Source: Desulfobacterales bacterium
Lineage (GTDB): Bacteria > Desulfobacterota > Desulfobacteria > Desulfobacterales > JAHEIW01
NCBI GenBank assembly: GCA_030066985.1
Contig: JASJAN010000018.1
Span: 1,742-65,741, forward strand
DNA: 64,000 bases
Direction: 5' to 3'
Part shown: positions 1 through 64,000 of the stretch, piece by piece
Position numbering within the stretch: the first letter of the stretch is position 1
Layout: every line of letters begins with the position of its first letter
Position numbers and translations under genes: made by a program
Notes under the pieces: generated by a model
What the model was told of the DNA's origin: nothing
The model's input: the letters and a program-made list of their open reading frames with translations, nothing else
Database searches by the model: none

Positions 1-1253
1 GTAATGTACATATCTCTGGCACGGTCCACCAGAAAATAGTAACCGTCTTCATCCATGCGGGCCAGATCACCGGTATGAAGCATTCCGTCACGAATCGTCT
101 CTTCGGTGCGGACCGGATCCTGCCAGTATTCTTTCATCATAATAGAACCACGCACCACAATCTCGCCCACCTCTCCAGGTGGCACGGCGCGGCCATATCT
201 ATCGACAATATTGACTTCGGCATGAAATACCGGCCGACCCACCGTCCCCGGCTTGCGAAACGAGTCTTCTTCCGATGCCCACAGCAATATCGAGGTTTCT
301 GTTTGCCCCATCACCTGGCGGAAAGCCAGGCCAGCCTCGCGGCACTGTTCAAAGAGCTCAGGCGTTGTTTTCTCCCCTCCCCCGGCACATACCTTCAAAG
401 ACGACATATCACCTCTTGCTGGTGGTTCGACCTTGACTAATGCTCGATACACAGTGGGAATGCCTAGAAATTTGGTCACCTGATAGCGCTCGATATCCTG
501 ATAGGCCTTTACGGGGTCGAATTTGGCATGAATCACCAGGGTGGCGCCTTTGTATATCGTTGGCGCCGCCTGAATAAAGAGCCCTCCGGAATGAAAAAGG
601 GGCAATATGACAAGCATTATGTCATCAAAATGCAGTTTGAAAAAAATATCGGCATTCAAGCAGTTAAAAAATGTCTTGCGGTGACTGAGCACGGCGCCTT
701 TCGGTCTGCCGGTGGTACCCGAAGTGTACATGATCACCTGGGGCTCTTCCGGGTCTGCCGGGCCCAGCGTTTGGGTTAAAAAGGGTTTCTGGTTGTCGAA
801 ATCAACCGAGGTTGCAGTATAGTCCAAAATCTCCGCATCCACCGGCGTTTTCCCAACCGATGACAGCATCACCGAAGGTTTGGTATTTTTAATATTCAAC
901 TTTTTAACGGTAGCCGTAAATTCCTGACCGAAAACAAATAAACGCGGACGGGAATTCTTCAGAAGATAATCGAGTTCCGCGGCCGCCAATCGAAAATTGA
1001 GCGGTACAAATATTGCCCCCAGCCGGGCACACGCTAAAAAAAGTTCAATGAACTCGGGACAGTTGTTTAACATGGCAGCAACACGGTCGCCTTTCTCGAT
1101 TCCCAGAGACTGCAACCAACAGCTGGCCCGGTCCGCCCGTTCATTTAGCTCAAAATAGGTAATTCTTTCGTCTTTGAAAATAATGGCGTCTTTCTTTGGA
1201 TGCAGTTCCGCCCAGCGTTGTACCCACCAGGCAATGTTCATAGAACGGATCAT
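1..1253 (-). CDS. AMP-dependent acyl-CoA synthetase/ligase, C-terminus cut by window edge
   Basis: Absent from the ORF track because it is open at base 1. Manual reverse-strand translation from ATG 1253 gives MIRSMNIAWWVQRWAELHPKKDAIIFKDERITYFELNERADR... It carries the AMP-binding motif IMYTSGTTGRPKGAV (Met codon at 731, in frame with 1253), then QVMGQTE and TGDLARMDEDGYYFLVDRARDMYI at the edge. No stop was met. Confidence 0.85.
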   Translation of the reverse strand, partial: MIRSMNIAWWVQRWAELHPKKDAIIFKDERITYFELNERADRASCWLQSLGIEKGDRVAAMLNNCPEFIELFLACARLGAIFVPLNFRLAAAELDYLLKNSRPRLFVFGQEFTATVKKLNIKNTKPSVMLSSVGKTPVDAEILDYTATSVDFDNQKPFLTQTLGPADPEEPQVIMYTSGTTGRPKGAVLSHRKTFFNCLNADIFFKLHFDDIMLVILPLFHSGGLFIQAAPTIYKGATLVIHAKFDPVKAYQDIERYQVTKFLGIPTVYRALVKVEPPARGDMSSLKVCAGGGEKTTPELFEQCREAGLAFRQVMGQTETSILLWASEEDSFRKPGTVGRPVFHAEVNIVDRYGRAVPPGEVGEIVVRGSIMMKEYWQDPVRTEETIRDGMLHTGDLARMDEDGYYFLVDRARDMYI

Positions 1254-1487
1254 GGAGAGCCCTGTTACCTTTTTAATTGGATCTTTGATGTGTTAGATAA
1301 ACGGAGAGCATAATTCTGCTCGAATTTTTTTGTATACTGTATACCAAATGAAGGGTCAAGGTTTTCTTGGGACAATTTCCTTTTCAAATGATTTAAAACT
1401 TCAAAGATATTGACAATTTTTTATGTGGCATATTACATCAAGTCATCAATGACGGTATTAGTTACTAATGATTAAAAGGAGGATATC

Positions 1488-2639
1488 ATGGCGTTGCATT
1501 TTTCTGCCGAAGAATTTAAAGCCCGCGAAGAACAGGCAATTGAAAAATTGAAAAAGCGGGGGTTGGATGGACTTCTAATGTTTCGCCAGGAAAGCATGTA
1601 CTATCTGACCGGTTATGACAGTTTTGGATATGTTTTTTTCCAGTGTCTGTATCTGGGTACCAACGGGCATTTTACGCTTTTAACCCGTTCACCGGATCTG
1701 AGACAGGCGCGTCATACCTCTATCATAGAAGACATTCGCATTTGGGTAGACAGCGCAGATGCAAATCCAGCGGATCAGTTAAAGGAAATTCTGAACGAAT
1801 TTGGATGCAGAGGAAAACGTCTGGGGGTTGAGTACGACGCCTATGGATTGACCGCTAAAAATGGAAAATTACTGGAAAATGCCTTACAGGATTTTTGCAC
1901 ACTCGAAGATGCTTCAGATCTTGTGAATCAATTGCGAGTTGTAAAAAGTGACGCGGAGATGGTCTACGTCCGAAAAGCCGCTGAGCTGGCAGATCACGCT
2001 TATGATGAAGCCTACCGCCTTGCAAGTGCAGGAGCCGATGAAGGTCATATTTTGGCAGCGATGCAGGGAATCATCTTTTCCGGAGGGGGTGATTATCCGG
2101 GTAATGAATTCATTATCGGCTCGGGAAAAGATGCATTGCTATGTCGTTATAAATCTGGTCGTCGCAAACTCGATGCCCAAGATCAATTGACGCTTGAATG
2201 GGCCGCTGCTTATCGGCATTACCATGCTGCCATGATGCGTACGATTCCCATTGGCAATGCCACTTCTCGGCATCAGGATATGCATAAGGTTTGTATGGAA
2301 GCCATGCAGGCGTGTAAGCATGCCCTTCGACCCGGACGCCCTATCGGAGAGGTGTTTGATGCGTATGCAACCACCTGTGATGCTGCCGATATGCGAGAAC
2401 ACCGTTTAAACGCAACCGGCTACAGCCTGGGAACGACGTTTGCGCCCAACTGGATGGACTGGCCGATGTTTTACCATGCCAATCCGGTGATAGCCGAACC
2501 GAATATGGTTTTCTTCCTGCATATGATCCTGATGGACAGCATCAGCAACCATGCCATCTGCTTCGGCCATACAGTGGTCGTGACCGCTACCGGTTGTGAA
2601 TCATTGTCCGACCGATCCATGGACTTGATCGTCAAATAG
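1488..2639 (+). CDS. M24 family metallopeptidase (Xaa-Pro dipeptidase / creatinase-like)
   Basis: 383 aa. Creatinase/prolidase-type N-domain (LLMFRQESMYYLTGYDSFGY) plus a pita-bread C-domain. Strong SD AAAGGAGG 6 nt before the ATG. Confidence 0.7.
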   Translation: MALHFSAEEFKAREEQAIEKLKKRGLDGLLMFRQESMYYLTGYDSFGYVFFQCLYLGTNGHFTLLTRSPDLRQARHTSIIEDIRIWVDSADANPADQLKEILNEFGCRGKRLGVEYDAYGLTAKNGKLLENALQDFCTLEDASDLVNQLRVVKSDAEMVYVRKAAELADHAYDEAYRLASAGADEGHILAAMQGIIFSGGGDYPGNEFIIGSGKDALLCRYKSGRRKLDAQDQLTLEWAAAYRHYHAAMMRTIPIGNATSRHQDMHKVCMEAMQACKHALRPGRPIGEVFDAYATTCDAADMREHRLNATGYSLGTTFAPNWMDWPMFYHANPVIAEPNMVFFLHMILMDSISNHAICFGHTVVVTATGCESLSDRSMDLIVK

Positions 2640-2650
2640 GAGGGTTCCCT

Positions 2651-2720
2651 CCTTCGCCTCTAAGGCTAAGGAGGACAAGCAGGTATCCCGCCTTCGCTAA
2701 AGCTTTGGCGCGGCAAGCAG
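2651..2720. repeat. Two tandem degenerate ~31-nt units (CCTTCGC-N17-RCAAGCAG), REP-like, just after the stop of the M24 gene
   Basis: Unit 1 is 2651-2683 ccttcgcctctaaggctaaggaggacaagcagg. Unit 2 is 2691-2720 ccttcgctaaagctttggcgcggcaagcag. A GGAGG/CCTCC hairpin at 2640-2653 precedes them. Confidence 0.5.
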
Positions 2721-2783
2721 TGTTCTGGTATCAGGAACCAGCAATTCCTATATTTTCATCAGTCGCTAATTTATAAGGTTGAT

Positions 2784-3221
2784 TCAATCCTTAGAGAGTT
2801 GCGTTTCAAGGCGCTGCCGCAACCAATCTGGGATGTCTTTTTTCTTGAATGTGTCTATATCCTGACAAACCGTCACATTATGCCCGATTGTCCGCGGTTC
2901 TTTATCGCCCTGCTTGAATACCCGATATCCAAAGGTAATTGACGTCCGACCGATTTTTATTATCCTGACTTCGACCTCTATTTGATCTCCGTATCGCAGG
3001 GGCCGACTGAAATCGGTTTCCAGATGGACGGTGGGAAGCCCGATACGATGTTCGTTGACCAGGATAGGATAATCAATACCCAGTTCCTGACCAAAAAATT
3101 CTTCCAAGGCAACATGAAAATAATGCAGAAACCGCGGATAATAGACAATACCCGCATGATCTATATCGCCAAAACGAATTTTTAACTTAGATCGAAAAGC
3201 CATTTTTTTTGTTTGCATCAA
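2784..3221 (-). CDS. Hotdog-fold acyl-CoA thioesterase (4-hydroxybenzoyl-CoA thioesterase/YbgC family)
   Basis: RFGDIDHAGIVYYPRFLHYFHVALEEFF is the typical 4HBT catalytic-Asp region. The start is uncertain: TTG 3221, ATG 3218 or ATG 3203, none with a clear SD. Confidence 0.7.
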   Translation of the reverse strand: MMQTKKMAFRSKLKIRFGDIDHAGIVYYPRFLHYFHVALEEFFGQELGIDYPILVNEHRIGLPTVHLETDFSRPLRYGDQIEVEVRIIKIGRTSITFGYRVFKQGDKEPRTIGHNVTVCQDIDTFKKKDIPDWLRQRLETQLSKD

Positions 3222-3255
3222 AATTATTGAATGATCCCAATATTGAACATCAATG

Positions 3256-3783
3256 TTACGATATGGGTCTAGCGAAAATGAAATCTTGTTGGATATCGGA
3301 TCCTATTGTAAAATTTTTTGTACCCAAAATTTCAAATTGCATTTTAGCGTAAAATGCATTTCCCCTGTTATTTTCCTGCCAGCTGCTCAGCCAGATGGAT
3401 TTAAATGCTTTGCTGCGCGCATAGCTTGTGCAAGCCTTCAAAAGGGCGGCACCAATGCCATAGCCCAAATATTGCTGCATTGAATAAAGTCTGGCAAGCT
3501 CGATGGCCGGCAGTGGTTGGACGCAATCCGGAGTCGTGCCTTGATAAAGTTTGGCATACCCTACCCATTTTCTCTTTATCATAGCAATGAAAAATGTGGT
3601 GGCACTGTCAAGTAGTTCGGTCGTGATCTGATTTTCGCTAAAAGAACGTGCCACGTAATTTTCCAAATCTTCCTTTTTAAGGAAGGGAGCAAAAGCATCC
3701 CTGAAAGTTTTTTCTGCCAGTTTTGCCAGAGAGGCGGCATCGGACGGTACTGCAAGCTGAATGATGGGTGTTTCAACGTTCAT
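3256..3783 (-). CDS. GNAT family N-acetyltransferase
   Basis: 175 aa. Acetyl-CoA-binding motif A QQYLGYGIGAALL, followed by NNRGNAFYAKMQF. Confidence 0.75.
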   Translation of the reverse strand: MNVETPIIQLAVPSDAASLAKLAEKTFRDAFAPFLKKEDLENYVARSFSENQITTELLDSATTFFIAMIKRKWVGYAKLYQGTTPDCVQPLPAIELARLYSMQQYLGYGIGAALLKACTSYARSKAFKSIWLSSWQENNRGNAFYAKMQFEILGTKNFTIGSDIQQDFIFARPIS

Positions 3784-4138
3784 TTTACTCTGTGTTTACA
3801 ATAGAAAGTCCCAAGGCACTTAACACATCAATCGTAAAATTGTCCAATATTGTTGTCTTGATCAAATCCCAATTTTGGCTCTAATGGACAATACCACATT
3901 AATGGACGACAATAAATAATCGGCATGAGACTCAATTGTCCGATGCCTGTATTTTAATTTTCTTGCGGCAGACTTAAAATTCAGTATGGAAATTTTAGAG
4001 TTTCTAAACGAAATGTGCAATAATTATAAGGGGGCTCTAAAGATTCGATAAAGATACGCAACCCACAATTCTTGCCCTTGCAAAAAATTTTAGATTTGCC
4101 TATGCATTATGCAATAGTGGCGCAAATAGGAGACAGAC

Positions 4139-5143
4139 ATGAAAATATGGAAATTAATCTTGTGCGGTTGCGGAGTGATGGGGCGTAAAACAGCCGAGGC
4201 ATTGCTGAGAAAACATTCCTACCAGATTGTCGGTGCTGTGGATATCCATTCAGATCTTGTCGGAAAGGATTTAGGGGATCTCTTTGAAAACCGGCACCAG
4301 ACCGGCGTTATTATTCATGAGAAAATAAAGGAACTTTTTGATTCCGTCAAAGCCGATGCTGTAATACTCACAACAACCTCCCACCTGGAAAATATCAAGC
4401 CGCAAATTGAGGAGTGCCTGGAGGCAGAGCTCAACGTTGTCTCAACTTGTGAAGAGCTGGCCTATCCCTGGATAAGGCATCCGGAGATCGCCAGCAGCAT
4501 CGACCGAAAAGCCAAAGAGAAGGGTGTTACCGTAGTGGGCACAGGCATTAATCCGGGATTTTTGATGGACACCCTGCCGGCAATCCTCACAGGTCCTTGT
4601 TTGAGCGTTGATTCGATCAAAGTTACGCGAATGATGGATTCTTTCAGACGCCGGGTTCCGTTCCAAAGAAAAGTCGGTACCGCCCTGAGCAGGGCGGAGT
4701 TTCGCCGACAAATCGAGAATGGTGTCATCACCGGTCACGTGGGCCTGTTGGAATCAATTAATATGATTGCCGCTGCCGTAAACTGGAAATTGGACGAGTT
4801 GGTTGAATTACCACCCAAGCCGGTCTTGGCCGAGACAGAAACAGACACCGCCCTTGGAGTTGTGACGGCTGGCAATGTGATTGGTCTTTCCAGTGTTGTC
4901 TATGCCAAGAAAGCTGGCCGTGAGGTCATCCGGCTTGAATTTGTCGCCAACGCTTCGGTGAAAGATGAGTACGATGAAATTATTATCGAAGGCCGTCCCC
5001 GGATTCATCAAAGGATCCTGGGTGGTGTTCATGGCGACTTGGGCACAGTAGCCATAACCATTAATACCATATCCCGAGCGGTGGAAGGCCCACCCGGGTT
5101 GAAAACTATGTTGGAATTGCCTCCAGCTGTCTATGTTCCCTGA
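4139..5143 (+). CDS. NAD(P)-dependent amine dehydrogenase / 2,4-diaminopentanoate dehydrogenase-like (DapB-related)
   Basis: N-terminal Rossmann motif GCGVMG and a GTGINPGFLMD motif. 334 aa. SD AGGAGA upstream. Confidence 0.5.
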   Translation: MKIWKLILCGCGVMGRKTAEALLRKHSYQIVGAVDIHSDLVGKDLGDLFENRHQTGVIIHEKIKELFDSVKADAVILTTTSHLENIKPQIEECLEAELNVVSTCEELAYPWIRHPEIASSIDRKAKEKGVTVVGTGINPGFLMDTLPAILTGPCLSVDSIKVTRMMDSFRRRVPFQRKVGTALSRAEFRRQIENGVITGHVGLLESINMIAAAVNWKLDELVELPPKPVLAETETDTALGVVTAGNVIGLSSVVYAKKAGREVIRLEFVANASVKDEYDEIIIEGRPRIHQRILGGVHGDLGTVAITINTISRAVEGPPGLKTMLELPPAVYVP

Positions 5144-5232
5144 GTTGTTGTGAGATTTCAGATCCTACCTTATCGTTACCGGTTTCTTTTTTAGGGTCGA
5201 TTGCATAGCGATATCTGTCACTATAAATTTAA

Positions 5233-6126
5233 TCATCCTAAAGCCAGAGCAACCATACCGCCTACCATAACAGTTGCACCAATAATGCGCTGTCTAATTT
5301 GTCCTTCACCTAACATCCGCGCACCCATCAAAGTACCGATAAGGATGCTGATCTCCCTTGCAGGTGCTACATAGCTGACTGGAGTAAAAACAAGCGCTGA
5401 AAGTATAAGAATATACGAAAGCGGAATTAACAGAGCAATTCCAATAACTTCCCGCCGATGGTGAGTCCACTCAAATCGAACTTTTTCCCAATTTGAAAGG
5501 GCATAGGGCGTCATAAGTAGCATCCGGCCGAAATTAGCTATGTAGTCGAGCAAGATGGGCGGGACAAGCCGGTTACTTACCGTGTATTTGTCAACCATTG
5601 TATAAGCTGCAATTGCAAGCCCGGTCAGAAGGGCATATCCAACTGCTCGACCTGAACCGGACATCAGCAGCAATTTTGGACTTCCCATGAGATATAACAT
5701 CCCGCACACGATAGCTGCCGCCCCGCATAAAGCCAATAAAGACGGTCTTTCCTGAAAAATTGTTATCGCTAGGAAGACGGTGATAACCGGCGCGGAACAC
5801 CGGGCCAAGGGATAGACCAGAGATAGATCGCCACTCCTGTATCCGCGCGTTAAAAGAAGAAAATATGCAGTGTGGAGCAGTGAAGATAAAGCAAGACACA
5901 GGATTTCAATACCGCCGATATGGGGCCGATATAAAACGGCAACAACGGCTGCAACCGGAAGATATATTACACTAGAAATCGCCCCAAAAAGCCAAATAAA
6001 CGGGACGCTACCGCCGGAATGTTTGGCGAAAAAATTCCAACTGGCATGAACAATTGCAGCAACCAAAATCAGCAGGAGTGCGATGCTGTTCATATGATGA
6101 TGCACCCTAAAGCCATCAGGACTCAT
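5233..6126 (-). CDS. DMT superfamily (EamA-like) transporter
   Basis: About 10 hydrophobic segments and a duplicated EamA-like architecture. The start is either ATG 6126 or Met12 (6093). Confidence 0.65.
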   Translation of the reverse strand: MSPDGFRVHHHMNSIALLLILVAAIVHASWNFFAKHSGGSVPFIWLFGAISSVIYLPVAAVVAVLYRPHIGGIEILCLALSSLLHTAYFLLLTRGYRSGDLSLVYPLARCSAPVITVFLAITIFQERPSLLALCGAAAIVCGMLYLMGSPKLLLMSGSGRAVGYALLTGLAIAAYTMVDKYTVSNRLVPPILLDYIANFGRMLLMTPYALSNWEKVRFEWTHHRREVIGIALLIPLSYILILSALVFTPVSYVAPAREISILIGTLMGARMLGEGQIRQRIIGATVMVGGMVALALG

Positions 6127-6318
6127 AAAGCGGCGAAATCCTGAGCCCTAACCAGGATCAATTTTTAAGTTTATCAGTAAATCTGCAGGAATTAACTACT
6201 GTGATTCCATTTGCGGTTCCTTAGTTTAACTTGTCGGATAAAGTAAGTCCAAATGAGATAGCACCCCAATAACGATAGTGAGGCGCTTGCGGTATGACTG
6301 TCGCTGAGTATCTTAATT

Positions 6319-7527
6319 TTATGTCGTTAATTTTTCAACTGCTTGTTTGATTCTGTTCAATCCAGTTCTTATGCTTTCCATATCAGCAGCATAAGAAAGG
6401 CGAATGTATTCGTCGCAGCCGAATGCAGCCCCCGGCACCAACGCCACATGGCCCTCTTCCAAAAGATAAGAACACAGTTCCACCGAGCCTGCTATTCTGC
6501 GGCCCCTGTAAGATTTGGCAAAAAGCTCCGCCACATGGGGAAACGCATAAAAGGCCCCTTCCGGCATTCTGCAAGTAACACCGTCAATTTCGTTGAAGCT
6601 TTTTACGACATAATCACGCCGCTGCTGATAGGCGGCTCGCATCTTTTCAACCGATCTCTGATCACCCATCAAAGCCTCTTTCGCGGCATACTGAGCGATC
6701 GAATTAGGGTTCGATGTCATCTGCCCCTGAATTTTTGTCATGGCCTTGATTATTTCGCGTGGACCGGCGGCATATCCAATGCGCCACCCTGTCATGGCGT
6801 AAGCCTTGGATACCCCATTGACGGTGATAGTCCGCTCCTTGATCTCATCACCCAGACTCGCAATGCTGATAAACTCGTTATCGCCATAAACCAACTGCTC
6901 ATACATTTCATCAGCGATCAGGATCAGGTCATTTTTCAGCGCAAACTGTGCTACCACCTCCAATTCGTCGCGGGTGTAAACTTTGCCGGACGGGTTGCTG
7001 GGATTGCTGAATATGACAGCTCTGGTTCGTTTTGTAAGAACCCCGCTTAGGTCATCTGCCGTCGGGGCCAGTGCGGGTGACCGGGTCGTATCCACGAAAA
7101 CAGGTGATGCGCCGGCCAGGCTTACCTGGGCAGGATAGGTCACCCAGTGGGGGCTTAAAACAACAACCTCGTCGCCCGTGTCAAAGATCGCCTGAGATAT
7201 ATTGTAAAGCGTATGTTTGCCACCACACGACACAAGTATCTGTTCCGGTGAATAGTGAAGTGTGTTATCTTGCTCGAGCTTGCGGCAGATTGCTGCTTTT
7301 AGCGTGTCTATGCCTGCCACCGCAGTGTATTTTGTATATCCGGCATTAATGGCGTCTACCGCTTTGGCCTTTATGTTATGCGGGGTGTCAAAATCCGGTT
7401 CACCCATGGCGAAACTGATGATCTCGACCCCCTCCTGCTTTAATTGCTGGGCTTTTTCACCGATAGCAATGGTTTGGGATTCACCCATATTTTTGATTTT
7501 TTGCACAATAAATTTTTCGTAATCCAT
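6319..7527 (-). CDS. Class I PLP aminotransferase (aspartate/aromatic aminotransferase-like)
   Basis: SNPSNPSG and the PLP-lysine motif SKAYAMTGWRIGY. SD GGAGGT upstream. Confidence 0.85.
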   Translation of the reverse strand: MDYEKFIVQKIKNMGESQTIAIGEKAQQLKQEGVEIISFAMGEPDFDTPHNIKAKAVDAINAGYTKYTAVAGIDTLKAAICRKLEQDNTLHYSPEQILVSCGGKHTLYNISQAIFDTGDEVVVLSPHWVTYPAQVSLAGASPVFVDTTRSPALAPTADDLSGVLTKRTRAVIFSNPSNPSGKVYTRDELEVVAQFALKNDLILIADEMYEQLVYGDNEFISIASLGDEIKERTITVNGVSKAYAMTGWRIGYAAGPREIIKAMTKIQGQMTSNPNSIAQYAAKEALMGDQRSVEKMRAAYQQRRDYVVKSFNEIDGVTCRMPEGAFYAFPHVAELFAKSYRGRRIAGSVELCSYLLEEGHVALVPGAAFGCDEYIRLSYAADMESIRTGLNRIKQAVEKLTT

Positions 7528-7605
7528 GATAACCTCCAGATATGGCCCTGAATGCAGAAAAGCTTATTAGGTATCGCTTCTTCTGCGCATATCCTCTAAA
7601 TCGGT

Positions 7606-8478
7606 TTAACGCAGATATTTTTTTTCATTGTCTTTCATTTCCGGAACGCCTTGCAATTCGAACAGGTGATTTACCGGAACGAGTTTCTCATCAATATTTT
7701 CTATACTTCTATTTTGCCTGATCCGATTAAAAAGATCCTCCATCGCCTTTACGGCAACCCGCACGCCCTGATTGGCATAAATAACCATCTTGACTTTGCC
7801 GAGCTTTTCGATGTCCTTCTCCGTAAGACTGGGGTAATTCGTCGGGATAATAACCAGAGGAGTATCAAGATCCCAATTCTTGACAAATTCAAGGATCTCC
7901 TCCGGATCTGAAGATTTGGAATGGACTAAAATCGCATCGGCTCCAGCCCCTGCATACCGGTAAGCCCTCATTCGGGCTTCTTCCTGCCCCCAACCTGCAA
8001 TCAGGGCTTCGACGCGGGCGATTACCATAAAGTCGGATGTTGTTTGGGCGGATTTGGCAGCCTCTATTTTACCCTCAAATTCTTCTATCCGCAGCAGTTC
8101 TTGTCTGCCGCCTGCAAGAAGGCTGGTATCCTTGGGAAACTTCTTATCTTCAATTGAAACCGCAGCAATTCCGGCTTCCTCGTATCGTTTAACCATATAC
8201 ATCACGTTTGTGGCATTGCCATACCCCGTATCACAGTCCGCTACAATAGGAATATTAATGACTTCATTCATCGAACGCGCAGTCTCTAAAAACTGATTCA
8301 TCGAAATTAAGCTTGCATCCGGAATTCCATATGAGGTGGAAATTTCAAACCCACTGGCCCATACGCCATCAAAACCGGCTCTTTCTATCAGCTTAGCGCC
8401 TAAGCCATTGTGTGCCCCCGTAATCACAGTTAAAGGTTTTTTATCAAATAATTTGCGAAGCTGTTGTGCTTTCGTCAT
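7606..8478 (-). CDS. PEP mutase / isocitrate lyase superfamily enzyme, phosphonopyruvate-hydrolase-like
   Basis: 290 aa. ADCDTGYGN metal-binding Asp cluster. IEDKKFPKDTS (aa 109-119) is an EDK-x5-TS variant of the PepM EDK-x5-NS signature. It lacks the KxCGH loop of (methyl)isocitrate lyases. SD GAGGAGG upstream. Confidence 0.7.
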   Translation of the reverse strand: MTKAQQLRKLFDKKPLTVITGAHNGLGAKLIERAGFDGVWASGFEISTSYGIPDASLISMNQFLETARSMNEVINIPIVADCDTGYGNATNVMYMVKRYEEAGIAAVSIEDKKFPKDTSLLAGGRQELLRIEEFEGKIEAAKSAQTTSDFMVIARVEALIAGWGQEEARMRAYRYAGAGADAILVHSKSSDPEEILEFVKNWDLDTPLVIIPTNYPSLTEKDIEKLGKVKMVIYANQGVRVAVKAMEDLFNRIRQNRSIENIDEKLVPVNHLFELQGVPEMKDNEKKYLR

Positions 8479-8527
8479 TCCCAGTCCTCCTCGTGTATGT
8501 CGTCCATATGTCGAATTTGACTTGGCT

Positions 8528-9757
8528 TTAGCCGTGTATCGCTCTTTCCACCCTGTTTAAAACTTCTTCCAGAACACTACGGGGACATGCGAAATTGAGT
8601 CTCTGGAACCCGTCGCCGCCTTCGCCGAATACATAACCATCATCGAATACCACCCCGGCTTTTTCAATAATGAAATTGTGAAGCTCATCCTTATACATCC
8701 CGAGTTTTCTAAAATCCAGCCATGCCAAATGTGTCCCTTCGGGCCTGATCAGTTCAACCTGCGGCAGTTTCTCCTCTAAGTAATTGTCCAAAAAATTCAG
8801 GTTCTCTTCCAGATATTCCAGGCACTGCTCAAGCCATTCTTCTCCATAGTTATAAGCCGCCTCAACTGCAACAAGGCCAAAGGGATTCAATTGCTCATAA
8901 CCATTTTTTGATAATTCAAGTTCAAAAGCTTGGCGCAGTTTTTCGTTGGAAACAATAAGGTTTGCAGCCTGAACTCCTCCCAGATTAAACGCCTTATTGA
9001 CAGAAGTGCTGGCGATCGAGTTTAATGCGAATTCAGTCGATATACTCGCAAAGGGTGTATATTGATGCCCTTTATATACTGTATCCAGATGCACCTCATC
9101 CGATATAACAATAACATTGTGCCTCAAGCATATTTCGCCGACCTTTGTTAGTTCTTCCCTGCTCCATACTCTTCCCACGGGATTATGCGGATTGCACAAA
9201 AACATTAATTTGGCAAGAGGATCGCGAGCTTTTTCCTCAAGATCCTCCAAATCCAGGGTGTATCTTCTATTTTCTAATTTCAACGGACTCATCAGCGGTT
9301 GTCGCCCGTTTTTCAGTGTAGCCCCCATAAAAGGGAAATAAGCGGGAGTTGGAATTAACACTTTTTCCGAAACAGACGTAAAAGTATTGATAAGGATATG
9401 GATTGCTGAAGTAGTTCCCGGTGTGGGAACGATCCATTCAGGTTGAATATCCCAGTGGTGTCTTTTTTTCATCCAGTGACACACTGCTTTAAAATAGGCC
9501 GGGCTCTTTCCTGTGTAACCGAAAATTCCATGTGAGGCTCTTTTTACAAGAGCATCGATTATCGGTTGGGCCGTTTTGAAATCCATGTCTGCAACCCACA
9601 TTGGAATCGGACCGCCGGGTTCAAAATATCGTTCGGTATACACAAAATATTTGGTTGCCAAATCTTCGGGGAAAAAATTCCATTTATATGAGTTTGTGCC
9701 CTTGCGACTGACGACGGTGTCAAAATCGTATTTTATCCCTGATGATGATTTGTCCAT
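8528..9757 (-). CDS. MalY/PatB-type PLP enzyme (C-S beta-lyase / aminotransferase class I-II)
   Basis: DFDTVVSRKGTNSYKW start typical of PatB/MalY, then CNPHNPVGRVW. The ORF opens at 9805, but SD GGGGGAGGT sits 6 nt before ATG 9757. Confidence 0.75.
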   Translation of the reverse strand: MDKSSSGIKYDFDTVVSRKGTNSYKWNFFPEDLATKYFVYTERYFEPGGPIPMWVADMDFKTAQPIIDALVKRASHGIFGYTGKSPAYFKAVCHWMKKRHHWDIQPEWIVPTPGTTSAIHILINTFTSVSEKVLIPTPAYFPFMGATLKNGRQPLMSPLKLENRRYTLDLEDLEEKARDPLAKLMFLCNPHNPVGRVWSREELTKVGEICLRHNVIVISDEVHLDTVYKGHQYTPFASISTEFALNSIASTSVNKAFNLGGVQAANLIVSNEKLRQAFELELSKNGYEQLNPFGLVAVEAAYNYGEEWLEQCLEYLEENLNFLDNYLEEKLPQVELIRPEGTHLAWLDFRKLGMYKDELHNFIIEKAGVVFDDGYVFGEGGDGFQRLNFACPRSVLEEVLNRVERAIHG

Positions 9758-9825
9758 AGCTATAACCTCCCCCAATAGAATCAGATCCGAAGCCAGATGT
9801 GTCAATCAAAATCAAATTGGCTGAA

Positions 9826-10668
9826 CTAATAAACTTTTCTATATTTGGTATATTCTTTTTGCAATTTTCGCGTTATGGGTCCTGGCATACCGGTACCGAC
9901 TTTCCAGTCATCAACTTGAACGACGGGAAATATTTCCAAAGTACTTCCGGTAACAAGTAATTCGTCGGCTTCTTTTAGTCGGTCAACCGGTATCGGGGAC
10001 TCATTTACACCGATTCCCAGATTGTTGCAGAGTTCCAAAACCACCTGGCGAGTTATTCCCGCTAAAATTGAATTCGTATCCGGATAAGTATAAAATTGAT
10101 TTGAGAAAATTGCGCCAAAGTTAGTATGCGATCCTTCGGTAATGAATCCATCCCGAACCAGGACCGCCTCTTCCGCCTGCTGGTCTTTTGCCCGTTGGCA
10201 TGCAAGGACATTCGGGAGCAGCGCGATTGATTTGATGTCACAGCGTCCCCACCTGATATCCGGTTCTAAAACAACTTTGACGCCTTTTTCTCGTTTGCTC
10301 ACCGGCGGTTGAAAGGCAGAGGCAGCGGCATAAGCTGTTGGTGAAACGTCTTCACCCGGAAAAGCATGTTGTCGAGGGGCAGCCCCCCTTGTTACCTGGA
10401 TATAAAGGGTTGCGTCTGTATCCTGAAGCCTGTTGCGATGGATAAGCTTTTCCCCAATAGCTTTTAAATCCCCATTAAAAGGGTCCGGGATGCGCAGCTC
10501 TTTCAGGCTTTTTTCCATCCTTGCTATGTGCTCATGGGCTTTAAATAAATACCCGTTGTAGGACCTCATCACCTCATATAGCCCATCCCCTAATAAAAAG
10601 CCGCGATCATCGGGAGATATTTGAACGGCTTTCTTCGGCATGAATTCACCGTTGTAGTAGGCGATCAT
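9826..10668 (-). CDS. Class IV aminotransferase, D-amino-acid aminotransferase-like
   Basis: YYNGEF...ISPDDRGFLLGDGLYEV matches the Dat/IlvE fold-type IV N-terminus. The ORF opens at 10707; SD GGGAGGG precedes ATG 10668. Confidence 0.7.
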   Translation of the reverse strand: MIAYYNGEFMPKKAVQISPDDRGFLLGDGLYEVMRSYNGYLFKAHEHIARMEKSLKELRIPDPFNGDLKAIGEKLIHRNRLQDTDATLYIQVTRGAAPRQHAFPGEDVSPTAYAAASAFQPPVSKREKGVKVVLEPDIRWGRCDIKSIALLPNVLACQRAKDQQAEEAVLVRDGFITEGSHTNFGAIFSNQFYTYPDTNSILAGITRQVVLELCNNLGIGVNESPIPVDRLKEADELLVTGSTLEIFPVVQVDDWKVGTGMPGPITRKLQKEYTKYRKVY

Positions 10669-10786
10669 ATGCCCTCCCTTCGCAATTTTATCAATGCTTC
10701 CTGGCAAAAGTATTCATAAAATCGATCCGTTTCTTTTCACCTTCATATGACATAGAACGGATGAACCGGCGTGAAAATTTACCATT

Positions 10787-11689
10787 CTACGCATTTTCTT
10801 TTCCTTCAATGAATTCTTTTGCGATTACAAATACTTCCTCGCTGATTCTTAGAGAATTTTCCTCGCTGTTGGCTCCAATATGGGGGGTCATAATGACATT
10901 TGGCGATTTTAAAATCGGATAATCCGGGGCAGGAGGATCAGAAACCCAGACATCAGTGCAGTATGCTTTCAGGTGCCCACTTTTTAAAGCGGCTGAAACA
11001 TCTTCAGCAACAACGCAAGCCGCCCGACCTGTATTGATTAGAACGGCTCCCTTTTTCATAACGGCCAGGACGGCCTTGTTGATTATACCCCTGGTGGAAT
11101 TTGTCAGCGGGGTGTGAAGTGAAATATAGTCAGCCTCTCTGACAGCCTCTTGCAGAGTGGTTTTTATGTCGGCGTATTTGCTTGGCCGTCCGGACTGTCT
11201 GAAAGCTGTAACCTTCATGCCGAATGCAGCAGCTCTTTTGGCTATTTCAATCGCGATTCGGCCCATACCGATGAGACAAATGGTTTTACCGTAGAGTTCA
11301 GTCCATTTTAACTGTTGCTTGAGCCATTGTTTTTTTTGCATACTAGTGTGTGCTTCGATTATCCGGGAAGAGGTTGTCAGCATCATAGCAAAAGCGGTTT
11401 CGGCAACAGCAATTGAAGATGCTTGCGGCGTATTTTTAACACTGATACCCCTGGAAGCTGCGAATTCACCGTCAATATTATCGGTTCCTACACCGCCGCG
11501 GATAATCAGCTTGAGATTGGGCGCTGCTTCTAGATATTCTCTGGTACATTTCGTTTTGCTTCTTACAAGGAGAATATCCGCTTCCGGCAGTCGTTTCTTA
11601 TCTTTTGTTACCTCACCTATATCAGGCAGCTTCTTTTCCAATTCCGCGTCAAAGGTATCAGAAATTAGAATTAGCATAGCTTCCACCAA
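10787..11689 (-). CDS. D-isomer-specific 2-hydroxyacid dehydrogenase (SerA/PdxB/GyaR-like)
   Basis: NAD motif GMGRIAIEIAKRA, plus LHTPLT...G and TPHIGA. The start is GTG 11689 or ATG 11677. Confidence 0.8.
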   Translation of the reverse strand: MVEAMLILISDTFDAELEKKLPDIGEVTKDKKRLPEADILLVRSKTKCTREYLEAAPNLKLIIRGGVGTDNIDGEFAASRGISVKNTPQASSIAVAETAFAMMLTTSSRIIEAHTSMQKKQWLKQQLKWTELYGKTICLIGMGRIAIEIAKRAAAFGMKVTAFRQSGRPSKYADIKTTLQEAVREADYISLHTPLTNSTRGIINKAVLAVMKKGAVLINTGRAACVVAEDVSAALKSGHLKAYCTDVWVSDPPAPDYPILKSPNVIMTPHIGANSEENSLRISEEVFVIAKEFIEGKENA

Positions 11690-11712
11690 CGAAATCCTTT
11701 GTATGGGTTTTT

Positions 11713-12765
11713 CTATCCTTCGGGCTTATTTAACAACAGGTCTTCATTTTCAATTTTTGGGAAATTATGCTCATCTAAGTATTTAAAATATTCATCTAAA
11801 TACAGAAACGGGCTATCAGGACAAACGAAAACACATACAATTTCGCCGTTTTTACTTCTTAATCCATCGAAGGTATCTTTGTTTTTTCTTTGGTGTAAAT
11901 ATTTTAACAATCCTGCCAACGCGAAGCCGGAACTCGGACCCACCAGTATGCCCTGCCGACTCAGTGCCATGCTAGTTTTATAAGACGCCGCGGTTTCAAC
12001 TCTCTGGATATCATCAACATGCGGGCGCCATTCAAAACCGATTAATCGCAATAATGCTTCCGTCCTTACCCCCGGGGTATAAGTATCCGCCTCTCTCATT
12101 ACACCAACGACTTGAACTTTGCTTTCCTTGCTCTTGAGATAGGTCGAGGTACCGATAATTGTGCCGGTGGTCCCCAGACCGGCACAAAAAACACTTATAT
12201 TTCCTTCTGTTTGTTCCCAGATTTGCTTTCCGGTCCATTTTTGATGGGCTTTGGGGTTGTCTTTATTATCGTATTGTCCTGGATTAACCCAACTATCCTT
12301 TTTACCCAGCTTTTTGGCTTTATAAATTCCGCTGGTCGGATCAGTGGGATCCGGCCAGTCGGGCTCCTGGTTGACAATCGGCTCGACACCGAAGAACAGC
12401 AGCATAACTAATTTTTGCCAGGAAACTTCGGTCGGCACAAAAGATTTGATTTTATCAATACCCAGCATTCGGGCCACCAGCGCGATTGAAAAGACCGTGT
12501 TGCCGGAAGAATTTTCAATAACCTGTTCAACCCCTTTTAGCTCTCCGCGCTTACGCATTTCAAGCAGCATGTTGTAGGCCGGCATGCACTTTACGTTTCC
12601 TAAAGGCAAAAAGGTCATGAGTTTGGCAAATATTCTAACTTTATCGTCGAAAAAGGGGTTGAGATCCTCAGGCAGCTCCACTAAAGGCAAGTAAGGATGC
12701 ATACCGGGATTCAAAAAATCCTTAAGTGAGTTCCTGCCTTTAAAAGTATTTAAATCTTTCGCCAT
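11713..12765 (-). CDS. Fold-type II PLP enzyme (cysteine synthase / Trp-synthase-beta-like), specificity unknown
   Basis: Candidate Schiff-base Lys in LGNVKCMPAYNML. Phosphate-binding loop GLGTTGTIIG. The ORF opens at 12849, but SD AAGGAA precedes Met29 (ATG 12765). Confidence 0.65.
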   Translation of the reverse strand: MAKDLNTFKGRNSLKDFLNPGMHPYLPLVELPEDLNPFFDDKVRIFAKLMTFLPLGNVKCMPAYNMLLEMRKRGELKGVEQVIENSSGNTVFSIALVARMLGIDKIKSFVPTEVSWQKLVMLLFFGVEPIVNQEPDWPDPTDPTSGIYKAKKLGKKDSWVNPGQYDNKDNPKAHQKWTGKQIWEQTEGNISVFCAGLGTTGTIIGTSTYLKSKESKVQVVGVMREADTYTPGVRTEALLRLIGFEWRPHVDDIQRVETAASYKTSMALSRQGILVGPSSGFALAGLLKYLHQRKNKDTFDGLRSKNGEIVCVFVCPDSPFLYLDEYFKYLDEHNFPKIENEDLLLNKPEG

Positions 12766-12859
12766 TTGCGGTTCCTTGTTGAATTGGTAGGATAAAGTAG
12801 GTCCAAGTGAAGCAGCGCTCCATTGTGGATCATGGAGCGCTGCTTTCATTTTTGCGTTG

Positions 12860-13873
12860 CTACCTTAATTTTTTCTTGATCCCTTCCCATGTTTTGGTGA
12901 GGGTCGGGTGGTCTTTGGAGGCTTTACTCTGATCGATATCGATATATTTTAAATCGCCCAAAGCTGGCAGATCTGTCAGCTTTTCGACTGCGATATCGCC
13001 GCGGGTGGGCCTCCTGAAGCTTTTTACAAACAGAGCTTCCTGGGCCTCCTTAGAGCAGAAGAAGTCATACATGAGCTTGGCTTCGTCAGGATTCTTGGCG
13101 CCCTTAATTAAGACAACCCCTTCGGGAGATAAAAAGGAGCCGTCTTTGGGATAGATGATGCCGATTTCTTTCTGCCCCCCGGCAACATATGTGTAAGCGG
13201 CATATTCCATGGTGATCCCCAGGGCGTATTCGCCCATTGCCACACCTTTGTATACCATGCTGGTACTGGGCACGTTTTTCACAACTGCCGCTAGCTTTTC
13301 CAGTCCCTCTTTTCCGTATAATTTGTTAAAACCATAAGCCTGGATATAGGTGGAGCTCGATTTAACCGGATTGCCCATGACGACTTTGCCCTTCCATTTG
13401 GGATCAAAAAGGTCTGACCATTTTTGGGGCAGCTCGCTTTTAGACACAAGCTTGGAGTTGTACATAATGACCATGGGATGAATATTCACACCGGTCCACA
13501 TATTGTTTTTCTCAATGAACTCCGGTTTGATGCCTTTGGCTTCTGGTGAAGAATACGGCTGAAAATTTTCCATATATGCTCCCAGGGTCCCAAAGCCACC
13601 GCTCCAAAATACATCGCCCAAAGGGTTGTCTTTTTCCGCGCTTATTCTTTTCATCAGGGCACCTGACCCGGCCCTCACCACAGAAACAGAAATATCGGGA
13701 TGTTTTTCTTTAAACATTTTTACGGCAAGATCAATAACCTCTTGTTTGTTGGAAGAATACAGTACTACTTTTCCCGCGGCAGCTTCTTCCAGGGGAAACA
13801 AAACACCCGTGGTTAAAGTGATCGTAAGGAAAAGGCTTAAAACCATAAATACGGCAACTCTTGAAAATCTCAT
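12860..13873 (-). CDS. ABC transporter periplasmic binding protein (Fe3+/thiamine/2-aminoethylphosphonate-type family 1)
   Basis: Signal/anchor MRFSRVAVFMVLSLFLTITL. Length and sequence pattern fit the FbpA/PhnS-like cluster. SD AAAGGAGAG before ATG 13873 (the ORF opens at 13918). Confidence 0.7.
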   Translation of the reverse strand: MRFSRVAVFMVLSLFLTITLTTGVLFPLEEAAAGKVVLYSSNKQEVIDLAVKMFKEKHPDISVSVVRAGSGALMKRISAEKDNPLGDVFWSGGFGTLGAYMENFQPYSSPEAKGIKPEFIEKNNMWTGVNIHPMVIMYNSKLVSKSELPQKWSDLFDPKWKGKVVMGNPVKSSSTYIQAYGFNKLYGKEGLEKLAAVVKNVPSTSMVYKGVAMGEYALGITMEYAAYTYVAGGQKEIGIIYPKDGSFLSPEGVVLIKGAKNPDEAKLMYDFFCSKEAQEALFVKSFRRPTRGDIAVEKLTDLPALGDLKYIDIDQSKASKDHPTLTKTWEGIKKKLR

Positions 13874-14014
13874 AATTTCTCTCCTTTCTAATGGATCAAT
13901 ATTAATTTTATGTAACACCTCGCTTCATTTATTGGTGTTTTACCACCTCCTTCCTTTTTCAATTGAATCTGGGCACACCTTACATTGACGGCGATAGAAC
14001 CAATTGTTTAAACA

Positions 14015-15667
14015 CTATTTTGCTGCAAATACATCGATCTTAAAAAATTTAATGGCAATAAATAACGGAAGGAAAATGGCCGCGATCAGCACCGAAGCAT
14101 AAGCAGAAGCGGTACCAAATTCCCCGCTGTCAATCTGCTGAAATATCTGGATCGGCATGGTGGACCACTCGCCGAAGTAAAGCACGATTGTAGCGGCGAG
14201 TTCTGCAAGAGTGCCGACCCACATGAGAAGCGCACCGGCAACAAGCGCCGGCATCATCAGCGGCATTACCACTTTAAAAAATGATTTCAAAGGTGAGACG
14301 CCAAGATTGATGGAAGCCTCCTCCATAGATTCCTTTATGTTATACAAAACCGAAGAGCTCGTCCTGATGGCAAATGGGACTTTGCGCACGAAATAGGCCA
14401 CCAGCATGATGACCCAGCTTCCGGTGAGAACCAAAAAGCCTTTGTTGAAAGTCGTAATAAGGGAAATCCCCAGAACAGTGCCCGCAACTGCCAATGGAAA
14501 CATCACCAGCATATCCAGAAGATAAGTTGCCTTGGAGCGCCTTTTTACCAAGACATAACTTGTAAATGTGGCGAAAACGAAACCGATTATGGTCGCAGTG
14601 GTGGCCAAAAATAGTGAATTATAGACGGCCCTCGGCGCCAGTGTAAAAGCCTTAACATAACTCTCTATGCTGAATTGGCCGTAATGAAGGACTGGACCGA
14701 TGCTTTTGGTAAAGGAGGCCACCAGGCACACAAGGATGCTAAAAAGGGACAGAAAGATAAGTCCGAAGCAAAATATTAATACCAGAGTTCTTGGTACCGG
14801 TGAGAGAGTTCTGGACCGCGGGGCTCGACCGGATTCCATCTGATATGCCTTTCTTTCGACAACCCTTTTCTGAATGATAAGCACAATCGTTGTAATAATT
14901 AACAACACCATTGACAGCGTGCTCGCCATCAATGGGCTTCCCCCCATTTCACTCACGAATTCATTGTAAGCTTCCACAGATAAAATTGGCAGGCTTTCTG
15001 CCAAAATGACCGGTACGCCAAAATTTTCTATTACCAGGGTAAAAACCACTAATGAGCTGGCCAAAATCGAAGGTGCAATCACGGGAAAGGTCACTGTCAG
15101 ATAAGTACGAAAGGGGCTCGATCCCAGATTCCGGGCTGCGTCTTCCAGGGAAGAATCAATGGAACCCATCGCCGATGAAACCATTAAGAACATAAACGCC
15201 CAATGCTGCATGGTTAGAACAATGATAAGACCCGGCCAACCATAGATGGAGGGTAGCTCCACACCGATTAATCTTAACCATTCGGTCACAAAACCGCTTC
15301 TGCCCACTGTCAGGATCCATGATTCAGCCACAATAATGGTCGGTAGAATAAGGGTGAGCAATGGTAGGGTGCGAATCACATTTTTAAAGGGAAGTTCATA
15401 GCGTGTTACGATAAATGCCATGGTGACCCCGATAATAAGGCAAAGTACCGTAACTACGGAGCTGAGGATGAGGCTGTTGAACATGGCTGAGCGGTAAACG
15501 TGATCGGTGATAAATGTATAATACCCTTCAAGAGAAAATTTTCCTGTTGATGGTGACGTAAAGCTCACACCGAATAAAGAAAGCAGGGGATATAGAACGA
15601 ACAATATCAACACAAAGAAGGCCACTATGGTGATTAAAGTCCAGATATTAAAACGGTGCAGTTTCAT
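14015..15667 (-). CDS. ABC transporter permease, fused double domain
   Basis: 550 aa with about 12 TM segments. Two EAA loops: LEDAARNLGSSPFRTYLTVTFP and MEEASINLGVSPLKSFFKVVMP. Confidence 0.85.
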   Translation of the reverse strand: MKLHRFNIWTLITIVAFFVLILFVLYPLLSLFGVSFTSPSTGKFSLEGYYTFITDHVYRSAMFNSLILSSVVTVLCLIIGVTMAFIVTRYELPFKNVIRTLPLLTLILPTIIVAESWILTVGRSGFVTEWLRLIGVELPSIYGWPGLIIVLTMQHWAFMFLMVSSAMGSIDSSLEDAARNLGSSPFRTYLTVTFPVIAPSILASSLVVFTLVIENFGVPVILAESLPILSVEAYNEFVSEMGGSPLMASTLSMVLLIITTIVLIIQKRVVERKAYQMESGRAPRSRTLSPVPRTLVLIFCFGLIFLSLFSILVCLVASFTKSIGPVLHYGQFSIESYVKAFTLAPRAVYNSLFLATTATIIGFVFATFTSYVLVKRRSKATYLLDMLVMFPLAVAGTVLGISLITTFNKGFLVLTGSWVIMLVAYFVRKVPFAIRTSSSVLYNIKESMEEASINLGVSPLKSFFKVVMPLMMPALVAGALLMWVGTLAELAATIVLYFGEWSTMPIQIFQQIDSGEFGTASAYASVLIAAIFLPLFIAIKFFKIDVFAAK

Positions 15668-15677
15668 AAAAATCTTC

Positions 15678-16745
15678 CTATATATCTAATATTCGACAGT
15701 TAGCGGATATGTTTAGGGTAACCTCCTGTCCGACGCTTTTTATTCCTGAGTCGTCTATGTTTTGTTTTTCGACCTTGAGTTCTATGCCTTCAAAGGCCTG
15801 AATCCTGTATTTGACCATGGATCCCATAAACATGACACTGACCACGCGACCTTTAAGGGTATTTACACCCTCATCATTCCCGTCAACGATGTAAATTTCC
15901 TCGGGCCTTAGACAGCAAAGCACGTTTGACGAAAGCTTTTTGGTATTTGAAACCTGGATCTCCTCGCCATCGATATCCAAAACAGCCATATCCTTTCCGT
16001 TGTTACTCGATACGACCCGGGCTTCAATGAGATTGGCAGAACCGATAAAACCAGCCACAAACCGGTTGGCGGGATTGCGGTATACATCCATGGGAGAACC
16101 GATTTGCTCGATGCACCCTTGCCTCATTACCGCAACCCGATCAGAAACGGAGACCGCTTCTTCCTGATCGTGGGTTACAAATATGGTGGTAATCCCGACT
16201 TCCTTCTGGAGCCGCTTGATGACCTCCCTCATGTTGATGCGCAGTTTTGCATCGAGATTCGAAAGGGGTTCATCCATTAGCAACACTTCGGGCTCAATGA
16301 CAAGGGCCCGCGCCAGTGCTACGCGTTGCTGCTGCCCGCCGCTCAGTGCGTTCGGATATCGCCTTGTTAACCCGCCGAGTTCAACCTTTTCTAACATGGC
16401 GTTGACTTTGCGGTCGATATCCTTCTTGCTTTCTTTTCTGGCCTTCAGACCATAAGCGACGTTGTCGTAAATGGACATGTTCGGAAACAACGCGTAATCC
16501 TGAAAAACCATGCCCGTGTTCCGTTTGTGGGCTGGAACGGAATTCATGCGTTTATCCTCGAAATACACATCACCTTCCTGGGGATCGATGAAGCCCGCCA
16601 CAACTCTCATGGTCGTTGTTTTCCCGCATCCGCTGGGGCCCAATAGTGTAAAAAATTCTCCATCATTGATCTCCAGGGTCAAATTATCAATGGCTTTAAA
16701 GCTGCCGAAGTACTTTGTTATATTTTTCAGGTTAACTTGTGCCAT
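15678..16745 (-). CDS. ABC transporter ATP-binding protein (PotA/FbpC/PhnT-like)
   Basis: Walker A GPSGCGKTT, signature LSGGQQQRVALARAL, Walker B LLMDEPLS and a C-terminal TOBE-like domain. Confidence 0.9.
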   Translation of the reverse strand: MAQVNLKNITKYFGSFKAIDNLTLEINDGEFFTLLGPSGCGKTTTMRVVAGFIDPQEGDVYFEDKRMNSVPAHKRNTGMVFQDYALFPNMSIYDNVAYGLKARKESKKDIDRKVNAMLEKVELGGLTRRYPNALSGGQQQRVALARALVIEPEVLLMDEPLSNLDAKLRINMREVIKRLQKEVGITTIFVTHDQEEAVSVSDRVAVMRQGCIEQIGSPMDVYRNPANRFVAGFIGSANLIEARVVSSNNGKDMAVLDIDGEEIQVSNTKKLSSNVLCCLRPEEIYIVDGNDEGVNTLKGRVVSVMFMGSMVKYRIQAFEGIELKVEKQNIDDSGIKSVGQEVTLNISANCRILDI

Positions 16746-16821
16746 GATGTGTTCCTTTACACTGTTGACTTGATCTAGTCATTATTCCAATAATAAATAA
16801 AGATTGACGGTTGGCGCCATT

Positions 16822-18039
16822 TCAACCGGCAATGATTTGGTAGCAATATCCTGCAATCAGGGAACCAGCGATACCCGCCCCAAGGTAAATCGCAAACGTT
16901 TGTCTTTTGACTAGTGCAAACACAGCCGTCATGGCTGGGATCGTTGTTACCGGCCCGGCAATCAAAAAGGCCAGCGCCGCTCCCTGGCTCATTCCATTCT
17001 TGAGAAGTCCATCGACGATTGGAATCGCACCCACCCCTGAGGTATAGACAGGAATACCAATGGCGGTGGCAAGTGGTATGGAAAAAAGCTGATTTTTACC
17101 AAGGGCAGCGGAGATCCAGCTTGGATCGACATAATGCACAATAAGCGATTCAAGTATGAAAGCAATAAGCAGCCATTTGCCAAGGAATAAGGAAACTTTC
17201 AAAGCTTCAGGCCAAAAATTGCTCCAAAATTTCGAACCCGAGCTATCCGTTTTATCCTCCGAACTGCAGCATGAGCTTTGTGACAGGCTCAACCCGTGGA
17301 GTTGATTATTTAGCAGGCCGGAAGCTGACAAAAAATATATGATATAGCCGGCTCCTGCTCCCAAGAAAACCGCGGTAACAAGCCGGGCTAAAGCAAAATC
17401 GATCCCCAGCACACCGGCAGTAAGAACAAACATGGACGGCCCCATTAATGGTGAACTAATCCAAAACGCCATTACGGGCGCAAGCGGTACGCCGCTTGCC
17501 AACAAAGCGGCAATCAAGGGAATAACGCCACAAGAGCATAGCGGTATGGTGGCGCCAACGATAGCGGCGCCTGCGATGGCGATTTTCTCCCTCCGGTAGA
17601 ATACCGCTTTGATACGCTCCGAAAAACCGGACACCGTGACCCAGGCAGCTATACCAACACCCAAAAGGAAGAAAGGCAGGATTGACCATACCGCTTTGCC
17701 AACAAAGGCAAGATTTGAGATGATTTCACGCCAAAAGATTTCCGGCCTGATGCCGGGAACAAAGCCAGCACTCAAAATCAAGATCGTTATACCGGTTAAG
17801 CCCGCTATACCCCAAAGCCAAAACGACGTATTCATGAAAGCAAATTTAGGATGTACAGGGTCTGCTAAACTTCCCTCTGATGTGACTGTATCGCCGGCTG
17901 AATTTTCACAGCAGGGCAGATGGAATGGCTCTTGAACGGGCGAAGATTCCAGAATTTGAGCTCCCGTCGCTGTTGTACAGCAACTTATAGTCGTCATTTC
18001 TTTTTGGTTTTTCTTTTCTACCCTTTGATCATCGTCCAT
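16822..18039 (-). CDS. COG0701/ArsP-like permease with Cys-rich N-terminal extension
   Basis: Membrane protein with a PLCSCGVIPL motif. Vicinal Cys pairs at aa 20-21 and 43-44, plus SSCCSS in the central loop. An ArsR gene lies directly upstream. Confidence 0.65.
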   Translation of the reverse strand: MDDDQRVEKKNQKEMTTISCCTTATGAQILESSPVQEPFHLPCCENSAGDTVTSEGSLADPVHPKFAFMNTSFWLWGIAGLTGITILILSAGFVPGIRPEIFWREIISNLAFVGKAVWSILPFFLLGVGIAAWVTVSGFSERIKAVFYRREKIAIAGAAIVGATIPLCSCGVIPLIAALLASGVPLAPVMAFWISSPLMGPSMFVLTAGVLGIDFALARLVTAVFLGAGAGYIIYFLSASGLLNNQLHGLSLSQSSCCSSEDKTDSSGSKFWSNFWPEALKVSLFLGKWLLIAFILESLIVHYVDPSWISAALGKNQLFSIPLATAIGIPVYTSGVGAIPIVDGLLKNGMSQGAALAFLIAGPVTTIPAMTAVFALVKRQTFAIYLGAGIAGSLIAGYCYQIIAG

Positions 18040-18076
18040 GGTTCAATTTTTTTATATATCGATGTTTTTGGAATTA

Positions 18077-18086
18077 TAGAAATATC
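18077..18086. promoter_or_regulatory. TAGAAATATC motif upstream of the permease gene (candidate ArsR operator half)
   Basis: The same 10-mer recurs at 18473-18482 upstream of arsR. Each copy is followed 35-38 nt later by TTGACAAC (18112 and 18511). Confidence 0.3.
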
Positions 18087-18126
18087 ACACCAAAAAAAAT
18101 ATTGACAACCTGTCTCCGAAAAAATC

Positions 18127-18444
18127 TCAACCACAATCTTTAATACCTTTACAGCATTCGGATTGAAGAAAATCTAACAATTCATCCAACGAATCATACT
18201 GGGCAGTGCAATAGAGCGTCCTGCTTTCACGATTTTGCTTAATTAATCCGACGGAAACCAACCGTGAAATATGGTGGGACAAGGTAGAACCCGGCAACCC
18301 CAAGGCTTTTTGGATCTCCCCCACCGGAACGCCGTCATGTCCGACTTTCACCAAATATCGAAAAATGGACAGCCGGGTGGTATGGCCCAGTTCACTCAAT
18401 CTTTTGGCTGCATCTTCATGTTTCATGAAAACAAGATAAAGCAT
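18127..18444 (-). CDS. ArsR/SmtB family transcriptional regulator
   Basis: Winged HTH: RLSIFRYLVKVGHDGVPVGEIQKALGLPGSTLSHHISRLVSVGLIK. C-terminal Cys pair ECCKGIKDCG. Confidence 0.85.
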   Translation of the reverse strand: MLYLVFMKHEDAAKRLSELGHTTRLSIFRYLVKVGHDGVPVGEIQKALGLPGSTLSHHISRLVSVGLIKQNRESRTLYCTAQYDSLDELLDFLQSECCKGIKDCG

Positions 18445-18464
18445 ACCGGGAATCGACAGTCAAC

Positions 18465-18491
18465 TATATTTTTAGAAATATCGAAATATAT
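18465..18491. promoter_or_regulatory. AT-rich inverted/direct repeat upstream of arsR (candidate operator)
   Basis: The sequence is TATATTTTTAGAAATATCGAAATATATA. Arms TATATTT and AAATATA form the inverted repeat. GAAATAT occurs as a direct repeat at 18475 and 18483. Confidence 0.3.
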
Positions 18492-18763
18492 ATGCTGAAA
18501 AGAAATGAGTTGACAACACATTTAAATCTCTAAATTGGCATGTATATATTGAGGGATAGTGAAACTATTTATAAAAAACCAGAAAGGCTCTGTCGCAACC
18601 CGATCGGGTCAGGTTCAAATGTCCACAAAGAAAGCCGGTATTGCTATGATCGCACCCCATATCTCGTTTAATTAAATCACAAAACCAACACGTTAGCTGA
18701 ATTGCGGAATGTGGCTATGCAGAAACACTAACCCCATAGGCAAGAACATGAAGCAATTTTCAA

Positions 18764-19945
18764 TTATGTGTATTTCTTGATTGCCCTTTCAAAGCCCGGC
18801 ATCGAATTTTTAATCACATGGTCATCCACGCAAAACGCAATTCTAAAGTGACCAGGTCCATCAAAGCCGCTGCCCGGCACCACCAGAACACGTTCCTCTT
18901 TAAGCGCATTGGCAAATTCGACATCGTCTGGAATCGGTGAGCGCGGAAAAAGGTAAAATGTCCCCGGCGGTTTGATAAATTCATATCCAAATGCGGCCAG
19001 GCCATCACACAGCATTTCCCGTTTACGTGCATATTCAGTTATCTCCACACTCATCCCCTGCATGCAGGCTACCACGCGCTGCATCAGCGCCGGTGCATTG
19101 ACAAAGCCCAAAATGCGATTGGCAACCGTCATACCGGCGACCAGATCGTTTTTATAGGTGGCCGCGGGGTTAATAGCAATAAATCCGATGCGCTCACCGG
19201 GAATTGAAATATCCTTCGAATAGGAGGTGCCGATAATGCTTTCTTTATAGCTGGTAAATATGCTCGGCACTTTAACATTGTCGTAAACGATTTTACGATA
19301 GGGTTCGTCTGAGACCAGGTAGATCGTGCGTTTGTAATCTTTGCTCTTCTTTTCCAATAAGGCACCCAGTGCCACCAGATCTTCTTCAGGGTAAACCTGC
19401 CCGGTCGGGTTGTTGGGCGAGTTGATCAATACGGCTTTGGTTTTTGCGGTAATGGCGTCGGACATGGCATCTAAATCGAGTTGAAAATCGGGTTTGGACT
19501 GAACCGTTTTTAAGACCCCGCCATGATTGTCGGCATAAAATTTATATTCAACAAAACAGGGCGCCGGTGTAAGAACTTCGTCACCCGGATCAAGTATCGT
19601 TTTCAAAGCCACGTTGAGAGCACCCGAGGCGCCGCACGTCATCATGACTTCAAAGTCGGTAACTGGGGCTTGCTGTTCTTCAGCCAAATAATCGGCTACA
19701 GAGCCGCACACCATCGGATAACCGGTATTGGGCATATAGCAATGATCCCCCAGCCCGCAGGAGTCCACCGTATCCCTGAGCAATTCATTAAATTTTTCGG
19801 GCGGTGGCAAATTCGGATTTCCCAGGCTAAAATCATAGACTTTATCGGATCCGTATTGAGCCTTGAGTTGCGCTCCTTCTTCAAACATCTTCCGGATGAA
19901 AGACGCCCTTGATATGATATCTTCAATTTTCTTCGAAATGCTCAT
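18764..19945 (-). CDS. Class I/II PLP aminotransferase (AlaA/AspC-like)
   Basis: INSPNNPTG and SYSKDISIPGERIGF. SD GAGGTTGGAGAG upstream. Confidence 0.85.
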   Translation of the reverse strand: MSISKKIEDIISRASFIRKMFEEGAQLKAQYGSDKVYDFSLGNPNLPPPEKFNELLRDTVDSCGLGDHCYMPNTGYPMVCGSVADYLAEEQQAPVTDFEVMMTCGASGALNVALKTILDPGDEVLTPAPCFVEYKFYADNHGGVLKTVQSKPDFQLDLDAMSDAITAKTKAVLINSPNNPTGQVYPEEDLVALGALLEKKSKDYKRTIYLVSDEPYRKIVYDNVKVPSIFTSYKESIIGTSYSKDISIPGERIGFIAINPAATYKNDLVAGMTVANRILGFVNAPALMQRVVACMQGMSVEITEYARKREMLCDGLAAFGYEFIKPPGTFYLFPRSPIPDDVEFANALKEERVLVVPGSGFDGPGHFRIAFCVDDHVIKNSMPGFERAIKKYT

Positions 19946-20141
19946 CTCTCCAACCTCATAATTTAGAGATTAACTTATTGGATGCCTTTAGTAGATTTTT
20001 ATTATTATTCTCAGCTGGTTATACCTTGCACCTAAACTTCCATTAAGGCTGTAATTATCGTTAGAAATGAAATTTCAGTTTACGCTAATAAAGATTGATT
20101 GAGACTTTTGAAAAATTTTCAATTTTGTTCAATTTCGAGAA

Positions 20142-20201
20142 AGACGAAGATTTTAATTTGAGGCATACTTTTGGGTATGTCGAGGATTAAAATCTGCGTC
20201 T
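20142..20201. repeat. 27-nt-arm imperfect hairpin downstream of the epimerase gene (REP-like or terminator)
   Basis: AGACGAAGATTTTAATTTGAGGCATAC (20142-20168) pairs with GTATGTCGAGGATTAAAATCTGCGTCT (20175-20201). Confidence 0.5.
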
Positions 20202-20242
20202 GACAAAGAAATTGGGCAAAAGGGGATGTTTTTCAAAGGTCT

Positions 20243-20659
20243 CTATTCGAATTCTTTCCACTTATAATCTATCAGTTCAAGCAAAACCCCATTCATTTTC
20301 TTGGGATGAATGAAAGCAAACTCACAATCTCTGAATGGTCGTGCGCCGCCGATAAAAGGATAATCTTTTTCCTTTAATTCTGCCATGGAATCGCGGGTAT
20401 TATCGACATTAAAAGCGATCAGCATCACGCCCTCACCCCGTTTTTCGATGAATTTAGCGACATCGCCATCCGGAGTGGTCGATTCCATCAGTTCAAAGCC
20501 GACTTCACCGACCCAGTAGCGGGCCACCTTAATTTTCTCAGGCTCATCTATGTATTCATCGTCGGGCTTGTCTTTTCCCAACACCGGCTCCCAGACCTTT
20601 CTGGCCTCATCAAGGTTTTTGACCGCAATGCAGATATGGTCGACTTTGTTTACTTTCAT
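20243..20659 (-). CDS. mce: Methylmalonyl-CoA epimerase (VOC/glyoxalase fold)
   Basis: 138 aa. VDHICIAVKNLDEARKVW is a typical N-terminus for this family. SD GAGGAGGG upstream. Confidence 0.65.
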   Translation of the reverse strand: MKVNKVDHICIAVKNLDEARKVWEPVLGKDKPDDEYIDEPEKIKVARYWVGEVGFELMESTTPDGDVAKFIEKRGEGVMLIAFNVDNTRDSMAELKEKDYPFIGGARPFRDCEFAFIHPKKMNGVLLELIDYKWKEFE

Positions 20660-20854
20660 CCTACCCTCCTCTATTCCGGCCGAACAAATTTTAAAATGGC
20701 TGGCGTTAATTAAACCTGCAGTTCGATTTTACTATAGAAGGTTACCTTGTCAAGCGGTATGCTGATCGCATTGTCCGGATAGATGCAGCTACATTCATTG
20801 CGTTCTTCACACAATAATTCAGAATAATCCCATTCCAACAATGTTTCCGCTATT

Positions 20855-21133
20855 TCACATCCGCCTTTTATAGTTTAAACATTCGGCTGAATTGGATTGC
20901 TGTGCTTTAAAAGCGGCAACAAGCAAATTGAAGGTATGGTCCAAATTATCAAACAGGCAATAAGACCTATCCGTTAACAACCACCGTGTAATAATGTGGT
21001 CCATGGTTCCAACAAAAATATCGCGCGCGCTTATCGGGTCGAGATCCGGCTTCATTTCTCAGGTTTTTTGGCCTTCTTCCAAAATGTCAAACAGGTAGCA
21101 ATAGAACTTTTTGACATTTCGGTAAAAATCCTG
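20855..21133 (-). pseudogene. TetR-family regulator remnant (C-terminal domain only, interrupted by stops)
   Basis: The reverse frame reads ...YRNVKKFYCYLFDILEEGQKT-TGA-EMKPDLDPISARDIFVGTMDHIITRWLL... The in-frame TGA is at 21059-21061, with a second stop at 21134-21136. I found no HTH domain upstream. Confidence 0.45.
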
Positions 21134-21356
21134 TCAAGGACATTTTTTCGTTGAAAGCGCACATGATGTCATTTATATTTCACCGACCGCTGCATTTGTT
21201 TTCTATATCCGACCTCAAAAGCCCAGCAATTAATAGGCAAAGCGGTCGATAAATTTATAATTATATGCTATAGATACCACATAATCCAAGGCTGCACTCC
21301 CATCTGATGAAGATCGCCCCTTGCCGGGCAATTGAATAACACACTGATCGTTTCCA

Positions 21357-21962
21357 TTGCATACGGCTATGAAATCTATTATTGCTTGCCATGAATGTGA
21401 TTTGCTGCATAAACCCCAGCGTTGTCCCCCGGGCGGAACAGCCAGATGTATCCGCTGCGGGGCTGTGCTGTACCGGCATAAACAAAACAGTATGGACCGC
21501 GTACTCGCCTTGACAGTGGCCGGACTGATTCTTTTTATTATCGCCAATGCGTATCCGTTTCTGACTTTTAGGTTGGAAGCCCAGATCCAGCAAACCAATC
21601 TGATTACCGGGGTTGTTGAGCTCTACCGGCAAGGCATGTGGATCGTGGCCGGTGTAGTGCTGTTGACGACCATTGTGATCCCTTTGCTTGAGCTTTCAGG
21701 TATGCTGTTTATCATGGTCCCATTGAAAATGGGCCGGCAGCCCTGGAAACTGGCCCTGCTCTTTCGCACGGTGCGCAGTTTTCGGCCCTGGGGCATGATG
21801 GAAGTTTTTATGATCGGCATATTGGTAGCCGCCGTCAAGCTCATTAAGATGGCCAATATTATCCCCGGCATTGCCTTATATGCGTTTATGATTCTTATTT
21901 TTATACTTGCGGCGTCAGCAGCAGCGCTAGATTCACATATGGTATGGAAAAAATTGGACTAA
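21357..21962 (+). CDS. pqiA: PqiA-family membrane protein, first half-size copy
   Basis: Zinc-ribbon CHECD...CIRCG followed by 4 TM segments. 201 aa. Confidence 0.8.
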   Translation: MHTAMKSIIACHECDLLHKPQRCPPGGTARCIRCGAVLYRHKQNSMDRVLALTVAGLILFIIANAYPFLTFRLEAQIQQTNLITGVVELYRQGMWIVAGVVLLTTIVIPLLELSGMLFIMVPLKMGRQPWKLALLFRTVRSFRPWGMMEVFMIGILVAAVKLIKMANIIPGIALYAFMILIFILAASAAALDSHMVWKKLD

Positions 21963-22609
21963 GGCCAATGAACAGACCACCGCTTACTGCTAAGACGGCT
22001 TCACTGATCAGCTGTGATAAATGTCATTTGCTATGCAAAGATTTGCCAGAGCTTGAGGGCCTCTCTACAATTTGCCCACGTTGTGGTTCACGCCTTCACT
22101 CTCGCAAGCCCAACAGCATTGGCCGCACCTGGGCGCTGATCATTGCTGCTTTCATTTTTTACATACCGGCCAATGTGCTGCCGATTACCAAAGTGATTTC
22201 ATTTGGCAAAGCACAGTCGGATACCATCATGAGCGGTGTCATTTATTTTGTCCAATCCGGCAGCTGGCCCATTGCGCTGGTTATTTTTGTGGCCAGTGTT
22301 TTTGTCCCGCTGCTAAAGCTATTTTTGCTGACCTTCTTATTAATTTCAGTCCAACGCAAATCCCAGTGGCGACCCAAAGACCGCACACGGCTTTACCGCA
22401 TAACCGAAGCGGTTGGTCGCTGGTCGATGGTTGATATCTACGTGGTCACCATTTTAGTCGCCCTGGTCAAACTGGGTTCTTTGGCAACCATCGAGGCCGG
22501 CCCCGGTGCTGTTTTCTTTGCCGGTGTGGTGATTATCACCATGTTTGCGGCCATGAGCTTTGACCCCAGACTGATCTGGGACACACAGGAGCCAAATAAT
22601 GAACGCTGA
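21944..22609 (+). CDS. pqiA: PqiA-family membrane protein, second half-size copy
   Basis: Zinc-ribbon CDKCH...CPRCG followed by 4 TM segments. The start is ATG 21944 (19-nt overlap with the first copy) or ATG 21968. Confidence 0.8.
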   Translation: MEKIGLRPMNRPPLTAKTASLISCDKCHLLCKDLPELEGLSTICPRCGSRLHSRKPNSIGRTWALIIAAFIFYIPANVLPITKVISFGKAQSDTIMSGVIYFVQSGSWPIALVIFVASVFVPLLKLFLLTFLLISVQRKSQWRPKDRTRLYRITEAVGRWSMVDIYVVTILVALVKLGSLATIEAGPGAVFFAGVVIITMFAAMSFDPRLIWDTQEPNNER

Positions 22610-24263
22610 AATCAACCTTGAACCGGATTTGGAGGATTTACCGCCAGCGCAGGTTCAAACCAAAAAACAAATTTCAATTGTCTGGCTGATCCCGATTGTC
22701 GCCGTTCTGATCGGTGGCTGGCTGGCATACAAAGGATTGTCAGAAAAAGGACCGATGGTGGCCATCACCTTTGAATCCGCTGAAGGACTGGAAGCCGGTA
22801 AAACCCTGGTCAAGTATAAAGATGTAAAAATTGGACAGGTGGAAACCATCCGCTTCAACGCCGATTTGACCCGGGTGATCGTCAAGGCTGAACTGGTCAA
22901 AGAGGCCGGACCTTTTTTGACGGAAAACACCCGTTTCTGGGTGGTGCGGCCCCGGGTGACCGCCAGTGGGGTCTCGGGCCTGGGAACTCTTTTTTCAGGT
23001 GCCTACATCGAAATGGACCCGGGTAATAAAGAGGGCCAGCCAGCCAGACGATTTAAGGGACTTGAGATCCCTCCCATTGTGACCACCGGCGTACCCGGCC
23101 GGGAATTTTTACTGCGCGCAAACAGCCTGGGCTCTTTGGATAACGGCTCGCCGGTATATTACCGCCAGATCCAGGTCGGTCAGGTGATTGGATATGATTT
23201 GGCCAAAGACGGGCGCTCTTTGACGATTAAAGTCTTTATCAATGCGCCGCATGACAAGTTGGTGCGCACCAACACCCGTTTCTGGAATGCCAGCGGTTTT
23301 GATTTAAAGTTTGATGCCGGCGGCTTCAAGCTCAACACCCAATCGATCGTGTCGATCATGATGGGCGGCATTGCCTTTGACACCCCCACCAGCCTTGAAA
23401 CCGGCGGGCCGCCCAAAGACAGCCAGATTTTCAGATTGTATGAAACCCGGGATAGCATTTTTGAGAGAACCTATACAGAAAAACAGCATTTTATCTTGCA
23501 CTTTGACGGGTCGATCCGAGGTTTGACCATAGGTGCACCGGTAGAATTCAGGGGCATCAGAATCGGGCAAGTTGTAGATATCAAACCGGAATGGGACCTC
23601 GAAAAGCTTTCCCCAAAAATTACTGTGCTGATTGAGACCGAACCCGAGCGCTGGGAAACCTTCGGTGAAGCCCGGATGGATGAAAAATCCGAACTCAATT
23701 CGCTCGTCGCCAAAGGTATGAGGGCCCAATTGAAAACCGGTAGTTTGCTGACCGGTCAATTGTACATCGATATAGATTTTCATCCTGATGCTCCCGAGGC
23801 ACAGGTGATATATGAAGGTCAATTTCCGGAATTGCCCACCATTCCCGCGCCCCTGCAGCTCATGACCGCACGGGTCAGCAGCCTTTTGAATAGAATCGAA
23901 ACAATACCCATCGAGAAAATAGGCAAAGACCTGGGGCAGACACTTGATAATGTGAATAAAATAACGTCTTCTAAAGAGTTGATGGAGGCTATTCGGGCCT
24001 TGGATCAAACCCTGCAAGAGACCCGCGAGCTCACTAAAAATTTAAATACAAATATTGCCCCATCCGTATCGGCGACCCTCGATCAGGCGCAGCAGACATT
24101 GGTATCTGTTGAGGGCACACTGGGCAAAGATTCACCTATGCAGCACGAGTTGAGACAGGCACTCAGAGAGCTGGGAGAAGCCGCTCGTTCCCTGCGGATT
24201 CTGCTTGATTATCTGGAACGCCACCCGGATGCTCTGATTTTCGGGAAAGGAAATGCACCATGA
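22599..24263 (+). CDS. pqiB: PqiB (multi-MCE-domain intermembrane transport protein)
   Basis: 554 aa. N-terminal TM anchor ISIVWLIPIVAVLIGGWLAY, repeated MCE domains and a C-terminal helical region. Confidence 0.85.
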   Translation: MNAEINLEPDLEDLPPAQVQTKKQISIVWLIPIVAVLIGGWLAYKGLSEKGPMVAITFESAEGLEAGKTLVKYKDVKIGQVETIRFNADLTRVIVKAELVKEAGPFLTENTRFWVVRPRVTASGVSGLGTLFSGAYIEMDPGNKEGQPARRFKGLEIPPIVTTGVPGREFLLRANSLGSLDNGSPVYYRQIQVGQVIGYDLAKDGRSLTIKVFINAPHDKLVRTNTRFWNASGFDLKFDAGGFKLNTQSIVSIMMGGIAFDTPTSLETGGPPKDSQIFRLYETRDSIFERTYTEKQHFILHFDGSIRGLTIGAPVEFRGIRIGQVVDIKPEWDLEKLSPKITVLIETEPERWETFGEARMDEKSELNSLVAKGMRAQLKTGSLLTGQLYIDIDFHPDAPEAQVIYEGQFPELPTIPAPLQLMTARVSSLLNRIETIPIEKIGKDLGQTLDNVNKITSSKELMEAIRALDQTLQETRELTKNLNTNIAPSVSATLDQAQQTLVSVEGTLGKDSPMQHELRQALRELGEAARSLRILLDYLERHPDALIFGKGNAP

Positions 24264-24871
24264 TGCGCACAGGATGTTTTTACAAAACCCTATGGTTGAT
24301 TCCGTTGGCTGCTCTATTGATCATCGGGTGCGGCAGTACGCCCAAGTCAGAATTCTATACGTTAAATTCGATGAGCTCCTCTCAAACAGCTGCCAACAGC
24401 ATCGCGGCCGCCTCATCGCTTTCCATTGGAATCGGTCCGGTGGTGCTACCTGAAGTGTTGGATCGCCCCCAGATTGTAATCCGCACGGGCCCCCATAAAC
24501 TGCAAATTGATGAGTTTCATCGCTGGGCGGGTCGCCTGGATGAAGACGTTGCCAGGGTCGTAGCGGAAAATATCTCTCAGATGCTGTCCATCGAGCAGGT
24601 GGCTGTCTATCCCTGGGATGTCAACTTTAAACCCCGCTATCAGATCATGATGGATATCCGGCATTTTGAAGGTCGTTTAGATGAAAGAGACGTTCTTTTG
24701 GAGGTGTTTTGGAAGGTCATCGAACCGCAAAAACAAGCAACACTGCGCATAAAAAGGACAATTATCCGGGAGCCTTTACCCGCCAAAGACTATGACACCC
24801 TGATGATCACAAAAAGCCAGGCAATTGAAAAGTTTAGCAAGTTAATCGTACAAGAAATCAATAACTTATAG
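24260..24871 (+). CDS. pqiC: PqiC-like ABC-type transport auxiliary lipoprotein (DUF330)
   Basis: Lipobox LLIIGC. ATGA overlap with the pqiB stop. 203 aa. Confidence 0.75.
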   Translation: MMRTGCFYKTLWLIPLAALLIIGCGSTPKSEFYTLNSMSSSQTAANSIAAASSLSIGIGPVVLPEVLDRPQIVIRTGPHKLQIDEFHRWAGRLDEDVARVVAENISQMLSIEQVAVYPWDVNFKPRYQIMMDIRHFEGRLDERDVLLEVFWKVIEPQKQATLRIKRTIIREPLPAKDYDTLMITKSQAIEKFSKLIVQEINNL

Positions 24872-24878
24872 ATATATC

Positions 24879-25829
24879 TTAAACTTTTATATAAACATTT
24901 TTAAGGAGCTTTTCAGCTGCTGTCACCGGATCGATTCTGCGATTTTTTAAATCTTCGAGCAGCGACTGATAGATAGGGGTGTCTTTATTGTCTCTAAAAA
25001 TTTTATCGGCCGCCAGATCCATCACCAATCGCTGAAACAAGCGAACAGTCTGCTGATCAGTGTGTTTGCGAAACAGGCCCTCATCCAGCAGAAACTGATG
25101 GTGACGCCAGCAGGCATCAACCACCTCTGAAAGTCCTTGGGCTTTGACCGCTGTTGTTTTAATAACCGGCGCAATCCAATTACCCGCTTGCTTTTTGCCC
25201 ATCGCCAGCATGCCCTGCAGCCGGGCCACTTCGTCATCCGCACCCGGCCGGTCCCCCTTATTAACAACAAAGATATCACCGATTTCCAGCAAGCCGGCTT
25301 TCAAGGATTGAATCTCATCGCCTGTCCCCGGCAAGCTGACCACAATGGTGGTGTGCGCAAATTCGATTATTTCGACCTCATCCTGGCCAACGCCGACGGT
25401 TTCAACAATCACGACGTCATAGCCCATGGCATCCAACACCAGAGCGACTTCGCGGGTTGTGGTGCTCAACCCGCCCATATGACCGCGCGTGGCCATCGAT
25501 CGGATGAACACACCGGCATCTTCGGTATGCTGCCGCATTCTAAGGCGGTCCCCTAAAAACGCTCCGCCAGTCAATGCGCTTGATGGGTCAACCGCCACTA
25601 CCCCCACCTTCAGGTCCTGTTGGCGGAATTCTGTGATCATTTGACTTACCAGCGTCGATTTGCCGGCTCCCGGCGGACCGGTGATGCCGATAATATAGGC
25701 CTTGCCGGTCTTGGAAAACAGGGCTTTGAGCCCGGCCAAACCGTCGGGTTCACCCTCTTCCAGCTGCCGAATCAACCTGGCACCCGCCAACTGGTCACCT
25801 GCGAGGATTTTCTTGATTTCTGTGTGCAT
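24879..25829 (-). CDS. meaB: MeaB/ArgK G3E-family GTPase (mutase chaperone)
   Basis: P-loop GITGPPGAGKSTL, VVNKGD and 316 aa. Confidence 0.85.
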   Translation of the reverse strand: MHTEIKKILAGDQLAGARLIRQLEEGEPDGLAGLKALFSKTGKAYIIGITGPPGAGKSTLVSQMITEFRQQDLKVGVVAVDPSSALTGGAFLGDRLRMRQHTEDAGVFIRSMATRGHMGGLSTTTREVALVLDAMGYDVVIVETVGVGQDEVEIIEFAHTTIVVSLPGTGDEIQSLKAGLLEIGDIFVVNKGDRPGADDEVARLQGMLAMGKKQAGNWIAPVIKTTAVKAQGLSEVVDACWRHHQFLLDEGLFRKHTDQQTVRLFQRLVMDLAADKIFRDNKDTPIYQSLLEDLKNRRIDPVTAAEKLLKNVYIKV

Positions 25830-25853
25830 GGTTGGATGATAAACGAAATCTCT

Positions 25854-26771
25854 TTAATCAATAAAATACAACCAGTTGGCAAAACGATCATCATTACCCG
25901 CAGAGATCGTGTTGAGGAGCTCGGCGATTTTGCAAGTCACCGGTCCGGGCACATTTGGTAGTTTACGATCATTAATCTGAGTGACCGGCAGGACCTTGAA
26001 AGGCGTGCTGGACAAAAAAACCTCCTGCGCTTCATTTAGCAGCTCGGGTTTTAATTGCTTCTCCGTGCATTTGATACCCGCTTCTTGAGCCGCTTCGAGG
26101 ATTGACATGCGCGTGATACTTTTAAGTACCGACCCGGTCCCCGGCGTCAACAGGCAACCGTCTTTGACCAGAAACGCTGATTCAGTGCCACCTTCGGCAA
26201 TAAACCCTTGCGTATCCAGCATAATGGCATGCTCAAAGCCCTTTTTTTGGGCTTCCAAACGAGCGACCATGCCGTTTAAATAATTGGCAGCCGCCTTGGC
26301 TTCAATCGGAACAGTTCTGGAATCCAGTTTACGCCACTTGCTCACATACGCGGTTGTTCCTTTTGTGAAGGGGTCGCCCTGGGCTCCCAAATCCTTTTCC
26401 GGATCGAGCGCAAACACCGAAACACTCAATTGGCTGTTGGGTGGAATAATCTCAAATGAAATTTCCGGAAAAAAGCAGATGACTTTGACAAACCCCTGTT
26501 TGAGGTCGTTGCGTTTTACGGTGCCAGCAACGGCATCACACAGTGCTTCTTTTGAGTGCGACAGCGCCATGTCCAGCAGCTCAGCCGACCGATAAAGACG
26601 ATCAATATGCGCTTCGAGTCTAAAGACAGCCGGACCGCGTGCAGTGCGGTAAAAGCTGATGACCTCAAAAATGGCCGACCCCCGACCAAAACTGTGACTC
26701 ATGATATGGACGGTGGCCTTTTCCCAGGGGATAAAATCGCCGTTTAACCAGACCATTCGATCTTCAACCAT
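25854..26771 (-). CDS. Class IV aminotransferase (branched-chain amino acid aminotransferase-like)
   Basis: 305 aa. Fold-type IV pattern (WLNGDFIPWEKA...HSFGRGSAIFE). SD AGAGGT upstream. Confidence 0.75.
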   Translation of the reverse strand: MVEDRMVWLNGDFIPWEKATVHIMSHSFGRGSAIFEVISFYRTARGPAVFRLEAHIDRLYRSAELLDMALSHSKEALCDAVAGTVKRNDLKQGFVKVICFFPEISFEIIPPNSQLSVSVFALDPEKDLGAQGDPFTKGTTAYVSKWRKLDSRTVPIEAKAAANYLNGMVARLEAQKKGFEHAIMLDTQGFIAEGGTESAFLVKDGCLLTPGTGSVLKSITRMSILEAAQEAGIKCTEKQLKPELLNEAQEVFLSSTPFKVLPVTQINDRKLPNVPGPVTCKIAELLNTISAGNDDRFANWLYFID

Positions 26772-26873
26772 TTGTTTACCTCTTTATTTTTATCTACTTT
26801 GCTGACTTATGGAGCCTGCTGATGTCCTAAATATTAAAAGCTTAACAATTTCTCATTGCTTTTTTTGCGAATT

Positions 26874-27527
26874 TTAACCGACCGACCAACTCCACAAATT
26901 CAAATCATACCGCAGCCATTTGAAGCGGTCGACGGCCTGCGGGGAAACATTGCTGCCGATTCGGCCCATCAGAAAGTTTTCCGGTTTCAAACATACGTTC
27001 GGCTCATTGGTCTCATATTGCTCGAAGCCAGAAGCCGCAAAGAGTTGAATAAGCGCTTGGCTGTATTCCTCTGCGCTTTTGCCGGTCCCCTTTAAATCCC
27101 AGGTCCATGAATACCCTACCAGATATACGATCATTTCTTCGACCCGGGGATGCTTCAGTAACAATTCTAGCATCCGGGGTGCAATTCCGGCCGAGCGCCA
27201 GGATCGACTGACTTCAACTGCTTTCACCTCCATCATGAGTCCCGGCCCCAATTGTGTCCAGCGCTCTTGTGGGTTGGGATCGGCCAAAACGCCAAAACCG
27301 ATGATCGTATTTTTCTTGTCAAGCGCAATGACCACATTAGCAGTGTCCTGATCGGCAATTTCCTCCAAACTTTCCCGCTGGGTATACAGTGATGTATAGT
27401 CATCGCTAACACCAAACTGTGTATCAAATCCGTATCGCTTTATCTCTGCCGATCGACAAAACGAACGGATGCGCACATCACCATGCGGTGTCGTCAATAC
27501 AGATTCAATCGGTACAGGTGAGGTCAT
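26874..27527 (-). CDS. acuA: AcuA-like GNAT protein acetyltransferase
   Basis: 217 aa. The C-terminal two thirds run parallel to my recollection of Bacillus AcuA: AVEVSRSWRSAGIA...YSWTWDLKGTGKS...CLKPENFLMGRIGSNVSPQAVDRF. Confidence 0.55.
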   Translation of the reverse strand: MTSPVPIESVLTTPHGDVRIRSFCRSAEIKRYGFDTQFGVSDDYTSLYTQRESLEEIADQDTANVVIALDKKNTIIGFGVLADPNPQERWTQLGPGLMMEVKAVEVSRSWRSAGIAPRMLELLLKHPRVEEMIVYLVGYSWTWDLKGTGKSAEEYSQALIQLFAASGFEQYETNEPNVCLKPENFLMGRIGSNVSPQAVDRFKWLRYDLNLWSWSVG

Positions 27528-27652
27528 ATGCTGATAAGTCCGTACCAGGGTTAGATTAGAGCTAATTTAGACTGTGGATAAGATCCAATAACAATGACCC
27601 CAAGGTGACGTCAAGAAGATTGCACCACTTTCACCTTTAATATTGCAAGGAT

Positions 27653-27702
27653 GCAAAAAGAAAAATGGCAGGCAAATACCATAAGGTTTTAAGCCTGCCA
27701 TT
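27653..27702 (-). terminator. Rho-independent terminator after bamA
   Basis: Perfect 10-bp stem AATGGCAGGC (27664-27673) / GCCTGCCATT (27693-27702). On the minus strand it is followed by TTTTTCTTTTT. It lies 32 nt after the bamA stop. Confidence 0.75.
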
Positions 27703-27733
27703 CTGCATGAACTCTTATGCAAATTCAGGTGAA

Positions 27734-28879
27734 TTATTTTTCCTGTGGCTCGCCCATAACCTCCGCGAACATATCCATATCCCAGAGTTTTGCGTCGGCA
27801 ACGTTTTGACGAAATTTAATAAAGTCCACCACATCCTGGCCGGTAATTTTTTTGGTGTTGAAAGCACCAAAGCCCAGGAAGGCCTCACCGGACATGTTGG
27901 CGGCCAGCCAGTGACGATTTGCGTTTTTGGTGATATCCCAGAAATATTTCTTTTTCTGACGAATACCGTCAATCGATTTGATCAAGCAACCGGGGAACAG
28001 ATTGGCGAAAGTCCAGACGATTTTGTCGACTTCTTTGTCCAGGAGCTCGAAGTCTGCATTGGGCTGGTGTTGTTTTACCAGAGCACGGGCTTCCTTGGCG
28101 GCCTCACCGGTTTTAAATTCACCGTAAACAATCTCTCCGTCTTCGACATATTTGTCGGTGACGATCATGGGGTTGCGGACCCATTTGCCATCAATTTTCA
28201 AAACCGGCACGACTTTGCTGATCAGGTTTTTGGCTTTCATCTTATAGGCGGACCACATCTCGCAGGAAACGCAGTTCCACATGGCATCTTCATTACTGAG
28301 CATCCAGGGCAAAAAGTCCGACGATCCCCCATCCGGAGCCGAGCCGTGGCGTGGACCCGCCTGGCCGAAAATAGCGAGGTCCGAAGTAATCGTCAGATCG
28401 CATGCCATACCGATTTCCTGACCGCCCGCCACCCGCATGCCGTTGACCCGGCAAATGACCGGCTTTTTACAGGCCAGGATGGAATCCACCATGTGGTTGA
28501 ACAGCTCCATATACTGGCCGTATTCATCCGGCCGCCGGCTGTAATATTCACTGTACTCTTTGGTATTGCCGCCGGTACAAAATGCATACGGCCCGGTTGC
28601 GGTGAAAACAACAGCCACAACACTGCGATCGAGGGACGAATTTTCAAATCCGGCAATCACGCCTTTGACCATTTCGGTGGTATAGGAGTTGTATTGCCGG
28701 GGGTTGTTCAGGCGAATCCAGGCAACATAGAGACCTTCCTGTACATTTCCCTTGGGATCGGTCAACGGTCTTTTCTCATAAACCACGCAGGGTGCGTCTT
28801 CATCTTTTCCCCAATGCACCTCGCTGTGCAGCGCATGGTCCTTTAATTCATTGTCACGTGGCATCCAGTCTAAAGCCAT
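27734..28879 (-). CDS. bamA: 6-oxocyclohex-1-ene-1-carbonyl-CoA hydrolase (ring-opening; Oah/BamA)
   Basis: 381 aa crotonase-superfamily protein. It contains NNPRQYNSYTTEMV and VAGGQEIGMACD (the regions targeted by bamA marker primers, as I recall), plus FGQAGPRHGSAP and WNCVSCEMWSAYKMKAKNLISK. SD GAGGAGG upstream. Confidence 0.88.
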   Translation of the reverse strand: MALDWMPRDNELKDHALHSEVHWGKDEDAPCVVYEKRPLTDPKGNVQEGLYVAWIRLNNPRQYNSYTTEMVKGVIAGFENSSLDRSVVAVVFTATGPYAFCTGGNTKEYSEYYSRRPDEYGQYMELFNHMVDSILACKKPVICRVNGMRVAGGQEIGMACDLTITSDLAIFGQAGPRHGSAPDGGSSDFLPWMLSNEDAMWNCVSCEMWSAYKMKAKNLISKVVPVLKIDGKWVRNPMIVTDKYVEDGEIVYGEFKTGEAAKEARALVKQHQPNADFELLDKEVDKIVWTFANLFPGCLIKSIDGIRQKKKYFWDITKNANRHWLAANMSGEAFLGFGAFNTKKITGQDVVDFIKFRQNVADAKLWDMDMFAEVMGEPQEK

Positions 28880-28943
28880 AATTGCTACCTCCTCAATTTA
28901 TTAATAAAGCGTCTAATTTACATTTGAAGACCTATTTTATCCG

Positions 28944-30050
28944 CTAAAAATCAGGAGTCAGCACAATGCGTCTGTCCGGCGGTTCTTTATGTGCCTCCTC
29001 AAAAGATTCCACAATGGTGCTCATGGGACGGGTCTGAACGAACGCATCGATGTTGATTTTACCCGAGGTGACCATGTTTAAAACAATCGGATAGTATTCG
29101 GGCAAACAGCCCCAGGTCCCGATAATCTCTGCGTCAAAAGCCATCAGCCGACTGATCATATACTCCAGCTTGCCAAGTCCGAATCCAATGATAATCAGTT
29201 TGCCAATAAAGCTTAACAGCGTCAGCCCAATTTCCTGGCCGGGCTTAGCGCCGGAAACTTCAAAAACCTTCCAACCAAAACCCGGAAAGTCATTTTCCTT
29301 GCATATCTTTTTAAATTCACCGGAAACCGCCCGGGCATCCTTGTCGCTGGCGTTGATGACAAAATCGGCGCCAAAATTGAGTGCCCGGTCCAGCTTTGCC
29401 TGGGCGATGTCAATCCCAATAACAGTGCTGGCTCCCAGGCCTTTGGCAATTTGTCCCATGTACTGCCCGACACCACCGCCAATACCGATTACCACAACTT
29501 TATCCCCCGGCTGTAGGTTCGCTCTTTTAGCCGCCTGATAGGGTGTTGTGGCCGCATCCGCTAAAACCGCCAGGTGTGCCAAAGGGATCTCGCCCCGGTT
29601 TTTGATTTCGCATAAATCGATACTTGGTACCGGAATGTGACTTGCAAATCCGCCGTATACACCCAAGCTGTTACCCGGCATTTTTTGATTAAGACACCGA
29701 TTCCCGCGGCCGGTTTTGCAAAGGATGCATTTGCGGCAGGGCATCACGGCAGGAATAATTACTTCTTTGCCAATCCATTCCTCATCTCCGGTTACAACCG
29801 TGCCGGAAATTTCATGCCCCAATGTCAACGGTGGCTTTGAAACCGTGGGCACACCGTCATAAAAATATCCCAAATCGGTGTGGCAGATGCCACAGCCTGC
29901 AACCTCAACTAACGCTTCACCGGGCTTTAAATCAGGAACCGGATGCTCTACTTTTTCCAGTTTACCCGGTGTGACCTGCTTGGTTTCCTTGTCAAAAGTG
30001 GTGGGTTGAATCATCTGCCAGGTTTGAATCTTTTCAGGTATGGCTGCCAT
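28944..30050 (-). CDS. had: 6-hydroxycyclohex-1-ene-1-carbonyl-CoA dehydrogenase-like Zn-dependent alcohol dehydrogenase (Had/BamQ)
   Basis: 368 aa. Motifs CGICHTD, GHEISG, structural-Zn CRKCILCKTGRGNRC and NAD motif GIGGGVGQ. It sits directly upstream of bamA. Confidence 0.75.
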   Translation of the reverse strand: MAAIPEKIQTWQMIQPTTFDKETKQVTPGKLEKVEHPVPDLKPGEALVEVAGCGICHTDLGYFYDGVPTVSKPPLTLGHEISGTVVTGDEEWIGKEVIIPAVMPCRKCILCKTGRGNRCLNQKMPGNSLGVYGGFASHIPVPSIDLCEIKNRGEIPLAHLAVLADAATTPYQAAKRANLQPGDKVVVIGIGGGVGQYMGQIAKGLGASTVIGIDIAQAKLDRALNFGADFVINASDKDARAVSGEFKKICKENDFPGFGWKVFEVSGAKPGQEIGLTLLSFIGKLIIIGFGLGKLEYMISRLMAFDAEIIGTWGCLPEYYPIVLNMVTSGKINIDAFVQTRPMSTIVESFEEAHKEPPDRRIVLTPDF

Positions 30051-30110
30051 ATTATCCTCTTTATTTTTAGAATTTACTTGCTTTTAGCACCAAAATTTGA
30101 AACTACTTTT

Positions 30111-30127
30111 TAGCTACAATGTAACTA
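30111..30127. promoter_or_regulatory. Near-palindromic operator TAGCTACAATGTAACTA in the had / SDR divergent region
   Basis: Its core CTACAATGTA matches positions 1-10 of the perfect palindrome CTACAATGTAG at 36571-36581. It overlaps a candidate minus-strand had promoter: TTGACA at 30139-30134, N17, then TAGCTA. Confidence 0.45.
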
Positions 30128-30148
30128 TATCCATGTCAAGAATTTTTA

Positions 30149-30180
30149 TTGACTTAAACCAGGACCAGCTTTAATGTAGC
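30149..30180 (+). promoter_or_regulatory. Candidate sigma70 promoter TTGACT-N17-TAATGT with 14-mer AGCTTTAATGTAGC over the -10
   Basis: -35 at 30149-30154 and -10 at 30172-30177. The 14-mer at 30167-30180 is identical to 36580-36593. Confidence 0.5.
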
Positions 30181-30341
30181 GTCGATATTCTGTCATATCA
30201 TCAGATAAGCGAAGCATTTCAAAAATTTAAAAAAAGGATTTCAAATTTTACGAAACCTAAAATGATAAAACCTTTAAAAATATGGCTGTCTCTGTCTTTA
30301 ACATTTGAAACGGCTGTTGTTTAAGAAACGAGGAGGATTCT

Positions 30342-31091
30342 ATGCTACTGGAAGGGAAAAATGCGCTCGTGACCGGAGGATCACAAGGAATTGGTGCCGC
30401 CGCCTCACTCGAGCTAGCCAACGAGGGTGCAAATGTTTGTTTAACTTACCGTAAACATGAAGCCGAAGCCATCAAATATGCAGAAGAGATTCAGGCTATG
30501 GGACGTAAGGCCTTGGCGGTGCAGTGTGATATCTCTTCGTTTGCCGATGCTGAAAAAGTGGTCAAGGCCGCTGTTGAGGCTTTCGGCAGTCTGCAAATTC
30601 TGGTCAACAATGCCGGCATGAATTGGGATGGCGTATCGTGGAAAATGTCAGAAGAACAATGGGATCGGGTCCTGGAAGTCAATCTAAAAGGCTATTTTAA
30701 CTTCACCCGTCAGGTGGCGCCGCTTCTCAAGGAACAAAAATATGGCAGGATCATCAATGTGACCTCCATTAACGGTTTGCGGGGAAAATTCGGCCAGACC
30801 AATTATTCGGCATCCAAGGCCGGTATTATTGGCTTCACCAAAGCACTGGCAAAGGAACTGGGCGCCTTTGGCGTTACGGTTAATGCCGTGGCCCCCGGTC
30901 TGATCGAAACCGCGATGCTTAAGGAATCTGAGGCCAGAGATAAGATTATCGATATGGCCATGGCTGAAAGTGCCCTGAAACAGGTCGGACAGCCCGAAGA
31001 CCTGGCTTATCTGGTGAGTTTTTTGGCATCTGACAGGGCCAAGCATGTTACCGGAGAGGTGATCAAAGTCGACGGTGGTCAATACATCTAG
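30342..31091 (+). CDS. Short-chain dehydrogenase/reductase (FabG-like 3-oxoacyl/3-hydroxyacyl reductase)
   Basis: TGGSQGIGAA, NNAG and YSASKAG. SD GAGGAGG upstream. Confidence 0.85.
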   Translation: MLLEGKNALVTGGSQGIGAAASLELANEGANVCLTYRKHEAEAIKYAEEIQAMGRKALAVQCDISSFADAEKVVKAAVEAFGSLQILVNNAGMNWDGVSWKMSEEQWDRVLEVNLKGYFNFTRQVAPLLKEQKYGRIINVTSINGLRGKFGQTNYSASKAGIIGFTKALAKELGAFGVTVNAVAPGLIETAMLKESEARDKIIDMAMAESALKQVGQPEDLAYLVSFLASDRAKHVTGEVIKVDGGQYI

Positions 31092-31234
31092 TTTTCAATT
31101 TCTGAGCGGCCCTTTTTCCGCTGGCCGGCGTTCTCCGCGGATTTCGCGCCTGCAACGTACTTCAAGTACGCCTTGGCGGAAACCCTTGTGCGGCCTTGCC
31201 CAACGAAAAAAAATCTCACTCAGAAATTGAAAAC
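31091..31234. repeat. 144-nt nested palindromic element between the SDR and thiolase genes
   Basis: Perfect 16-nt outer arms: GTTTTCAATTTCTGAG (31091-31106) and CTCAGAAATTGAAAAC (31219-31234). A concentric inner palindrome CGTACTTCAAGTACG sits at 31156-31170. Confidence 0.7.
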
Positions 31235-31274
31235 TGTATATCTAAATATATTAGAACAAAGAAAGAGAGAAAAA

Positions 31275-32441
31275 ATGGGAAAAGTAGCGATTGTCGGAGT
31301 TGGACAAAGTACATTTGTTAGAAGTTACCCGGGATCGATTCGAGAGCTGGTATTTGAGGGATTTAAGGAGGCCATGCAGGATGCGCAGATGAGCACCACG
31401 GATATCGATGCTTCCATTATCTGCTCAGCTCCTGAATACGACAAACAGCGCTCACCGGCTGGTGTATTTGCGGAATATTTGGGCTTGAATCCGCAACCGA
31501 CCTTTTATGTCGAAACCTTGTGCTCATCGAGCAGTACCGGATTGAAACTCGCCTATTCGCTGGTCAAGTCCGGCCTGCATGATGTCGTAGCGGTAATCGG
31601 TTTTCAGAAGATGTCAGAAATCTCCTCTTCCGAATCCCAAGAGCGTATGGGCAGGGGTGCTGATATCCAGTGGGAAAGCCCCTTTGGCACAATGATGCCG
31701 GCATACTATGCCATGTATGCCAATGCCCATATGGCTAAATACGGCACTACTTTAGACGATTTGGCCTTGATCCGGGTTAAAGCGGCAACTTATGGTCAGT
31801 TAAATGATCGCGCGGTTTATCGCAAGCCGGTTGAATTTGAAATGTTTAAAGATCCGGAAAATCGCATGGCCGGACCGGTGGCCAGCCCGCTACGTGTAGG
31901 AGATTGCTGTGCCAATGCCGACGGCAGCTCCTGCTTAATCGTTGCAAGTGAAGAAAAGGCCAAAGCGTTTTCAAAAAAGCCGGTCTGGATTTTGGGCGTC
32001 GGCGCTGCAACGACAACCGTTAATTTAGCGGGTAGAGATCTGTTTACCGGGCTAAGTGTTGCCGAGCAAGCAGCCCAGCAAGCATATGAAATGGCCGGAG
32101 TGGGCCCTAAAGATATCGATGTTGCCGAGGTCCATGATTGTTTTACCATTGCAGAAATGATGGCCTATGAAAATTTGGGTTTTGCGCAACCGGGTGAAGG
32201 CAAAGAATTGATCAGAGCCAAAGAGACCTATAAGGATGGCAGCATCCCGGTCAATGTTGACGGCGGCCTTTTATCAAAAGGCCACCCCATAGGCGCTACC
32301 GGCGGATCCCAGATCCGCACCATCGTCTTGCAGCTTAGAGACGAAGCCGGCGATATTCAGGTCAAAGATCCGAAAATTGGCCTGGTGCATAACATCGGCG
32401 GCGTGGGTTTGTATGGCAATGTGACGATACTTGGACGTTAA
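31275..32441 (+). CDS. SCP2-type thiolase (thiolase domain protein, DUF35-partnered)
   Basis: MGKVAIVGVGQSTF, catalytic Cys in VETLCSSSS, then HDCFT and SKGHPIGATG. The ORF opens at 31173, but that part lies within the palindromic element. Confidence 0.85.
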   Translation: MGKVAIVGVGQSTFVRSYPGSIRELVFEGFKEAMQDAQMSTTDIDASIICSAPEYDKQRSPAGVFAEYLGLNPQPTFYVETLCSSSSTGLKLAYSLVKSGLHDVVAVIGFQKMSEISSSESQERMGRGADIQWESPFGTMMPAYYAMYANAHMAKYGTTLDDLALIRVKAATYGQLNDRAVYRKPVEFEMFKDPENRMAGPVASPLRVGDCCANADGSSCLIVASEEKAKAFSKKPVWILGVGAATTTVNLAGRDLFTGLSVAEQAAQQAYEMAGVGPKDIDVAEVHDCFTIAEMMAYENLGFAQPGEGKELIRAKETYKDGSIPVNVDGGLLSKGHPIGATGGSQIRTIVLQLRDEAGDIQVKDPKIGLVHNIGGVGLYGNVTILGR

Positions 32442-32565
32442 GAGAAGTTGTGAAGACACCCCGCAAAGCCGCCAAGCACGCAAATGGTAATTATTCTCAA
32501 CAATCAGTTTATGTTATGCTTTGCGTCTTTGCAAGAGGTTTTTATCCTAATAAGAGAGGCTAAAG

Positions 32566-33000
32566 ATGAGCAAAAAGAAAGATGTAGATGATCGGTTCAA
32601 ACATTTTGGTACGGTCAGCTTTACTTCCATTACCAAAACCAATGATTTTATCGACTACCTTAAAGACAACAAGGTCATGGGAACCCGTTGCAAGGATTGC
32701 GGATTGCATTTCTTCCCGCCACGGGTGGATTGCCATCAGTGTCTGGCCAGCAACATGGAATGGTTTGAGGTAAGTGGCAAAGGCAAACTGGTAAGCTACA
32801 GCAAACTGCAATATGCGCCTATCGGCTTTGAGGAAGATGTTCCCTACTGTATCGCCCTGTTGGATTACGGTGATTATAAGGTATTTGGCAGAATCGCCGG
32901 TGACCTGGCGGACGATGACATCCAGGTAGGAATGGAAATGCAAGCGGTCGTAAATGAGCTACCCAATGGGCAGTTGAACTATGTCTTTGTTAAAGCATAA
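32566..33000 (+). CDS. DUF35 Zn-ribbon/OB-fold protein (thiolase partner, BbsA-like)
   Basis: 144 aa. Zn-ribbon CKDCGLHFFPPRVDCHQC followed by an OB fold. Confidence 0.8.
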   Translation: MSKKKDVDDRFKHFGTVSFTSITKTNDFIDYLKDNKVMGTRCKDCGLHFFPPRVDCHQCLASNMEWFEVSGKGKLVSYSKLQYAPIGFEEDVPYCIALLDYGDYKVFGRIAGDLADDDIQVGMEMQAVVNELPNGQLNYVFVKA

Positions 33001-33010
33001 TTTAAATTAA

Positions 33011-33093
33011 CCACAGAGTGCACAGAGAACACAGAGAAAAGATTCTCATTTCAAAATTTTTTTATAACTCTGTGGGCTCCGTGATCTCTGTGG
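33011..33093. repeat. Inverted pair of triple 9-mer repeats (NNCACAGAG x3), REP-like
   Basis: CCACAGAGTGCACAGAGAACACAGAG (33011-33036) faces CTCTGTGGGCTCCGTGATCTCTGTGG (33068-33093). Confidence 0.7.
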
Positions 33094-33119
33094 TAAACAT
33101 CACTTCGAGGATTAAAACC

Positions 33120-33890
33120 ATGAGCGAATATCAGTATTTGAAAGTCGAAAAAGCAGACGGGGTCGCGCGGATGACGCTCGATCGGCCCAAGCACAATGTT
33201 TTAGACATTACCATGATGAATGAAATGATTGCCGAACTGGAAGATCTCGTGTCCGACAAAGAGCTCAAATGCCTTGTGTTTAGCGGCGCAGGAGCCAGTT
33301 TTTGCGCCGGTGTTGAGGTCGCCGATCACAAGCCGGAAAGTGCCGATCAAATGATTGCGACTTTTAACCGCATTTTCGAATTGATTGATCAGCTCGATGT
33401 CCCCGTCATTGCAGCGGTGCACGGCGCATGTCTGGGCGGTGGTATGGAGTTGGCCATTGCATGTGACATCATTGTGGCGGGCGACAGCGCTATCTTTGGT
33501 CAGCCGGAAATCAAGCTTGCATTTTTACCGCCCTATGCCGCTATACGGCTGCCCCATCTGGTAGGCCCTGCGAAAGCAATTGAAATCTGCACAACCGGAA
33601 AGCGTTACAGCGCTGCGGAAGCTCAGCAAATGGGAATGGTTTGCTATGCTGTTGCCGACGATCAGCTGGCGGAGACCACCGACAAACTTGTTAAGGAAAT
33701 TCAATACAACAGCCCGCTCATTATTCGATTGAATAAGCAGGCGGTCAAAAAACACCTGGGTCTGCCCTTCTCTCAAGCGATCGACAGTGTCAGCGACCTG
33801 TTCCTGAATACGTTGATGAAAACTGAAGATGTCCTTGAAGGCATCAAGAGTTTCGAAGAAAAACGCAAACCGGTTTGGAAGAACAAGTAA
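33120..33890 (+). CDS. Enoyl-CoA hydratase/isomerase (crotonase) family; possible dienoyl-CoA hydratase
   Basis: MTLDRPKHNVLD, FSGAGASFCAGVEV and GGGMELAIACD. The start is set at ATG 33120 (SD GAGGA) because the upstream ORF part is repeat-derived. Confidence 0.8.
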   Translation: MSEYQYLKVEKADGVARMTLDRPKHNVLDITMMNEMIAELEDLVSDKELKCLVFSGAGASFCAGVEVADHKPESADQMIATFNRIFELIDQLDVPVIAAVHGACLGGGMELAIACDIIVAGDSAIFGQPEIKLAFLPPYAAIRLPHLVGPAKAIEICTTGKRYSAAEAQQMGMVCYAVADDQLAETTDKLVKEIQYNSPLIIRLNKQAVKKHLGLPFSQAIDSVSDLFLNTLMKTEDVLEGIKSFEEKRKPVWKNK

Positions 33891-33894
33891 CAAT

Positions 33895-34017
33895 GCTGCT
33901 GGCCCCTGGCTTCTTGCAGCTGGCAAATTGTCCCTGGTAACTAACGACTCGCTAATTTATCATTTTCTTAAACCCCGTTGTTCATTTTGTATGCTATCGA
34001 CCAGAAGCCAGAAAAGG
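33895..34017. repeat. Intergenic element of the GCTGCTGGC...GCTTCTTGCARCTGGC ... CCAGAAGCCAG family (copy 1)
   Basis: The 30-mer at 33895-33924 matches 36296-36325 at about 25 of 30 positions. CCAGAAGCCAG at 34001-34011 can pair with CTGGCTTCT at 33906-33914. Confidence 0.6.
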
Positions 34018-34024
34018 AGACCTT

Positions 34025-36064
34025 ATGTCACAGATAAATAAAATCGCAGTTATCGGTGCAGGCAATATGGGCAGCGGAATCGCGCAAAAAATTGCCCAAG
34101 AAGGCATCAACGTCATTATGGTGGATACAAGTGAAGACTTTGTCGAACGCGGCATTAATACCATCCGCCAATTGTTGAAAGAGGCCGTCGAGCGCAAGAT
34201 TCTCAATTCAGAGCAGCTTCACGATGTTCTCTCGCGCATTATCGGCACATGCGATTTTGAAATGGTGGCCGACGCCGACCTGGTCATAGAGGCTGTTTTT
34301 GAGGACAAGCAGGTTAAATTCGACCTTTTTGAGAAACTGGATCGGATCTGCTCCGATAAAACCATACTGGCCACCAACACCTCTAGCTTTTACGTTCACG
34401 AATTTGCCAGTAAAACCAGTCGGCCGGATCGGTTTATCGGGTTGCATTATTTCTACCATCCGGCAAAAAATCGCCTGCTGGAAATCATCCCCCATGAAAA
34501 AACCAGCGCCGAAACAGTCGAAAAATCGCTTCTGGCAGCCAAGCTGCATGGTAAAACCGCCATCGTAGTTAAAGATGCGCCCGGTTTTGCCGTCAATCGC
34601 TTTTTTGTGCCGTTTTTAAACGAGGCTGCCCGCATGCTGGAAGAAGATATGGCCAATATTGCCACCATCGAAGAAGCCGCCAAACAAGCATTTAAAATCG
34701 GTATGGGGCCTTTTGAGCTCATGAATGTCACCGGCATCCCCATCGCGGTGCATGCCTCAACCACCTTGGGAAATGAGCTGGGACCGTTTTATGCCACCGC
34801 CGAAGGTTTAAAAGCACAGAAGGATAAAAATGAAAATTGGGATTTAAGCGGCGATGTTGACGAATCCAAACTCGAAGCAGTTAAAGATCGCTTCTACGGA
34901 GTATGTCTCGGGGTGGCCGCAGCGCTGGTGGATGAGGGCGTAGCAACGATCGAAGATACCGATCGGGGCGCTAAAATCGGTCTGCGCTGGCTGATGGGTC
35001 CTTTTGAAATCATGAACAGAATCGGCATTGAAAAAACCTACAAAGCAGTAGAAGCCATAACCCAAAGATACCCTGATTTTAAAATGCCTCAGGTTTTGCA
35101 GCAACAGTATCAAAGCGGTGAGCCGTTTGCGTTTAATTTTGTTGACCTCGACGTCAAAGGTGATGTCGCATATATCACCATTAACCGTCCCGAAGCCATG
35201 AATGCCTTAAACGAAACGGTGGTGGCACAACTCAGACAGCGGTTTGAAGAAGCTGAGGCAAACACCGATGCCAAGGTCATTGTGTTTCAGGGCGCCGGCA
35301 AGGCCTTTGTCGCCGGAGCGGATATTAAATATTTTGTAGACAAGATCAGAGCGGATAAAATTACAGATATCGCAGAATTCACCCGCAAGGGTCACGAATT
35401 GCTGCTGGATATCGAAAACTCGGACAAACTGACCATTGCCCTGCTCGACGGTCTGAGCTTGGGCGGCGGCAGTGAGCTTGCTCTGGCCTGCCAGGCCATC
35501 ATCGCCACACCGGCCGGGTCTATGGGTTTTCCGGAAACTTCTATTGGCATTTTTCCCGGACTGGGCGGAATGCTACGCATGGCACGATTTGTCGGACCGG
35601 AGCTCGCTAAATATTATGTCTTCACCGGCGCCCCCATCAGTGCTGCAGATGCGCACGACCTTGGCATTATTACGCGTCTGGTGGCGCCGGCCGACGTGGC
35701 TTCTGCCATAAAAGATTTGGCATCCGGAGCAAAACCGGACAAATATCAGCAACGCGAAATCCCCGAAAAATTTGAAACCCTGGCGCAACTGGGCAGTAGC
35801 GTAAATGTTGAGCGCCTTTTAACCGGACAACCGCCCGAAGGCGTGCCGGATGGAATCGCGGCCAAAACTGCTAAGATAATGGGGTATAAAGCACCACTGG
35901 CTCTTAAAATTGCCAATGAAGTTATCGATGCGCAAGTCGGAAAGCCAATCGCCGAAGCAGTGGAAGTTGAACTCGGGCGCCTGAATGACATCTTCAGCAC
36001 TGCTGATGCCTTAGAGGGCCTCTCAACCGTTGGCCGTAAGAGGCCAGAATACAAAGGGGCGTGA
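34025..36064 (+). CDS. Bifunctional 3-hydroxyacyl-CoA dehydrogenase / enoyl-CoA hydratase
   Basis: 679 aa. N-terminal Rossmann IAVIGAGNMGSGIAQ. C-terminal crotonase domain ITINRPEAMNALN...FQGAGKAFVAGADI...GGGSELALAC. SD AAAGGAGA upstream. Confidence 0.88.
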   Translation: MSQINKIAVIGAGNMGSGIAQKIAQEGINVIMVDTSEDFVERGINTIRQLLKEAVERKILNSEQLHDVLSRIIGTCDFEMVADADLVIEAVFEDKQVKFDLFEKLDRICSDKTILATNTSSFYVHEFASKTSRPDRFIGLHYFYHPAKNRLLEIIPHEKTSAETVEKSLLAAKLHGKTAIVVKDAPGFAVNRFFVPFLNEAARMLEEDMANIATIEEAAKQAFKIGMGPFELMNVTGIPIAVHASTTLGNELGPFYATAEGLKAQKDKNENWDLSGDVDESKLEAVKDRFYGVCLGVAAALVDEGVATIEDTDRGAKIGLRWLMGPFEIMNRIGIEKTYKAVEAITQRYPDFKMPQVLQQQYQSGEPFAFNFVDLDVKGDVAYITINRPEAMNALNETVVAQLRQRFEEAEANTDAKVIVFQGAGKAFVAGADIKYFVDKIRADKITDIAEFTRKGHELLLDIENSDKLTIALLDGLSLGGGSELALACQAIIATPAGSMGFPETSIGIFPGLGGMLRMARFVGPELAKYYVFTGAPISAADAHDLGIITRLVAPADVASAIKDLASGAKPDKYQQREIPEKFETLAQLGSSVNVERLLTGQPPEGVPDGIAAKTAKIMGYKAPLALKIANEVIDAQVGKPIAEAVEVELGRLNDIFSTADALEGLSTVGRKRPEYKGA

Positions 36065-36288
36065 TACGGGTAACACGGACAGAGAAACTGGCCTCACAGG
36101 GGTGGGAAAAACAGGCCACTTATGATGAGCCCCGTCTGTCCGAAGTGGTTGATACCTACCGGGAAACCGGCCTGGAGGTTCACTTAGAGCCTTTTCATCC
36201 CAATGACGAGCCTGGCTGCGCCGTGTGCATGGCCAGCATGCCGGAAAAGTATAAAACGATTTATACCCGTAAAGGCCCCGTCAAATAG
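36061..36288 (+). CDS. Small conserved-looking hypothetical protein, translationally coupled
   Basis: 75 aa. The GTG start overlaps the upstream TGA (GTGA). Sequence is charged and non-repetitive, with a CAVC pair. I recognise no family. Confidence 0.4.
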   Translation: MIRVTRTEKLASQGWEKQATYDEPRLSEVVDTYRETGLEVHLEPFHPNDEPGCAVCMASMPEKYKTIYTRKGPVK

Positions 36289-36295
36289 CGGGGCT

Positions 36296-36370
36296 TGCTG
36301 CTGGCTGCTCGCTTCTTGCAACTGGCTATTCTTTTGAGCCAGAGACCAGTCGCCAGAAGCCAGGAGCAGG
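36296..36370. repeat. Intergenic element of the GCTGCTGGC...CCAGAAGCCAG family (copy 2)
   Basis: GCTGCTGGCTGCTCGCTTCTTGCAACTGGC followed by GCCAGAAGCCAGGAGCAGG. It starts 8 nt after a stop codon, and copy 1 also begins just after a stop codon. Confidence 0.6.
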
Positions 36371-36389
36371 CTGGTGCTAGCCCGCCTTT

Positions 36390-36560
36390 TTACCAGTTGT
36401 ATGAAGCGACAACCAGGATAACCAGGTTCCCCTCCCCGATATTTAACAAACGATACGAAGATCCGGTTGGAATCCAGGTGGCATCCCCTGGCCCAACCTG
36501 ACGCGTTTCATCATCCACACTCATTTCACCTGAGCCCTGTAACACTTTCAATAATTTAGC
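36390..36560 (-). pseudogene. Cupin-domain C-terminal remnant
   Basis: The reverse frame reads FCQAKLLKVLQGSGEMSVDDETRQVGPGDATWIPTGSSYRLLNIGEGNLVILVVASYNW*, resembling cupin motif 2 and the last strands. It is bounded upstream by TAG. Only a 44-codon ATG ORF is present (36524-36390). Confidence 0.35.
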
Positions 36561-36595
36561 TTGACAGAAACTACAATGTAGCTTTAATGTAGCTA
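36561..36595 (+). promoter_or_regulatory. Candidate promoter P1 (TTGACA-N18-TAATGT) with palindrome CTACAATGTAG and 14-mer AGCTTTAATGTAGC
   Basis: -35 at 36561-36566. The palindrome at 36571-36581 lies in the spacer. -10 at 36585-36590. The 14-mer is at 36580-36593. Confidence 0.5.
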
Positions 36596-36635
36596 ATACC
36601 AGGATTCAACGCAAAAAGGAAATTGGCTCAATTAA

Positions 36636-36664
36636 TTGACACAAATTTAAAATGTAGCTAAAAA
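36636..36664 (+). promoter_or_regulatory. Candidate promoter P2 (TTGACA-N17-TAAAAA) with half-site AAAATGTAGCTA
   Basis: -35 at 36636-36641. The half-site at 36649-36660 lies in the spacer. -10-like hexamer at 36659-36664. Confidence 0.4.
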
Positions 36665-36729
36665 ATTAACTGAATTGAACGCGCCAATAGGGGCTTTCAA
36701 ATTCAAATAAATTCATAAAGGATGTTGCC

Positions 36730-38601
36730 ATGCACAAATTACTTACCGAAAATCCAGGTCAAAAAATGCTGCTGCTGGGCAATGAAGCCATTGCCAGAGG
36801 CGCGATCGAAGCCGGCGTTGCGGTTGCCAGTACCTATCCGGGCACCCCCTCTTCTGAAATTTCTTTGAATTTTTTCCAGATGTCCCATGAAAGTGATCTG
36901 TACTTTGAATACAGTACCAATGAAAAGGTGGCCATGGAAGTGGCGGCCGCCGCGGCAAACTCCGGCGTGCGCAGCATGTGTGTCATGAAGCATGTAGGCG
37001 TTAATGTCGCCGCAGACGCCTTGATGACGCTGGCCTATGTAGGGGTTAAGGGCGGCATGGTCGTGCTGACTGCCGATGATCCCTACATGTTTTCCAGTCA
37101 AAATGAGCAGGACAATCGCTTTTATGCCAAATTGTCTGGTCTGCCGCTAGTGGAACCCTCCAGCGTGGAAGAAGCCAAAGAGATGATGGCCTATGCTTTT
37201 GACATATCTGAAAAACTGCAGGAACCGGTTTTGTTTCGCACCACCACCCGTATCAATCACTCCTCCGCCATTGTCACTTTAGGAGACATTAAAGCACCGC
37301 AGACAAAAGGCGATTTTGTCAAAGACCCCTTCAATCTGGTCACGGTGCCGGCTGTTTCCAGGAAGCTGCATGTCAAACTCCTGGAAAACATCGAAAAGGC
37401 CAAAGAACTCACGGAAGCCTCACCGTACAATTTGATCGAAGGTGACGGCAACTGGGGCATCATTTGCAACGGCGTCAGCTACAACTACGCCTCAGACGCC
37501 ATCAATGAGCTCGATATTGCGGATAAGATCAAATTGCTGCGCGTGGGCTTTTCTTACCCCATGCCTGAAAAAATAATTAAAACCTTTTTAAATGCTTGTG
37601 AGAAAGTGCTGGTTATTGAAGAAGGTGAACCCTATATGGAGGAGCAGGTCAAAGCCTTTGCCCAGGAAGAAGGACTCACCCTGTCAATTCGCGGAAAAGC
37701 CAAAGATCTGTTTACACGACTTTATGAATACGATCCGGCACAGGTTAGAGAAAATATCGCCAAGTTTTTCGACATCCCCTATACCCCGGTCGCTAAGCCT
37801 GACATTTCCGACGTCCCCGAAATGCCCCAGCGCCCACCGACTCTGTGCGCCGGTTGTTCTCATCGCGCCACTTATTATGCGGTTAAAAAAGCGGCCGAAG
37901 GCCTGGGCACCATTTATCCAACAGACATCGGGTGTTATACCCTTGGTGTACTCCCGCCGCTATCAACAGCGGATTTTCTATTGTGTATGGGATCATCGGT
38001 CGGCACGGGATGCGGCTTTTCAGCTTCTACGGATAAGAAAGTCATTTCCTTTATCGGTGATTCTACTTTTTTCCACTCCGGCATCCCCGGTCTGATCAAC
38101 GCCGTATTTAACAACCATAACTTTACACTGGTCGTGTTAGACAACAGCACCACGGCGATGACCGGCCATCAGCCCCATCCGGGTGTTAACATGAAGGATT
38201 TTAACCTGACAGGCTATGGTCGGGTGTCGATTGAAGACGTTGTCCGTGCCATCGGTGTACCCCATGTAGAGGTCATCAAACCGTATCGGGTCAACAAGAG
38301 CATAGCGGCCATCAAGGAGGCTATTGATTACGAGGGCGTATCCGTCATCATATCCAAAGAAGCCTGTACCCTTTATGCCCAGAGTCTTAAAAAAGCCCGA
38401 GGCAAGCCCTTTTATATTAATGAAAAATGTAAGGATCACCGTGATTGTGTCAATGAGTTGGCCTGTCCGGCATTTTATATTGAAGGCGAAAGAGTTCACA
38501 TCAATGCAGATCTATGTTCAGGCTGTGCTGTGTGTGCCCAGATATGTCCGGAAAAAGCCATTGTTCCGGTGCGGTCAAAGGAAAATGTTAAACCTTCATG
38601 A
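36730..38601 (+). CDS. iorA: Indolepyruvate:ferredoxin oxidoreductase alpha subunit
   Basis: 623 aa. TPP-enzyme N-domain GNEAIARGAIEAGV..TYPGTPSSE. C-terminal 2x[4Fe-4S] motifs CPAFY and CSGCAVCAQICP. Confidence 0.88.
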   Translation: MHKLLTENPGQKMLLLGNEAIARGAIEAGVAVASTYPGTPSSEISLNFFQMSHESDLYFEYSTNEKVAMEVAAAAANSGVRSMCVMKHVGVNVAADALMTLAYVGVKGGMVVLTADDPYMFSSQNEQDNRFYAKLSGLPLVEPSSVEEAKEMMAYAFDISEKLQEPVLFRTTTRINHSSAIVTLGDIKAPQTKGDFVKDPFNLVTVPAVSRKLHVKLLENIEKAKELTEASPYNLIEGDGNWGIICNGVSYNYASDAINELDIADKIKLLRVGFSYPMPEKIIKTFLNACEKVLVIEEGEPYMEEQVKAFAQEEGLTLSIRGKAKDLFTRLYEYDPAQVRENIAKFFDIPYTPVAKPDISDVPEMPQRPPTLCAGCSHRATYYAVKKAAEGLGTIYPTDIGCYTLGVLPPLSTADFLLCMGSSVGTGCGFSASTDKKVISFIGDSTFFHSGIPGLINAVFNNHNFTLVVLDNSTTAMTGHQPHPGVNMKDFNLTGYGRVSIEDVVRAIGVPHVEVIKPYRVNKSIAAIKEAIDYEGVSVIISKEACTLYAQSLKKARGKPFYINEKCKDHRDCVNELACPAFYIEGERVHINADLCSGCAVCAQICPEKAIVPVRSKENVKPS

Positions 38602-38710
38602 TGACAAAGGCATCACGAAGCATGGCGTAATGGCGCATTGAATAAACCAGAGTTGATCTTGAACTCATACATGTAAACTTGACTATACTAAAACTGATAG
38701 GAACGAACTT

Positions 38711-39307
38711 ATGGAGACAACAAGGCTAATCATCGTAGCTGTCGGCGGCCAGGGCAACCTGCTGGCATCCAAAGTGCTCGGAGAGGCGGCGCTGCTGGCA
38801 GATGTTCCCGTACGCATGAGTGAAATCCACGGCATGGCTCAAAGGGGTGGTGTCGTAGAATCTGCAGTGGTTTTTGGAGATGCGGAAAGCACAATTATTT
38901 CGGATGGCGAAGCGGATGTGTTGTTGGGATTTGAACCCTCGGAAACGCTGCGCGCGATAAACAAATGCAATGCCAAAACAATCGTCATTACCAATACGGC
39001 ACCGCTGCCGCCGTTTACTGTGTCCATCGGCCAAGGCACCTATCCCGATTTGGCTGAACTTCAGGAATTAATTCGCCAGAAAACGGCCCGTTTGGTAGCT
39101 TTTGATGCCCTATCTCTGGCTAAAGAGGCCGGCAATTTCATGTCTTTGAACATGGTTTTGCTGGGTTCATTGATTCAAACAGGAATTATGCCGGTTTCCG
39201 CGGACAATGTTAGGGAAGCCATTCGAACATCCACGAAAAAGGCATTCGTCGATATTAATATCAAGGCTTTTGAGCTTGGCTTTGAGGCCGCCGCAAAGGC
39301 CGGTTGA
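38711..39307 (+). CDS. iorB: Indolepyruvate:ferredoxin oxidoreductase beta subunit
   Basis: 198 aa. IIVAVGGQGNLLASKVLGEAA is typical of the gamma-type domain of 2-oxoacid:ferredoxin oxidoreductases. Confidence 0.85.
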   Translation: METTRLIIVAVGGQGNLLASKVLGEAALLADVPVRMSEIHGMAQRGGVVESAVVFGDAESTIISDGEADVLLGFEPSETLRAINKCNAKTIVITNTAPLPPFTVSIGQGTYPDLAELQELIRQKTARLVAFDALSLAKEAGNFMSLNMVLLGSLIQTGIMPVSADNVREAIRTSTKKAFVDINIKAFELGFEAAAKAG

Positions 39308-39455
39308 TTTGACGGCGAAAACGTTTCAATCACCATTTTGACGGTAAAGCGGGCATCAGGCTGCAATGGATTATGCAGCGGTCTGTCAATTTTTCAAAAA
39401 AAAATATAGTCGATGGCCATTATAACAATTTCGTTATCCAAAAAGGAGGAAGATC

Positions 39456-40763
39456 ATGCCTTGGAACGACAAGTATGAATGCATGCCGGTGGAAGAGCTT
39501 AAAAAATTTCAGTTGGAAAAACTGAAAGAAACCGTTGCATGGGTCGCCGAGAAAGTGCCGTTCTATAAAAATAAATTCGAGGAAATGGGTGTCGCCGCCG
39601 ACGACATCAAAAGCCTTGAAGATGTTGCCAAACTTCCGTTCACCGTCAAAACAGATCTCAGAGACAATTACCCCTTTGGTTTGTGCGCCGTACCCCTGGA
39701 AAAGGTCGTCAGAGTCCACGCGTCTTCAGGAACCACCGGCAAACCCATTACCGGGCCATACACACAGGAAGATTTGGATCAGTGGATCGAATGTATGTGC
39801 CGCAACCTCCATGCCGCAGGCCTCCGCAAGGAAGATGTGGTTCAAAATGCTTACGGCCACGGTCTATTTACCGGCGGCCTCGGCTTTCACCAAGGCGCTA
39901 CTGCCCTGGGTTGTACGGTTGTGCCCACCGGCGCCGGGATGACCGAACGACAGATTACCATCATGCAGGATTTTAAATCCGATATTCTGTTTGCCACGCC
40001 CTCTTATGCGCTGACAATTGCCGAGCGAGCCGAAGAAATGAAAGTCGACATTCGAAAGCTGCCATTGCGGGTCGGGGTCTTCGGTGCCGAGCCTTGGACA
40101 GAAGGCATGCGGCAGGAGATCGAAGAACGGATGGGCATCAAAGCCCAAGAGGCATTCGGATTAACCGAGCTCTGCGGGCCCGGAGTGGCTTATGACGCTG
40201 CAGATCAAAACGGCCTTTATATCAATGAAGATCATTTTCTGCCTGAAATCGTCGATCCGCAAACTCTGGAACCTTTGCAGGAAGGTGAAAAAGGCGAGCT
40301 CATTTTTACCTCTTTGCAGCGCCGCGCGATGCCGATGATTCGCTATCGTACCAAAGATATTACACGATTGTGGCGAGAACCCGGCCACGAAGGCCGGACC
40401 TTTATCCGTATGGACAAAATTTATGGGCGCTCGGACGACATGCTGATTATCAGCGGTGTGAACGTCTTTCCATCTCAAATTGAAGCACTTCTGCTGGAAA
40501 TCGAAGAAGTTGAGCCTCAATACCAGCTGGTTGTGAGCAAAAAAGGGTATCTGGACCATCTGAGCATTCGCGTGGAAGGCAAAAAAGAAATATATGAGGC
40601 CGGTGAAGACCGTAGGCATGAAGTCGAAGGCAAAATCGCAGGTCATATCAAAGGCAATATGGGGATTAACATTAATGTCGAACTGGTCGATGCCAAAGCC
40701 ATTGCCCGCAGTGAAGGCAAAGCCGTGCGGGTTATAGACGAACGCCCCAAACAGGAGATGTAA
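39456..40763 (+). CDS. paaK: Phenylacetate-CoA ligase family (PaaK-like)
   Basis: 435 aa. LPFTVKTDLRDNYPFG, SSGTTGKP and an ACT-like C-terminal domain. SD AAGGAGGAAG upstream. Confidence 0.85.
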   Translation: MPWNDKYECMPVEELKKFQLEKLKETVAWVAEKVPFYKNKFEEMGVAADDIKSLEDVAKLPFTVKTDLRDNYPFGLCAVPLEKVVRVHASSGTTGKPITGPYTQEDLDQWIECMCRNLHAAGLRKEDVVQNAYGHGLFTGGLGFHQGATALGCTVVPTGAGMTERQITIMQDFKSDILFATPSYALTIAERAEEMKVDIRKLPLRVGVFGAEPWTEGMRQEIEERMGIKAQEAFGLTELCGPGVAYDAADQNGLYINEDHFLPEIVDPQTLEPLQEGEKGELIFTSLQRRAMPMIRYRTKDITRLWREPGHEGRTFIRMDKIYGRSDDMLIISGVNVFPSQIEALLLEIEEVEPQYQLVVSKKGYLDHLSIRVEGKKEIYEAGEDRRHEVEGKIAGHIKGNMGININVELVDAKAIARSEGKAVRVIDERPKQEM

Positions 40764-40765
40764 AA

Positions 40766-41710
40766 ATGAGTGCTGCGTCCAATTTTAATCCGCAATCGTT
40801 TGCGGTGGTTGGCGCCGGGCCAGTCGGTTGCATCGCCGCCTGCTTTTTGGCCAAAGGCGGTTATGAGGTTACGCTTTGCGATGTCATTCCGGACTTGCTG
40901 GCACCGGCGTTGGATCCGGGAATTATTCTTGAAGGCGCCGAAAACATCCAACATAAAGTTACTCGTACCTGCACCAGTGTTGATGAAATAGCCAACCACA
41001 ATCCAGATGTGATTTTCATCACTGTCAAAGCCAATGCGCTGCCGCTGATTGCTTCAGCCATTGAAGGCTTTCACAAAGAAGGCCTGGCAATTGTCAGCTG
41101 GCAAAACGGTATTGATACTGAACTGGAACTGGCGAAAACACTCGGAAAGACGGATGTGATGCGTGCCGTTGTCAATTACGGATGCGGCCTGGCGGGTCCA
41201 GGGCACGTTAAAATACCCTTTCACCACCCGCCGCACTACATCCAGGAACTGGATCCGCAATCTCGTGATTCAGCCATTGCCATTGCCGCTGCGCTCAGCA
41301 AATGCGGTCTGGAAACCGAGCATACCGACAACATTATCTCAATGGTCTGGCGCAAGAGCGTTATGAATGCCTGCATGAATCCAGTGTGTGCCGTCACCGG
41401 GCTGACCATGTCACGCGCCATGAATGATCCTATCGTCTATCAGATTGTCGATGCCCTGGTAAAAGAATGCATTCAGGTTGCCCGCGCCAATGAAATTGAT
41501 CTGGGATGGGATTTTTATCCCCATGCCATGGAGTACATGCGAAATGCCGGTGATCACAAACCGTCGATGCTAATGGATATCGAAGCAGGCCGGCGCACCG
41601 AAATTGACTTTATTAACGGCAAGTTCGTAGAATATGGTGCCCGCACAGCAACCCAGACGCCGTACAATCATACGCTCAGCGCCCTGGTAAAAGGATTAGA
41701 GTCAAAATAG
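40766..41710 (+). CDS. Ketopantoate reductase (PanE/ApbA) family 2-oxoacid reductase
   Basis: 314 aa. N-terminal Rossmann FAVVGAGPVGC. C-terminal KPR domain with KPSMLMDIEAGRRTEIDFING. Confidence 0.75.
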   Translation: MSAASNFNPQSFAVVGAGPVGCIAACFLAKGGYEVTLCDVIPDLLAPALDPGIILEGAENIQHKVTRTCTSVDEIANHNPDVIFITVKANALPLIASAIEGFHKEGLAIVSWQNGIDTELELAKTLGKTDVMRAVVNYGCGLAGPGHVKIPFHHPPHYIQELDPQSRDSAIAIAAALSKCGLETEHTDNIISMVWRKSVMNACMNPVCAVTGLTMSRAMNDPIVYQIVDALVKECIQVARANEIDLGWDFYPHAMEYMRNAGDHKPSMLMDIEAGRRTEIDFINGKFVEYGARTATQTPYNHTLSALVKGLESK

Positions 41711-41715
41711 CCCAT

Positions 41716-42492
41716 ATGGTCTCCAAAACAACTTATGCGGGTGTCGATGTGGGGGCATCGCGCACCAAAATAGCCCTCCTCGATAGCAATCAAAACTTGA
41801 TCGGTCATGCGGTTAAAAGATCCGGCACTGACTTTGCAGCCACCGCTGATACCTGTTTGGCAACGGCTTTAAAAATGTCCGGTACCCAAAAGAGCGACAT
41901 TAAATTTACCGTTTCTACCGGATATGGCCGCAAGAATGTCGTTTTCGCCCAGGATAGTAAAACGGAAATTGGCTGTCATGCCAAGGGGTGTTATTTGTAT
42001 TTTCCGTTTGCCACCACAATTATCGATATTGGCGGTCAGGACAACAAAGTCATTAAGCTGGACGCCGAGGGCAAGCGTACCAGCTTTAAAATGAATCGTA
42101 AATGTGCTGCCGGTACGGGCGCCTTTCTGGAGGAAATGGCGATGCGCTTGGATGTCACGCTGGATGATATGAACGAGCTCGCCAGTCAATCTGATAATAT
42201 GGTCAAACTGGGAAGCTTCTGCACAGTCTTTTCGGCCACCGAGGTGCTGGAAAATATCCGCCAGGGTAAAAAGCTGCCGGATATTGTCAAAGGTGTCTAT
42301 TATTCGATGATAAAACGCGTCTTGGAGATGGATGCCCTGACCGAAAAAGTGGTCATGACCGGTGGTGTGGTGGCACATAATGCCTTTATGGTCAAAATGA
42401 CCGAAGAAATGATCGGCCGCAAAATTCTTGTGCCGGAATACCCGCAGCTCACCGGCGCCATTGGCGCCGCGCTATATGCAATGCAGTCATAG
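41716..42492 (+). CDS. BcrAD/BadFG/HgdC-type ATPase (2-hydroxyacyl-CoA dehydratase activase)
   Basis: 258 aa. AGVDVGASRTK, DIGGQDNKVI and NRKCAAGTGAFLE (cluster-bridging Cys region). Confidence 0.85.
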   Translation: MVSKTTYAGVDVGASRTKIALLDSNQNLIGHAVKRSGTDFAATADTCLATALKMSGTQKSDIKFTVSTGYGRKNVVFAQDSKTEIGCHAKGCYLYFPFATTIIDIGGQDNKVIKLDAEGKRTSFKMNRKCAAGTGAFLEEMAMRLDVTLDDMNELASQSDNMVKLGSFCTVFSATEVLENIRQGKKLPDIVKGVYYSMIKRVLEMDALTEKVVMTGGVVAHNAFMVKMTEEMIGRKILVPEYPQLTGAIGAALYAMQS

Positions 42493-42599
42493 CTGTAGGC
42501 TTCTGGCTTTTCATCTTTTGACTTAGCCTGTTTGTTAGCTCTGAAACAGCGTTCAGAAGATAATCGATGCAGGACAAATTGACATATGAAGGTGTATTT

Positions 42600-43853
42600 A
42601 TGACCACTGATAAAAAAGAGGTAACGCGCGTTAAGCTAAAAACAACCAGCAAACTAAACCAGATCATGGCCGATTATTTTTATGAGCTGGATGCGGCTGC
42701 AAAAGCAAAAGAACCCAAAATTGCCTGGTGTACGAGTGTCGGACCGGCAGAAATCCTGCGTGCGATGGGGTTTCTGGTTTTTTTCCCCGAAAATCACGGT
42801 GCCATGCTCGGTGCCAGCCGCATGGCCACCGATTTATTGCCGATCGCGGATGCCCAAGGATATTCGCCGGATATCTGTTCGTATCTACGAGCCGATATTG
42901 GTGCCTACCTGAACAAGACGACGCCTATTGCAAAATCATATAAAGGCATTGAAGGCGTCCCCAAGCCGGATGTGCTCGCATTTAACACAAATCAATGTCG
43001 CGACGTGCAAGACTGGTTTACATGGTATGCCAAAGAACTTGATGTTCCCATAATCGGTATCCATACCCACCGTAGTGTTGGCAAAGTGACCCAAAACCAC
43101 ATTGATTCAATTGCCACGCAATTGAAGGATTTAATCAAGCCGCTAGAATATATTTCGGGCAATAAGTTTGATCTCGACAAACTTAAGCAAGTTGTCGCAT
43201 TGTCCAAGGAGTGTTCAATCCTGTGGAAAAAGGTTCTGAATACCGCTACAAATGTGCCCTCTCCGTTTACCTTCTTTGATGGAACCATCCATATGGCACC
43301 GGCAGTTGTCCTCAGAGGCACCCAGCAGGCCAATGATTACTATGAATTATTACTCAATGAATTAGAGGAGCGAGTTACAAACAATATCGCCGCGGTACCG
43401 CATGAACAGCACCGGATCTATTGGGATGGTATGCCGGTCTGGGGTCGACTGAGAGATCACTCCGAATTGTTTTCGGATTTGAAGGCCAATGTCCTGGCCT
43501 CCACATATTGCAATAGCTGGATTTTTTCATCCTTCGATCCCGATGATCCCTTTAACAGTATGGCACGTGCCTATACAGAATTGTTTATTGTGCGCTCGGA
43601 CGATTTTAAAGAAACCTACATTAAAGAAATGCTGAATGCGTTTAAAGTTGATGGCATTATCTATCATGATGCAAAGTGTTGCCCTAATAATTCCAACGCG
43701 AGTTACGGGATGCCGCAACGCCTTGAGCGGGAGACCGGTGTTCCCAGTTTAACGATCAACGCCGATCTTAATGATTTGCGGCTGATTTCAGATGAGCAGA
43801 CCAAAACGAATGTTGAGGCGTTTATTGAACAGCTTGAAGAAAACCAAACCTGA
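42600..43853 (+). CDS. 2-hydroxyacyl-CoA dehydratase family protein (HgdA/HgdB/BcrC-like), single subunit
   Basis: IAWCTSVGPAEILRAMGF..FFPENHGA and DICSYLRADIG. The start is set at ATG 42600 (SD GAAGGTG); the ORF opens at 42567. Confidence 0.8.
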   Translation: MTTDKKEVTRVKLKTTSKLNQIMADYFYELDAAAKAKEPKIAWCTSVGPAEILRAMGFLVFFPENHGAMLGASRMATDLLPIADAQGYSPDICSYLRADIGAYLNKTTPIAKSYKGIEGVPKPDVLAFNTNQCRDVQDWFTWYAKELDVPIIGIHTHRSVGKVTQNHIDSIATQLKDLIKPLEYISGNKFDLDKLKQVVALSKECSILWKKVLNTATNVPSPFTFFDGTIHMAPAVVLRGTQQANDYYELLLNELEERVTNNIAAVPHEQHRIYWDGMPVWGRLRDHSELFSDLKANVLASTYCNSWIFSSFDPDDPFNSMARAYTELFIVRSDDFKETYIKEMLNAFKVDGIIYHDAKCCPNNSNASYGMPQRLERETGVPSLTINADLNDLRLISDEQTKTNVEAFIEQLEENQT

Positions 43854-43949
43854 GTTGAGCGTAATAAATTTTAAAAGATTTAAAACAGAATAGCGGAATT
43901 CTTTCATCTTTATTTTAAAATTTATAACCCTGTGGGATTGCCGATCTTA

Positions 43950-44021
43950 CCGCATCTACTGTGTTAGATGCCGTTTCGCATAGAAAACTATAGCGAAACG
44001 ACTTCTGCCGTGTAGCTGCGG
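43950..44021. repeat. Composite long hairpin in the 373-nt spacer before the acyl-CoA ligase gene
   Basis: Inner stem CGTTTCGCATAG/CTATAGCGAAACG (43972-44000, one bulge, AAAA loop). Outer stem CCGCATCTAC (43950-43959) / GTAGCTGCGG (44012-44021, one mismatch). Confidence 0.6.
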
Positions 44022-44080
44022 CAACCTCGACAATCGCTTAACTCAGGTCCCAATTTTAAGCGTTATAAATTTACAAATTA

Positions 44081-44164
44081 GGTTAGCCGTTTTGCCGGTT
44101 GCCAGTTGAGCCCGTTAAAAAAGGAATGATGTCATTTGCTTTTCAACCGGCAAACGGGCTAACC
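44081..44164. repeat. 21-nt inverted repeat with an alternative inner pairing partner (possible leader RNA structure)
   Basis: GGTTAGCCGTTTTGCCGGTTG (44081-44101) faces CAACCGGCAAACGGGCTAACC (44144-44164). AGCCCGTT (44109-44116) can pair instead with AACGGGCT (44153-44160). Confidence 0.5.
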
Positions 44165-44226
44165 CACCGGAGGCGGACCAGCGGGTAACGGCGCAACTTT
44201 TTTTGCTGATATATGGAGGTGATAGC

Positions 44227-45780
44227 ATGGGCTACTGGATGAACTTAGGTCAAATCCAAAAAGTGAATGCCAAGAAATTCCCACAAACAGTCGCCTTAAA
44301 AGACGAAAACCGCGCATTTACTTACCCACAAATGAACAGCCGCATTAACAAACTGGCCAACAGTCTCAGCTCCCTTGGGTTGCAGAAAGGCGATAAAGTT
44401 GCCGTTCTGCTTGAAAATTGCATTGAAATCTGTGAGCTATTCCTGGCAACCGCCAAAGCCGGTATCATTATCGTGCCCATCAATTTTCGTCTGGTGTCTG
44501 GTGAAGTGGAATACATTGTTAATAATTCAGACGCCAAGGCTATGGTCGTTCATGACCAATTTGCCGGTGTTGTCGAGCCCATCCGTTCCAAGCTAAACAA
44601 TATTAACGCTGAAAACTATGTTATCGTCGGCCGTCCACAGGACGGATATCAGCCTTATGAGGAATTTATCGCAGCATCCTCCGACACCGAGCCGAAAACT
44701 GAAGTTGCCCCCCGCGACACCTGGATTTTGATTTATACCTCCGGCACTACCGGAAGACCAAAAGGCGTCATCCGTTCCCACGAATCCCATATCGCTTATT
44801 ATCTGCACAATGCCGTTGACTTTGATTTTAATGAACACGATGTATGCTTAAATGTCATGCCTCTGTGTCATATCAACTCCATCTTTTTTACGTTCACCTT
44901 TTTGTATATCGGGGGATCGGCCTATATTCACCCGGCCTTAAACTTTAAACCCGATGAAATTCTCAAAATTATCGAAAACGAGAAAATCACCTTTATCTCG
45001 CTGATTCCAACCCATTACAATTTAATCCTGAATGCCCCCGAGGATGCCAAAAAGCGCGATGTCAAATCAATTCGCAAGTTGCTGTGTTCGTCTGCACCCG
45101 GTCGCAAAAGTATGAAGCAGGCGGTAATGGAATTTTTCCCGGGCGTTAAACTCTACGAAGCTTACGGTTCGACCGAAGCCGGCATGGTCACCATCCTCAA
45201 ACCTGAATTCCAGATGAGCAAGCTTGGATCCATCGGTTTTGAATGTATTGGTACTGATTTTCTGAAGATTCTCGACATTGACGGCAATGAAGTGCCGAGT
45301 GGTGAAATCGGTGAGTTATACTCACGGGGTCCGATGCTGTTTGATGAATACTACAAGCTGCCCGAGGTGACCGCGGAATCATTTGAAGGCGGTTTTTTTT
45401 CAGCTGGCGATATGGCGCGACAGGATGAAGATGGCTTTTATTACCTGGTGGATCGCAAAAAAAATATGATCATCACCGGAGGAGAAAATGTCTATCCCAG
45501 TGAAGTAGAAGAAGTTGTCGGCAACATTGAAGGCGTCTTTGAATGCGCGGTAATCGGACTGCCTGACGAAAAATGGGGCGAAAAGGTCAGCGCGGTCATC
45601 ATCCGCAAGCCGGGTTTTGATGACAGCAACTTGGGCGAGCAACATGTCATTCAGGCCTGCAAAGGCAAGATGGCAGGCTACAAGTGCCCCAAACAGGTGA
45701 TCTTTATCGGTGAAAATGATATGCCCCGTACCGGCACCGGGAAAATTCTGCATCGCATCCTAAGAGAACAGTTCGGATAG
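44227..45780 (+). CDS. AMP-dependent acyl-CoA synthetase/ligase
   Basis: YTSGTTGRPKGV, YGSTE, AGDMARQDEDGFYYLVDRKKNMIITGGENVYP and PRTGTGKI. The start is set at ATG 44227 (SD GGAGGT); the ORF opens at 44203. Confidence 0.9.
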   Translation: MGYWMNLGQIQKVNAKKFPQTVALKDENRAFTYPQMNSRINKLANSLSSLGLQKGDKVAVLLENCIEICELFLATAKAGIIIVPINFRLVSGEVEYIVNNSDAKAMVVHDQFAGVVEPIRSKLNNINAENYVIVGRPQDGYQPYEEFIAASSDTEPKTEVAPRDTWILIYTSGTTGRPKGVIRSHESHIAYYLHNAVDFDFNEHDVCLNVMPLCHINSIFFTFTFLYIGGSAYIHPALNFKPDEILKIIENEKITFISLIPTHYNLILNAPEDAKKRDVKSIRKLLCSSAPGRKSMKQAVMEFFPGVKLYEAYGSTEAGMVTILKPEFQMSKLGSIGFECIGTDFLKILDIDGNEVPSGEIGELYSRGPMLFDEYYKLPEVTAESFEGGFFSAGDMARQDEDGFYYLVDRKKNMIITGGENVYPSEVEEVVGNIEGVFECAVIGLPDEKWGEKVSAVIIRKPGFDDSNLGEQHVIQACKGKMAGYKCPKQVIFIGENDMPRTGTGKILHRILREQFG

Positions 45781-45871
45781 ATCCTGGCCTCGGCATCTTC
45801 GCGACGTGAGACTGCAGGTAATTCCAAAAGCTTATAATTTTATCGTATCTATGAAATAATGGTCTAGCCAT

Positions 45872-46642
45872 ATGAGAGTGACTAGTATCCAACTGGCAAT
45901 GGTGGATCAGCCCAAAGAAAAAAATGTAGCTCACGCACTCGATCTGATCGATCAGGCCCCACCCAGTGATCTGATCCTGTTACCGGAAATTTGGCCCTGC
46001 GGCTTTTTCTCCTTTGACCGCTATCAAGATGACAGCGAAACTGTCGATGGCCCCACCGTTAATACCTTAAAGGCAGCGGCTCGCAAACGAAACTGTCATA
46101 TCTTTATGGGCAGCATGGTCGAAAAAGACGGTAGTCATCTATACAACACCAGTATACTATTAAATCCCGCCGGCGAGATCGCAGCCCGCTACCGTAAAAT
46201 CCACCTGTTCGGATACCAATCCGAGGAAACCAACCTTCTGGAACCGGGACAAGATGTTATTGTCGTTGATGCTCCCTGGGGCAAATGCGGTCTTTCCACC
46301 TGTTATGACCTGCGCTTTCCCGAGCTCTATCGTCGCATGGTCGATGCGGGCGCAACATTTTTTTTAGTTGCTTCGGCCTGGCCACTGGTTCGCTTGGAGG
46401 CCTGGCGATTGTTCAACCGCTGCCGGGCACATGAAAATCTAGCCTTTTTGATTTCCTGCAATTGTACCGGTGCCAACCAGGGCAAAACGTACGCCGGCCA
46501 CAGCATGATCGTAGATCCTTTAGGTCAGGTGCTGGTTGAAGGCACTCAAGAAGAAGATATGGTTCATGCCGAGATCGATCCTAGCCAGGTCGATGCGGCC
46601 CGCCAGGAATTTCCAGCTCTCGAGGACCGTACGCTAAGCTAA
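45872..46642 (+). CDS. Carbon-nitrogen hydrolase (nitrilase superfamily, omega-amidase-like)
   Basis: 256 aa. LPE (catalytic Glu), YRKIHLF (Lys) and GLSTCYDLRFPE (Cys). Confidence 0.85.
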   Translation: MRVTSIQLAMVDQPKEKNVAHALDLIDQAPPSDLILLPEIWPCGFFSFDRYQDDSETVDGPTVNTLKAAARKRNCHIFMGSMVEKDGSHLYNTSILLNPAGEIAARYRKIHLFGYQSEETNLLEPGQDVIVVDAPWGKCGLSTCYDLRFPELYRRMVDAGATFFLVASAWPLVRLEAWRLFNRCRAHENLAFLISCNCTGANQGKTYAGHSMIVDPLGQVLVEGTQEEDMVHAEIDPSQVDAARQEFPALEDRTLS

Positions 46643-46758
46643 TATTTGCGAAAAAAGTTTCAGAAGCTCCAAATTATCACCTCTCTATTCAACCGCGGAT
46701 TTCCTCTGCTGTCACGATTTCAAAGTTTATAAAGGAATGTATTAAGAAGCGCCTATAT

Positions 46759-46776
46759 TGATCGAGCGCTCGGTCA
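46759..46776. promoter_or_regulatory. 18-bp palindrome TGATCGAGCGCTCGGTCA (candidate TetR operator, distal)
   Basis: 17 of 18 positions are self-complementary. It is related to the second copy at 46941. Confidence 0.4.
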
Positions 46777-46940
46777 TTTTTCGTATTTAATAGCGCGCTT
46801 AGATAAAATAAAGATTGTCTTCAAGCTGAATAGGCCAATTTCCTAAAATATGAAAAACCACAATATAACAATAGTTTAAATTGTAATTGGCGTCTAAGTT
46901 TCGAAAACCTTGACAATAAAAAATGAGACGTGTTAGTTTA

Positions 46941-46958
46941 TTGATTGAGCGCTCGTTC
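46941..46958. promoter_or_regulatory. 18-bp palindrome TGATTGAGCGCTCGTTCA (candidate TetR operator, proximal)
   Basis: It lies 25 nt downstream of a TTGACA at 46910-46915 and 58 nt upstream of the TetR ATG. Confidence 0.45.
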
Positions 46959-47016
46959 AGCGGGCCATGCCATAATCTCAATAAAACATAATATCAAATA
47001 AATACAAAAGGTTAAA

Positions 47017-47661
47017 ATGCAAGATCTGCCCAGAACAAAAGACATACCCACCCAGGTCAAAGACCCCGATCTGGTTAAGCGCCGGCGGCGTCAAATCGCG
47101 GATGCAGCCGTGCAGCTATTTATTGACAAGGGTTTTCACAAAACCACCACGCGCCAGATTGCCGGGGCGGCCGGATTTTCGATTGGATCGTTGTACGAGT
47201 ATTTCGCCTCCAAGGAAGATATTCTGTACATGGTATGCGAAGCCATTCATGCTGAGGTTGAACGGGGAGTTACGGCGGCGATGTCACAGGCCAAAGGTGG
47301 TCGCGATGCCCTGGTAAAAATCATTCATGAATATTTCATGGTTTGTCACCAGATGAGTGATTTCATTCTCTTGATTTACCAGGAGACCCAATCGCTACCC
47401 TCTCAATGGCAAAAACGCGTTCTGGAAAACGAACTGCGCATTACAGGCCTGTTTGTCAAAGCGCTTGCTCGCATCGCCAAATCCGGCGATCTGATCAATC
47501 TTAAAGAAAACAATCTGGAGCTGGCAGCGCATAATATAGTCGTTTTAGGGCATATGTGGACATTTCGGCGCTGGTATCTGGCCCACCATTACAGCATTGA
47601 AGACTATACGAAACTGCAGACCGGCATTATTTTAGGCATGTATGCCGGCGGTAAAAAATAA
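47017..47661 (+). CDS. TetR/AcrR family transcriptional regulator
   Basis: N-terminal HTH: RRRQIADAAVQLFIDKGFHKTTTRQIAGAAGFSIGSLYEYFASKEDIL. Confidence 0.9.
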   Translation: MQDLPRTKDIPTQVKDPDLVKRRRRQIADAAVQLFIDKGFHKTTTRQIAGAAGFSIGSLYEYFASKEDILYMVCEAIHAEVERGVTAAMSQAKGGRDALVKIIHEYFMVCHQMSDFILLIYQETQSLPSQWQKRVLENELRITGLFVKALARIAKSGDLINLKENNLELAAHNIVVLGHMWTFRRWYLAHHYSIEDYTKLQTGIILGMYAGGKK

Positions 47662-47735
47662 GTCCCCTTCTGTTTTCGACTCTGGTTTGTTCGTAGATGG
47701 CAATGTAAATGTTTAATCGGCTTTAAGGAGGCAAA

Positions 47736-50700
47736 ATGACAGCTGAGGTCGAGGTCTACAAACCTGAAAATTATATCCGGGTCGTCACTGCAACCTCTCT
47801 TTTCGATGGCCATGATGCTGCCATCAATATCATGCGCCGAATCCTGCAGGATACCGGTGTGGAAGTCATCCATTTGGGGCATAATCGATCGGTTCAAGAA
47901 ATCGTGGATGCCGCCATAGAAGAAGATGCCCAAGGAATTGCCGTATCCAGTTATCAGGGCGGCCATATCGAGTTTTTCAAGTATATGGTCGATCTTTTAA
48001 AAGAAAAAGGGGCACCGCATATCAAGGTCTTCGGCGGTGGTGGCGGCGTAATTGTGCCGGATGAAATTGAAGAGCTCGAAGCTTACGGTGTTACCAAAAT
48101 TTACTCCCCGGAAGATGGCGCCCAGTTAGGGCTACAGGGCATGATCAACCATATGGTCGCCGCCATAGATTTTTCCACGGTCAAAAAAGGCCGCTTTGCT
48201 TTTGATGAGCTGTCACCGAATAATAAATTGCTGGTGGCCAATCTGATATCCGCGGCCGAATACGCCAAAGCCCAGGAGAACGGCGACTTGGCAGCCCTAA
48301 GAGCTGAGTTGTCCAAGAAAATCGGCAAGCAAAAACCGCCCGTCATCGGCATTACCGGGACCGGCGGTGCCGGTAAATCGTCATTGACCGATGAGCTGAT
48401 TTTGCGAATGCTGCATGATATCAAAGATATTCATATTGCCATCATCAGCTGCGATCCTTCGCGACGCAAAACCGGCGGTGCGCTGTTGGGGGATCGAATT
48501 CGTATGAATGCCATCGGCAGCCCGCGTGTGTATTTGCGTTCTTTAGCTACCCGCGAATCCCAGACAGAGATTCCCGCCATTTTGGGTGAAGCCATTGAGG
48601 CTGTACAGGCTGCCGGCTATGATTTAATTATCGCTGAAACCGCCGGAATCGGACAGGGCGATTCTAGAATTATCGACATGGTGGATCTGTCCATCTATGT
48701 GATGACCAGTGAATTTGGCGCTGCCTCCCAGCTTGAAAAAATCGATATGCTCGATTTCGCCGATCTGGTGGTCGTCAACAAATTTGAAAAACGGGGCGGC
48801 GAGGACGCTGTACGAGATGTACGCAAACAGGTCCAGCGCAATCGCAAAGCCTTTGAACAATCACCTGAGGACATGCCGGTTTTTGGCACCATCGCATCCA
48901 AATTCAATGATGATGGTGTCACCGCGCTTTACCATGCCATCATGGATGCAGTAGCTGCAAAAACCGGTGTTGCTTTTAAATCCAGTCTACCCCGACCCCA
49001 AACCCAAACGTCAACGTCTAAAACCATTATCATTCCACCCGAGCGTACTCGCTACTTAAGCGAAGTTGCAGATCATTTGAGAACATACCACCGCGACACC
49101 GATCAACAGGCAAAAGCAGTCCGGAAAGTCTGGCACCTTAAGGAAGCCGCCGAAGCGCTGGAAGACGACGATCTAAAAGGCGATACCAGCCAACTCATCG
49201 AGGCCTTTAAAGCCCAGATTAAAGCAGCCGAAGCAGCCCTCAAGCCGGAAACCGTTCAAACGATGGCGGAATGGGAAAACATCCAACAAACCTACGGTCA
49301 AGATGAACTGGTTTATCAGGTCCGCGATCGCGAAATCAGGGTTCCTCTTTTTTCCGAATCCTTATCGCATACCCGTATACCCAAAATTCAACTTCCAAAG
49401 TTCAAAGACCCAGGCGAAATTTTTCGCTGGCTGCGCGAAGAAAATGTCTCCGGAAAATTTCCCTATACTGCTGGTGTGTTTCCGTTAAAGCGTGTGGATG
49501 AAGACCCCACCCGAATGTTTGCCGGCGAAGGCAATCCAGCCCGCACCAATCAGCGCTTTAAGATGCTTTCCGCCAATTATGAAGCCAAGCGTCTGTCAAC
49601 GGCTTTTGATTCGGTCACCCTTTATGGTTGCGACCCGGATATTCGCCCGGACATATACGGCAAGGTCGGCACCTCGGGCGTCAGCATCTGCACCTTAGAT
49701 GATGTTAAAATGCTCTATGACGGCTTTGATTTGTGCGCACCCAGTACATCGGTTTCGATGACCATCAATGGCCCGGCGCCCATTATCCTGGCCATGTTTT
49801 TAAACACAGCCGTTGATCAACAGCTGGATAAATTTACGGCTGAAAACAGCAAGCCACCTTCCGATGAACAATATCAGCAAATACGTGCCAGCGTGTTGTC
49901 CAATGTGCGCGGTACGGTTCAAGCCGACATTCTTAAAGAAGACCAGGGACAAAACACCTGCATCTTTTCAATTGATTTTGCCTTGAAAATGATGGGCGAT
50001 ATTCAGCAATATTTTATCGAAAATCATATTCGCAACTTCTATTCGGTGTCGATTTCCGGCTATCATATTGCCGAAGCCGGCGCCAATCCCATTACACAGC
50101 TGGCCTTGACCCTGGCCAACGGATTCACTTACGTGGAGTACTACCTTTCCAGAGGGATGCCGATTGACAGTTTTGCACCCAATCTTTCCTTTTTCTTCTC
50201 CAATGGACTGGATCCCGAATACAATGTTATCGGACGCGTGGCGCGACGGATCTGGGCGGTGGCCATGCGGGATAAATATGCTGCATCAGAGCGATCGCAG
50301 ATGCTTAAGTATCACATTCAAACCTCCGGGCGTTCTTTACACAGCCAGGATATTCAGTTCAATGATATCCGCACCACTTTGCAGGCGTTGTGTGCCATTT
50401 ACGATAACTGCAACAGCCTGCATACCAATGCGTTTGATGAGGCCATCACTACCCCGAGCGCGGAGTCGGTCAGACGTGCGCTTGCCATTCAATTGATTAT
50501 CAATCGCGAATGGGGTCTGACAAAAAATGAAAACATGAACCAGGGCAGTTTTATTTTCGAAGAGCTGACCCGCCTGGTGGAAGAGGCGGTGCTGATGGAA
50601 TTTGACCGCATTACGGAACGCGGCGGGGTCTTGGGGGCTATGGAAACTGGTTATCAGCGCAGCAAAATCCAGGAAGAATCCATATACTACGAGACCCTAA

Positions 50701-51014
50701 AGCACACCGGTGATCTGCCTATCATCGGGGTCAACACCTTTCGCGATCCGCATGCCGATGGAGAGCAGCTGAGCGAAGCAGTCGAACTGGCCCGGGCCAC
50801 CGAAGCCGAAAAACAATCGCAGCTCAAACGGTTGGCAGAATTTAAAAACCGCAACGCAAAAGAGGCCCCGGAAGCTTTGGAGCGCTTGCAAAAAGTCGTA
50901 TTGTCCGGCGACAACATTTTCGCCGAGCTAATGGAAGCAGTGCGGACGTGCAGTCTAGGCCAGATCACCCAGGCGCTTTATGAAGTCGGCGGCCAATACA
51001 GACGTAACATGTGA
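47736..51014 (+). CDS. icmF: Fused isobutyryl-CoA mutase (B12 domain + MeaB-like GTPase + mutase domain)
   Basis: 1092 aa. N-terminal B12-binding [15 protein letters not shown]. Central P-loop [13 protein letters not shown] and VVNKFE. C-terminal mutase barrel with TAGVFPLKR...[25 protein letters not shown] upstream. Confidence 0.9.
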
Positions 51015-51090
51015 GCTCACTTGTATTTCCTGCTTTTACCCAATAGTTCCAGTGGATCAGATTTCAGATTCCTCCGTTCATGCCAAACTG

Positions 51091-51150
51091 GGTTTCAGGT
51101 GTCAGGTGTCAGCGCCTCTCTTCGTCCCTGAAACCTGACACCTGACACCT
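51091..51150. repeat. Hairpin built from tandem CAGGTGT heptamers (REP-like) after icmF
   Basis: GGTGTCAGGTGTCAG (51098-51112) pairs perfectly with CTGACACCTGACACC (51135-51149). A partial third copy, cctgtcacctgaaacc, sits at 51177-51192. Confidence 0.65.
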
Positions 51151-51223
51151 AAACCGCTATCGGCGGAACCTTAGAGCCTGTCACCTGAAACCTTTTAAGT
51201 ATCGTCACCAAAGGAAACCCGCT

Positions 51224-52828
51224 ATGGAGAACATAGAAAACTTAACGTTGGGCCAGGTACTACAGAAATCAGCGGCCGAATCACCGGATAAAGTGGCAAT
51301 CTTAGACGGCGACAGGCGCGCAACCTATGCGGAGCTCAATTCTGCCGCTGACGCATTGGCAGCCGGCTTGACGAAATTGGGTATTCAAAAAGGCGACCGG
51401 GTGGCCATATATATGAAGAACTCCCTGGAGCTTGTCAGCGCTTTTTACGCCCTGCAAAAAATCGGTGTAGTGGTGGTTTGGGTCAATGCGATTTATCGCA
51501 TACACGAGGCCGAATTTATCCTCAAAAATTCAGAAGCCAGAGGGTTATTTATTTTCGACCGGTGGGATGGCTACGATTATGTTAGCGGAATTTTAAAAAT
51601 TAAATCCAGCTTGCCCGATCTCGAACATATTATCGTCGCTGGCGGTGGGCCAGAGACTGAGGTAATTGATTATAATCGCCTAATTGACACCGGCAAGGGT
51701 AAGACTTTGCCGGCCGTTGCCATCGATCCGCAAAAAGATCTGTGCATGCTGCTGTATACCTCCGGCACCACCGGGCGCCCTAAAGGCGCTATGATCAGAC
51801 AATATGCTGCCGTGAGGGCTGGCCGCGAGTATGCATTGGGCACCGCTGCGACTGTCGATGATATTTTTATTGGCATTTTACCTATGAGCCATTCTTATGG
51901 CTGTGGTTCGGTTCTGGTTCAGCCCATTTTGCTGCAAGCCACCCTGGTTCTGATGGACAAATTTGAGGTGGAGCGCGCCTTTCAGATAATTGAGCACGAA
52001 AAAATAACATTGCAAATGGGGGCGCCGCCCCACTATATCCTGGAACTCAATCACAAAAGCAGGCCCAAATACGATCTGAGTTCGCTGCGCGCCGGGCTGA
52101 TCGCAGGAATGATCGCGCCGGAGGGCTTGATCACACGCGTGGAAAAAGAAATGGGCGTTTATCTGACCTCTTTTTGGGGGGCATCTGAGGTCGGTCCGGG
52201 GCTGGCAACCATGTGCCCCTACCCTTCCCCGCTGGACGTTCGTGAAAAATATGTCGGCATACCGGCCGAAGGCACTCAAATGCGGGTGGTGGAGCCCGTC
52301 ACCCAGAAACCGCTGCCAGACGGTGAAATCGGGGAACTAACCCTTAGCGGATGGCATGTCATGCAAGGCTACTGGAAAAATCCTGAAGAAACAGCCAAAC
52401 AAATAGTGAACGGATGGCTTTTCATGGGCGATCTGGCATCCAGGGATGAAAACGGCTATTTTAGAATTTACGGCCGCACCAAGGATCTGATCAATCGCGG
52501 CGGATACAAGATCTATCCCTATGAGCTGGAGTCGTTGATCATCGACCATCCCAAAGTCGAGCAGGTGTCTGTGGTGGCAACCCCCAATCCAGTGCTGGGC
52601 GAATCCATTTGCGCCTGTGTCGTTCCAATACCGGATCAAGCCCTGTCATTAGAGGAAATCCGGGAATTTGTGAAGGATAAGGTTGCGCCGCACAAACTGC
52701 CCGATGAGCTGTGCATCATGGATGACTTTCCTAAGCTTGCCGGTGGTGTCAAACTTAAAAAGTTCGGCCAAGGCGGACTGACGGAACTGGCATCTAAAGA
52801 CGATTCTCGTGAAAGGATTCGGAAATAA
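51224..52828 (+). CDS. AMP-dependent acyl-CoA synthetase/ligase
   Basis: YTSGTTGRPKGA, WGASE, MGDLASRDENGYFRIYGRTKDLINRGGYKIYP and a C-terminal GGVKLKK. Confidence 0.9.
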   Translation: MENIENLTLGQVLQKSAAESPDKVAILDGDRRATYAELNSAADALAAGLTKLGIQKGDRVAIYMKNSLELVSAFYALQKIGVVVVWVNAIYRIHEAEFILKNSEARGLFIFDRWDGYDYVSGILKIKSSLPDLEHIIVAGGGPETEVIDYNRLIDTGKGKTLPAVAIDPQKDLCMLLYTSGTTGRPKGAMIRQYAAVRAGREYALGTAATVDDIFIGILPMSHSYGCGSVLVQPILLQATLVLMDKFEVERAFQIIEHEKITLQMGAPPHYILELNHKSRPKYDLSSLRAGLIAGMIAPEGLITRVEKEMGVYLTSFWGASEVGPGLATMCPYPSPLDVREKYVGIPAEGTQMRVVEPVTQKPLPDGEIGELTLSGWHVMQGYWKNPEETAKQIVNGWLFMGDLASRDENGYFRIYGRTKDLINRGGYKIYPYELESLIIDHPKVEQVSVVATPNPVLGESICACVVPIPDQALSLEEIREFVKDKVAPHKLPDELCIMDDFPKLAGGVKLKKFGQGGLTELASKDDSRERIRK

Positions 52829-52830
52829 GT

Positions 52831-53445
52831 ATGGGCCCCATTGCCACCAAAGCGCTCAAACACTTGCGCGAGATCAAGTCCATAACGTTTGCCACCATAG
52901 ATAACGGTATACCGGCGGCGCGCATCATCGATGTTATGCTCGTCAAAGAAGATGGGCTCTATTTTCTCACTGCGAGGGGAAAGTCATTTTATCGTCAACT
53001 CAAAGCCGCTCCCAAAATCGCCATCTGCGGCATGGATCAGCATTATGTCACCACGCGGATTATCGGTGACATAAAATTTTGCGATAATAGAGACATCATC
53101 GATGAAATTTTTGAGCACAATCCCATGATGAACGATCTTTATCCCGGTGAAAAGCGCGACATTCTGGAGGGCTTTCACCTATACCGCGGCAAAGGCGAAA
53201 TCTTCGACCTTTCGGTGGAGCCCCCCGGCCGTGAACGCTTTGCTTTTGGCGGCGAGACGGTCAACCCACCGGGATATACGATTACAACTGATTGCACGGC
53301 TTGCGGTCTTTGTCTGGAAGCCTGTCCCGTAGAAGTGATTTCAGAAGGTAAGATATATGAAATCGACGGTTCCCATTGTCTGGAGTGCGGCCGCTGTGCG
53401 GAAATCTGTCCGGAAGATGCCATCGAAGCTGCTAAAGAAATTTAA
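52831..53445 (+). CDS. PNPOx-like FMN-binding split-barrel fused to 2x[4Fe-4S] ferredoxin domain
   Basis: The N-terminal 140 aa look like the pyridoxamine-5-phosphate-oxidase family. The C-terminus has CTACGLCLEACP and CLECGRCAEICP. The ATG is 2 nt after the ligase stop. Confidence 0.65.
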   Translation: MGPIATKALKHLREIKSITFATIDNGIPAARIIDVMLVKEDGLYFLTARGKSFYRQLKAAPKIAICGMDQHYVTTRIIGDIKFCDNRDIIDEIFEHNPMMNDLYPGEKRDILEGFHLYRGKGEIFDLSVEPPGRERFAFGGETVNPPGYTITTDCTACGLCLEACPVEVISEGKIYEIDGSHCLECGRCAEICPEDAIEAAKEI

Positions 53446-53605
53446 AGCGCACAGAACGATGAAAGTCAGAGTTTTCGTTGTTGTGAAATTAGGTAGAACG
53501 GCAACCGCGCCCATTTCTTCGAAGGCATTTATTCATTAAGGAAAAAATTTATGCGACCAAATTGATATACGACGGTTGGAAGGATATGGGTGTTTGGGGA
53601 AAAGT

Positions 53606-54910
53606 TTAATATGTGACAAGGTTAGGCAAAAAAACCGCAACGCCCGGAAAAGCCACCAACAGCGCGGTCATTAAAATCAGGGCGACCAGGAATGGGAATA
53701 TGCCCCTGAAAATGACATGCAGAGGAACATCCGGTGCAATGCCCTTGATGACAAAGACATTGACGCCCACCGGCGGCGTGATGACGCCCATCTCCGCTAC
53801 CAGCACGATAATGACGCCAAACCAGATGGGGTCATAACTCAGCTGCATTACCACCGGAAAGAAGATCGGGATGGTTACCACCACCAGGGCCATGGAATCC
53901 ATAAAAAAGCCGCCGATAAAATAGAGAAAAATAATAAGGCCCATCAATGCCACCGGCGGTATCGGCAGGTTTTTAATCCAATCCGCCAGGGCAAACGGAA
54001 TGGTGGAGATTGCCATAAAATGGCCAAAAATCGTTGCCCCGGTAATTATAATCAACACCATACAAGATGTTCGCAGGCCTTCTTTGCCGGCTTCAAAAAA
54101 GTTTTTCCAGGTCAGCTGCCGGCGCACCAAGCCAATCAACAGCGCACCGCCGGCCCCGATAGCACCCGCCTGAGTCGGACTGAACCAGCCCAGAAAAAGC
54201 CCCCCGATGGTCAGTAGAAATAAAATGATGGCTTCAATGATGCCGTTGACGGCTTTAACTTTTTCTCTGAAGCTTGTGGGAGTGCCGGCCGGCCCCAGTT
54301 GCGGGTTGCGCAGACAAAGAATCGCAACCACAGCCACAAAGGCCAAACTAAGCATTATCCCGGGTAAAACCCCGGCAATAAACAGCTTACCGATGGATTC
54401 CTCGGTTAAAATACCGTAAACAATTAAAATTGTGCTGGGCGGAATCAATATGCCCAGTGTTCCCGATGCGGCCACCGTGCCGGTTGCCAGGGTATTGTCG
54501 TATTTGTATTTTTTCATTTCCGGAAGGGCAATTTTGCCCATGGTTGCGGCTGTTGCGGCGGTTGACCCGCAAATGGCTGCAAATCCGGCACAGGCAAGTA
54601 CGGTGGCAATTGTCAGGCCGCCGCGTACACCGCCCACCCAGGTGTAAGCCGTCTCGTATAGTCTTTTGCTGATTCCGGAAGCAAAGGCAAAAGTACCCAT
54701 CAGGATGAACATGGGGATCACACTCAAAGGATAAGAGGAAAATTGCTCAAAGATATCTTGAGCCAGCAGACTGAGTGCGGGACCGGGGTCCGCCAGATAG
54801 GCGAAACCGGCCAAGCCGACAAATCCCATCGCAAATCCCACCGGCATCCTCAGCAGAAAGAGCAGCAGCAAAACACCAATGCCCACAATGCCTGTAATCA
54901 CGGGGCTCAT
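53606..54910 (-). CDS. dctM: TRAP transporter large permease
   Basis: The start is set at ATG 54910, which overlaps the dctQ stop (ATGA). About 434 aa and polytopic. The ORF-track N-terminal extension is rejected. Confidence 0.88.
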   Translation of the reverse strand: MSPVITGIVGIGVLLLLFLLRMPVGFAMGFVGLAGFAYLADPGPALSLLAQDIFEQFSSYPLSVIPMFILMGTFAFASGISKRLYETAYTWVGGVRGGLTIATVLACAGFAAICGSTAATAATMGKIALPEMKKYKYDNTLATGTVAASGTLGILIPPSTILIVYGILTEESIGKLFIAGVLPGIMLSLAFVAVVAILCLRNPQLGPAGTPTSFREKVKAVNGIIEAIILFLLTIGGLFLGWFSPTQAGAIGAGGALLIGLVRRQLTWKNFFEAGKEGLRTSCMVLIIITGATIFGHFMAISTIPFALADWIKNLPIPPVALMGLIIFLYFIGGFFMDSMALVVVTIPIFFPVVMQLSYDPIWFGVIIVLVAEMGVITPPVGVNVFVIKGIAPDVPLHVIFRGIFPFLVALILMTALLVAFPGVAVFLPNLVTY

Positions 54911-55404
54911 TTGGCCACCATTCTGGCAATTGCCTTTATCATCTGGGCTAAAAAAACCAAGGCGACGGGAATACTGGCAAGCGCAATTCCATAGGCAAAC
55001 GGATAAAGCGGAATGCGTATCGTCGCACTTACCTCTCCGCCGATTTGAAGAGAATGGCCATGAACGATTAAGCGCCAAACGATCAGAACAAAAAACGTGA
55101 GCCCGAAAAAAGAAATGACGGTATCAACAAGCGCCTGTACTCGCTCGGGCAATAAGGCCATAAAAAACTCAACACTGACATGCCGGCCGATAATCAGCGC
55201 ATACGCGGTGGCAAAAGAAATGGCCACCAGCTGGCTGAGCATGACAATGTCCAGTGCACCGTATACCGGGGTACGAAACAGCTTGCCGCCAAGAACATCG
55301 AGACAGGTGATCACCATCATCAACAGGAGCCCACCCAGGCCGATGAGTTCAAACCCGATGCTCAGTCGCCGGTTGAAATTGTCAAATTTTTCCAGAAAGG
55401 TCAT
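54907..55404 (-). CDS. dctQ: TRAP transporter small permease
   Basis: 165 aa with 4 TM segments, upstream of and overlapping dctM. Confidence 0.85.
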   Translation of the reverse strand: MTFLEKFDNFNRRLSIGFELIGLGGLLLMMVITCLDVLGGKLFRTPVYGALDIVMLSQLVAISFATAYALIIGRHVSVEFFMALLPERVQALVDTVISFFGLTFFVLIVWRLIVHGHSLQIGGEVSATIRIPLYPFAYGIALASIPVALVFLAQMIKAIARMVAK

Positions 55405-55543
55405 TTGATTAGAAGAGCTGCGATATTCGCAAAAGGCTCAGATAGTTAAGGCGATGTCGTCCTGCAGATGCAGGACGACATCACAATTAGTTGAACTTAA
55501 ATTACGTTTAAATTTTCATAACAACCCTATTGCATCCACTAGC

Positions 55544-56641
55544 TTAGGGTCTTATTTCAGGCGGACCGGTCGGCGATTTAATGAATAATTTAGTTTGTTT
55601 AACGGTCCAATAGTTGATGCGCTCATCCAGATATTTCAGCCAGCCCCTGACATCACCCTCGGAATGACCGGCAGCCACCATCTTCTTGACATAATCTTCA
55701 ATGACAGGTGCCGTCGCTTTTTTCCAGACTGCGACTTCGGCGGAGCTTAAATCGATAAATTCCACACCTTTTGAAGCGGCAAAATTTTTACCTGCAAAAT
55801 CGATGGAATTCCACATCAACGCCATGCGCTCGCGATAAACCCCACTGAGCTCATCGAAGATCTGCTTAATGTCCGGCGGTAGGGAATTGTACTTTTTTTT
55901 GTTCATGGCAACATAAAAAGTGTACAGATTGCCCACCTGCCAACTGGTGGTCACATATTTAGCGACTTCGGCAAAACGAAAAGATCTGAGAGTTTCATAA
56001 GGGGTATTGACGCCATCGAGAACGCCTTTGGCAATTCCGTCATAGACTTCCATGATCGGGGTTGGCGCTGGTGTGGCACCCAGCGCTTTGATGGTATTAC
56101 CCACCCGACCTGGCGCTCTGATGGTCAGTCCTTTCATATCTGCCAAAGATCTTACCGGCTTTTTTGAAATGACAACGTTGGGATTACTGGCGTGCATCCA
56201 CAGAATATGCACCTTGTCCCACTCCTTGGGCTTGAATTGGTGATAAAAATCGTTGACCACCTGGTTGGCCACCCAGCCGCTGGGAAATCCCAGAGGCAGA
56301 TCGCACACTTCGGTAACCGGAAAACGACCGGGTGTATACTCAACATGGGCCAGTCCAATATCGACAATTCCGGTAACAACACCTTCATACATCCGGGGTG
56401 CTTTTACCAGAGACCCACCGGCAAAGTATTGTATTTTAACTCTACCGTTGGTTCGCCTTTCAACATCGGCTATGAAATCTTCACATATCTTGGAATGCGG
56501 GGCTGGCGGCGGAAAATAATTCGCCATTTTGAGTTTAATGACATCTTCGGAAAATGCCGGTGGGTTAAAGATCGGAAGTGCGAATGAGAAACACAACATC
56601 GCGGCTATAGACAGAGATATCAGCAAATGTTTTTTATTCAT
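55544..56641 (-). CDS. dctP: TRAP transporter substrate-binding protein
   Basis: 365 aa with a signal peptide MNKKHLLISLSIAAMLCFSFA. DctP-family pattern. SD AAGGAGGG upstream. Confidence 0.85.
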   Translation of the reverse strand: MNKKHLLISLSIAAMLCFSFALPIFNPPAFSEDVIKLKMANYFPPPAPHSKICEDFIADVERRTNGRVKIQYFAGGSLVKAPRMYEGVVTGIVDIGLAHVEYTPGRFPVTEVCDLPLGFPSGWVANQVVNDFYHQFKPKEWDKVHILWMHASNPNVVISKKPVRSLADMKGLTIRAPGRVGNTIKALGATPAPTPIMEVYDGIAKGVLDGVNTPYETLRSFRFAEVAKYVTTSWQVGNLYTFYVAMNKKKYNSLPPDIKQIFDELSGVYRERMALMWNSIDFAGKNFAASKGVEFIDLSSAEVAVWKKATAPVIEDYVKKMVAAGHSEGDVRGWLKYLDERINYWTVKQTKLFIKSPTGPPEIRP

Positions 56642-56903
56642 GGTTGCTGCCCTCCTTTTTGGAAACCATTATCGATCAGATATTCGTTACAGGACAGATT
56701 TGTCTTTGATCACCTCCTTCCGGCAGACAAGTAAGTTATTGACCCTATAAATAATCAAGTCGTTTTTTTGAACGGATTTAATTCACTACTGTTTAGTTTT
56801 TTTTGTTCTTCTTGTCAACGGCATGCTTGATTGGTGCGCAATCCCACCGGAATAAAAGACTTGAAAGATCCTCGTCTATTTTCATGCAAAAATCAGGTGA
56901 TTG

Positions 56904-57590
56904 CTAAAAGGAAAGTACTTTGTTTAAATTGTAAATGCTGTCGATGATGGCATCCGGCTGCTCTTTTTTGAGAGAATCGTAGTCATCAAATCCGGTCAAA
57001 ACACCAACTGTGAGCATCCCAGCGGCCTTGCCCGCTTGTATGTCGGTGGTAGTATCGCCCACATAAACACATCTGTCAGGCTTAAGCTCGAGTTCTTGGG
57101 CACACATGATGAGCGGATCCGGCGCCGGTTTTCTTTTATCAACATCGTCGGATGTCACGATAACCTCGATAAGATTATCAACACCGGCATTTTTTAGCGG
57201 CTGCATTTTGGTCTTTAAATAGTGTTTCTGAGTCGAGGTGACCAGGCCCATCTTTAATCCGCTTGCTGAAATCATTTTAAGGATGCTGTCCGCACCTTGA
57301 AAAATATCCAAACGATCGGCGAACATTTGGGGTGCGATCTCATTGATGACGGACCAGGCTTCATCTATAATATGTTCATTGCTGCTAAGAACTTCCGGCG
57401 GTAGCACAAGTTCCCATTTAAAATTTTCGCTTTCTGCAGCCGCCAGGATTTTGCTGCGTGATACCGGAGGAAGATTGAGCCGTTCCAAAGCGATTTCAAC
57501 AATCTTAAAATAGGTGTCAATTGAATCGATCAGGGTGCCATCCAGATCAAAAATCACCGCCTCCACTTTTAACTTCACTTGATTAGACAT
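56904..57590 (-). CDS. HAD-superfamily hydrolase (phosphoglycolate phosphatase-like subfamily IA)
   Basis: Motif I FDLDGTLIDS, motif II VTSTQ and motif IV VGDTTTDIQAGKAAG. Confidence 0.8.
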   Translation of the reverse strand: MSNQVKLKVEAVIFDLDGTLIDSIDTYFKIVEIALERLNLPPVSRSKILAAAESENFKWELVLPPEVLSSNEHIIDEAWSVINEIAPQMFADRLDIFQGADSILKMISASGLKMGLVTSTQKHYLKTKMQPLKNAGVDNLIEVIVTSDDVDKRKPAPDPLIMCAQELELKPDRCVYVGDTTTDIQAGKAAGMLTVGVLTGFDDYDSLKKEQPDAIIDSIYNLNKVLSF

Positions 57591-57593
57591 AGA

Positions 57594-58004
57594 TCACTCT
57601 TCAGTAAGCACTACCTTAATGTAATCACCATCGTTAACATTTAAAGATGCTTTAATGCTCAGCGGCGCAATGATCTCGATAATATTCTCCGCATGAATCC
57701 GGACCCTTTCTTCGGGAATGATAATGGCACCTTTAAGCTTTCCTAATTCAACCGCAAAGGCTTTAGCGTTGCAGAACTTCGGATTTGGAGAAATCAATTC
57801 AATCCCCTCCTTCTGATTCAGTGCAGCCACAAGCAATAGATGTTCTGGTGCTATCTCCAGGTTCAATGTCCCGGGATGGGGCTTAAAACCCAATTTCTCC
57901 TGACACTGCTGTCGCACCCAATCGATCTGGGTGAAATAGGCGCCCTCTCCTGCTCCGCTGATAATTTTCCCTGCTATTTCCAATTTCTTTATTCCTGATA
58001 CCAT
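57594..58004 (-). CDS. ribK: CTP-dependent (archaeal-type, DUF120) riboflavin kinase
   Basis: 136 aa. GKIISGAGEGAYF, LGFKPHPGTLNL, GAIIIPE and IIEIIAPLSIKASLNVNDGDYIKV parallel the archaeal RibK pattern as I recall it. Confidence 0.65.
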   Translation of the reverse strand: MVSGIKKLEIAGKIISGAGEGAYFTQIDWVRQQCQEKLGFKPHPGTLNLEIAPEHLLLVAALNQKEGIELISPNPKFCNAKAFAVELGKLKGAIIIPEERVRIHAENIIEIIAPLSIKASLNVNDGDYIKVVLTEE

Positions 58005-58333
58005 TTGCGTTTGTTGAAATCATCAGGAGAATCCGGCAAAGGACCTTTTACGACTTCTTCTAACCTTATGACAATCGCATGTTCTTGGCCAAATTCAGCA
58101 ATCAGTGAATTGATCGCCCTTCCCAGAGTCTGGTTGCAAGCCGATTGACATTCGCCAATAACATCTGCCGGCAGATGATGATAGGCTTCAACTAGATTGT
58201 CCACCCAATTCGCCAATGCTTTGGTATCAAGGTCTCTTTTCGACCGTCGATAAACATATCCTTCAAATGCGCCGGCTGAAGCGGCAAATTCATAGATTTG
58301 GTGGTAGATGTGCATCTGAGAATCCTCACGCAA
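57989..58333 (-). CDS. Hypothetical protein
   Basis: 114 aa with a 16-nt overlap onto ribK. No motif recognised. The start may instead be Met7 (58315). Confidence 0.35.
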   Translation of the reverse strand: MREDSQMHIYHQIYEFAASAGAFEGYVYRRSKRDLDTKALANWVDNLVEAYHHLPADVIGECQSACNQTLGRAINSLIAEFGQEHAIVIRLEEVVKGPLPDSPDDFNKRKWYQE

Positions 58334-58357
58334 AGCTTTTTAATTAGGAGTTGAAAA

Positions 58358-59026
58358 CTATTTTTTTAATTTTATTCTTATTTCGTTTTCGCGGGTGTCA
58401 ATACGGTAATCTTCAAAATCGGTTTTTTCGATTATGGCAATGGCTTCTTCACGCGTATAGGTTTTGATTGGTTTGTGCAAGCCCGACAGTTGAAACAGCT
58501 TTAGAAAAAATCGCTCGCGCAAGTTGAGTGATGCTTTCCATTTATTGCGGTCCACCGCTCCACTCACCCGGGCTGGATCAAAAATCCAGGCCTGTCCACC
58601 GACTTTCAATACACGGTATATTTCCTGGAAAACCTTCACCGGATCCTTGAGCGCATGCAGCATACCGGTGCTGATGACCATACCAAAAGATTCATCATCA
58701 AATTTTAAGTGACCGGCATCGCCGAGTTGAAAGGTCAATCGATCAGACAGGCCCTCTCTGGCGGCATTTGAGCGCGCCATACTCAATAACTTGCGGCTTA
58801 AATCAATTCCGAAGATGTGAACCTTTGAAGATTTTTTGGCAATTTCAATCGGCAAATAGCCCGGACCAGTGCCAATATCCAGAATCCTATCGCCGGGCAA
58901 ATGGGCAACGATTTCTTCGGCCACATGACGGTAATAGGTATCTATGACCAAACGGGTGCCTTTTTCATAGGCCGAAGCCAGAACACCCGGTATGCGTTCG
59001 ATTTTAATCCATTGTCTCATTGTCAA
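58358..59026 (-). CDS. Class I SAM-dependent methyltransferase
   Basis: Motif I ILDIGTGPGYL, followed by the DL..K post-I acidic residue and VISTGMLHAL. Confidence 0.75.
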   Translation of the reverse strand: MTMRQWIKIERIPGVLASAYEKGTRLVIDTYYRHVAEEIVAHLPGDRILDIGTGPGYLPIEIAKKSSKVHIFGIDLSRKLLSMARSNAAREGLSDRLTFQLGDAGHLKFDDESFGMVISTGMLHALKDPVKVFQEIYRVLKVGGQAWIFDPARVSGAVDRNKWKASLNLRERFFLKLFQLSGLHKPIKTYTREEAIAIIEKTDFEDYRIDTRENEIRIKLKK

Positions 59027-59212
59027 AATAATAATAAGAAGGATATTTGGAGAGGCGTTATCGAGTCACCTATAGGTTGAGTCTTGTTAAAATTAAATCA
59101 GTCGAAGTGCATTAAGTCAAACAATTTGCAGTTTACAGAATCGGCTATATTATGTACATGAATGACACATTCAAAAATAAAACAACATCAAAAATAAAGG
59201 AGGGCTGGCGCT

Positions 59213-59692
59213 ATGAGTATTGAAAACAACGTGTTCTACTGGTTGCCGTGTTCAGTGGTGTTCGTCAGCACCGCTCATGAAGACAAAAAAGATATCATGA
59301 CCGCTACAGCCATGTTTGTATCTGAAAAAGAACCGCTGCTGGTCATCAGCGTAGCAAAAGACCATTTGACTGAAAGACTGATTTCCCAATCCGGCAAATT
59401 TACGGTAGTGATTGCAGGAGCTGATCAGGAGAAATTGGCCATGCAGGTGGGTAGCGCCAAAGGTGACGATATGGATAAATTTGAGCGCTTTTCCATTTCA
59501 GCCACCACCGGCTCCGGCAGTGCGGCTTTGATTCCGGATGGAGCAGCGGCCTGGATGGAATGCGAAGTTGAAACTAGCAAGGAAATCCAGGGCTACCAGC
59601 TTTTTATGGGCCGTGTTGTCAATCAGAATGATAGCGGTAAAGCGCCATTGGTCTGGCACAAGGACGGGTTCTTTGGTCTAACTAAGGGTTAG
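59213..59692 (+). CDS. Flavin reductase-like FMN-binding domain protein
   Basis: 159 aa. VVFVSTAHEDKKDIMTATAMFVSEKEPLLVISV fits the split-barrel flavin reductase pattern. SD AAGGAGGG upstream. Confidence 0.55.
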   Translation: MSIENNVFYWLPCSVVFVSTAHEDKKDIMTATAMFVSEKEPLLVISVAKDHLTERLISQSGKFTVVIAGADQEKLAMQVGSAKGDDMDKFERFSISATTGSGSAALIPDGAAAWMECEVETSKEIQGYQLFMGRVVNQNDSGKAPLVWHKDGFFGLTKG

Positions 59693-59698
59693 AATATA

Positions 59699-59726
59699 GT
59701 TATTTGTTATTCGTTATTGGTTATTG
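59699..59726. repeat. Tandem heptamer GTTATTN x4
   Basis: GTTATTT GTTATTC GTTATTG GTTATTG, immediately after the flavin reductase stop. Confidence 0.7.
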
Positions 59727-59781
59727 GTATACACAAGACAAATGACAAAGACCAAAGCGTGCTGAAAAAAGATACCAATCG

Positions 59782-61005
59782 ATGGGAAATACTATGAGTA
59801 TCGAGCCCAGAATCGCGGTGGTGGGGACTTTCGATTCCAAGGCTGAAGAGCATTTTTTTTTGAAAGAACGTATTGAGCAACATGGCCTTAGCACATTGAC
59901 CGTTAATGTCGGCACCGCAGCGCCTGCACCGTCAGCGGTGGATCTGGATTTATACAAAACCGTTATCAAAAACAGCCCGGCTTTACGAGAGAGCAGAGAT
60001 ACGGCGATTGCCGCCATGATCGAAGAAGCCAGAGCCCGTATCAAAAAGCTTTACGCGGAAAATAAGATTGCAGGAATGATCTCGGCCGGCGGCGGCACCG
60101 GCACCCATATCGGCACAAGCATAATGCACGAGCTTCCGCTGGGGGTCCCCAAGGTGATGGTTTCCACGGTTGCATCGCGCAACATGGCACAAACGGTTGG
60201 CACCAAAGATATTACCATGATTCACAGTGTCGCCGACCTGCTGGGTGTTAATAGTATCTCAGGGCGTATTCTAGATAAGGCTGCAGCAGGTATCTGCGGA
60301 ATGGCCCAGAGCCGATGGCATCCCGATACCACTAAAAAAAGGATTGCCCTGCCCTTTTTTGGATTTATCACCGCCGGCGCTGAAGCCACCCGCAAGACCT
60401 TGGAAGACCGTGGATATGAGGTGGTGGCTTTCCATGCCAATGGTATCGGTGGGATGGCCATGGAAGAGCTGGCTGCCGAGGGCTATTTTGATGGCATTTT
60501 GGATTTCGCCACCCATGAGCTAGCCGACCACCTGCTAGACGGCTACTGTGGGGATATTGGTTCGCAACGGTTTGAACCGGTTCCCGGGCATTCAATTCCC
60601 AGATTGGTTATCCCGGGTGGGTTGGATTGCGCAGTTTTAGAATTCACCCGCGACAATATTCCGCCGCAATATCAAGATCGTCAGATCTTTTTTTATGATT
60701 TTCGCTCTGCTATCCGTCTCAATGAGGACGAAACACGAACCCTGGCTGATCAACTGTCACGAAAATTGAATAAAGATGCATCTAATGTGAAAATATTAAT
60801 CCCCCTACAGGGATGGTCCGAGGCGGATCGCGAAGGTGGTCCTCTGTACGACCCGCCCATGAACCGTTTTTTCACGCAACAGCTGCAAGAAAAACTCGAT
60901 CATCAGATAAACATTCAAGAAGCGGCTCACCACATCAACGACCCAGCATTTGCCGAACTGGCCGCCCGGACGATGGACCAGATGATACAGGAGCAGTCAG
61001 CCTAA
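59782..61005 (+). CDS. UPF0261 / Tm-1-like ATP-binding domain protein
   Basis: 407 aa. RIAVVGTFDSKAEEHFFLKERIE is the N-terminus typical of this family. The start is ATG 59782 or ATG 59794. Confidence 0.6.
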   Translation: MGNTMSIEPRIAVVGTFDSKAEEHFFLKERIEQHGLSTLTVNVGTAAPAPSAVDLDLYKTVIKNSPALRESRDTAIAAMIEEARARIKKLYAENKIAGMISAGGGTGTHIGTSIMHELPLGVPKVMVSTVASRNMAQTVGTKDITMIHSVADLLGVNSISGRILDKAAAGICGMAQSRWHPDTTKKRIALPFFGFITAGAEATRKTLEDRGYEVVAFHANGIGGMAMEELAAEGYFDGILDFATHELADHLLDGYCGDIGSQRFEPVPGHSIPRLVIPGGLDCAVLEFTRDNIPPQYQDRQIFFYDFRSAIRLNEDETRTLADQLSRKLNKDASNVKILIPLQGWSEADREGGPLYDPPMNRFFTQQLQEKLDHQINIQEAAHHINDPAFAELAARTMDQMIQEQSA

Positions 61006-61886
61006 TGTTTATCAAACCCGATTGCATCCCCTGCATATTGAAAATGACGATTTCATCGCTCAGGAAACTGCCCCTTGATGAGAAGGCAGTTAAAGCGTTA
61101 TATACCGAAATTCTGCAATTACCAGCCTTGCGCGGTCTTGTCTGGGATATCACCAGCCCGGCTATTATCGAAGAAGTATGGCAAAAAATTACTGACGCGG
61201 TCGAGTCCCGGGATCCATTTCACGAGTTGAAATCAAGCCAAAATGAACAAATTCTTGCTCTGTACCCGTTTCTGGAAAAAATGGTCAACGAAGCTGCCGA
61301 CCCTTTAAAAATGGCCGTTAAGCTTTCCATCATGGGAAATTCCATGGATTTTATGGTGGCGGATTCTTCTTTAACCATCGAGAAATCGATCGCAGAAAAG
61401 ACAAAATTGCCGCTCACAGATAAGGATTATTCCCAGTTCAGACAGCAGTTAGAAAACACCCGGTATCTTTTGATATTTGGCGATAACGCCGGAGAAATCG
61501 TATTCGACCGCTTGCTGATTCAAATCATAAAAATGCAATATCAACCGGAAATCACTTTTGTCGTCAGAAGTTTGCCCACGCTCAATGACGCCACTTTAAC
61601 TGAGGCCAAAGCAGTTGGTATTAATAAGTTTGCCACAGTTCTTGAAAACGGCATCGATGGGCCTTTACCCGGCACTGTCCTGGGCAGATGCTCCAGTGAA
61701 GTCAACACTCTGGTTGAGCAGTCCGATCTGATCATTTCAAAAGGGGGCGGCAATTTTGACACCCTGGATGAAGAACGAAAACACCTGAACAAAAAAATTT
61801 CTTTCCTCCTTCTTTCCAAATGCGCACCCCACCATGATAATTTTGGCGTGCAATTGTATCATCCGGTGTTATTCAATAAGTTCTAA
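61005..61886 (+). CDS. DUF89 (ARMT1-like) metal-dependent phosphatase family protein
   Basis: MFIKPDCIPCILKM, FGDNAGEIVFDRLLI and SKGGGNFDTL. The ATG overlaps the upstream stop (TAATG). The ORF-track extension to 60813 is rejected. Confidence 0.6.
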   Translation: MFIKPDCIPCILKMTISSLRKLPLDEKAVKALYTEILQLPALRGLVWDITSPAIIEEVWQKITDAVESRDPFHELKSSQNEQILALYPFLEKMVNEAADPLKMAVKLSIMGNSMDFMVADSSLTIEKSIAEKTKLPLTDKDYSQFRQQLENTRYLLIFGDNAGEIVFDRLLIQIIKMQYQPEITFVVRSLPTLNDATLTEAKAVGINKFATVLENGIDGPLPGTVLGRCSSEVNTLVEQSDLIISKGGGNFDTLDEERKHLNKKISFLLLSKCAPHHDNFGVQLYHPVLFNKF

Positions 61887-61945
61887 ATCTTTACTGTACG
61901 TCTAATCCTGCCACTGCATTACTCAATTACGCCAAAAACCCATCA

Positions 61946-61971
61946 CTCCAATATTCCAATACTCCAATATT
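61946..61971. repeat. Tandem octamer (C/T)TCCAATA x3
   Basis: CTCCAATA TTCCAATA CTCCAATA TT, in the spacer before the molybdoenzyme gene. Confidence 0.65.
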
Positions 61972-62187
61972 TTGTTTTATAAGATTTTCTTATATATTTT
62001 ATAAAATCATATGAATTGACTTAAACTGCCAAGCCATTCATAAAATTAAATATTAAATATCTCAAATAACGCTAACGATAACGGATTCCTGGATTTTGCA
62101 CGGGTTGGAGGTTTTCATCCATTAAAACACTAGCAACTACTTCTCATTAATTTTCATGCAAGATCTAGGAACAGGGGAGGTTTAAAG

Positions 62188-64000
62188 ATGACCACAGAAA
62201 TCAAGCATTCCATCTGTTTTCGATGCAAACCACGCTGCCGTCTTGAACTGGAGGTGGAAGACAATCAGATTGTCAAAGTCAGCACCTCGCCCATCAAGAA
62301 ATGCCCGCGTAAATGGGCTTCTGATCTGGATCGGTTTTATCACCCCGATCGTCTGAATTATCCGCTCAAAAGAGTCGGTGAAAAAGGCGATAACAAGTGG
62401 CAACAGATCTCCTGGGATGAGGCCCTGGATGAAATTGCAGTCAAGTTGCAGTCCCTCAAGGACCAGTTTGGCGCTGAAACCCTCGGGGTAACAGCCGGCA
62501 CCAGCCGCAGTTATGAGGAACTCAACTCACGCTTTCTGAATCTTTTCGGCAGCCCCAATCAGTGTGGTCAGGCCCAGATTTGTCACGGTAATTCAGCAGT
62601 TGTTGCCACCACCCTTTTTGGCTGGTGGCCGTATTGGATGCACATCGAAAAACTGCAAAATACCCGTTGTGTGATGCTCATCGGACGCAATCCGCCCCAT
62701 TCTCACCAGACGATTTGGGAAGGTATTGAGGGTGCCAAAAAAAACGGTGCCAAACTGATTGTCATCGATCCCCGGCGATCCGAATCTGCCGAATCAGCCG
62801 ATTTATGGCTGCAGTTGCGACCGGGAACAGACTGCGCCCTGCTGCTGGGAATGATCAATGTTATTATCGAAGAAGACCTCTACGACAGGGAATTTGTCGC
62901 CCAGTGGTGCCATGGTTTCGATGAACTGGCGCAAAGGGCCAAAGAATATTCCTTGGATAAAGTAGCCGAAATTACCTGGGTGCCCGCCGACCAGATTCAG
63001 GCAGCTGCGCGCATGTTTGCCACCGAAACACCTTCGTGTGCCATGGAAGGCATGGGGGTGGCACATCAACCCAATTCCTACGGCGCCATCGCCGCACGCC
63101 ATATCATCTCCGCTATCGTCGGCAATGTAGATGTGCAGGGCGGAGAGGAGCTGCTGGGCCCGGCCCCATTTATCACCGAACATGAAATTGAAATGCCCGA
63201 GGCCCTGCCCATCGAGCAGCGCGAAAAAATTCTGGGCAGCCAATTTAAACTCTATTCCTGGCCCGGCTACGAAATGGTCCAGAGCAACGTGGAACGCGTC
63301 TGGGGCAAACGCTGCGATATGTTCGGCTATACCTGTATGGCCCCGGCCCCCTCGCTTTACAAAGCAATTGCGTACAGTGATCCTTACCCGGTGCGGGCAT
63401 TGATCACGCTGTCATCCAACCCGATGGTGACCATCCCCAACACCAAGCTGGTTCACAAAGCCCTTAAAAGTTTGGACCTGTATGTGGTGGTGGACTATTT
63501 TATGACCCCCAGTGCCCAGCTGGCAGACTATGTATTGCCCAGTGCCATGTGGCAGGAGCGCAATTTCTTATGGAATTTTCACAACACCACACCGGTTATT
63601 GTGTGCGGTGAAGCGGCCGTGCCACCCACCATAGAGGGCAAGCACGACCGGCGTGATGATTTTGACTTCTGGCGTGGTTTGGGCATTCGGCTGGGTCAGG
63701 AAGAGCACTGGCCGTGGGAAAATGTCGAAGCCTATTATGACTACCGCTTGGCACCCCTGGGATTGACATTCAGACAGATGGTCGAAAAAGGCCGCTGGGA
63801 GCCCGAACGCTGGGAATACAAAAAATATGAAAAAATGGGTGGATTCGGTACCCCCACCGGCAAGATCGAGCTGGCTTCGACCGTAATGGAAAAACTCGGT
63901 TTCGATCCCCTGCCCTACTATCAAGAGCCGCCTGAGAGTCCGATCCGAACGCCTGAGCTTTCTGAAAAGTACCCGTTGATCTTAATCACCGGCGGTCGCT
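62188..64000 (+). CDS. Molybdopterin (bis-MGD) oxidoreductase catalytic subunit, cytoplasmic type, C-terminus beyond window
   Basis: Absent from the ORF track because it is open at the window end. Manual translation from ATG 62188 (SD GGGGAGG) gives MTTEIKHSICFRCKPRCRLELEV...KKCPRKW (a CxxCxxxC...C FeS motif), then YHPDRLNYPLKR, LIVIDPRRSE, LRPGTDCALL and LILITGGR at the edge. No twin-arginine signal and no stop over 604 codons. Confidence 0.8.
   Translation, partial: MTTEIKHSICFRCKPRCRLELEVEDNQIVKVSTSPIKKCPRKWASDLDRFYHPDRLNYPLKRVGEKGDNKWQQISWDEALDEIAVKLQSLKDQFGAETLGVTAGTSRSYEELNSRFLNLFGSPNQCGQAQICHGNSAVVATTLFGWWPYWMHIEKLQNTRCVMLIGRNPPHSHQTIWEGIEGAKKNGAKLIVIDPRRSESAESADLWLQLRPGTDCALLLGMINVIIEEDLYDREFVAQWCHGFDELAQRAKEYSLDKVAEITWVPADQIQAAARMFATETPSCAMEGMGVAHQPNSYGAIAARHIISAIVGNVDVQGGEELLGPAPFITEHEIEMPEALPIEQREKILGSQFKLYSWPGYEMVQSNVERVWGKRCDMFGYTCMAPAPSLYKAIAYSDPYPVRALITLSSNPMVTIPNTKLVHKALKSLDLYVVVDYFMTPSAQLADYVLPSAMWQERNFLWNFHNTTPVIVCGEAAVPPTIEGKHDRRDDFDFWRGLGIRLGQEEHWPWENVEAYYDYRLAPLGLTFRQMVEKGRWEPERWEYKKYEKMGGFGTPTGKIELASTVMEKLGFDPLPYYQEPPESPIRTPELSEKYPLILITGGR

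Follow-up and report, generated by a model that had tools for sequence, protein, structure and literature searches.

The locus considered here lies on the minus strand of a 64,000-nucleotide stretch of DNA (hereafter the window), and raises the question of what its host, an anaerobic sediment-type bacterium, does with an ABC importer encoded beside a series of PLP enzymes, a dehydrogenase and an enzyme of the PEP mutase/phosphonopyruvate hydrolase clade (PEPM). An earlier note had proposed a catabolic funnel from imported phosphonoalanine or phosphonolactate, via phosphonopyruvate, to pyruvate and phosphate. We favour, tentatively and at somewhat short of an even chance, the reading of the locus as an operon, associated with an arsenic island, for the uptake and use of three-carbon phosph(on)o amino acids, in which two modules are fused. 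This reading is built on the gene families and their conservation, a core orthologous to pal-like loci, the structural kinship of one enzyme with aspergillomarasmine A (AMA) synthase, and the arsenic-gene neighbourhoods; from these we infer which substrates are used, in which direction the reactions run, that the genes are co-transcribed and what the regulator binds.

Extent and conservation of the cluster

The nine minus-strand genes described in the earlier note are real: all nine open reading frames were found where it had placed them, and every family call made there held against Pfam and NCBIfam profiles. Public gene calls on identical contigs start four of them later, giving a binding protein of 337 aa (with its start at 13873), a dehydrogenase of 296 aa, a D-transaminase of 280 aa and a PatB protein of 409 aa, and with these starts the gaps are 10, 141, 10, 35, 118, 68, 49 and 78 nt, in line with the range of roughly 10-140 nt given before. 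The neighbourhood is conserved in at least three close relatives, as the gene order is kept in L087, L088 and L178/L179, where the PEPM protein is 83-85% or the fold-type II PLP (PALP) enzyme 89% identical; these sister loci add SerC and RidA genes. Since the same order is maintained in relatives, the nine-gene arrangement is not a product of chance.

The operon unit probably extends past the nine genes on the same strand, with genes for an ArsR regulator and an ArsP-like permease upstream and an EamA/DMT permease (5233..6126, minus strand; Pfam EamA) 192 nt downstream. Its best NCBIfam model, which it matches below cut-off, is 'phosphonate utilization associated putative membrane protein'. 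L081-L086, L088 and L178 all retain the EamA permease downstream of the cluster, and in L088 and L178 TauE comes next. Promoter and terminator scans of the locus did not define its transcription units.

The importer, aminotransferase and PEPM core

The importer consists of an ATPase (15678..16745; ABC_tran and TOBE_2), a fused double permease (14015..15667; two BPD_transp_1 stretches) and a periplasmic binding protein of the Fe3+/AfuA/PhnS class (12860..13918; SBP_bac_6/8), all on the minus strand. Their best NCBIfam models are PhnT2, PhnU2 and PhnS2, all three below cut-off (378.8 against 457.7 for the ATPase; 130 bits against 392.75 for the binding protein), and the best solved relatives of the binding protein are 4R72 (AfuA-type), 8X1A (iron(III)-compound-binding) and 6WCE (a pyridoxal-5-phosphate binding protein). 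A parallel is L028, from a Syntrophaceae MAG, which encodes a LysR regulator, a PEPM enzyme, an aminotransferase, an ATPase, a permease and a binding protein, a layout that equals that of the Variovorax pal cluster, palR/palA/palB/palCDE (PMC10574752). A short 84-aa ORF separates the LysR and PEPM genes in L028. The ATPase, permease and binding protein of the window are 59%, 63% and 66% identical to their L028 counterparts, and the AspC-type class I aminotransferase (6319..7527, minus strand; Aminotran_1_2, best models aspartate aminotransferases), which occupies a PalB-like position, is 55% identical to the PEPM-adjacent aminotransferase there, 40-45% to those of Alphaproteobacterial pal-like loci and 45-46% to those of L108 and L126. 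Enzyme, aminotransferase and importer are likewise kept together in Alphaproteobacterial loci such as L057. Unlike the pal layout, the window cluster has no LysR regulator, which counts against the favoured reading.

Relatives in the PEPM clade usually adjoin LysR, PhnS2-type importers, NAD_binding_2 and hydroxyacid dehydrogenases, and an L-sulfolactate-dehydrogenase-like Ldh_2, and no Ppd-type decarboxylase family is prominent among their annotated neighbour clusters; such neighbourhoods are consistent with a catabolic funnel. The pairing of LysR with orthologous enzyme, aminotransferase and importer in L028 likewise argues for a catabolic core. The more general argument that an importer without a decarboxylase implies catabolism is weak, since biosynthetic starts free of decarboxylase are known, namely Ppm with a PalB-type aminotransferase (PF00155) and Ppm with a VlpB-type 2-hydroxyacid dehydrogenase (PF02826), and importers are also found in metallophore loci. 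The phosphonoalanine funnel is sustained as regards its pal-like core; the PEPM enzyme may be either a hydrolase or a mutase.

This enzyme (7606..8478, minus strand; PF13714) carries the motif EDKKFPKDTS, or EDKx5TS, and shares with PalA both the Thr and a longer loop, and its diagnostic-loop region is closely PalA-like; orthologs in the same cluster read EEKx5NS, and the canonical EDKx5NS motif is found in neither window nor sister forms. It is about equally near to PalA 2DUA (322.9 bits) and to the Streptomyces PEP mutase 5UNC (326.2 bits), and scores below the curated PalA and Ppm cut-offs alike (TIGR02321, 350.8 against 374.4; TIGR02320, 296 against 319.55), which also counts against the favoured reading. 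Tree and motif place it in a clade mostly with the mutase-type Asn, which likewise speaks against the favoured reading, and the Thr is polymorphic, D/T and E/N forms interchanging among orthologs more than 90% identical within the same cluster. Catabolism, in which either product would be of use, could bear such interchange, whereas biosynthesis could not.

In the first module of the favoured reading, the PhnS2/AfuA-class importer would take up phosphonoalanine or a close analogue, and the AspC-type aminotransferase would turn the L-form into phosphonopyruvate. The class IV D-amino-acid transaminase (9826..10707, minus strand), which exceeds the TIGR01121 cut-off (282.7 against 277.45) and has a Bacillus D-amino-acid aminotransferase as its best solved relative, would plausibly convert the D-form. 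The PEPM enzyme would remove the phosphorus by hydrolysis to pyruvate and phosphate, which is favoured for the Thr118 form, or may instead run the mutase reaction downhill to PEP.

The AMA-synthase relative and the arsenic setting

Inserted between the binding-protein and PEPM genes is what we regard as a second module, comprising the PALP enzyme, a PGDH-like dehydrogenase and PatB, with SerC and RidA added in the sisters. The PALP enzyme (11713..12849, minus strand; CysK-like), which belongs with the OPS-dependent (O-phosphoserine-dependent) beta-substitution enzymes, had been described as having a cysteine-synthase fold, which stands, but its kinship with AMA synthase had been missed. In phmmer searches it matched 8H4H/8H4Q at E 1e-79 and CBS/CysM at only ~1e-36, and the top Foldseek matches of its AF2 model (pLDDT 84.6) were AMA synthetase, apo and with O-phosphoserine (OPS), at 41-42% identity and a TMq of 0.84. 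Residues 1-31 of the model are disordered, and the true start probably lies about 28 codons downstream. The window enzyme is thus a bacterial relative of a fungal metal-chelator synthase, which uses OPS and condenses it with L-Asp (PMC12751119).

The short dehydrogenase (10787..11689, minus strand; 2-Hacid_dh(_C)) is SerA-type or VlpB-type; its best NCBIfam model is PGDH, and all its best solved relatives are phosphoglycerate dehydrogenases. A true SerC, above cut-off, follows it in L087, L088 and L178, and SerC also stands beside the PALP enzyme independently in L104/L105; the PALP-dehydrogenase pair is present in L099 too. The family call of the earlier note stands, but given the PGDH-likeness and the SerC genes of sister loci the enzyme may act in making or consuming phosphoserine instead of phosphonolactate. 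PatB (8528..9805, minus strand), a C-S (beta-) lyase of the PatB/MalY family, scores 438 against a TIGR04350 cut-off of 340, with PatB, cystalysin and MalY as best solved relatives; RidA follows it in sister loci, and in about 18 loci a PatB-family gene is found no more than three genes away from a PALP-family member. The earlier scheme gave PatB no role, and was in this respect incomplete. In the second module, the PALP enzyme would work on OPS, and the module as a whole would either convert phosphoserine-type substrates into phosphate and an alanine substituted at the beta position, for instance cysteine, or couple phosphoserine to an acidic amino acid. The nearest characterised PALP relative has a biosynthetic function, and the normal task of SerA/SerC is to provide phosphoserine, so that this module looks anabolic, an appearance that counts against the favoured reading. 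The coupling of the two modules is suggested by the recurrence of an aminotransferase-PEPM(T)-PALP arrangement in L108, L126 and L128, where importer type and gene order differ from those of the window.

Directly upstream lies an arsenic context that the earlier note had missed. The ArsR/SmtB-family regulator (18127..18444, minus strand; Pfam HTH_20/HTH_5, NCBIfam metalloregulator ArsR/SmtB) has a C-terminal CCx5C site formed by C97, C98 and C104, with the same spacing as the type 2 As(III) site of AfArsR, Cys95/96/102 (PMC11868830). The ArsP_1-family permease (16822..18039, minus strand; PF03773), putatively for metal(loid)/organoarsenical efflux, is encoded 76 nt ahead of the ATPase, carries a PLCSCG motif and several Cys-Cys pairs, and scores weakly against Cu/Zn efflux and SaoE models. 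Orthologs of regulator (82%) and permease (80%) flank the L087 cluster, and an HTH_20 gene and an ArsP_1 gene flank that of L178, where an Acr3 above cut-off is also found. Within the 64-kb window, there are no ArsA, ArsD, Acr3 or aquaglyceroporin genes, which counts against the favoured reading. Across the PALP family, 33 of 76 loci have ArsA, ArsD, ArsR or MIP (aquaglyceroporin) genes within four genes, 16 of them ArsA or ArsD, against none of 80 PEPM control loci. Examples are L174, L096, L143, L145 and L180, and L180 has ArsD, ArsA and an ArsC-like gene that scores below cut-off; L108 reads aminotransferase-PEPM-PALP-ArsR-ArsD-ArsA, and L126 has the first three together with LysR, in a vicinity free of ars genes. 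Operons for phosphorus uptake (pst and phn) are known from arsenic islands, which are put together piecemeal from functionally related operons (PMC3834237). We found no paper describing a pal-like core joined to an AMA-synthase relative of an ars-linked family.

Alternative readings and biological meaning

It is unlikely, on balance, that the locus makes a phosphonate-containing, marasmine-like aminopolycarboxylate serving as a metallophore. The PEPM enzyme would then be a PEP mutase, the AspC-type aminotransferase would draw phosphonopyruvate off as phosphonoalanine, the phosphonate counterpart of aspartate, the PGDH-like enzyme with SerC would supply OPS, the AMA-synthase-like enzyme would couple both and the D-transaminase would give a D-unit; the product would leave through the EamA, TauE and ArsP-like permeases, and its metal complex would return through the Fe3+-class ABC importer, under an ArsR/SmtB metal sensor. 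This accords with the condensation of OPS and L-Asp by AMA synthase, the Asn at the mutase-diagnostic position in sister PEPM orthologs, the recognised starts with PF00155 or PF02826, the fitting architecture of regulator, exporter, importer and enzymes, a PALP-family subclade adjoining FUR-family regulators, and PALP-family neighbours elsewhere (SerC, a GltI-like importer, ArgE-like and DoeB-like deacylases) that could supply OPS and Asp/Glu. However, Thr rather than Asn is found in the window enzyme and throughout its >90% cluster, the canonical motif is missing from window and sister forms, L028 shows a catabolic layout with LysR only, PatB and RidA are left unexplained, and there are no ligase or other tailoring genes at the locus.

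Rather improbable is the view that the enzymes act on 3-arsonoalanine, 3-arsonolactate and 3-arsonopyruvate, the arsenic analogues of the phosphonates. The PALP enzyme would either build a C-As bond from arsenite and the aminoacrylate derived from OPS, or, with PatB, remove arsenite by elimination from an arsono amino acid taken up by the cell, while transaminases would give arsonopyruvate for cleavage by the PEPM enzyme, arsenic leaving via ArsP, EamA or Acr3-type exporters. The ars linkage of PALP loci, the L108 run, the type 2 ArsR site and CSC permease of the window, and Acr3 beside a sister cluster are in its favour. Turnover of 3-arsonopyruvate by PEP mutase was reportedly seen by the Dixon group in 1995. 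In the biosynthesis of bisenarsan, furthermore, arsonopyruvate is accepted as an intermediate (PMC12159101). Nevertheless, arsono amino acids are not known from nature and none was found in the literature searched, AMA-synthase-type enzymes use amine nucleophiles, and neither intracellular formation of arsenate nor uptake of toxic arsenicals would bring an obvious benefit. L126 lacks ars genes nearby, the linkage of ars with phosphorus acquisition has a simpler explanation (PMC3834237), and the three conserved cysteines of the PALP family sit in beta-strands, where their geometry would ill suit the binding of As(III).

Similarly improbable is the absence of any single pathway, with independent stress-supply functions that happen to share location and regulation within an arsenic island: phosphonate use for phosphorus, and a separate sulfur-amino-acid/thiol module of phosphoserine synthesis, an O-phosphoserine sulfhydrylase-like enzyme and PatB as cystathionine beta-lyase. 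Piecemeal assembly of arsenic islands (PMC3834237) is compatible with this, as are the neighbours of the PALP family, i.e. PatB, homocysteine synthase (L180), ArgE-like deacetylases and amino-acid ABC importers, which are typical of sulfur-amino-acid salvage, and the lack of PEPM genes in most PALP loci and of PALP genes in most PEPM loci. Yet the PALP enzyme is far nearer AMA synthase than any cysteine synthase, two independent lineages, differing in gene order, place it next to the aminotransferase-PEPM pair, and the insert lies within the pal-like unit, at gaps of 10-118 nt, rather than alongside it.

The sulfonate version of the earlier note, in which imported cysteate or sulfolactate yields sulfopyruvate for cleavage by the PEPM enzyme, is scarcely credible: sulfopyruvate binds PEP mutase (among the solved relatives is 1M1B, which we take to be this complex), an Ldh_2 of the L-sulfolactate-dehydrogenase type lies in one relative's cluster, TauE-family permeases follow the cluster in L088 and L178 and the PALP enzyme weakly matches cysteate synthase CapA, but cleavage to pyruvate and sulfite is not redox-balanced, needing two electrons, PalA-type hydrolysis would yield sulfate, useless to a sulfite respirer, the diagnostic loop is PalA-like, the transporter's best models are phosphonate-type, and the CapA match is far under cut-off (102 bits against 600).

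Under the favoured reading of phosph(on)o amino acid use, with the As(III)-type ArsR and the ArsP-like permease lying ahead of the unit, its likely rationale would be an arsenate-free supply of phosphorus, possibly together with a thiol or chelator, under arsenic stress.

The cluster and its pal-like core

All nine minus-strand open reading frames between 6319 and 16745 are present, and the family assignments that the earlier note had made from the sequence alone are borne out for every gene by Pfam and NCBIfam; the gaps, put there at roughly 10–140 nt, measure 10–141 nt by gene calls on identical public contigs. The transporter consists of an ABC ATPase carrying a TOBE domain, a double permease fused into one chain, and a binding protein of the SBP_bac_6/8 class, for which the best NCBIfam matches are PhnT2, PhnU2 and PhnS2, each below its cut-off. 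Four enzymes depend on PLP: a CysK-like PALP protein (11713–12849), a D-amino-acid transaminase of class IV that narrowly exceeds its cut-off (TIGR01121), a PatB C-S lyase (8528–9805) that clears its own by far (TIGR04350), and an AspC-type aminotransferase (6319–7527). The two remaining enzymes are a short PGDH-like 2-hydroxyacid dehydrogenase (10787–11689) and a PEP_mutase-family protein, hereafter the PEPM enzyme (7606–8478). Substrates, reaction directions and regulation are read throughout from homology and gene neighbourhood.

Conservation of this neighbourhood, which the earlier note had proposed to examine, was found in relatives: gene order is shared with the sister loci L087, L088 and L178/L179, in which the PEPM protein is 83–85% identical or the PALP enzyme 89% identical. 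Because this order has been kept, the cluster is a real, selected unit. The sister loci add a bona fide SerC after the dehydrogenase (TIGR01364, 490.7 against a cut-off of 443.6) and a RidA deaminase after PatB. In L088 (4393–6260), gene calling splits PALP and the dehydrogenase into two fragments apiece, reflecting either decay of both genes or assembly errors; the genes for SerC, the D-transaminase, PatB, RidA, the PEPM enzyme and the aminotransferase are whole there. The nine-gene neighbourhood was recovered in relatives solely via exact-protein look-ups, and around 80 PEPM-protein homologs in species-representative genomes, a set without the window's own lineage, only partial pal-like layouts occurred. 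The earlier note knew of no characterised pathway with this gene set, and the set as such was not found described in the literature searched.

The cluster probably extends on the same strand to an ArsR-family regulator (18127–18444) and an ArsP_1-family permease (16822–18039) upstream, and to an EamA permease (5233–6126) downstream. Its flanks carry, on the plus strand, a 2,4-diaminopentanoate-dehydrogenase-like gene of ornithine fermentation type (4139–5143, below cut-off) and, on the minus strand, a PRK06836-type aminotransferase gene (18764–19945, above cut-off), which lies 319 nt upstream of the ArsR gene. Ten further ORFs scanned across 22.6–55.1 kb included no phosphonate or arsenic genes; those between 31 and 53 kb (31173–52828) belong mostly to acyl-CoA metabolism, with a thiolase-like protein, a fused 3-hydroxyacyl-CoA dehydrogenase/enoyl-CoA hydratase, several AMP-binding ligases, a 2-hydroxyglutaryl-CoA dehydratase D-component and a fused B12-binding/MeaB/methylmalonyl-CoA-mutase protein of 1092 aa (IcmF-like). 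A promoter and terminator scan and an Rfam scan of 4–22 kb were uninformative.

Among known systems, the nearest is the pal cluster for phosphonoalanine, which in its canonical form contains palR (LysR), palA (hydrolase), palB (aminotransferase) and palCDE (transport) (PMC10574752). This layout is matched by L028, a locus in a Syntrophaceae MAG, with LysR, a short unassigned ORF, the PEPM enzyme, aminotransferase, ATPase, fused permease and binding protein; identity to the window proteins is 60% for the PEPM enzyme, 55% for the aminotransferase, 59% for the ATPase, 63% for the fused permease and 66% for the binding protein. In Alphaproteobacterial loci the PEPM enzyme likewise adjoins the aminotransferase (40–45% identity), in L057 together with the importer. 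Therefore, the importer, AspC-type aminotransferase and PEPM enzyme of the window are orthologous to a pal-type unit, and the remaining four genes sit as an insert that separates the gene of the binding protein from that of the PEPM enzyme. A PALP gene downstream of the L028 importer was considered as a relative of the window enzyme and rejected, being an ordinary threonine synthase gene after a 430-nt gap.

As in the pal clusters of Variovorax sp. Pal2 and Burkholderia cepacia Pal6, a phosphonopyruvate enzyme of the PEPM superfamily adjoins a class I aminotransferase and a transporter, and the window enzyme has both the Thr of PalA in EDKx5TS and the loop length of PalA. The window's cluster differs from pal in host group, regulator and insert. 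Pseudomonadota hold 99% of the palA genes known (PMC10574752), and the host here is of the Desulfobacterales/Thermodesulfobacteriota type; the regulator is of the ArsR type instead of the LysR type, which is absent from this cluster but present in L028; and extra enzyme genes, four here and six in the sister loci, lie inside the unit. In addition, its PEPM enzyme falls outside the clade of PalA and below the TIGR02321 cut-off, and the Thr is polymorphic with Asn among orthologs. The closest solved relatives of the binding protein include one protein of AfuA type and one that binds pyridoxal-5-phosphate; iron-binding proteins rank among and below these. AfuA binds sugar phosphates, and kinship of this type would fit an organic phosph(on)ate ligand, though it is no proof of one.

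Hydrolase or mutase

The superfamily fold of the PEPM enzyme extends over its full length, as PF13714 matches residues 7–253 and residues 1–290 align to PalA (2DUA) without gaps. The earlier note had called the protein phosphonopyruvate-hydrolase-like; the PEPM family assignment stands, and neither scores, motif nor tree separate hydrolase from mutase. The protein reaches 350.8 bits against the PalA model TIGR02321 (cut-off 374.4) and 296 bits against the PEP mutase (Ppm) model TIGR02320 (cut-off 319.55), falling short of both cut-offs by similar margins, and its bit scores against PalA (2DUA) and a Streptomyces PEP mutase (5UNC) are about equal. By a community rule, EDKx5NS marks PEP mutase, and PalA has Thr at the diagnostic position. 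The window enzyme reads EDKKFPKDTS, and hence lacks EDKx5NS, and it shares the one-residue-longer loop of PalA; this form occurs in all members of its >90% identity cluster. Orthologs from the same gene cluster have EEKKFPKDNS or EEKKFPKDTS, with EEK in place of EDK, and EDK..TS, EEK..NS and, rarely, EEK..TS coexist within single >90% identity clusters (proteins P0001–P0005 and P0270–P0281). The diagnostic position covaries with the preceding acidic residue (residues 111 and 118), which suggests that Asp-Thr and Glu-Asn are alternative, equivalent pairings and not signs of different activities. A neighbour-joining tree built from 202 sequences places the window enzyme inside a large clade of 69–85% identical relatives with Asn, and PalA in a separate Thr clade. 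Since both models are missed by similar margins, the two forms coexist, and Asn is found in sister orthologs and most of the surrounding clade, the Thr motif is not taken as decisive for a hydrolase.

The neighbourhoods argue for catabolism across the clade. Members of the Asn type adjoin LysR, PhnS2-type importers, an NAD_binding_2 dehydrogenase (20 loci) and an L-sulfolactate-dehydrogenase-like Ldh_2, and no family of the phosphonopyruvate decarboxylase (Ppd) type stood out among the annotated neighbour clusters. The cluster itself contains no Ppd, and the one ThDP enzyme noted in the window, a POR_N/TPP_enzyme_C protein, lies at a distance of 28 kb. Besides Ppd, the enzymes that can pull a PEP mutase reaction are PalB-like aminotransferases, VlpB-like dehydrogenases and FrbC; a PF00155 aminotransferase and a PF02826 dehydrogenase, as candidates for this role, are adjacent. 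A mutase working in its thermodynamically favoured direction, which yields PEP from phosphonopyruvate, would suit catabolism no less than a hydrolase, and would also save a high-energy phosphate, which would be attractive for energy-limited anaerobes. Among the Asn-type relatives, a widespread cluster in MAGs of anaerobes (L089–L092, L004, L015 and L025) consists of LysR, the PEPM enzyme, an unclassified NAD_binding_2 dehydrogenase and a PhnS2-type ABC importer, in some cases with the L-sulfolactate-dehydrogenase-like Ldh_2; it looks like phosphonolactate catabolism, and could be a case of PEP mutase run in the catabolic direction.

An AMA-synthase-like enzyme in arsenic operons

The PALP enzyme is of fold-type II and closer to aspergillomarasmine A (AMA) synthase than to CysK, CysM or CBS. 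Its best solved sequence relative is 8H4H/8H4Q (271 bits, E 1e-79), identified as AMA synthetase by its Foldseek description, and the next family, CBS/CysM, follows at about 127 bits (about 1e-36). An AlphaFold model (pLDDT 84.6, with the N-terminal 31 residues disordered) retrieved AMA synthetase as the top Foldseek match, both as apoenzyme and in complex with O-phosphoserine (E 4e-39, 41–42% identity, TMq 0.84), the other matches showing 23–35% identity and TMq of about 0.65. Likeness to SbnA and Fda4 is more distant. According to Guo et al. 2020, as cited in PMC12751119, AMA synthase condenses O-phosphoserine and L-aspartate into the chelators toxin A and AMA. The fungal enzyme of Aspergillus oryzae, the closest match in sequence and structure, is of the O-phosphoserine-dependent PLP beta-substitution type. 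Unlike the fungal chains of 525–531 aa, the bacterial protein (378 aa) ends at the PALP domain and has no C-terminal rhodanese domain, and it is found among arsenic-resistance and pal-like genes rather than in a fungal two-gene cluster. Three cysteines, C222, C339 and C343, are conserved in 86–99% of 77 family members and in fungal AMA synthase, C339 and C343 being four residues apart; they are predicted to lie in two beta-strands near the PLP phosphate loop. As all three lie in these strands in the model, they are not counted as evidence of an As(III) site.

Genes for phosphoserine supply, SerC and PGDH-like, adjoin the PALP gene in three lineages, the PALP–SerC pair occurring independently in L104/L105 and a PALP–dehydrogenase pair in L099. 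The PGDH-like dehydrogenase, and SerC in the sister loci, would make or consume O-phosphoserine, the candidate PALP substrate; no SerC was found in the 64-kb window.

A further 76 PALP-family loci, at 55–70% identity, were gathered, and their neighbours were clustered and the recurrent ones annotated. ArsA, ArsD, ArsR or an aquaglyceroporin lies no more than four genes from the PALP gene in 33 of the 76, and ArsA or ArsD does so in 16. Other neighbours are PatB-family lyases above cut-off (about 18 loci), ArgE-like deacetylases (10 loci), Glu/Asp-type (GltI-like) ABC importers (8 loci), DoeB/aspartoacylase-like deacylases (5 loci), SerC and Acr3. The GltI-like importers and N-acyl-amino-acid deacylases, together with the phosphoserine genes, lend indirect support to a putative reaction between O-phosphoserine and the amine of an amino acid. 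In L174 (1920–11577), a tight run of eleven genes includes two ArsR genes, a Glu/Asp-type ABC importer, PALP, ArsD, ArsA, an aquaglyceroporin and PatB; PALP genes are also embedded among ars genes in L096, L108, L143, L145 and L180, the last of which also has a homocysteine synthase and an ArsC-like gene that stays under the curated cut-off. As a control, the 80 loci centred on homologs of the PEPM enzyme were free of ArsA, ArsD, aquaglyceroporin and Acr3. An aminotransferase–PEPM(Thr) pair precedes the PALP gene in L108 and L126, and a PEPM–PALP pair occurs on the incomplete contig of L128; importer and gene order differ from the window cluster in all three. The L108 run continues with ArsR-ArsD-ArsA, and the L126 neighbours are instead LysR and a HIBADH-like dehydrogenase. 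A more distant PALP subclade (L161, L166, L168, L170–L173 and L175–L177; 55–58% identical to the window enzyme) follows a FUR-family regulator and an unclassified MinD/ArsA-like P-loop NTPase and has replaced Cys339 in most members, which suggests a metal-regulated variant.

At the window, the C-terminus of ArsR (ECCKGIKDC) carries C97, C98 and C104 in a CC-x5-C spacing that is that of the AfArsR type 2 As(III) site (PMC11868830), a motif match only. The ArsP_1-family permease has a PLCSCG (CSC) motif and several Cys-Cys pairs, and is the only efflux or reduction candidate of ars type seen in the window; a screen of the 64 kb for ArsA, ArsD, aquaglyceroporin and Acr3 found none of these four. 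The cluster is likewise flanked by orthologs of regulator and permease in L087 and L178, and in L178 an Acr3 above cut-off lies 3.4 kb upstream. Arsenic islands carry extra phosphate and phosphonate uptake operons, and the proposed reason is that phosphorus is thereby secured when arsenate competes with phosphate (Li et al. 2013, PMC3834237). The window resembles these islands in its ArsR with a type 2 Cys site, its ArsP-family permease and its phosphorus genes tied to arsenic genes, as does the sister cluster in its nearby Acr3; it differs in lacking ArsA, ArsD, Acr3 and aquaglyceroporin, and in phosphorus genes that are of the catabolic pal type, not pstSCAB or phnCDE. In a literature search on PLP enzymes as ars genes, no paper was found describing the AMA-synthase-like family in ars operons. 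The bacterial AMA-synthase-like branch, paired with PatB lyases, is a recurrent and apparently undescribed component of ars operons, and the AMA-synthase-like/PatB module has twice been linked to genes of the PalB/PalA type, at the window locus and independently in L108.

Possible functions and their implications

We tentatively favour, at rather less than firm confidence, an arsenic-island operon through which three-carbon phosph(on)o amino acids are taken up and stripped of their phosphorus, since a pal-type unit behind an ArsR of As(III) type fits the phosphorus-securing theme of arsenic islands. The L-form would be taken by the AspC-type enzyme and the D-form plausibly by the class IV enzyme, followed by cleavage by the PEPM enzyme. 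The insert would centre on O-phosphoserine, which may be converted into a beta-substituted alanine with release of phosphate, returned to 3-phosphoglycerate via SerC and PGDH, or coupled to an acidic amino acid. The catabolic phosphonoalanine route of the earlier note is retained in its general sense of C3 phosph(on)o amino acid catabolism, with either pyruvate plus Pi or PEP as the possible product, and the arsenic context and the insert have been added.

That note had also reasoned from an absent decarboxylase and a present importer to catabolism. The decarboxylase is indeed missing from the cluster, but the argument is weakened by biosynthetic starts that do without one, namely Ppm with a PalB-like aminotransferase (phosphonoalamides) and Ppm with the 2-hydroxyacid dehydrogenase VlpB (valinophos), in which PF13714, PF00155 and PF02826 come together as they do here. 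Biosynthesis of a phosphonate analogue of toxin A or AMA would accord with these starts, with phosphonoalanine being the phosphonate analogue of aspartate, the nucleophile of AMA synthase, and with a layout of regulator, exporter, importer and enzymes like that of a metallophore locus. We consider it unlikely, as the Thr form is fixed in the window's population, Asn and Thr are swapped among orthologs, and L028 has the pal layout; unlike those biosynthetic systems, moreover, the cluster lacks EDKx5NS (TS here, EEK..NS in sisters), contains a binding-protein-dependent importer but no ligase, NRPS or other tailoring genes, and has relatives with LysR and importer layouts.

Arsonate metabolism would be the most direct account of the ars linkage, and arsonopyruvate chemistry has a precedent in the bisenarsan (bsn) pathway of Streptomyces, in which phosphonate-type enzymes act on arsonate analogues from arsenoenolpyruvate through arsonopyruvate to arsonoacetaldehyde (PMC12159101). 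It is nevertheless rather improbable, since arsono amino acids are not known and a clear biological logic is wanting; the EPSP-synthase homolog, phosphoglycerate-mutase-family enzyme and Ppd homolog of bsn are also all missing here. A specific form of PLP arsenic chemistry, decidedly improbable, would join arsenite or an arsenic-bearing nucleophile to the C3 skeleton of O-phosphoserine, or eliminate it from an arsono amino acid, with products of the 3-arsonoalanine type being transaminated to arsonopyruvate and then cleaved by the PEPM enzyme or exported; if true, it would be a new biological route of C-As bond formation or cleavage and a new logic of arsenic detoxification. That the locus is a mosaic of independent stress-supply modules has a similarly low probability to that of arsonate metabolism in general. 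The sulfonate alternative of the earlier note is rejected as extremely improbable on redox balance and profile scores, because turning sulfopyruvate into pyruvate and sulfite requires two electrons, and hydrolysis of the PalA type would yield sulfate.

If the favoured core reading of phosph(on)o amino acid catabolism is true, C-P cleavage of the pal type reaches from aerobic Pseudomonadota into anaerobic sediment lineages, and phosphonate use is tied to arsenic stress. The swap of D/T and E/N within one ortholog group questions the EDKx5NS/TS motif as a means of separating phosphonate producers from degraders, and phosphonate surveys that filter by EDKx5NS would misfile or drop the window's PEPM clade. 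The swap further makes conceivable a 'catabolic PEP mutase' by which the phosphoryl group would be conserved in PEP. Finally, the relatives of AMA synthase that share ars operons with PatB lyases, with SerC and with importers of acidic amino acids are a new candidate ars gene family and a testable lead to an arsenic-linked metabolite or pathway. As aminopolycarboxylates of the AMA type are of interest as metallo-beta-lactamase inhibitors, a bacterial branch of this enzyme family is useful to know.

Follow-up and report, generated by a model that had tools for sequence, protein, structure and literature searches.

A candidate ligase-dependent operon for the conversion of aryl C3/C2 acids to benzoyl-CoA in sulfate-reducer-type Desulfobacterales

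Organisation of the locus and its neighbourhood

An ORF check of the window, the whole stretch of 64,000 nucleotides analysed here, located six co-directional ORFs at 36730-43853 on the + strand. The first two encode the alpha and beta subunits of an arylpyruvate (indolepyruvate):ferredoxin oxidoreductase. IorA (36730..38601, +), with POR_N, TPP_enzyme_C and Fer4 domains, scored 791 bits against TIGR03336 (cut-off 651), and IorB (38711..39307, +) matched PF01558 at 126 bits, its TIGR03334 assignment being borderline (204.5 against a cut-off of 205.8). They are followed by a PaaK-type arylacetate-CoA ligase (39456..40763, +; TIGR02155 at 560 bits, under the equivalog cut-off of 646), a 2-oxoacid reductase of the ketopantoate-reductase (KPR) family that is a putative arylpyruvate reductase (40766..41710, +; ApbA and ApbA_C domains; TIGR00745, 195 against 141), an ATP-dependent acyl-CoA dehydratase activase (component A; 41716..42492, +; TIGR00241, 219 against 125) and a single-subunit 2-hydroxyacyl-CoA dehydratase homologue (HGD-D, alpha-like; 42567..43853, +; PF06050 at 236 bits). 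Coordinates and family profiles therefore bear out the six genes and the parts list of the initial annotation. That annotation had closed the unit at 43853, but the conserved block also takes in a 525-aa AMP-forming acyl-CoA ligase (44203..45780, +; AMP-binding and AMP-binding_C domains) beyond a spacer of 349 nt. Only 2 nt separate paaK from the KPR gene, so that the two are almost translationally coupled, and 5 nt lie between the KPR and activase genes.

The promoter/operator region 5' of iorA (36561..36660, +) carries three ATGTAGC half-sites. The motif AATGTAGCT, for which 0.31 copies are expected in the window, was found five times, three of the copies being inside this region, and the tandem sites are kept at four related loci (L011, L012, L013 and L056). 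A 14-mer from the same region, AGCTTTAATGTAGC, recurs as an exact copy at 30167-30180, in the had/SDR promoter region. Further upstream, a 75-aa ORF (36061..36288, +) overlaps the stop codon of the preceding gene; it has no Pfam match and is found at the same position in nine related loci with 53-78% identity.

Several neighbouring genes could process a C3 side chain or its product. A fused 3-hydroxyacyl-CoA dehydrogenase/enoyl-CoA hydratase (34025..36064, +; 3HCDH_N and ECH domains) is a candidate for cinnamoyl-CoA processing and shares 68% identity both with Dmul_24740 of Desulfococcus multivorans, which is induced by phenylacetate and phenylpyruvate, and with Dmul_24680, of the cinnamate cluster. 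Upstream of it lies a beta-oxidation module identified by Pfam and NCBIfam (30342..33890, +), comprising an SDR, an SCPx-type thiolase, a DUF35 OB-fold protein and a crotonase. The D. multivorans orthologues of the SDR, thiolase and DUF35 protein (81%, 83% and 66% identity) adjoin bamA, so that the module may act on the side chain, in the lower benzoyl-CoA pathway or in both. In the window, the benzoyl-CoA ring-cleavage steps are represented by bamA (oah) and had on the opposite strand (27734..30050, -; TIGR03200, 564 against 464; TIGR03201, 458 against 339).

Conservation across Desulfobacterales and the Desulfococcus multivorans counterpart

Gene neighbourhoods, whose comparison the initial annotation had proposed as a check, were surveyed in 80 species-level genomes. 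The KPR-activase-dehydratase core is strongly conserved in Desulfobacterales: the activase adjoins the dehydratase in 67 of 71 loci, and the KPR gene lies upstream of it in 58 of 68. The recurrence of the arrangement in dozens of species-level genomes goes far beyond what chance would give. A thiolase is encoded downstream in 31 of 53 loci.

An order-level census of 151 genomes was used to relate the dehydratase to bamA. Both genes occur in 59 genomes, the dehydratase orthologue only in 6, bamA only in 3 and neither in 83; that is, bamA is present in 59 of 65 dehydratase-positive and 3 of 86 dehydratase-negative genomes, a co-occurrence that partly reflects physical linkage and is drawn from related genomes that are not independent. 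The two genes share a contig, 11-16 kb from each other, in at least 17 genomes. Together with the 14-mer common to the had/SDR promoter region, this co-occurrence supports the earlier suggestion that the operon feeds into benzoyl-CoA metabolism (had-bamA).

D. multivorans DSM 2059 holds an orthologous cluster, Dmul_24830-24900 (coordinates corresponding to genome G043), with 60-68% identity. Its genes already carry the annotations phenylpyruvate reductase, R-phenyllactate dehydratase activator and dehydratase subunit alpha (Dörries 2016, PMC5109826), so the combination, of whose characterisation the initial annotation was not aware, is known as a gene set with predicted functions. The two clusters agree in the order of ior, KPR, activator, dehydratase alpha and FadD4 genes, in having an HCDH/ECH fusion, a thiolase, a TRAP transporter and bamA nearby, and in listing no beta subunit. 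They differ in that the slot of paaK in the window is filled by an ACT-domain gene in D. multivorans, which also carries a second AMP ligase and an IorA3B3 only about 40% identical to IorAB here; the ior module is therefore not orthologous across the clade.

D. multivorans grows on phenyllactate, and phenylacetate or phenylpyruvate specifically elicits the formation of its FadD4, HCDH/ECH fusion, a thiolase and IorA3B3 (PMC5109826); on detection of the Dmul_24850-70 proteins the text of the paper is silent. Induction of beta-oxidation enzymes on phenylacetate is sensible only if a C3 side chain is formed. The padEFGHI genes are absent in that organism and the authors of the study find the route to benzoyl-CoA unclear; the reductase, activator and dehydratase genes were assigned only to 'phenyllactate to phenylpyruvate', with no dehydration route to benzoyl-CoA proposed (PMC5109826).

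The reductase, the single-subunit dehydratase and the ligases

The KPR-family reductase shares 60% identity with Dmul_24870, annotated 'putative phenylpyruvate reductase', and matches structure 3wfi at 85 bits; its family includes D-mandelate dehydrogenases, according to Wada 2008 as cited in PMC4580590. The possibility raised at the outset that it might be the genome's only panE does not hold, since the genome has four KPR paralogues, one of which, on contig C23, directly precedes panB and is only 25% identical to the operon copy; the latter is therefore not the panE. Natural KPR/HGD-D fusions occur in three divergent cluster representatives (P0123, P0129 and P0142), the KPR part of P0129 being incomplete (ApbA_C only). 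Downstream of the fusion at locus L102 are an activase and a Mo enzyme that matches the alpha subunit of 4-hydroxybenzoyl-CoA reductase best (733 bits, below its cut-off).

The activase matched the HadI structure 4eht at 185 bits and retains both cluster-cysteine motifs. Since homologues of the dehydratase have 415-417 aa, its true start is probably M12, at 42600. The protein aligned over its full length to the HadB alpha subunit (3o3m_A, 195 bits), and the three cluster cysteines are nearly invariant. Its best structural and NCBIfam match is the 2-hydroxyisocaproyl-CoA dehydratase HadB and no phenyllactyl-CoA enzyme, with a score of 247 far under the HadB equivalog cut-off of 750; the substrate of this clade is proposed from context only.

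No second HGD-D gene above the cut-off was found in the genome, which is 97.8% complete, and the dehydratase therefore lacks a beta subunit. Characterised component D enzymes are all alpha-beta heterodimers (PMC11574389). When modelled as a homodimer, the protein passed its controls, with a median score of 0.58 against 0.00 for the best of them. Among proteins of solved structure, 20 of the 30 one-chain pairs attained this mark, as did 1 of the 23 single chains. The pass may be partly due to resemblance to the solved HadBC heterodimer. Three runs shared at least 97% of contacts, with pLDDT of at least 92. We propose that the dehydratase may be a homomeric alpha2 enzyme.

The initial annotation had cast the PaaK-type protein itself as the aryl-lactate ligase, taking the place of the clostridial CoA-transferase. 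This is improbable. The tight spacing with the KPR and activase genes would suit such a role, as would the score below the PaaK equivalog cut-off, the three further PaaK-type genes in the genome and the existence in this family of a 2-hydroxyacid ligase with a structure (2-hydroxyisobutyryl-CoA synthetase, 6hdw). Yet the similarity to 6hdw (212 bits) is about half that to genuine PaaK enzymes (430, 417 and 395 bits, the highest for Burkholderia PaaK1, 2y27), and the position before the KPR gene is occupied by paaK in 34 of 66 related loci, only about half, and by an ACT-domain gene in 22 of 68; in D. multivorans the triad stands without paaK. Moreover, where paaK precedes KPR and enough upstream sequence is available, ior genes lie upstream in 24 of 25 loci, which is the usual ior-paaK association.

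Ligases encoded downstream of the dehydratase accompany it more often than paaK does: 46 of 61 loci have an ADP-forming synthetase there, and 39 of 58 an AMP-forming ligase. The AMP-forming ligase at 44203-45780 shares 66% identity with D. multivorans FadD4 (Dmul_24840), has PDB matches to FadD13 (283 bits) and feruloyl-CoA synthetase (258 bits), and is the best candidate for the activation of aryl-lactate (or cinnamate). No family III CoA-transferase was found in the cluster, and the broader idea that activation depends on a ligase and not a transferase is plausible.

A proposed route to benzoyl-CoA and its relation to known systems

On balance we read the operon, with moderate confidence, as a catabolic one that encodes an oxidative, ligase-dependent variant of the clostridial 2-hydroxyacid route, converting aryl C3/C2 acids to benzoyl-CoA. 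Most likely, phenylpyruvate or phenylacetate is converted via phenyllactyl-CoA, with an unusual one-subunit radical dehydratase. Arylpyruvate, from transamination of Phe or Tyr or from imported phenylpyruvate or phenyllactate, would be reduced by the KPR-family enzyme to (R)-aryllactate, which an ATP-dependent ligase, most likely the 525-aa AMP-forming enzyme or possibly the ADP-forming synthetase in relatives, would convert to aryllactyl-CoA. A ligase would be needed rather than a CoA-transferase because the thioester is kept as far as benzoyl-CoA and no CoA is recycled. The activase would then give one electron to the homomeric alpha2 dehydratase, yielding cinnamoyl-CoA by ketyl-radical chemistry; the hydratase/dehydrogenase fusion and a thiolase would produce benzoyl-CoA and acetyl-CoA, the former feeding the adjacent had-bamA genes. 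IorAB and PaaK may tie the phenylacetate pool to phenylpyruvate (phenylacetate -> phenylacetyl-CoA <-> phenylpyruvate). Gene identities, synteny, the missing beta subunit and the co-distribution with bamA are observed here; the steps of the route are all inferred. The arylpyruvate-to-benzoyl-CoA scheme put forward initially thus survives as the best reading, except for the role it gave to PaaK.

It is unlikely that the cluster is instead two unrelated modules side by side, with iorAB-paaK serving arylacetates and KPR-activase-dehydratase serving aliphatic 2-oxoacids, e.g. 2-oxoisocaproate to isocaprenoyl-CoA in leucine catabolism. In its favour, about one third of loci have the triad without ior genes within 10 kb, dehydratase and activase match best to two leucine-pathway proteins, HadB and HadI, the cluster at L009 is followed by a branched-chain-type ABC transporter, and the window holds an ilvE-type transaminase (25854-26771). 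However, the near one-to-one co-distribution with bamA is unexpected for an aliphatic route, and a promoter motif is shared with the had/SDR region; the HadB equivalog score is far under its cut-off, the L102 fusion protein adjoins a 4-hydroxybenzoyl-CoA-reductase-like enzyme, and the D. multivorans neighbour genes are induced by phenylacetate or phenylpyruvate (PMC5109826).

We consider it very unlikely that the HGD-D protein and activase are no dehydratase system but an ATP-driven low-potential reductase, kin to benzoyl-CoA reductase or double-cubane proteins, with an aromatic CoA ester of the benzoyl-CoA regulon as its substrate. The protein would be homomeric like the double-cubane proteins, belongs to a family that also matches BCR subunits (MbdO 130, BcrB 149 and double-cubane 65 bits) and is present in 59 of 62 bamA-positive genomes, as a component of the central pathway might be; but its scores against the dehydratase alpha subunit (195 to 247 bits) clearly exceed those against every reductase subunit, and its constant partnership or fusion with KPR, a 2-oxoacid reductase, and with acid-CoA ligases fits a 2-hydroxyacyl-CoA substrate. 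A Mo-independent alpha-oxidation replacing PadBCD and PadEFGHI (phenylacetyl-CoA to mandelyl-CoA by the radical enzyme, to phenylglyoxylate by KPR, to benzoyl-CoA by IorAB) would accommodate the missing Pad genes here and in D. multivorans, the D-mandelate dehydrogenases of the KPR family, the 2-oxoacid:ferredoxin oxidoreductase superfamily shared by IOR and phenylglyoxylate dehydrogenase, and PaaK within the operon, but is highly improbable, as it demands a net two-electron oxidation without precedent in a redox-neutral enzyme family and leaves the co-induced, syntenic beta-oxidation enzymes and extra ligases without a role.

Among known systems, the closest solved structure to the dehydratase is Clostridioides difficile HadBC with HadI (3o3m, 4eht), in which the three cluster cysteines are likewise kept; HadBC is an alpha-beta heterodimer (PMC11574389), whereas the genome here has no beta gene. 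The HadB equivalog also separates the two (247 against 750).

The phenyllactate dehydratase system of Clostridium sporogenes consists of FldH, FldA, FldBC and FldI. The proposed route shares its logic, from arylpyruvate through (R)-aryllactate and aryllactyl-CoA to cinnamoyl-CoA, and its combination of an ATP-dependent activase with an HGD-D-family [4Fe-4S] enzyme. It differs in having a KPR-family reductase and not one of the D-2-hydroxyacid-dehydrogenase fold, ligases instead of a family III CoA-transferase, and one dehydratase subunit where FldB and FldC act together. Cinnamoyl-CoA would here be oxidised to benzoyl-CoA, whereas in C. sporogenes it is reduced to phenylpropionate, and no acyl-CoA dehydrogenase or ETF genes are present here.

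In the Pad pathway of Thauera and Aromatoleum, PadJ, PadBCD and PadEFGHI carry out a Mo-dependent alpha-oxidation to phenylglyoxylate, with both side-chain carbons lost as CO2. The task, phenylacetate or phenylalanine to benzoyl-CoA, is the same, and a PaaK/PadJ-type ligase comes first in both. A PadE-type phenylglyoxylate dehydrogenase was not found in the genome (best match 58 bits; cut-off 300); unlike the Pad pathway, the proposed route would retain the side chain as acetyl-CoA.

Gene content and conserved core of the locus

The six co-directional genes lie where the initial annotation had placed them, all on the forward strand, and their families were called from Pfam and NCBIfam profiles. 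The alpha and beta equivalog models recognise the first two as IorAB, IorA (36730-38601) scoring 791 bits against TIGR03336 (cut-off 651) and IorB (38711-39307) being borderline at 204.5 bits against a cut-off of 205.8. The PaaK-type ligase (39456-40763), with AMP-binding and AMP-binding_C_2 domains, scored 560.5 bits with TIGR02155, below the cut-off of 646.3. The ketopantoate-reductase (KPR)-family protein (40766-41710) carries ApbA and ApbA_C domains and exceeds the TIGR00745 cut-off (194.7 vs 141.35), the acyl-CoA dehydratase activase (41716-42492) is recognised by TIGR00241 at 219 bits, and the HGD-D protein (42567-43853), the presumed dehydratase, matches PF06050 at 235.6 bits over residues 58-423. 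The gaps are 2 nt between paaK and the KPR gene and 5 nt between the KPR and activase genes, the three being almost translationally coupled. Homologues of the dehydratase are 415-417 aa long, and its true start is therefore probably M12 at 42600.

Upstream lie bamA and had (27734-30050, reverse strand), an SDR/SCPx-thiolase/DUF35/crotonase module and a 679-aa hydroxyacyl-CoA dehydrogenase/hydratase (HCDH/ECH) fusion (34025-36064). A 75-aa ORF (36061-36288) has a GTG start overlapping the stop codon of this fusion; it belongs to no Pfam family, and nine related loci have it in the corresponding place, with 53-78% protein identity. Downstream, a 525-aa AMP-forming ligase (44203-45780) is followed by a nitrilase-family hydrolase, a TetR gene (47017-47661) and an IcmF-type mutase. 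A simple promoter and terminator scan of 36000-47100 returned sites no more numerous than in shuffled sequence.

The dehydratase orthologues, 60-95% identical, form a tight group that Desulfobacterales carry in abundance; further members come from Geobacter argillaceus and from Aminicenantes and Thermoplasmatota MAGs. The window proteins were mapped by tblastn onto the 80 best species-level loci, and neighbours were counted among loci with enough flanking DNA. Upstream of the dehydratase, the activase was present in 67 of 71 loci and the KPR gene in 58 of 68; downstream, an ADP-forming acyl-CoA synthetase was found in 46/61 and an AMP ligase of the window type in 39/58. A thiolase occurred in 31 of 53 loci, iorA in 24 of 53 and paaK in 34 of 66, with an ACT-domain gene occupying the paaK slot in a further set (22/68), never alongside paaK. 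From these counts, the conserved core is KPR-activase-dehydratase plus a downstream ligase, with iorAB-paaK as a front end that is common yet dispensable.

The initial annotation had tentatively assigned the activation of aryl-lactate to the PaaK-type ligase itself. The close spacing of paaK and the KPR gene in this genome keeps that assignment alive, but paaK is patchily present among related loci, where the ACT gene can take its place, and the protein aligns far better with PaaK1 (430 bits) than with 2-hydroxyisobutyryl-CoA synthetase (212 bits). We therefore consider a lactate-ligase role for PaaK unlikely.

The 349-nt non-coding spacer between dehydratase and AMP ligase (43854-44202) is the exact slot of a 692-aa ADP-forming acyl-CoA synthetase gene in most relatives. 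No remnant of that gene was found in the window between the two, and the genome's best homologues, located elsewhere, are only about 35% identical. In same-genus relatives the genes flanking the dehydratase share 80-86% DNA and about 90% protein identity. Between them (window 42507-44213), the dehydratase gene falls into two allele classes, one with 81-89% DNA identity (related loci L011-L013) and one with about 70% DNA and 69% protein identity (L047, L049, L056, L065 and L024). The breakpoints coincide with the gene borders, as if the dehydratase gene alone had been swapped cleanly as a cassette.

A dehydratase encoded without a second subunit

Characterised component D enzymes are alpha-beta heterodimers (PMC11574389). 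When PF06050 was searched against the whole genome (a 5.07-Mb assembly, 97.8% complete), the window dehydratase was the only gene above the cut-off, the next match reaching 21 bits, and no pair of paralogous HGD-D subunits was found. A beta subunit supplied by a second HGD-D gene elsewhere was thus rejected for this genome. In five other genomes, too, the orthologue is the sole HGD-D gene at its locus. Over its whole length the protein aligns with HadB, an alpha subunit (3o3m_A, 195 bits), and less well with reductase subunits (MbdO, 130 bits; BzdO, 87 bits), and it falls short of the HadB equivalog NF052455 (246.9 bits vs a cut-off of 750). It has the HGD-D fold of component D, a dedicated activase encoded alongside and the three cysteine ligands of the [4Fe-4S] cluster: C104, C144 and C372 (numbering of the 428-aa ORF) align with the HadB cysteines and show at least 90% conservation across 60 aligned sequences. 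The activase matches HadI at 185 bits and keeps both cluster-cysteine motifs.

A model with two copies of the dehydratase scored 0.58 (runs of 0.62, 0.58 and 0.55), against 0.00 for the best control. Among proteins of solved structure, 20 of 30 pairs of one chain attained that mark, compared with 1 of 23 single chains. The three runs agreed in at least 97% of contacts, with pLDDT of at least 92, and the modelled interface adjoins the cluster cysteines. The model supports a homodimer, short of demonstration, and its score may partly reflect likeness to the solved HadBC structure.

[quoted passage not shown] The initial annotation had held open that the window copy might be the genome's only panE; this was rejected, as another copy (contig C23:12387-12758) lies directly upstream of panB (C23:12933-13703). 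The window protein is only 25% identical to that paralogue. An exhaustive search of protein cluster representatives recovered three divergent proteins with a KPR domain fused ahead of HGD-D (P0123, P0129 and P0142, the KPR part of P0129 being incomplete, with ApbA_C only), and such fusions appear to tie reductase and dehydratase functionally. At one related locus (L102:8001-14757), a 728-aa KPR-HGD-D fusion precedes an activase and a Mo enzyme of the xanthine-dehydrogenase family, made of three subunits, whose large subunit has 4-hydroxybenzoyl-CoA reductase alpha as its best match (733 bits, below the cut-off). This context points to aromatic acids, and the cluster may be a tyrosine-derived version of the route.

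Association with bamA and the Desulfococcus multivorans counterpart

For a census, the genome lists of 151 members of the order, the present genome among them, were compared by hand. Dehydratase orthologues were found in 65 and BamA in 62; 59 genomes carried both, 6 the dehydratase alone, 3 BamA alone and 83 neither, counts that are not independent because the genomes are related. The association is also partly one of physical linkage, since at least 17 genomes have the two genes on a single contig at a distance of 11-16 kb. Despite linkage and kinship, an aliphatic, leucine-type substrate for KPR-activase-dehydratase would not predict this pattern, and it explains less of the synteny and co-distribution. 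Equally, less of both is explained if the protein is a reductase rather than a dehydratase, or by a Mo-independent alpha-oxidation via mandelyl-CoA.

The exact 14-mer AGCTTTAATGTAGC occurs in the window only at 30167, in the divergent had/SDR promoter region, and at 36580, upstream of iorA. The half-site AATGTAGCT is present in five copies, where 0.31 would be expected, with three of the five upstream of iorA, and the tandem half-sites are kept in four same-genus relatives. Because the 14-mer is shared and the half-sites are enriched and conserved, this suggests that one regulator may control both the had/SDR and the iorA units. The operator-like ATGTAGC half-sites and the identical 14-mer (30111-30180 and 36571-36660) overlap the likely -10 regions of the two promoters.

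A counterpart has been listed for phenylacetate and phenylpyruvate catabolism in Desulfococcus multivorans: iorA3, iorB3, an ACT protein, FadD4, a second AMP ligase, a 'putative phenylpyruvate reductase' (319 aa), a 'predicted R-phenyllactate dehydratase activator' and a 'dehydratase subunit alpha' (416 aa) (Dörries et al. 2016, PMC5109826). Census genome G043 is this organism, as its coordinates match the published ones. Identities to the window proteins are 62% for the dehydratase, 65% for the activase, 60% for the KPR protein, 66% for the AMP ligase with FadD4, 68% for the HCDH/ECH fusion with Dmul_24740 and with Dmul_24680 of the cinnamate cluster, and 41% and 39% for IorA and IorB. The two D. 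multivorans fusions (680 aa each; 2770112-2772151 and 2776549-2778588) are each adjoined by a thiolase; one of these gene pairs belongs to the cinnamate cluster, the other to the phenylacetate cluster.

D. multivorans makes FadD4, the fusion protein, a thiolase and IorA3B3 specifically in response to phenylacetate or phenylpyruvate, and it grows on phenyllactate (PMC5109826). It lacks padEFGHI genes; the authors call the step to benzoyl-CoA unclear, state the same gap for Desulfobacula toluolica, and assign the KPR, activator and dehydratase genes solely to 'phenyllactate to phenylpyruvate' (PMC5109826). A search of the window's own genome likewise found no PadE-type gene. Literature searches on characterised dehydratases with a single subunit, on phenylpyruvate reductases of the KPR family and on phenyllactyl-CoA routes in sulfate reducers yielded little beyond this annotation, apart from speculation on such a dehydratase in a 2026 paper on benzene. 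The gene combination, which the initial annotation did not know to be characterised, already carries such predicted functions in the annotation of one cultured relative.

A candidate route to benzoyl-CoA and its relation to known systems

The best reading of the operon is an oxidative, ligase-dependent aryl-lactate route. Arylpyruvate would be reduced to (R)-aryllactate by the KPR-type enzyme and activated with ATP, and a predicted alpha2 radical dehydratase, primed by the activase, would convert aryllactyl-CoA to cinnamoyl-CoA, which would then be hydrated, oxidised and cleaved to benzoyl-CoA and acetyl-CoA. By this scheme the sequence from phenylpyruvate would be redox-neutral, and a ligase could stand in place of the clostridial CoA-transferase because the thioester is retained throughout. 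The observation behind the initial annotation is confirmed and its interpretation upheld in part. It had drawn the last steps from the neighbouring beta-oxidation module; the SDR/thiolase/DUF35 genes, whose D. multivorans counterparts adjoin bamA, may instead serve the lower benzoyl-CoA pathway, and the stronger candidate for oxidising the side chain is then the HCDH/ECH fusion.

That phenylacetate induces beta-oxidation enzymes in D. multivorans is chemically intelligible only if a C3 side chain is assembled, which suggests that PaaK and IorAB run toward phenylpyruvate, a step we infer. We put forward tentatively, as a possibility rather than an expectation, that anaerobes without Mo-dependent Pad enzymes lengthen phenylacetate: PaaK would form phenylacetyl-CoA, IorAB in reverse would carboxylate it reductively to phenylpyruvate, the KPR reductase, ligase and alpha2 dehydratase would lead to cinnamoyl-CoA, and beta-oxidation would give benzoyl-CoA and acetyl-CoA. 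If true, this would answer the question left by the D. multivorans study. The operon offers a complete candidate route from phenylalanine, phenylpyruvate or phenylacetate to benzoyl-CoA in obligate anaerobes without Pad enzymes, and it is almost as widespread as bamA in the sampled order. Being redox-neutral and saving the side chain as acetyl-CoA, such a route would bear on how carbon is budgeted when aromatic amino acids are degraded in marine sediments.

Two features stand out: the dehydratase has no beta subunit, and the operon may answer a pathway question left open so far. The clostridial Fld cluster uses the family III CoA-transferase FldA, whereas no CoA_transf_3 gene was found in the window, the genome's two copies being on contigs C76 and C44; nor did Pfam and NCBIfam assignments place an acyl-CoA dehydrogenase or ETF among the window neighbours, as a reductive Fld-type aryl-lactate pathway would have. 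On C44 (about 39-60 kb) this genome has a second region of aromatic-acid appearance, where another iorA (647 bits), a second PaaK-type ligase and the family III CoA-transferase lie inside roughly 20 kb. An arylpyruvate reductase of the KPR fold, in some cases joined to the dehydratase in one protein, would add a new functional branch to its family. The component D enzymes HgdAB, HadBC, FldBC and LcdAB have the fold, the three cysteines and the activase in common with the window, and the second subunit is theirs only. Electron storage and recycling in radical dehydratases are currently assigned to that beta subunit; a homomeric component D, if true, would alter this picture and be the first single-subunit 2-hydroxyacyl-CoA dehydratase, carried by 59 of the 62 sampled bamA-carrying genomes of the order.
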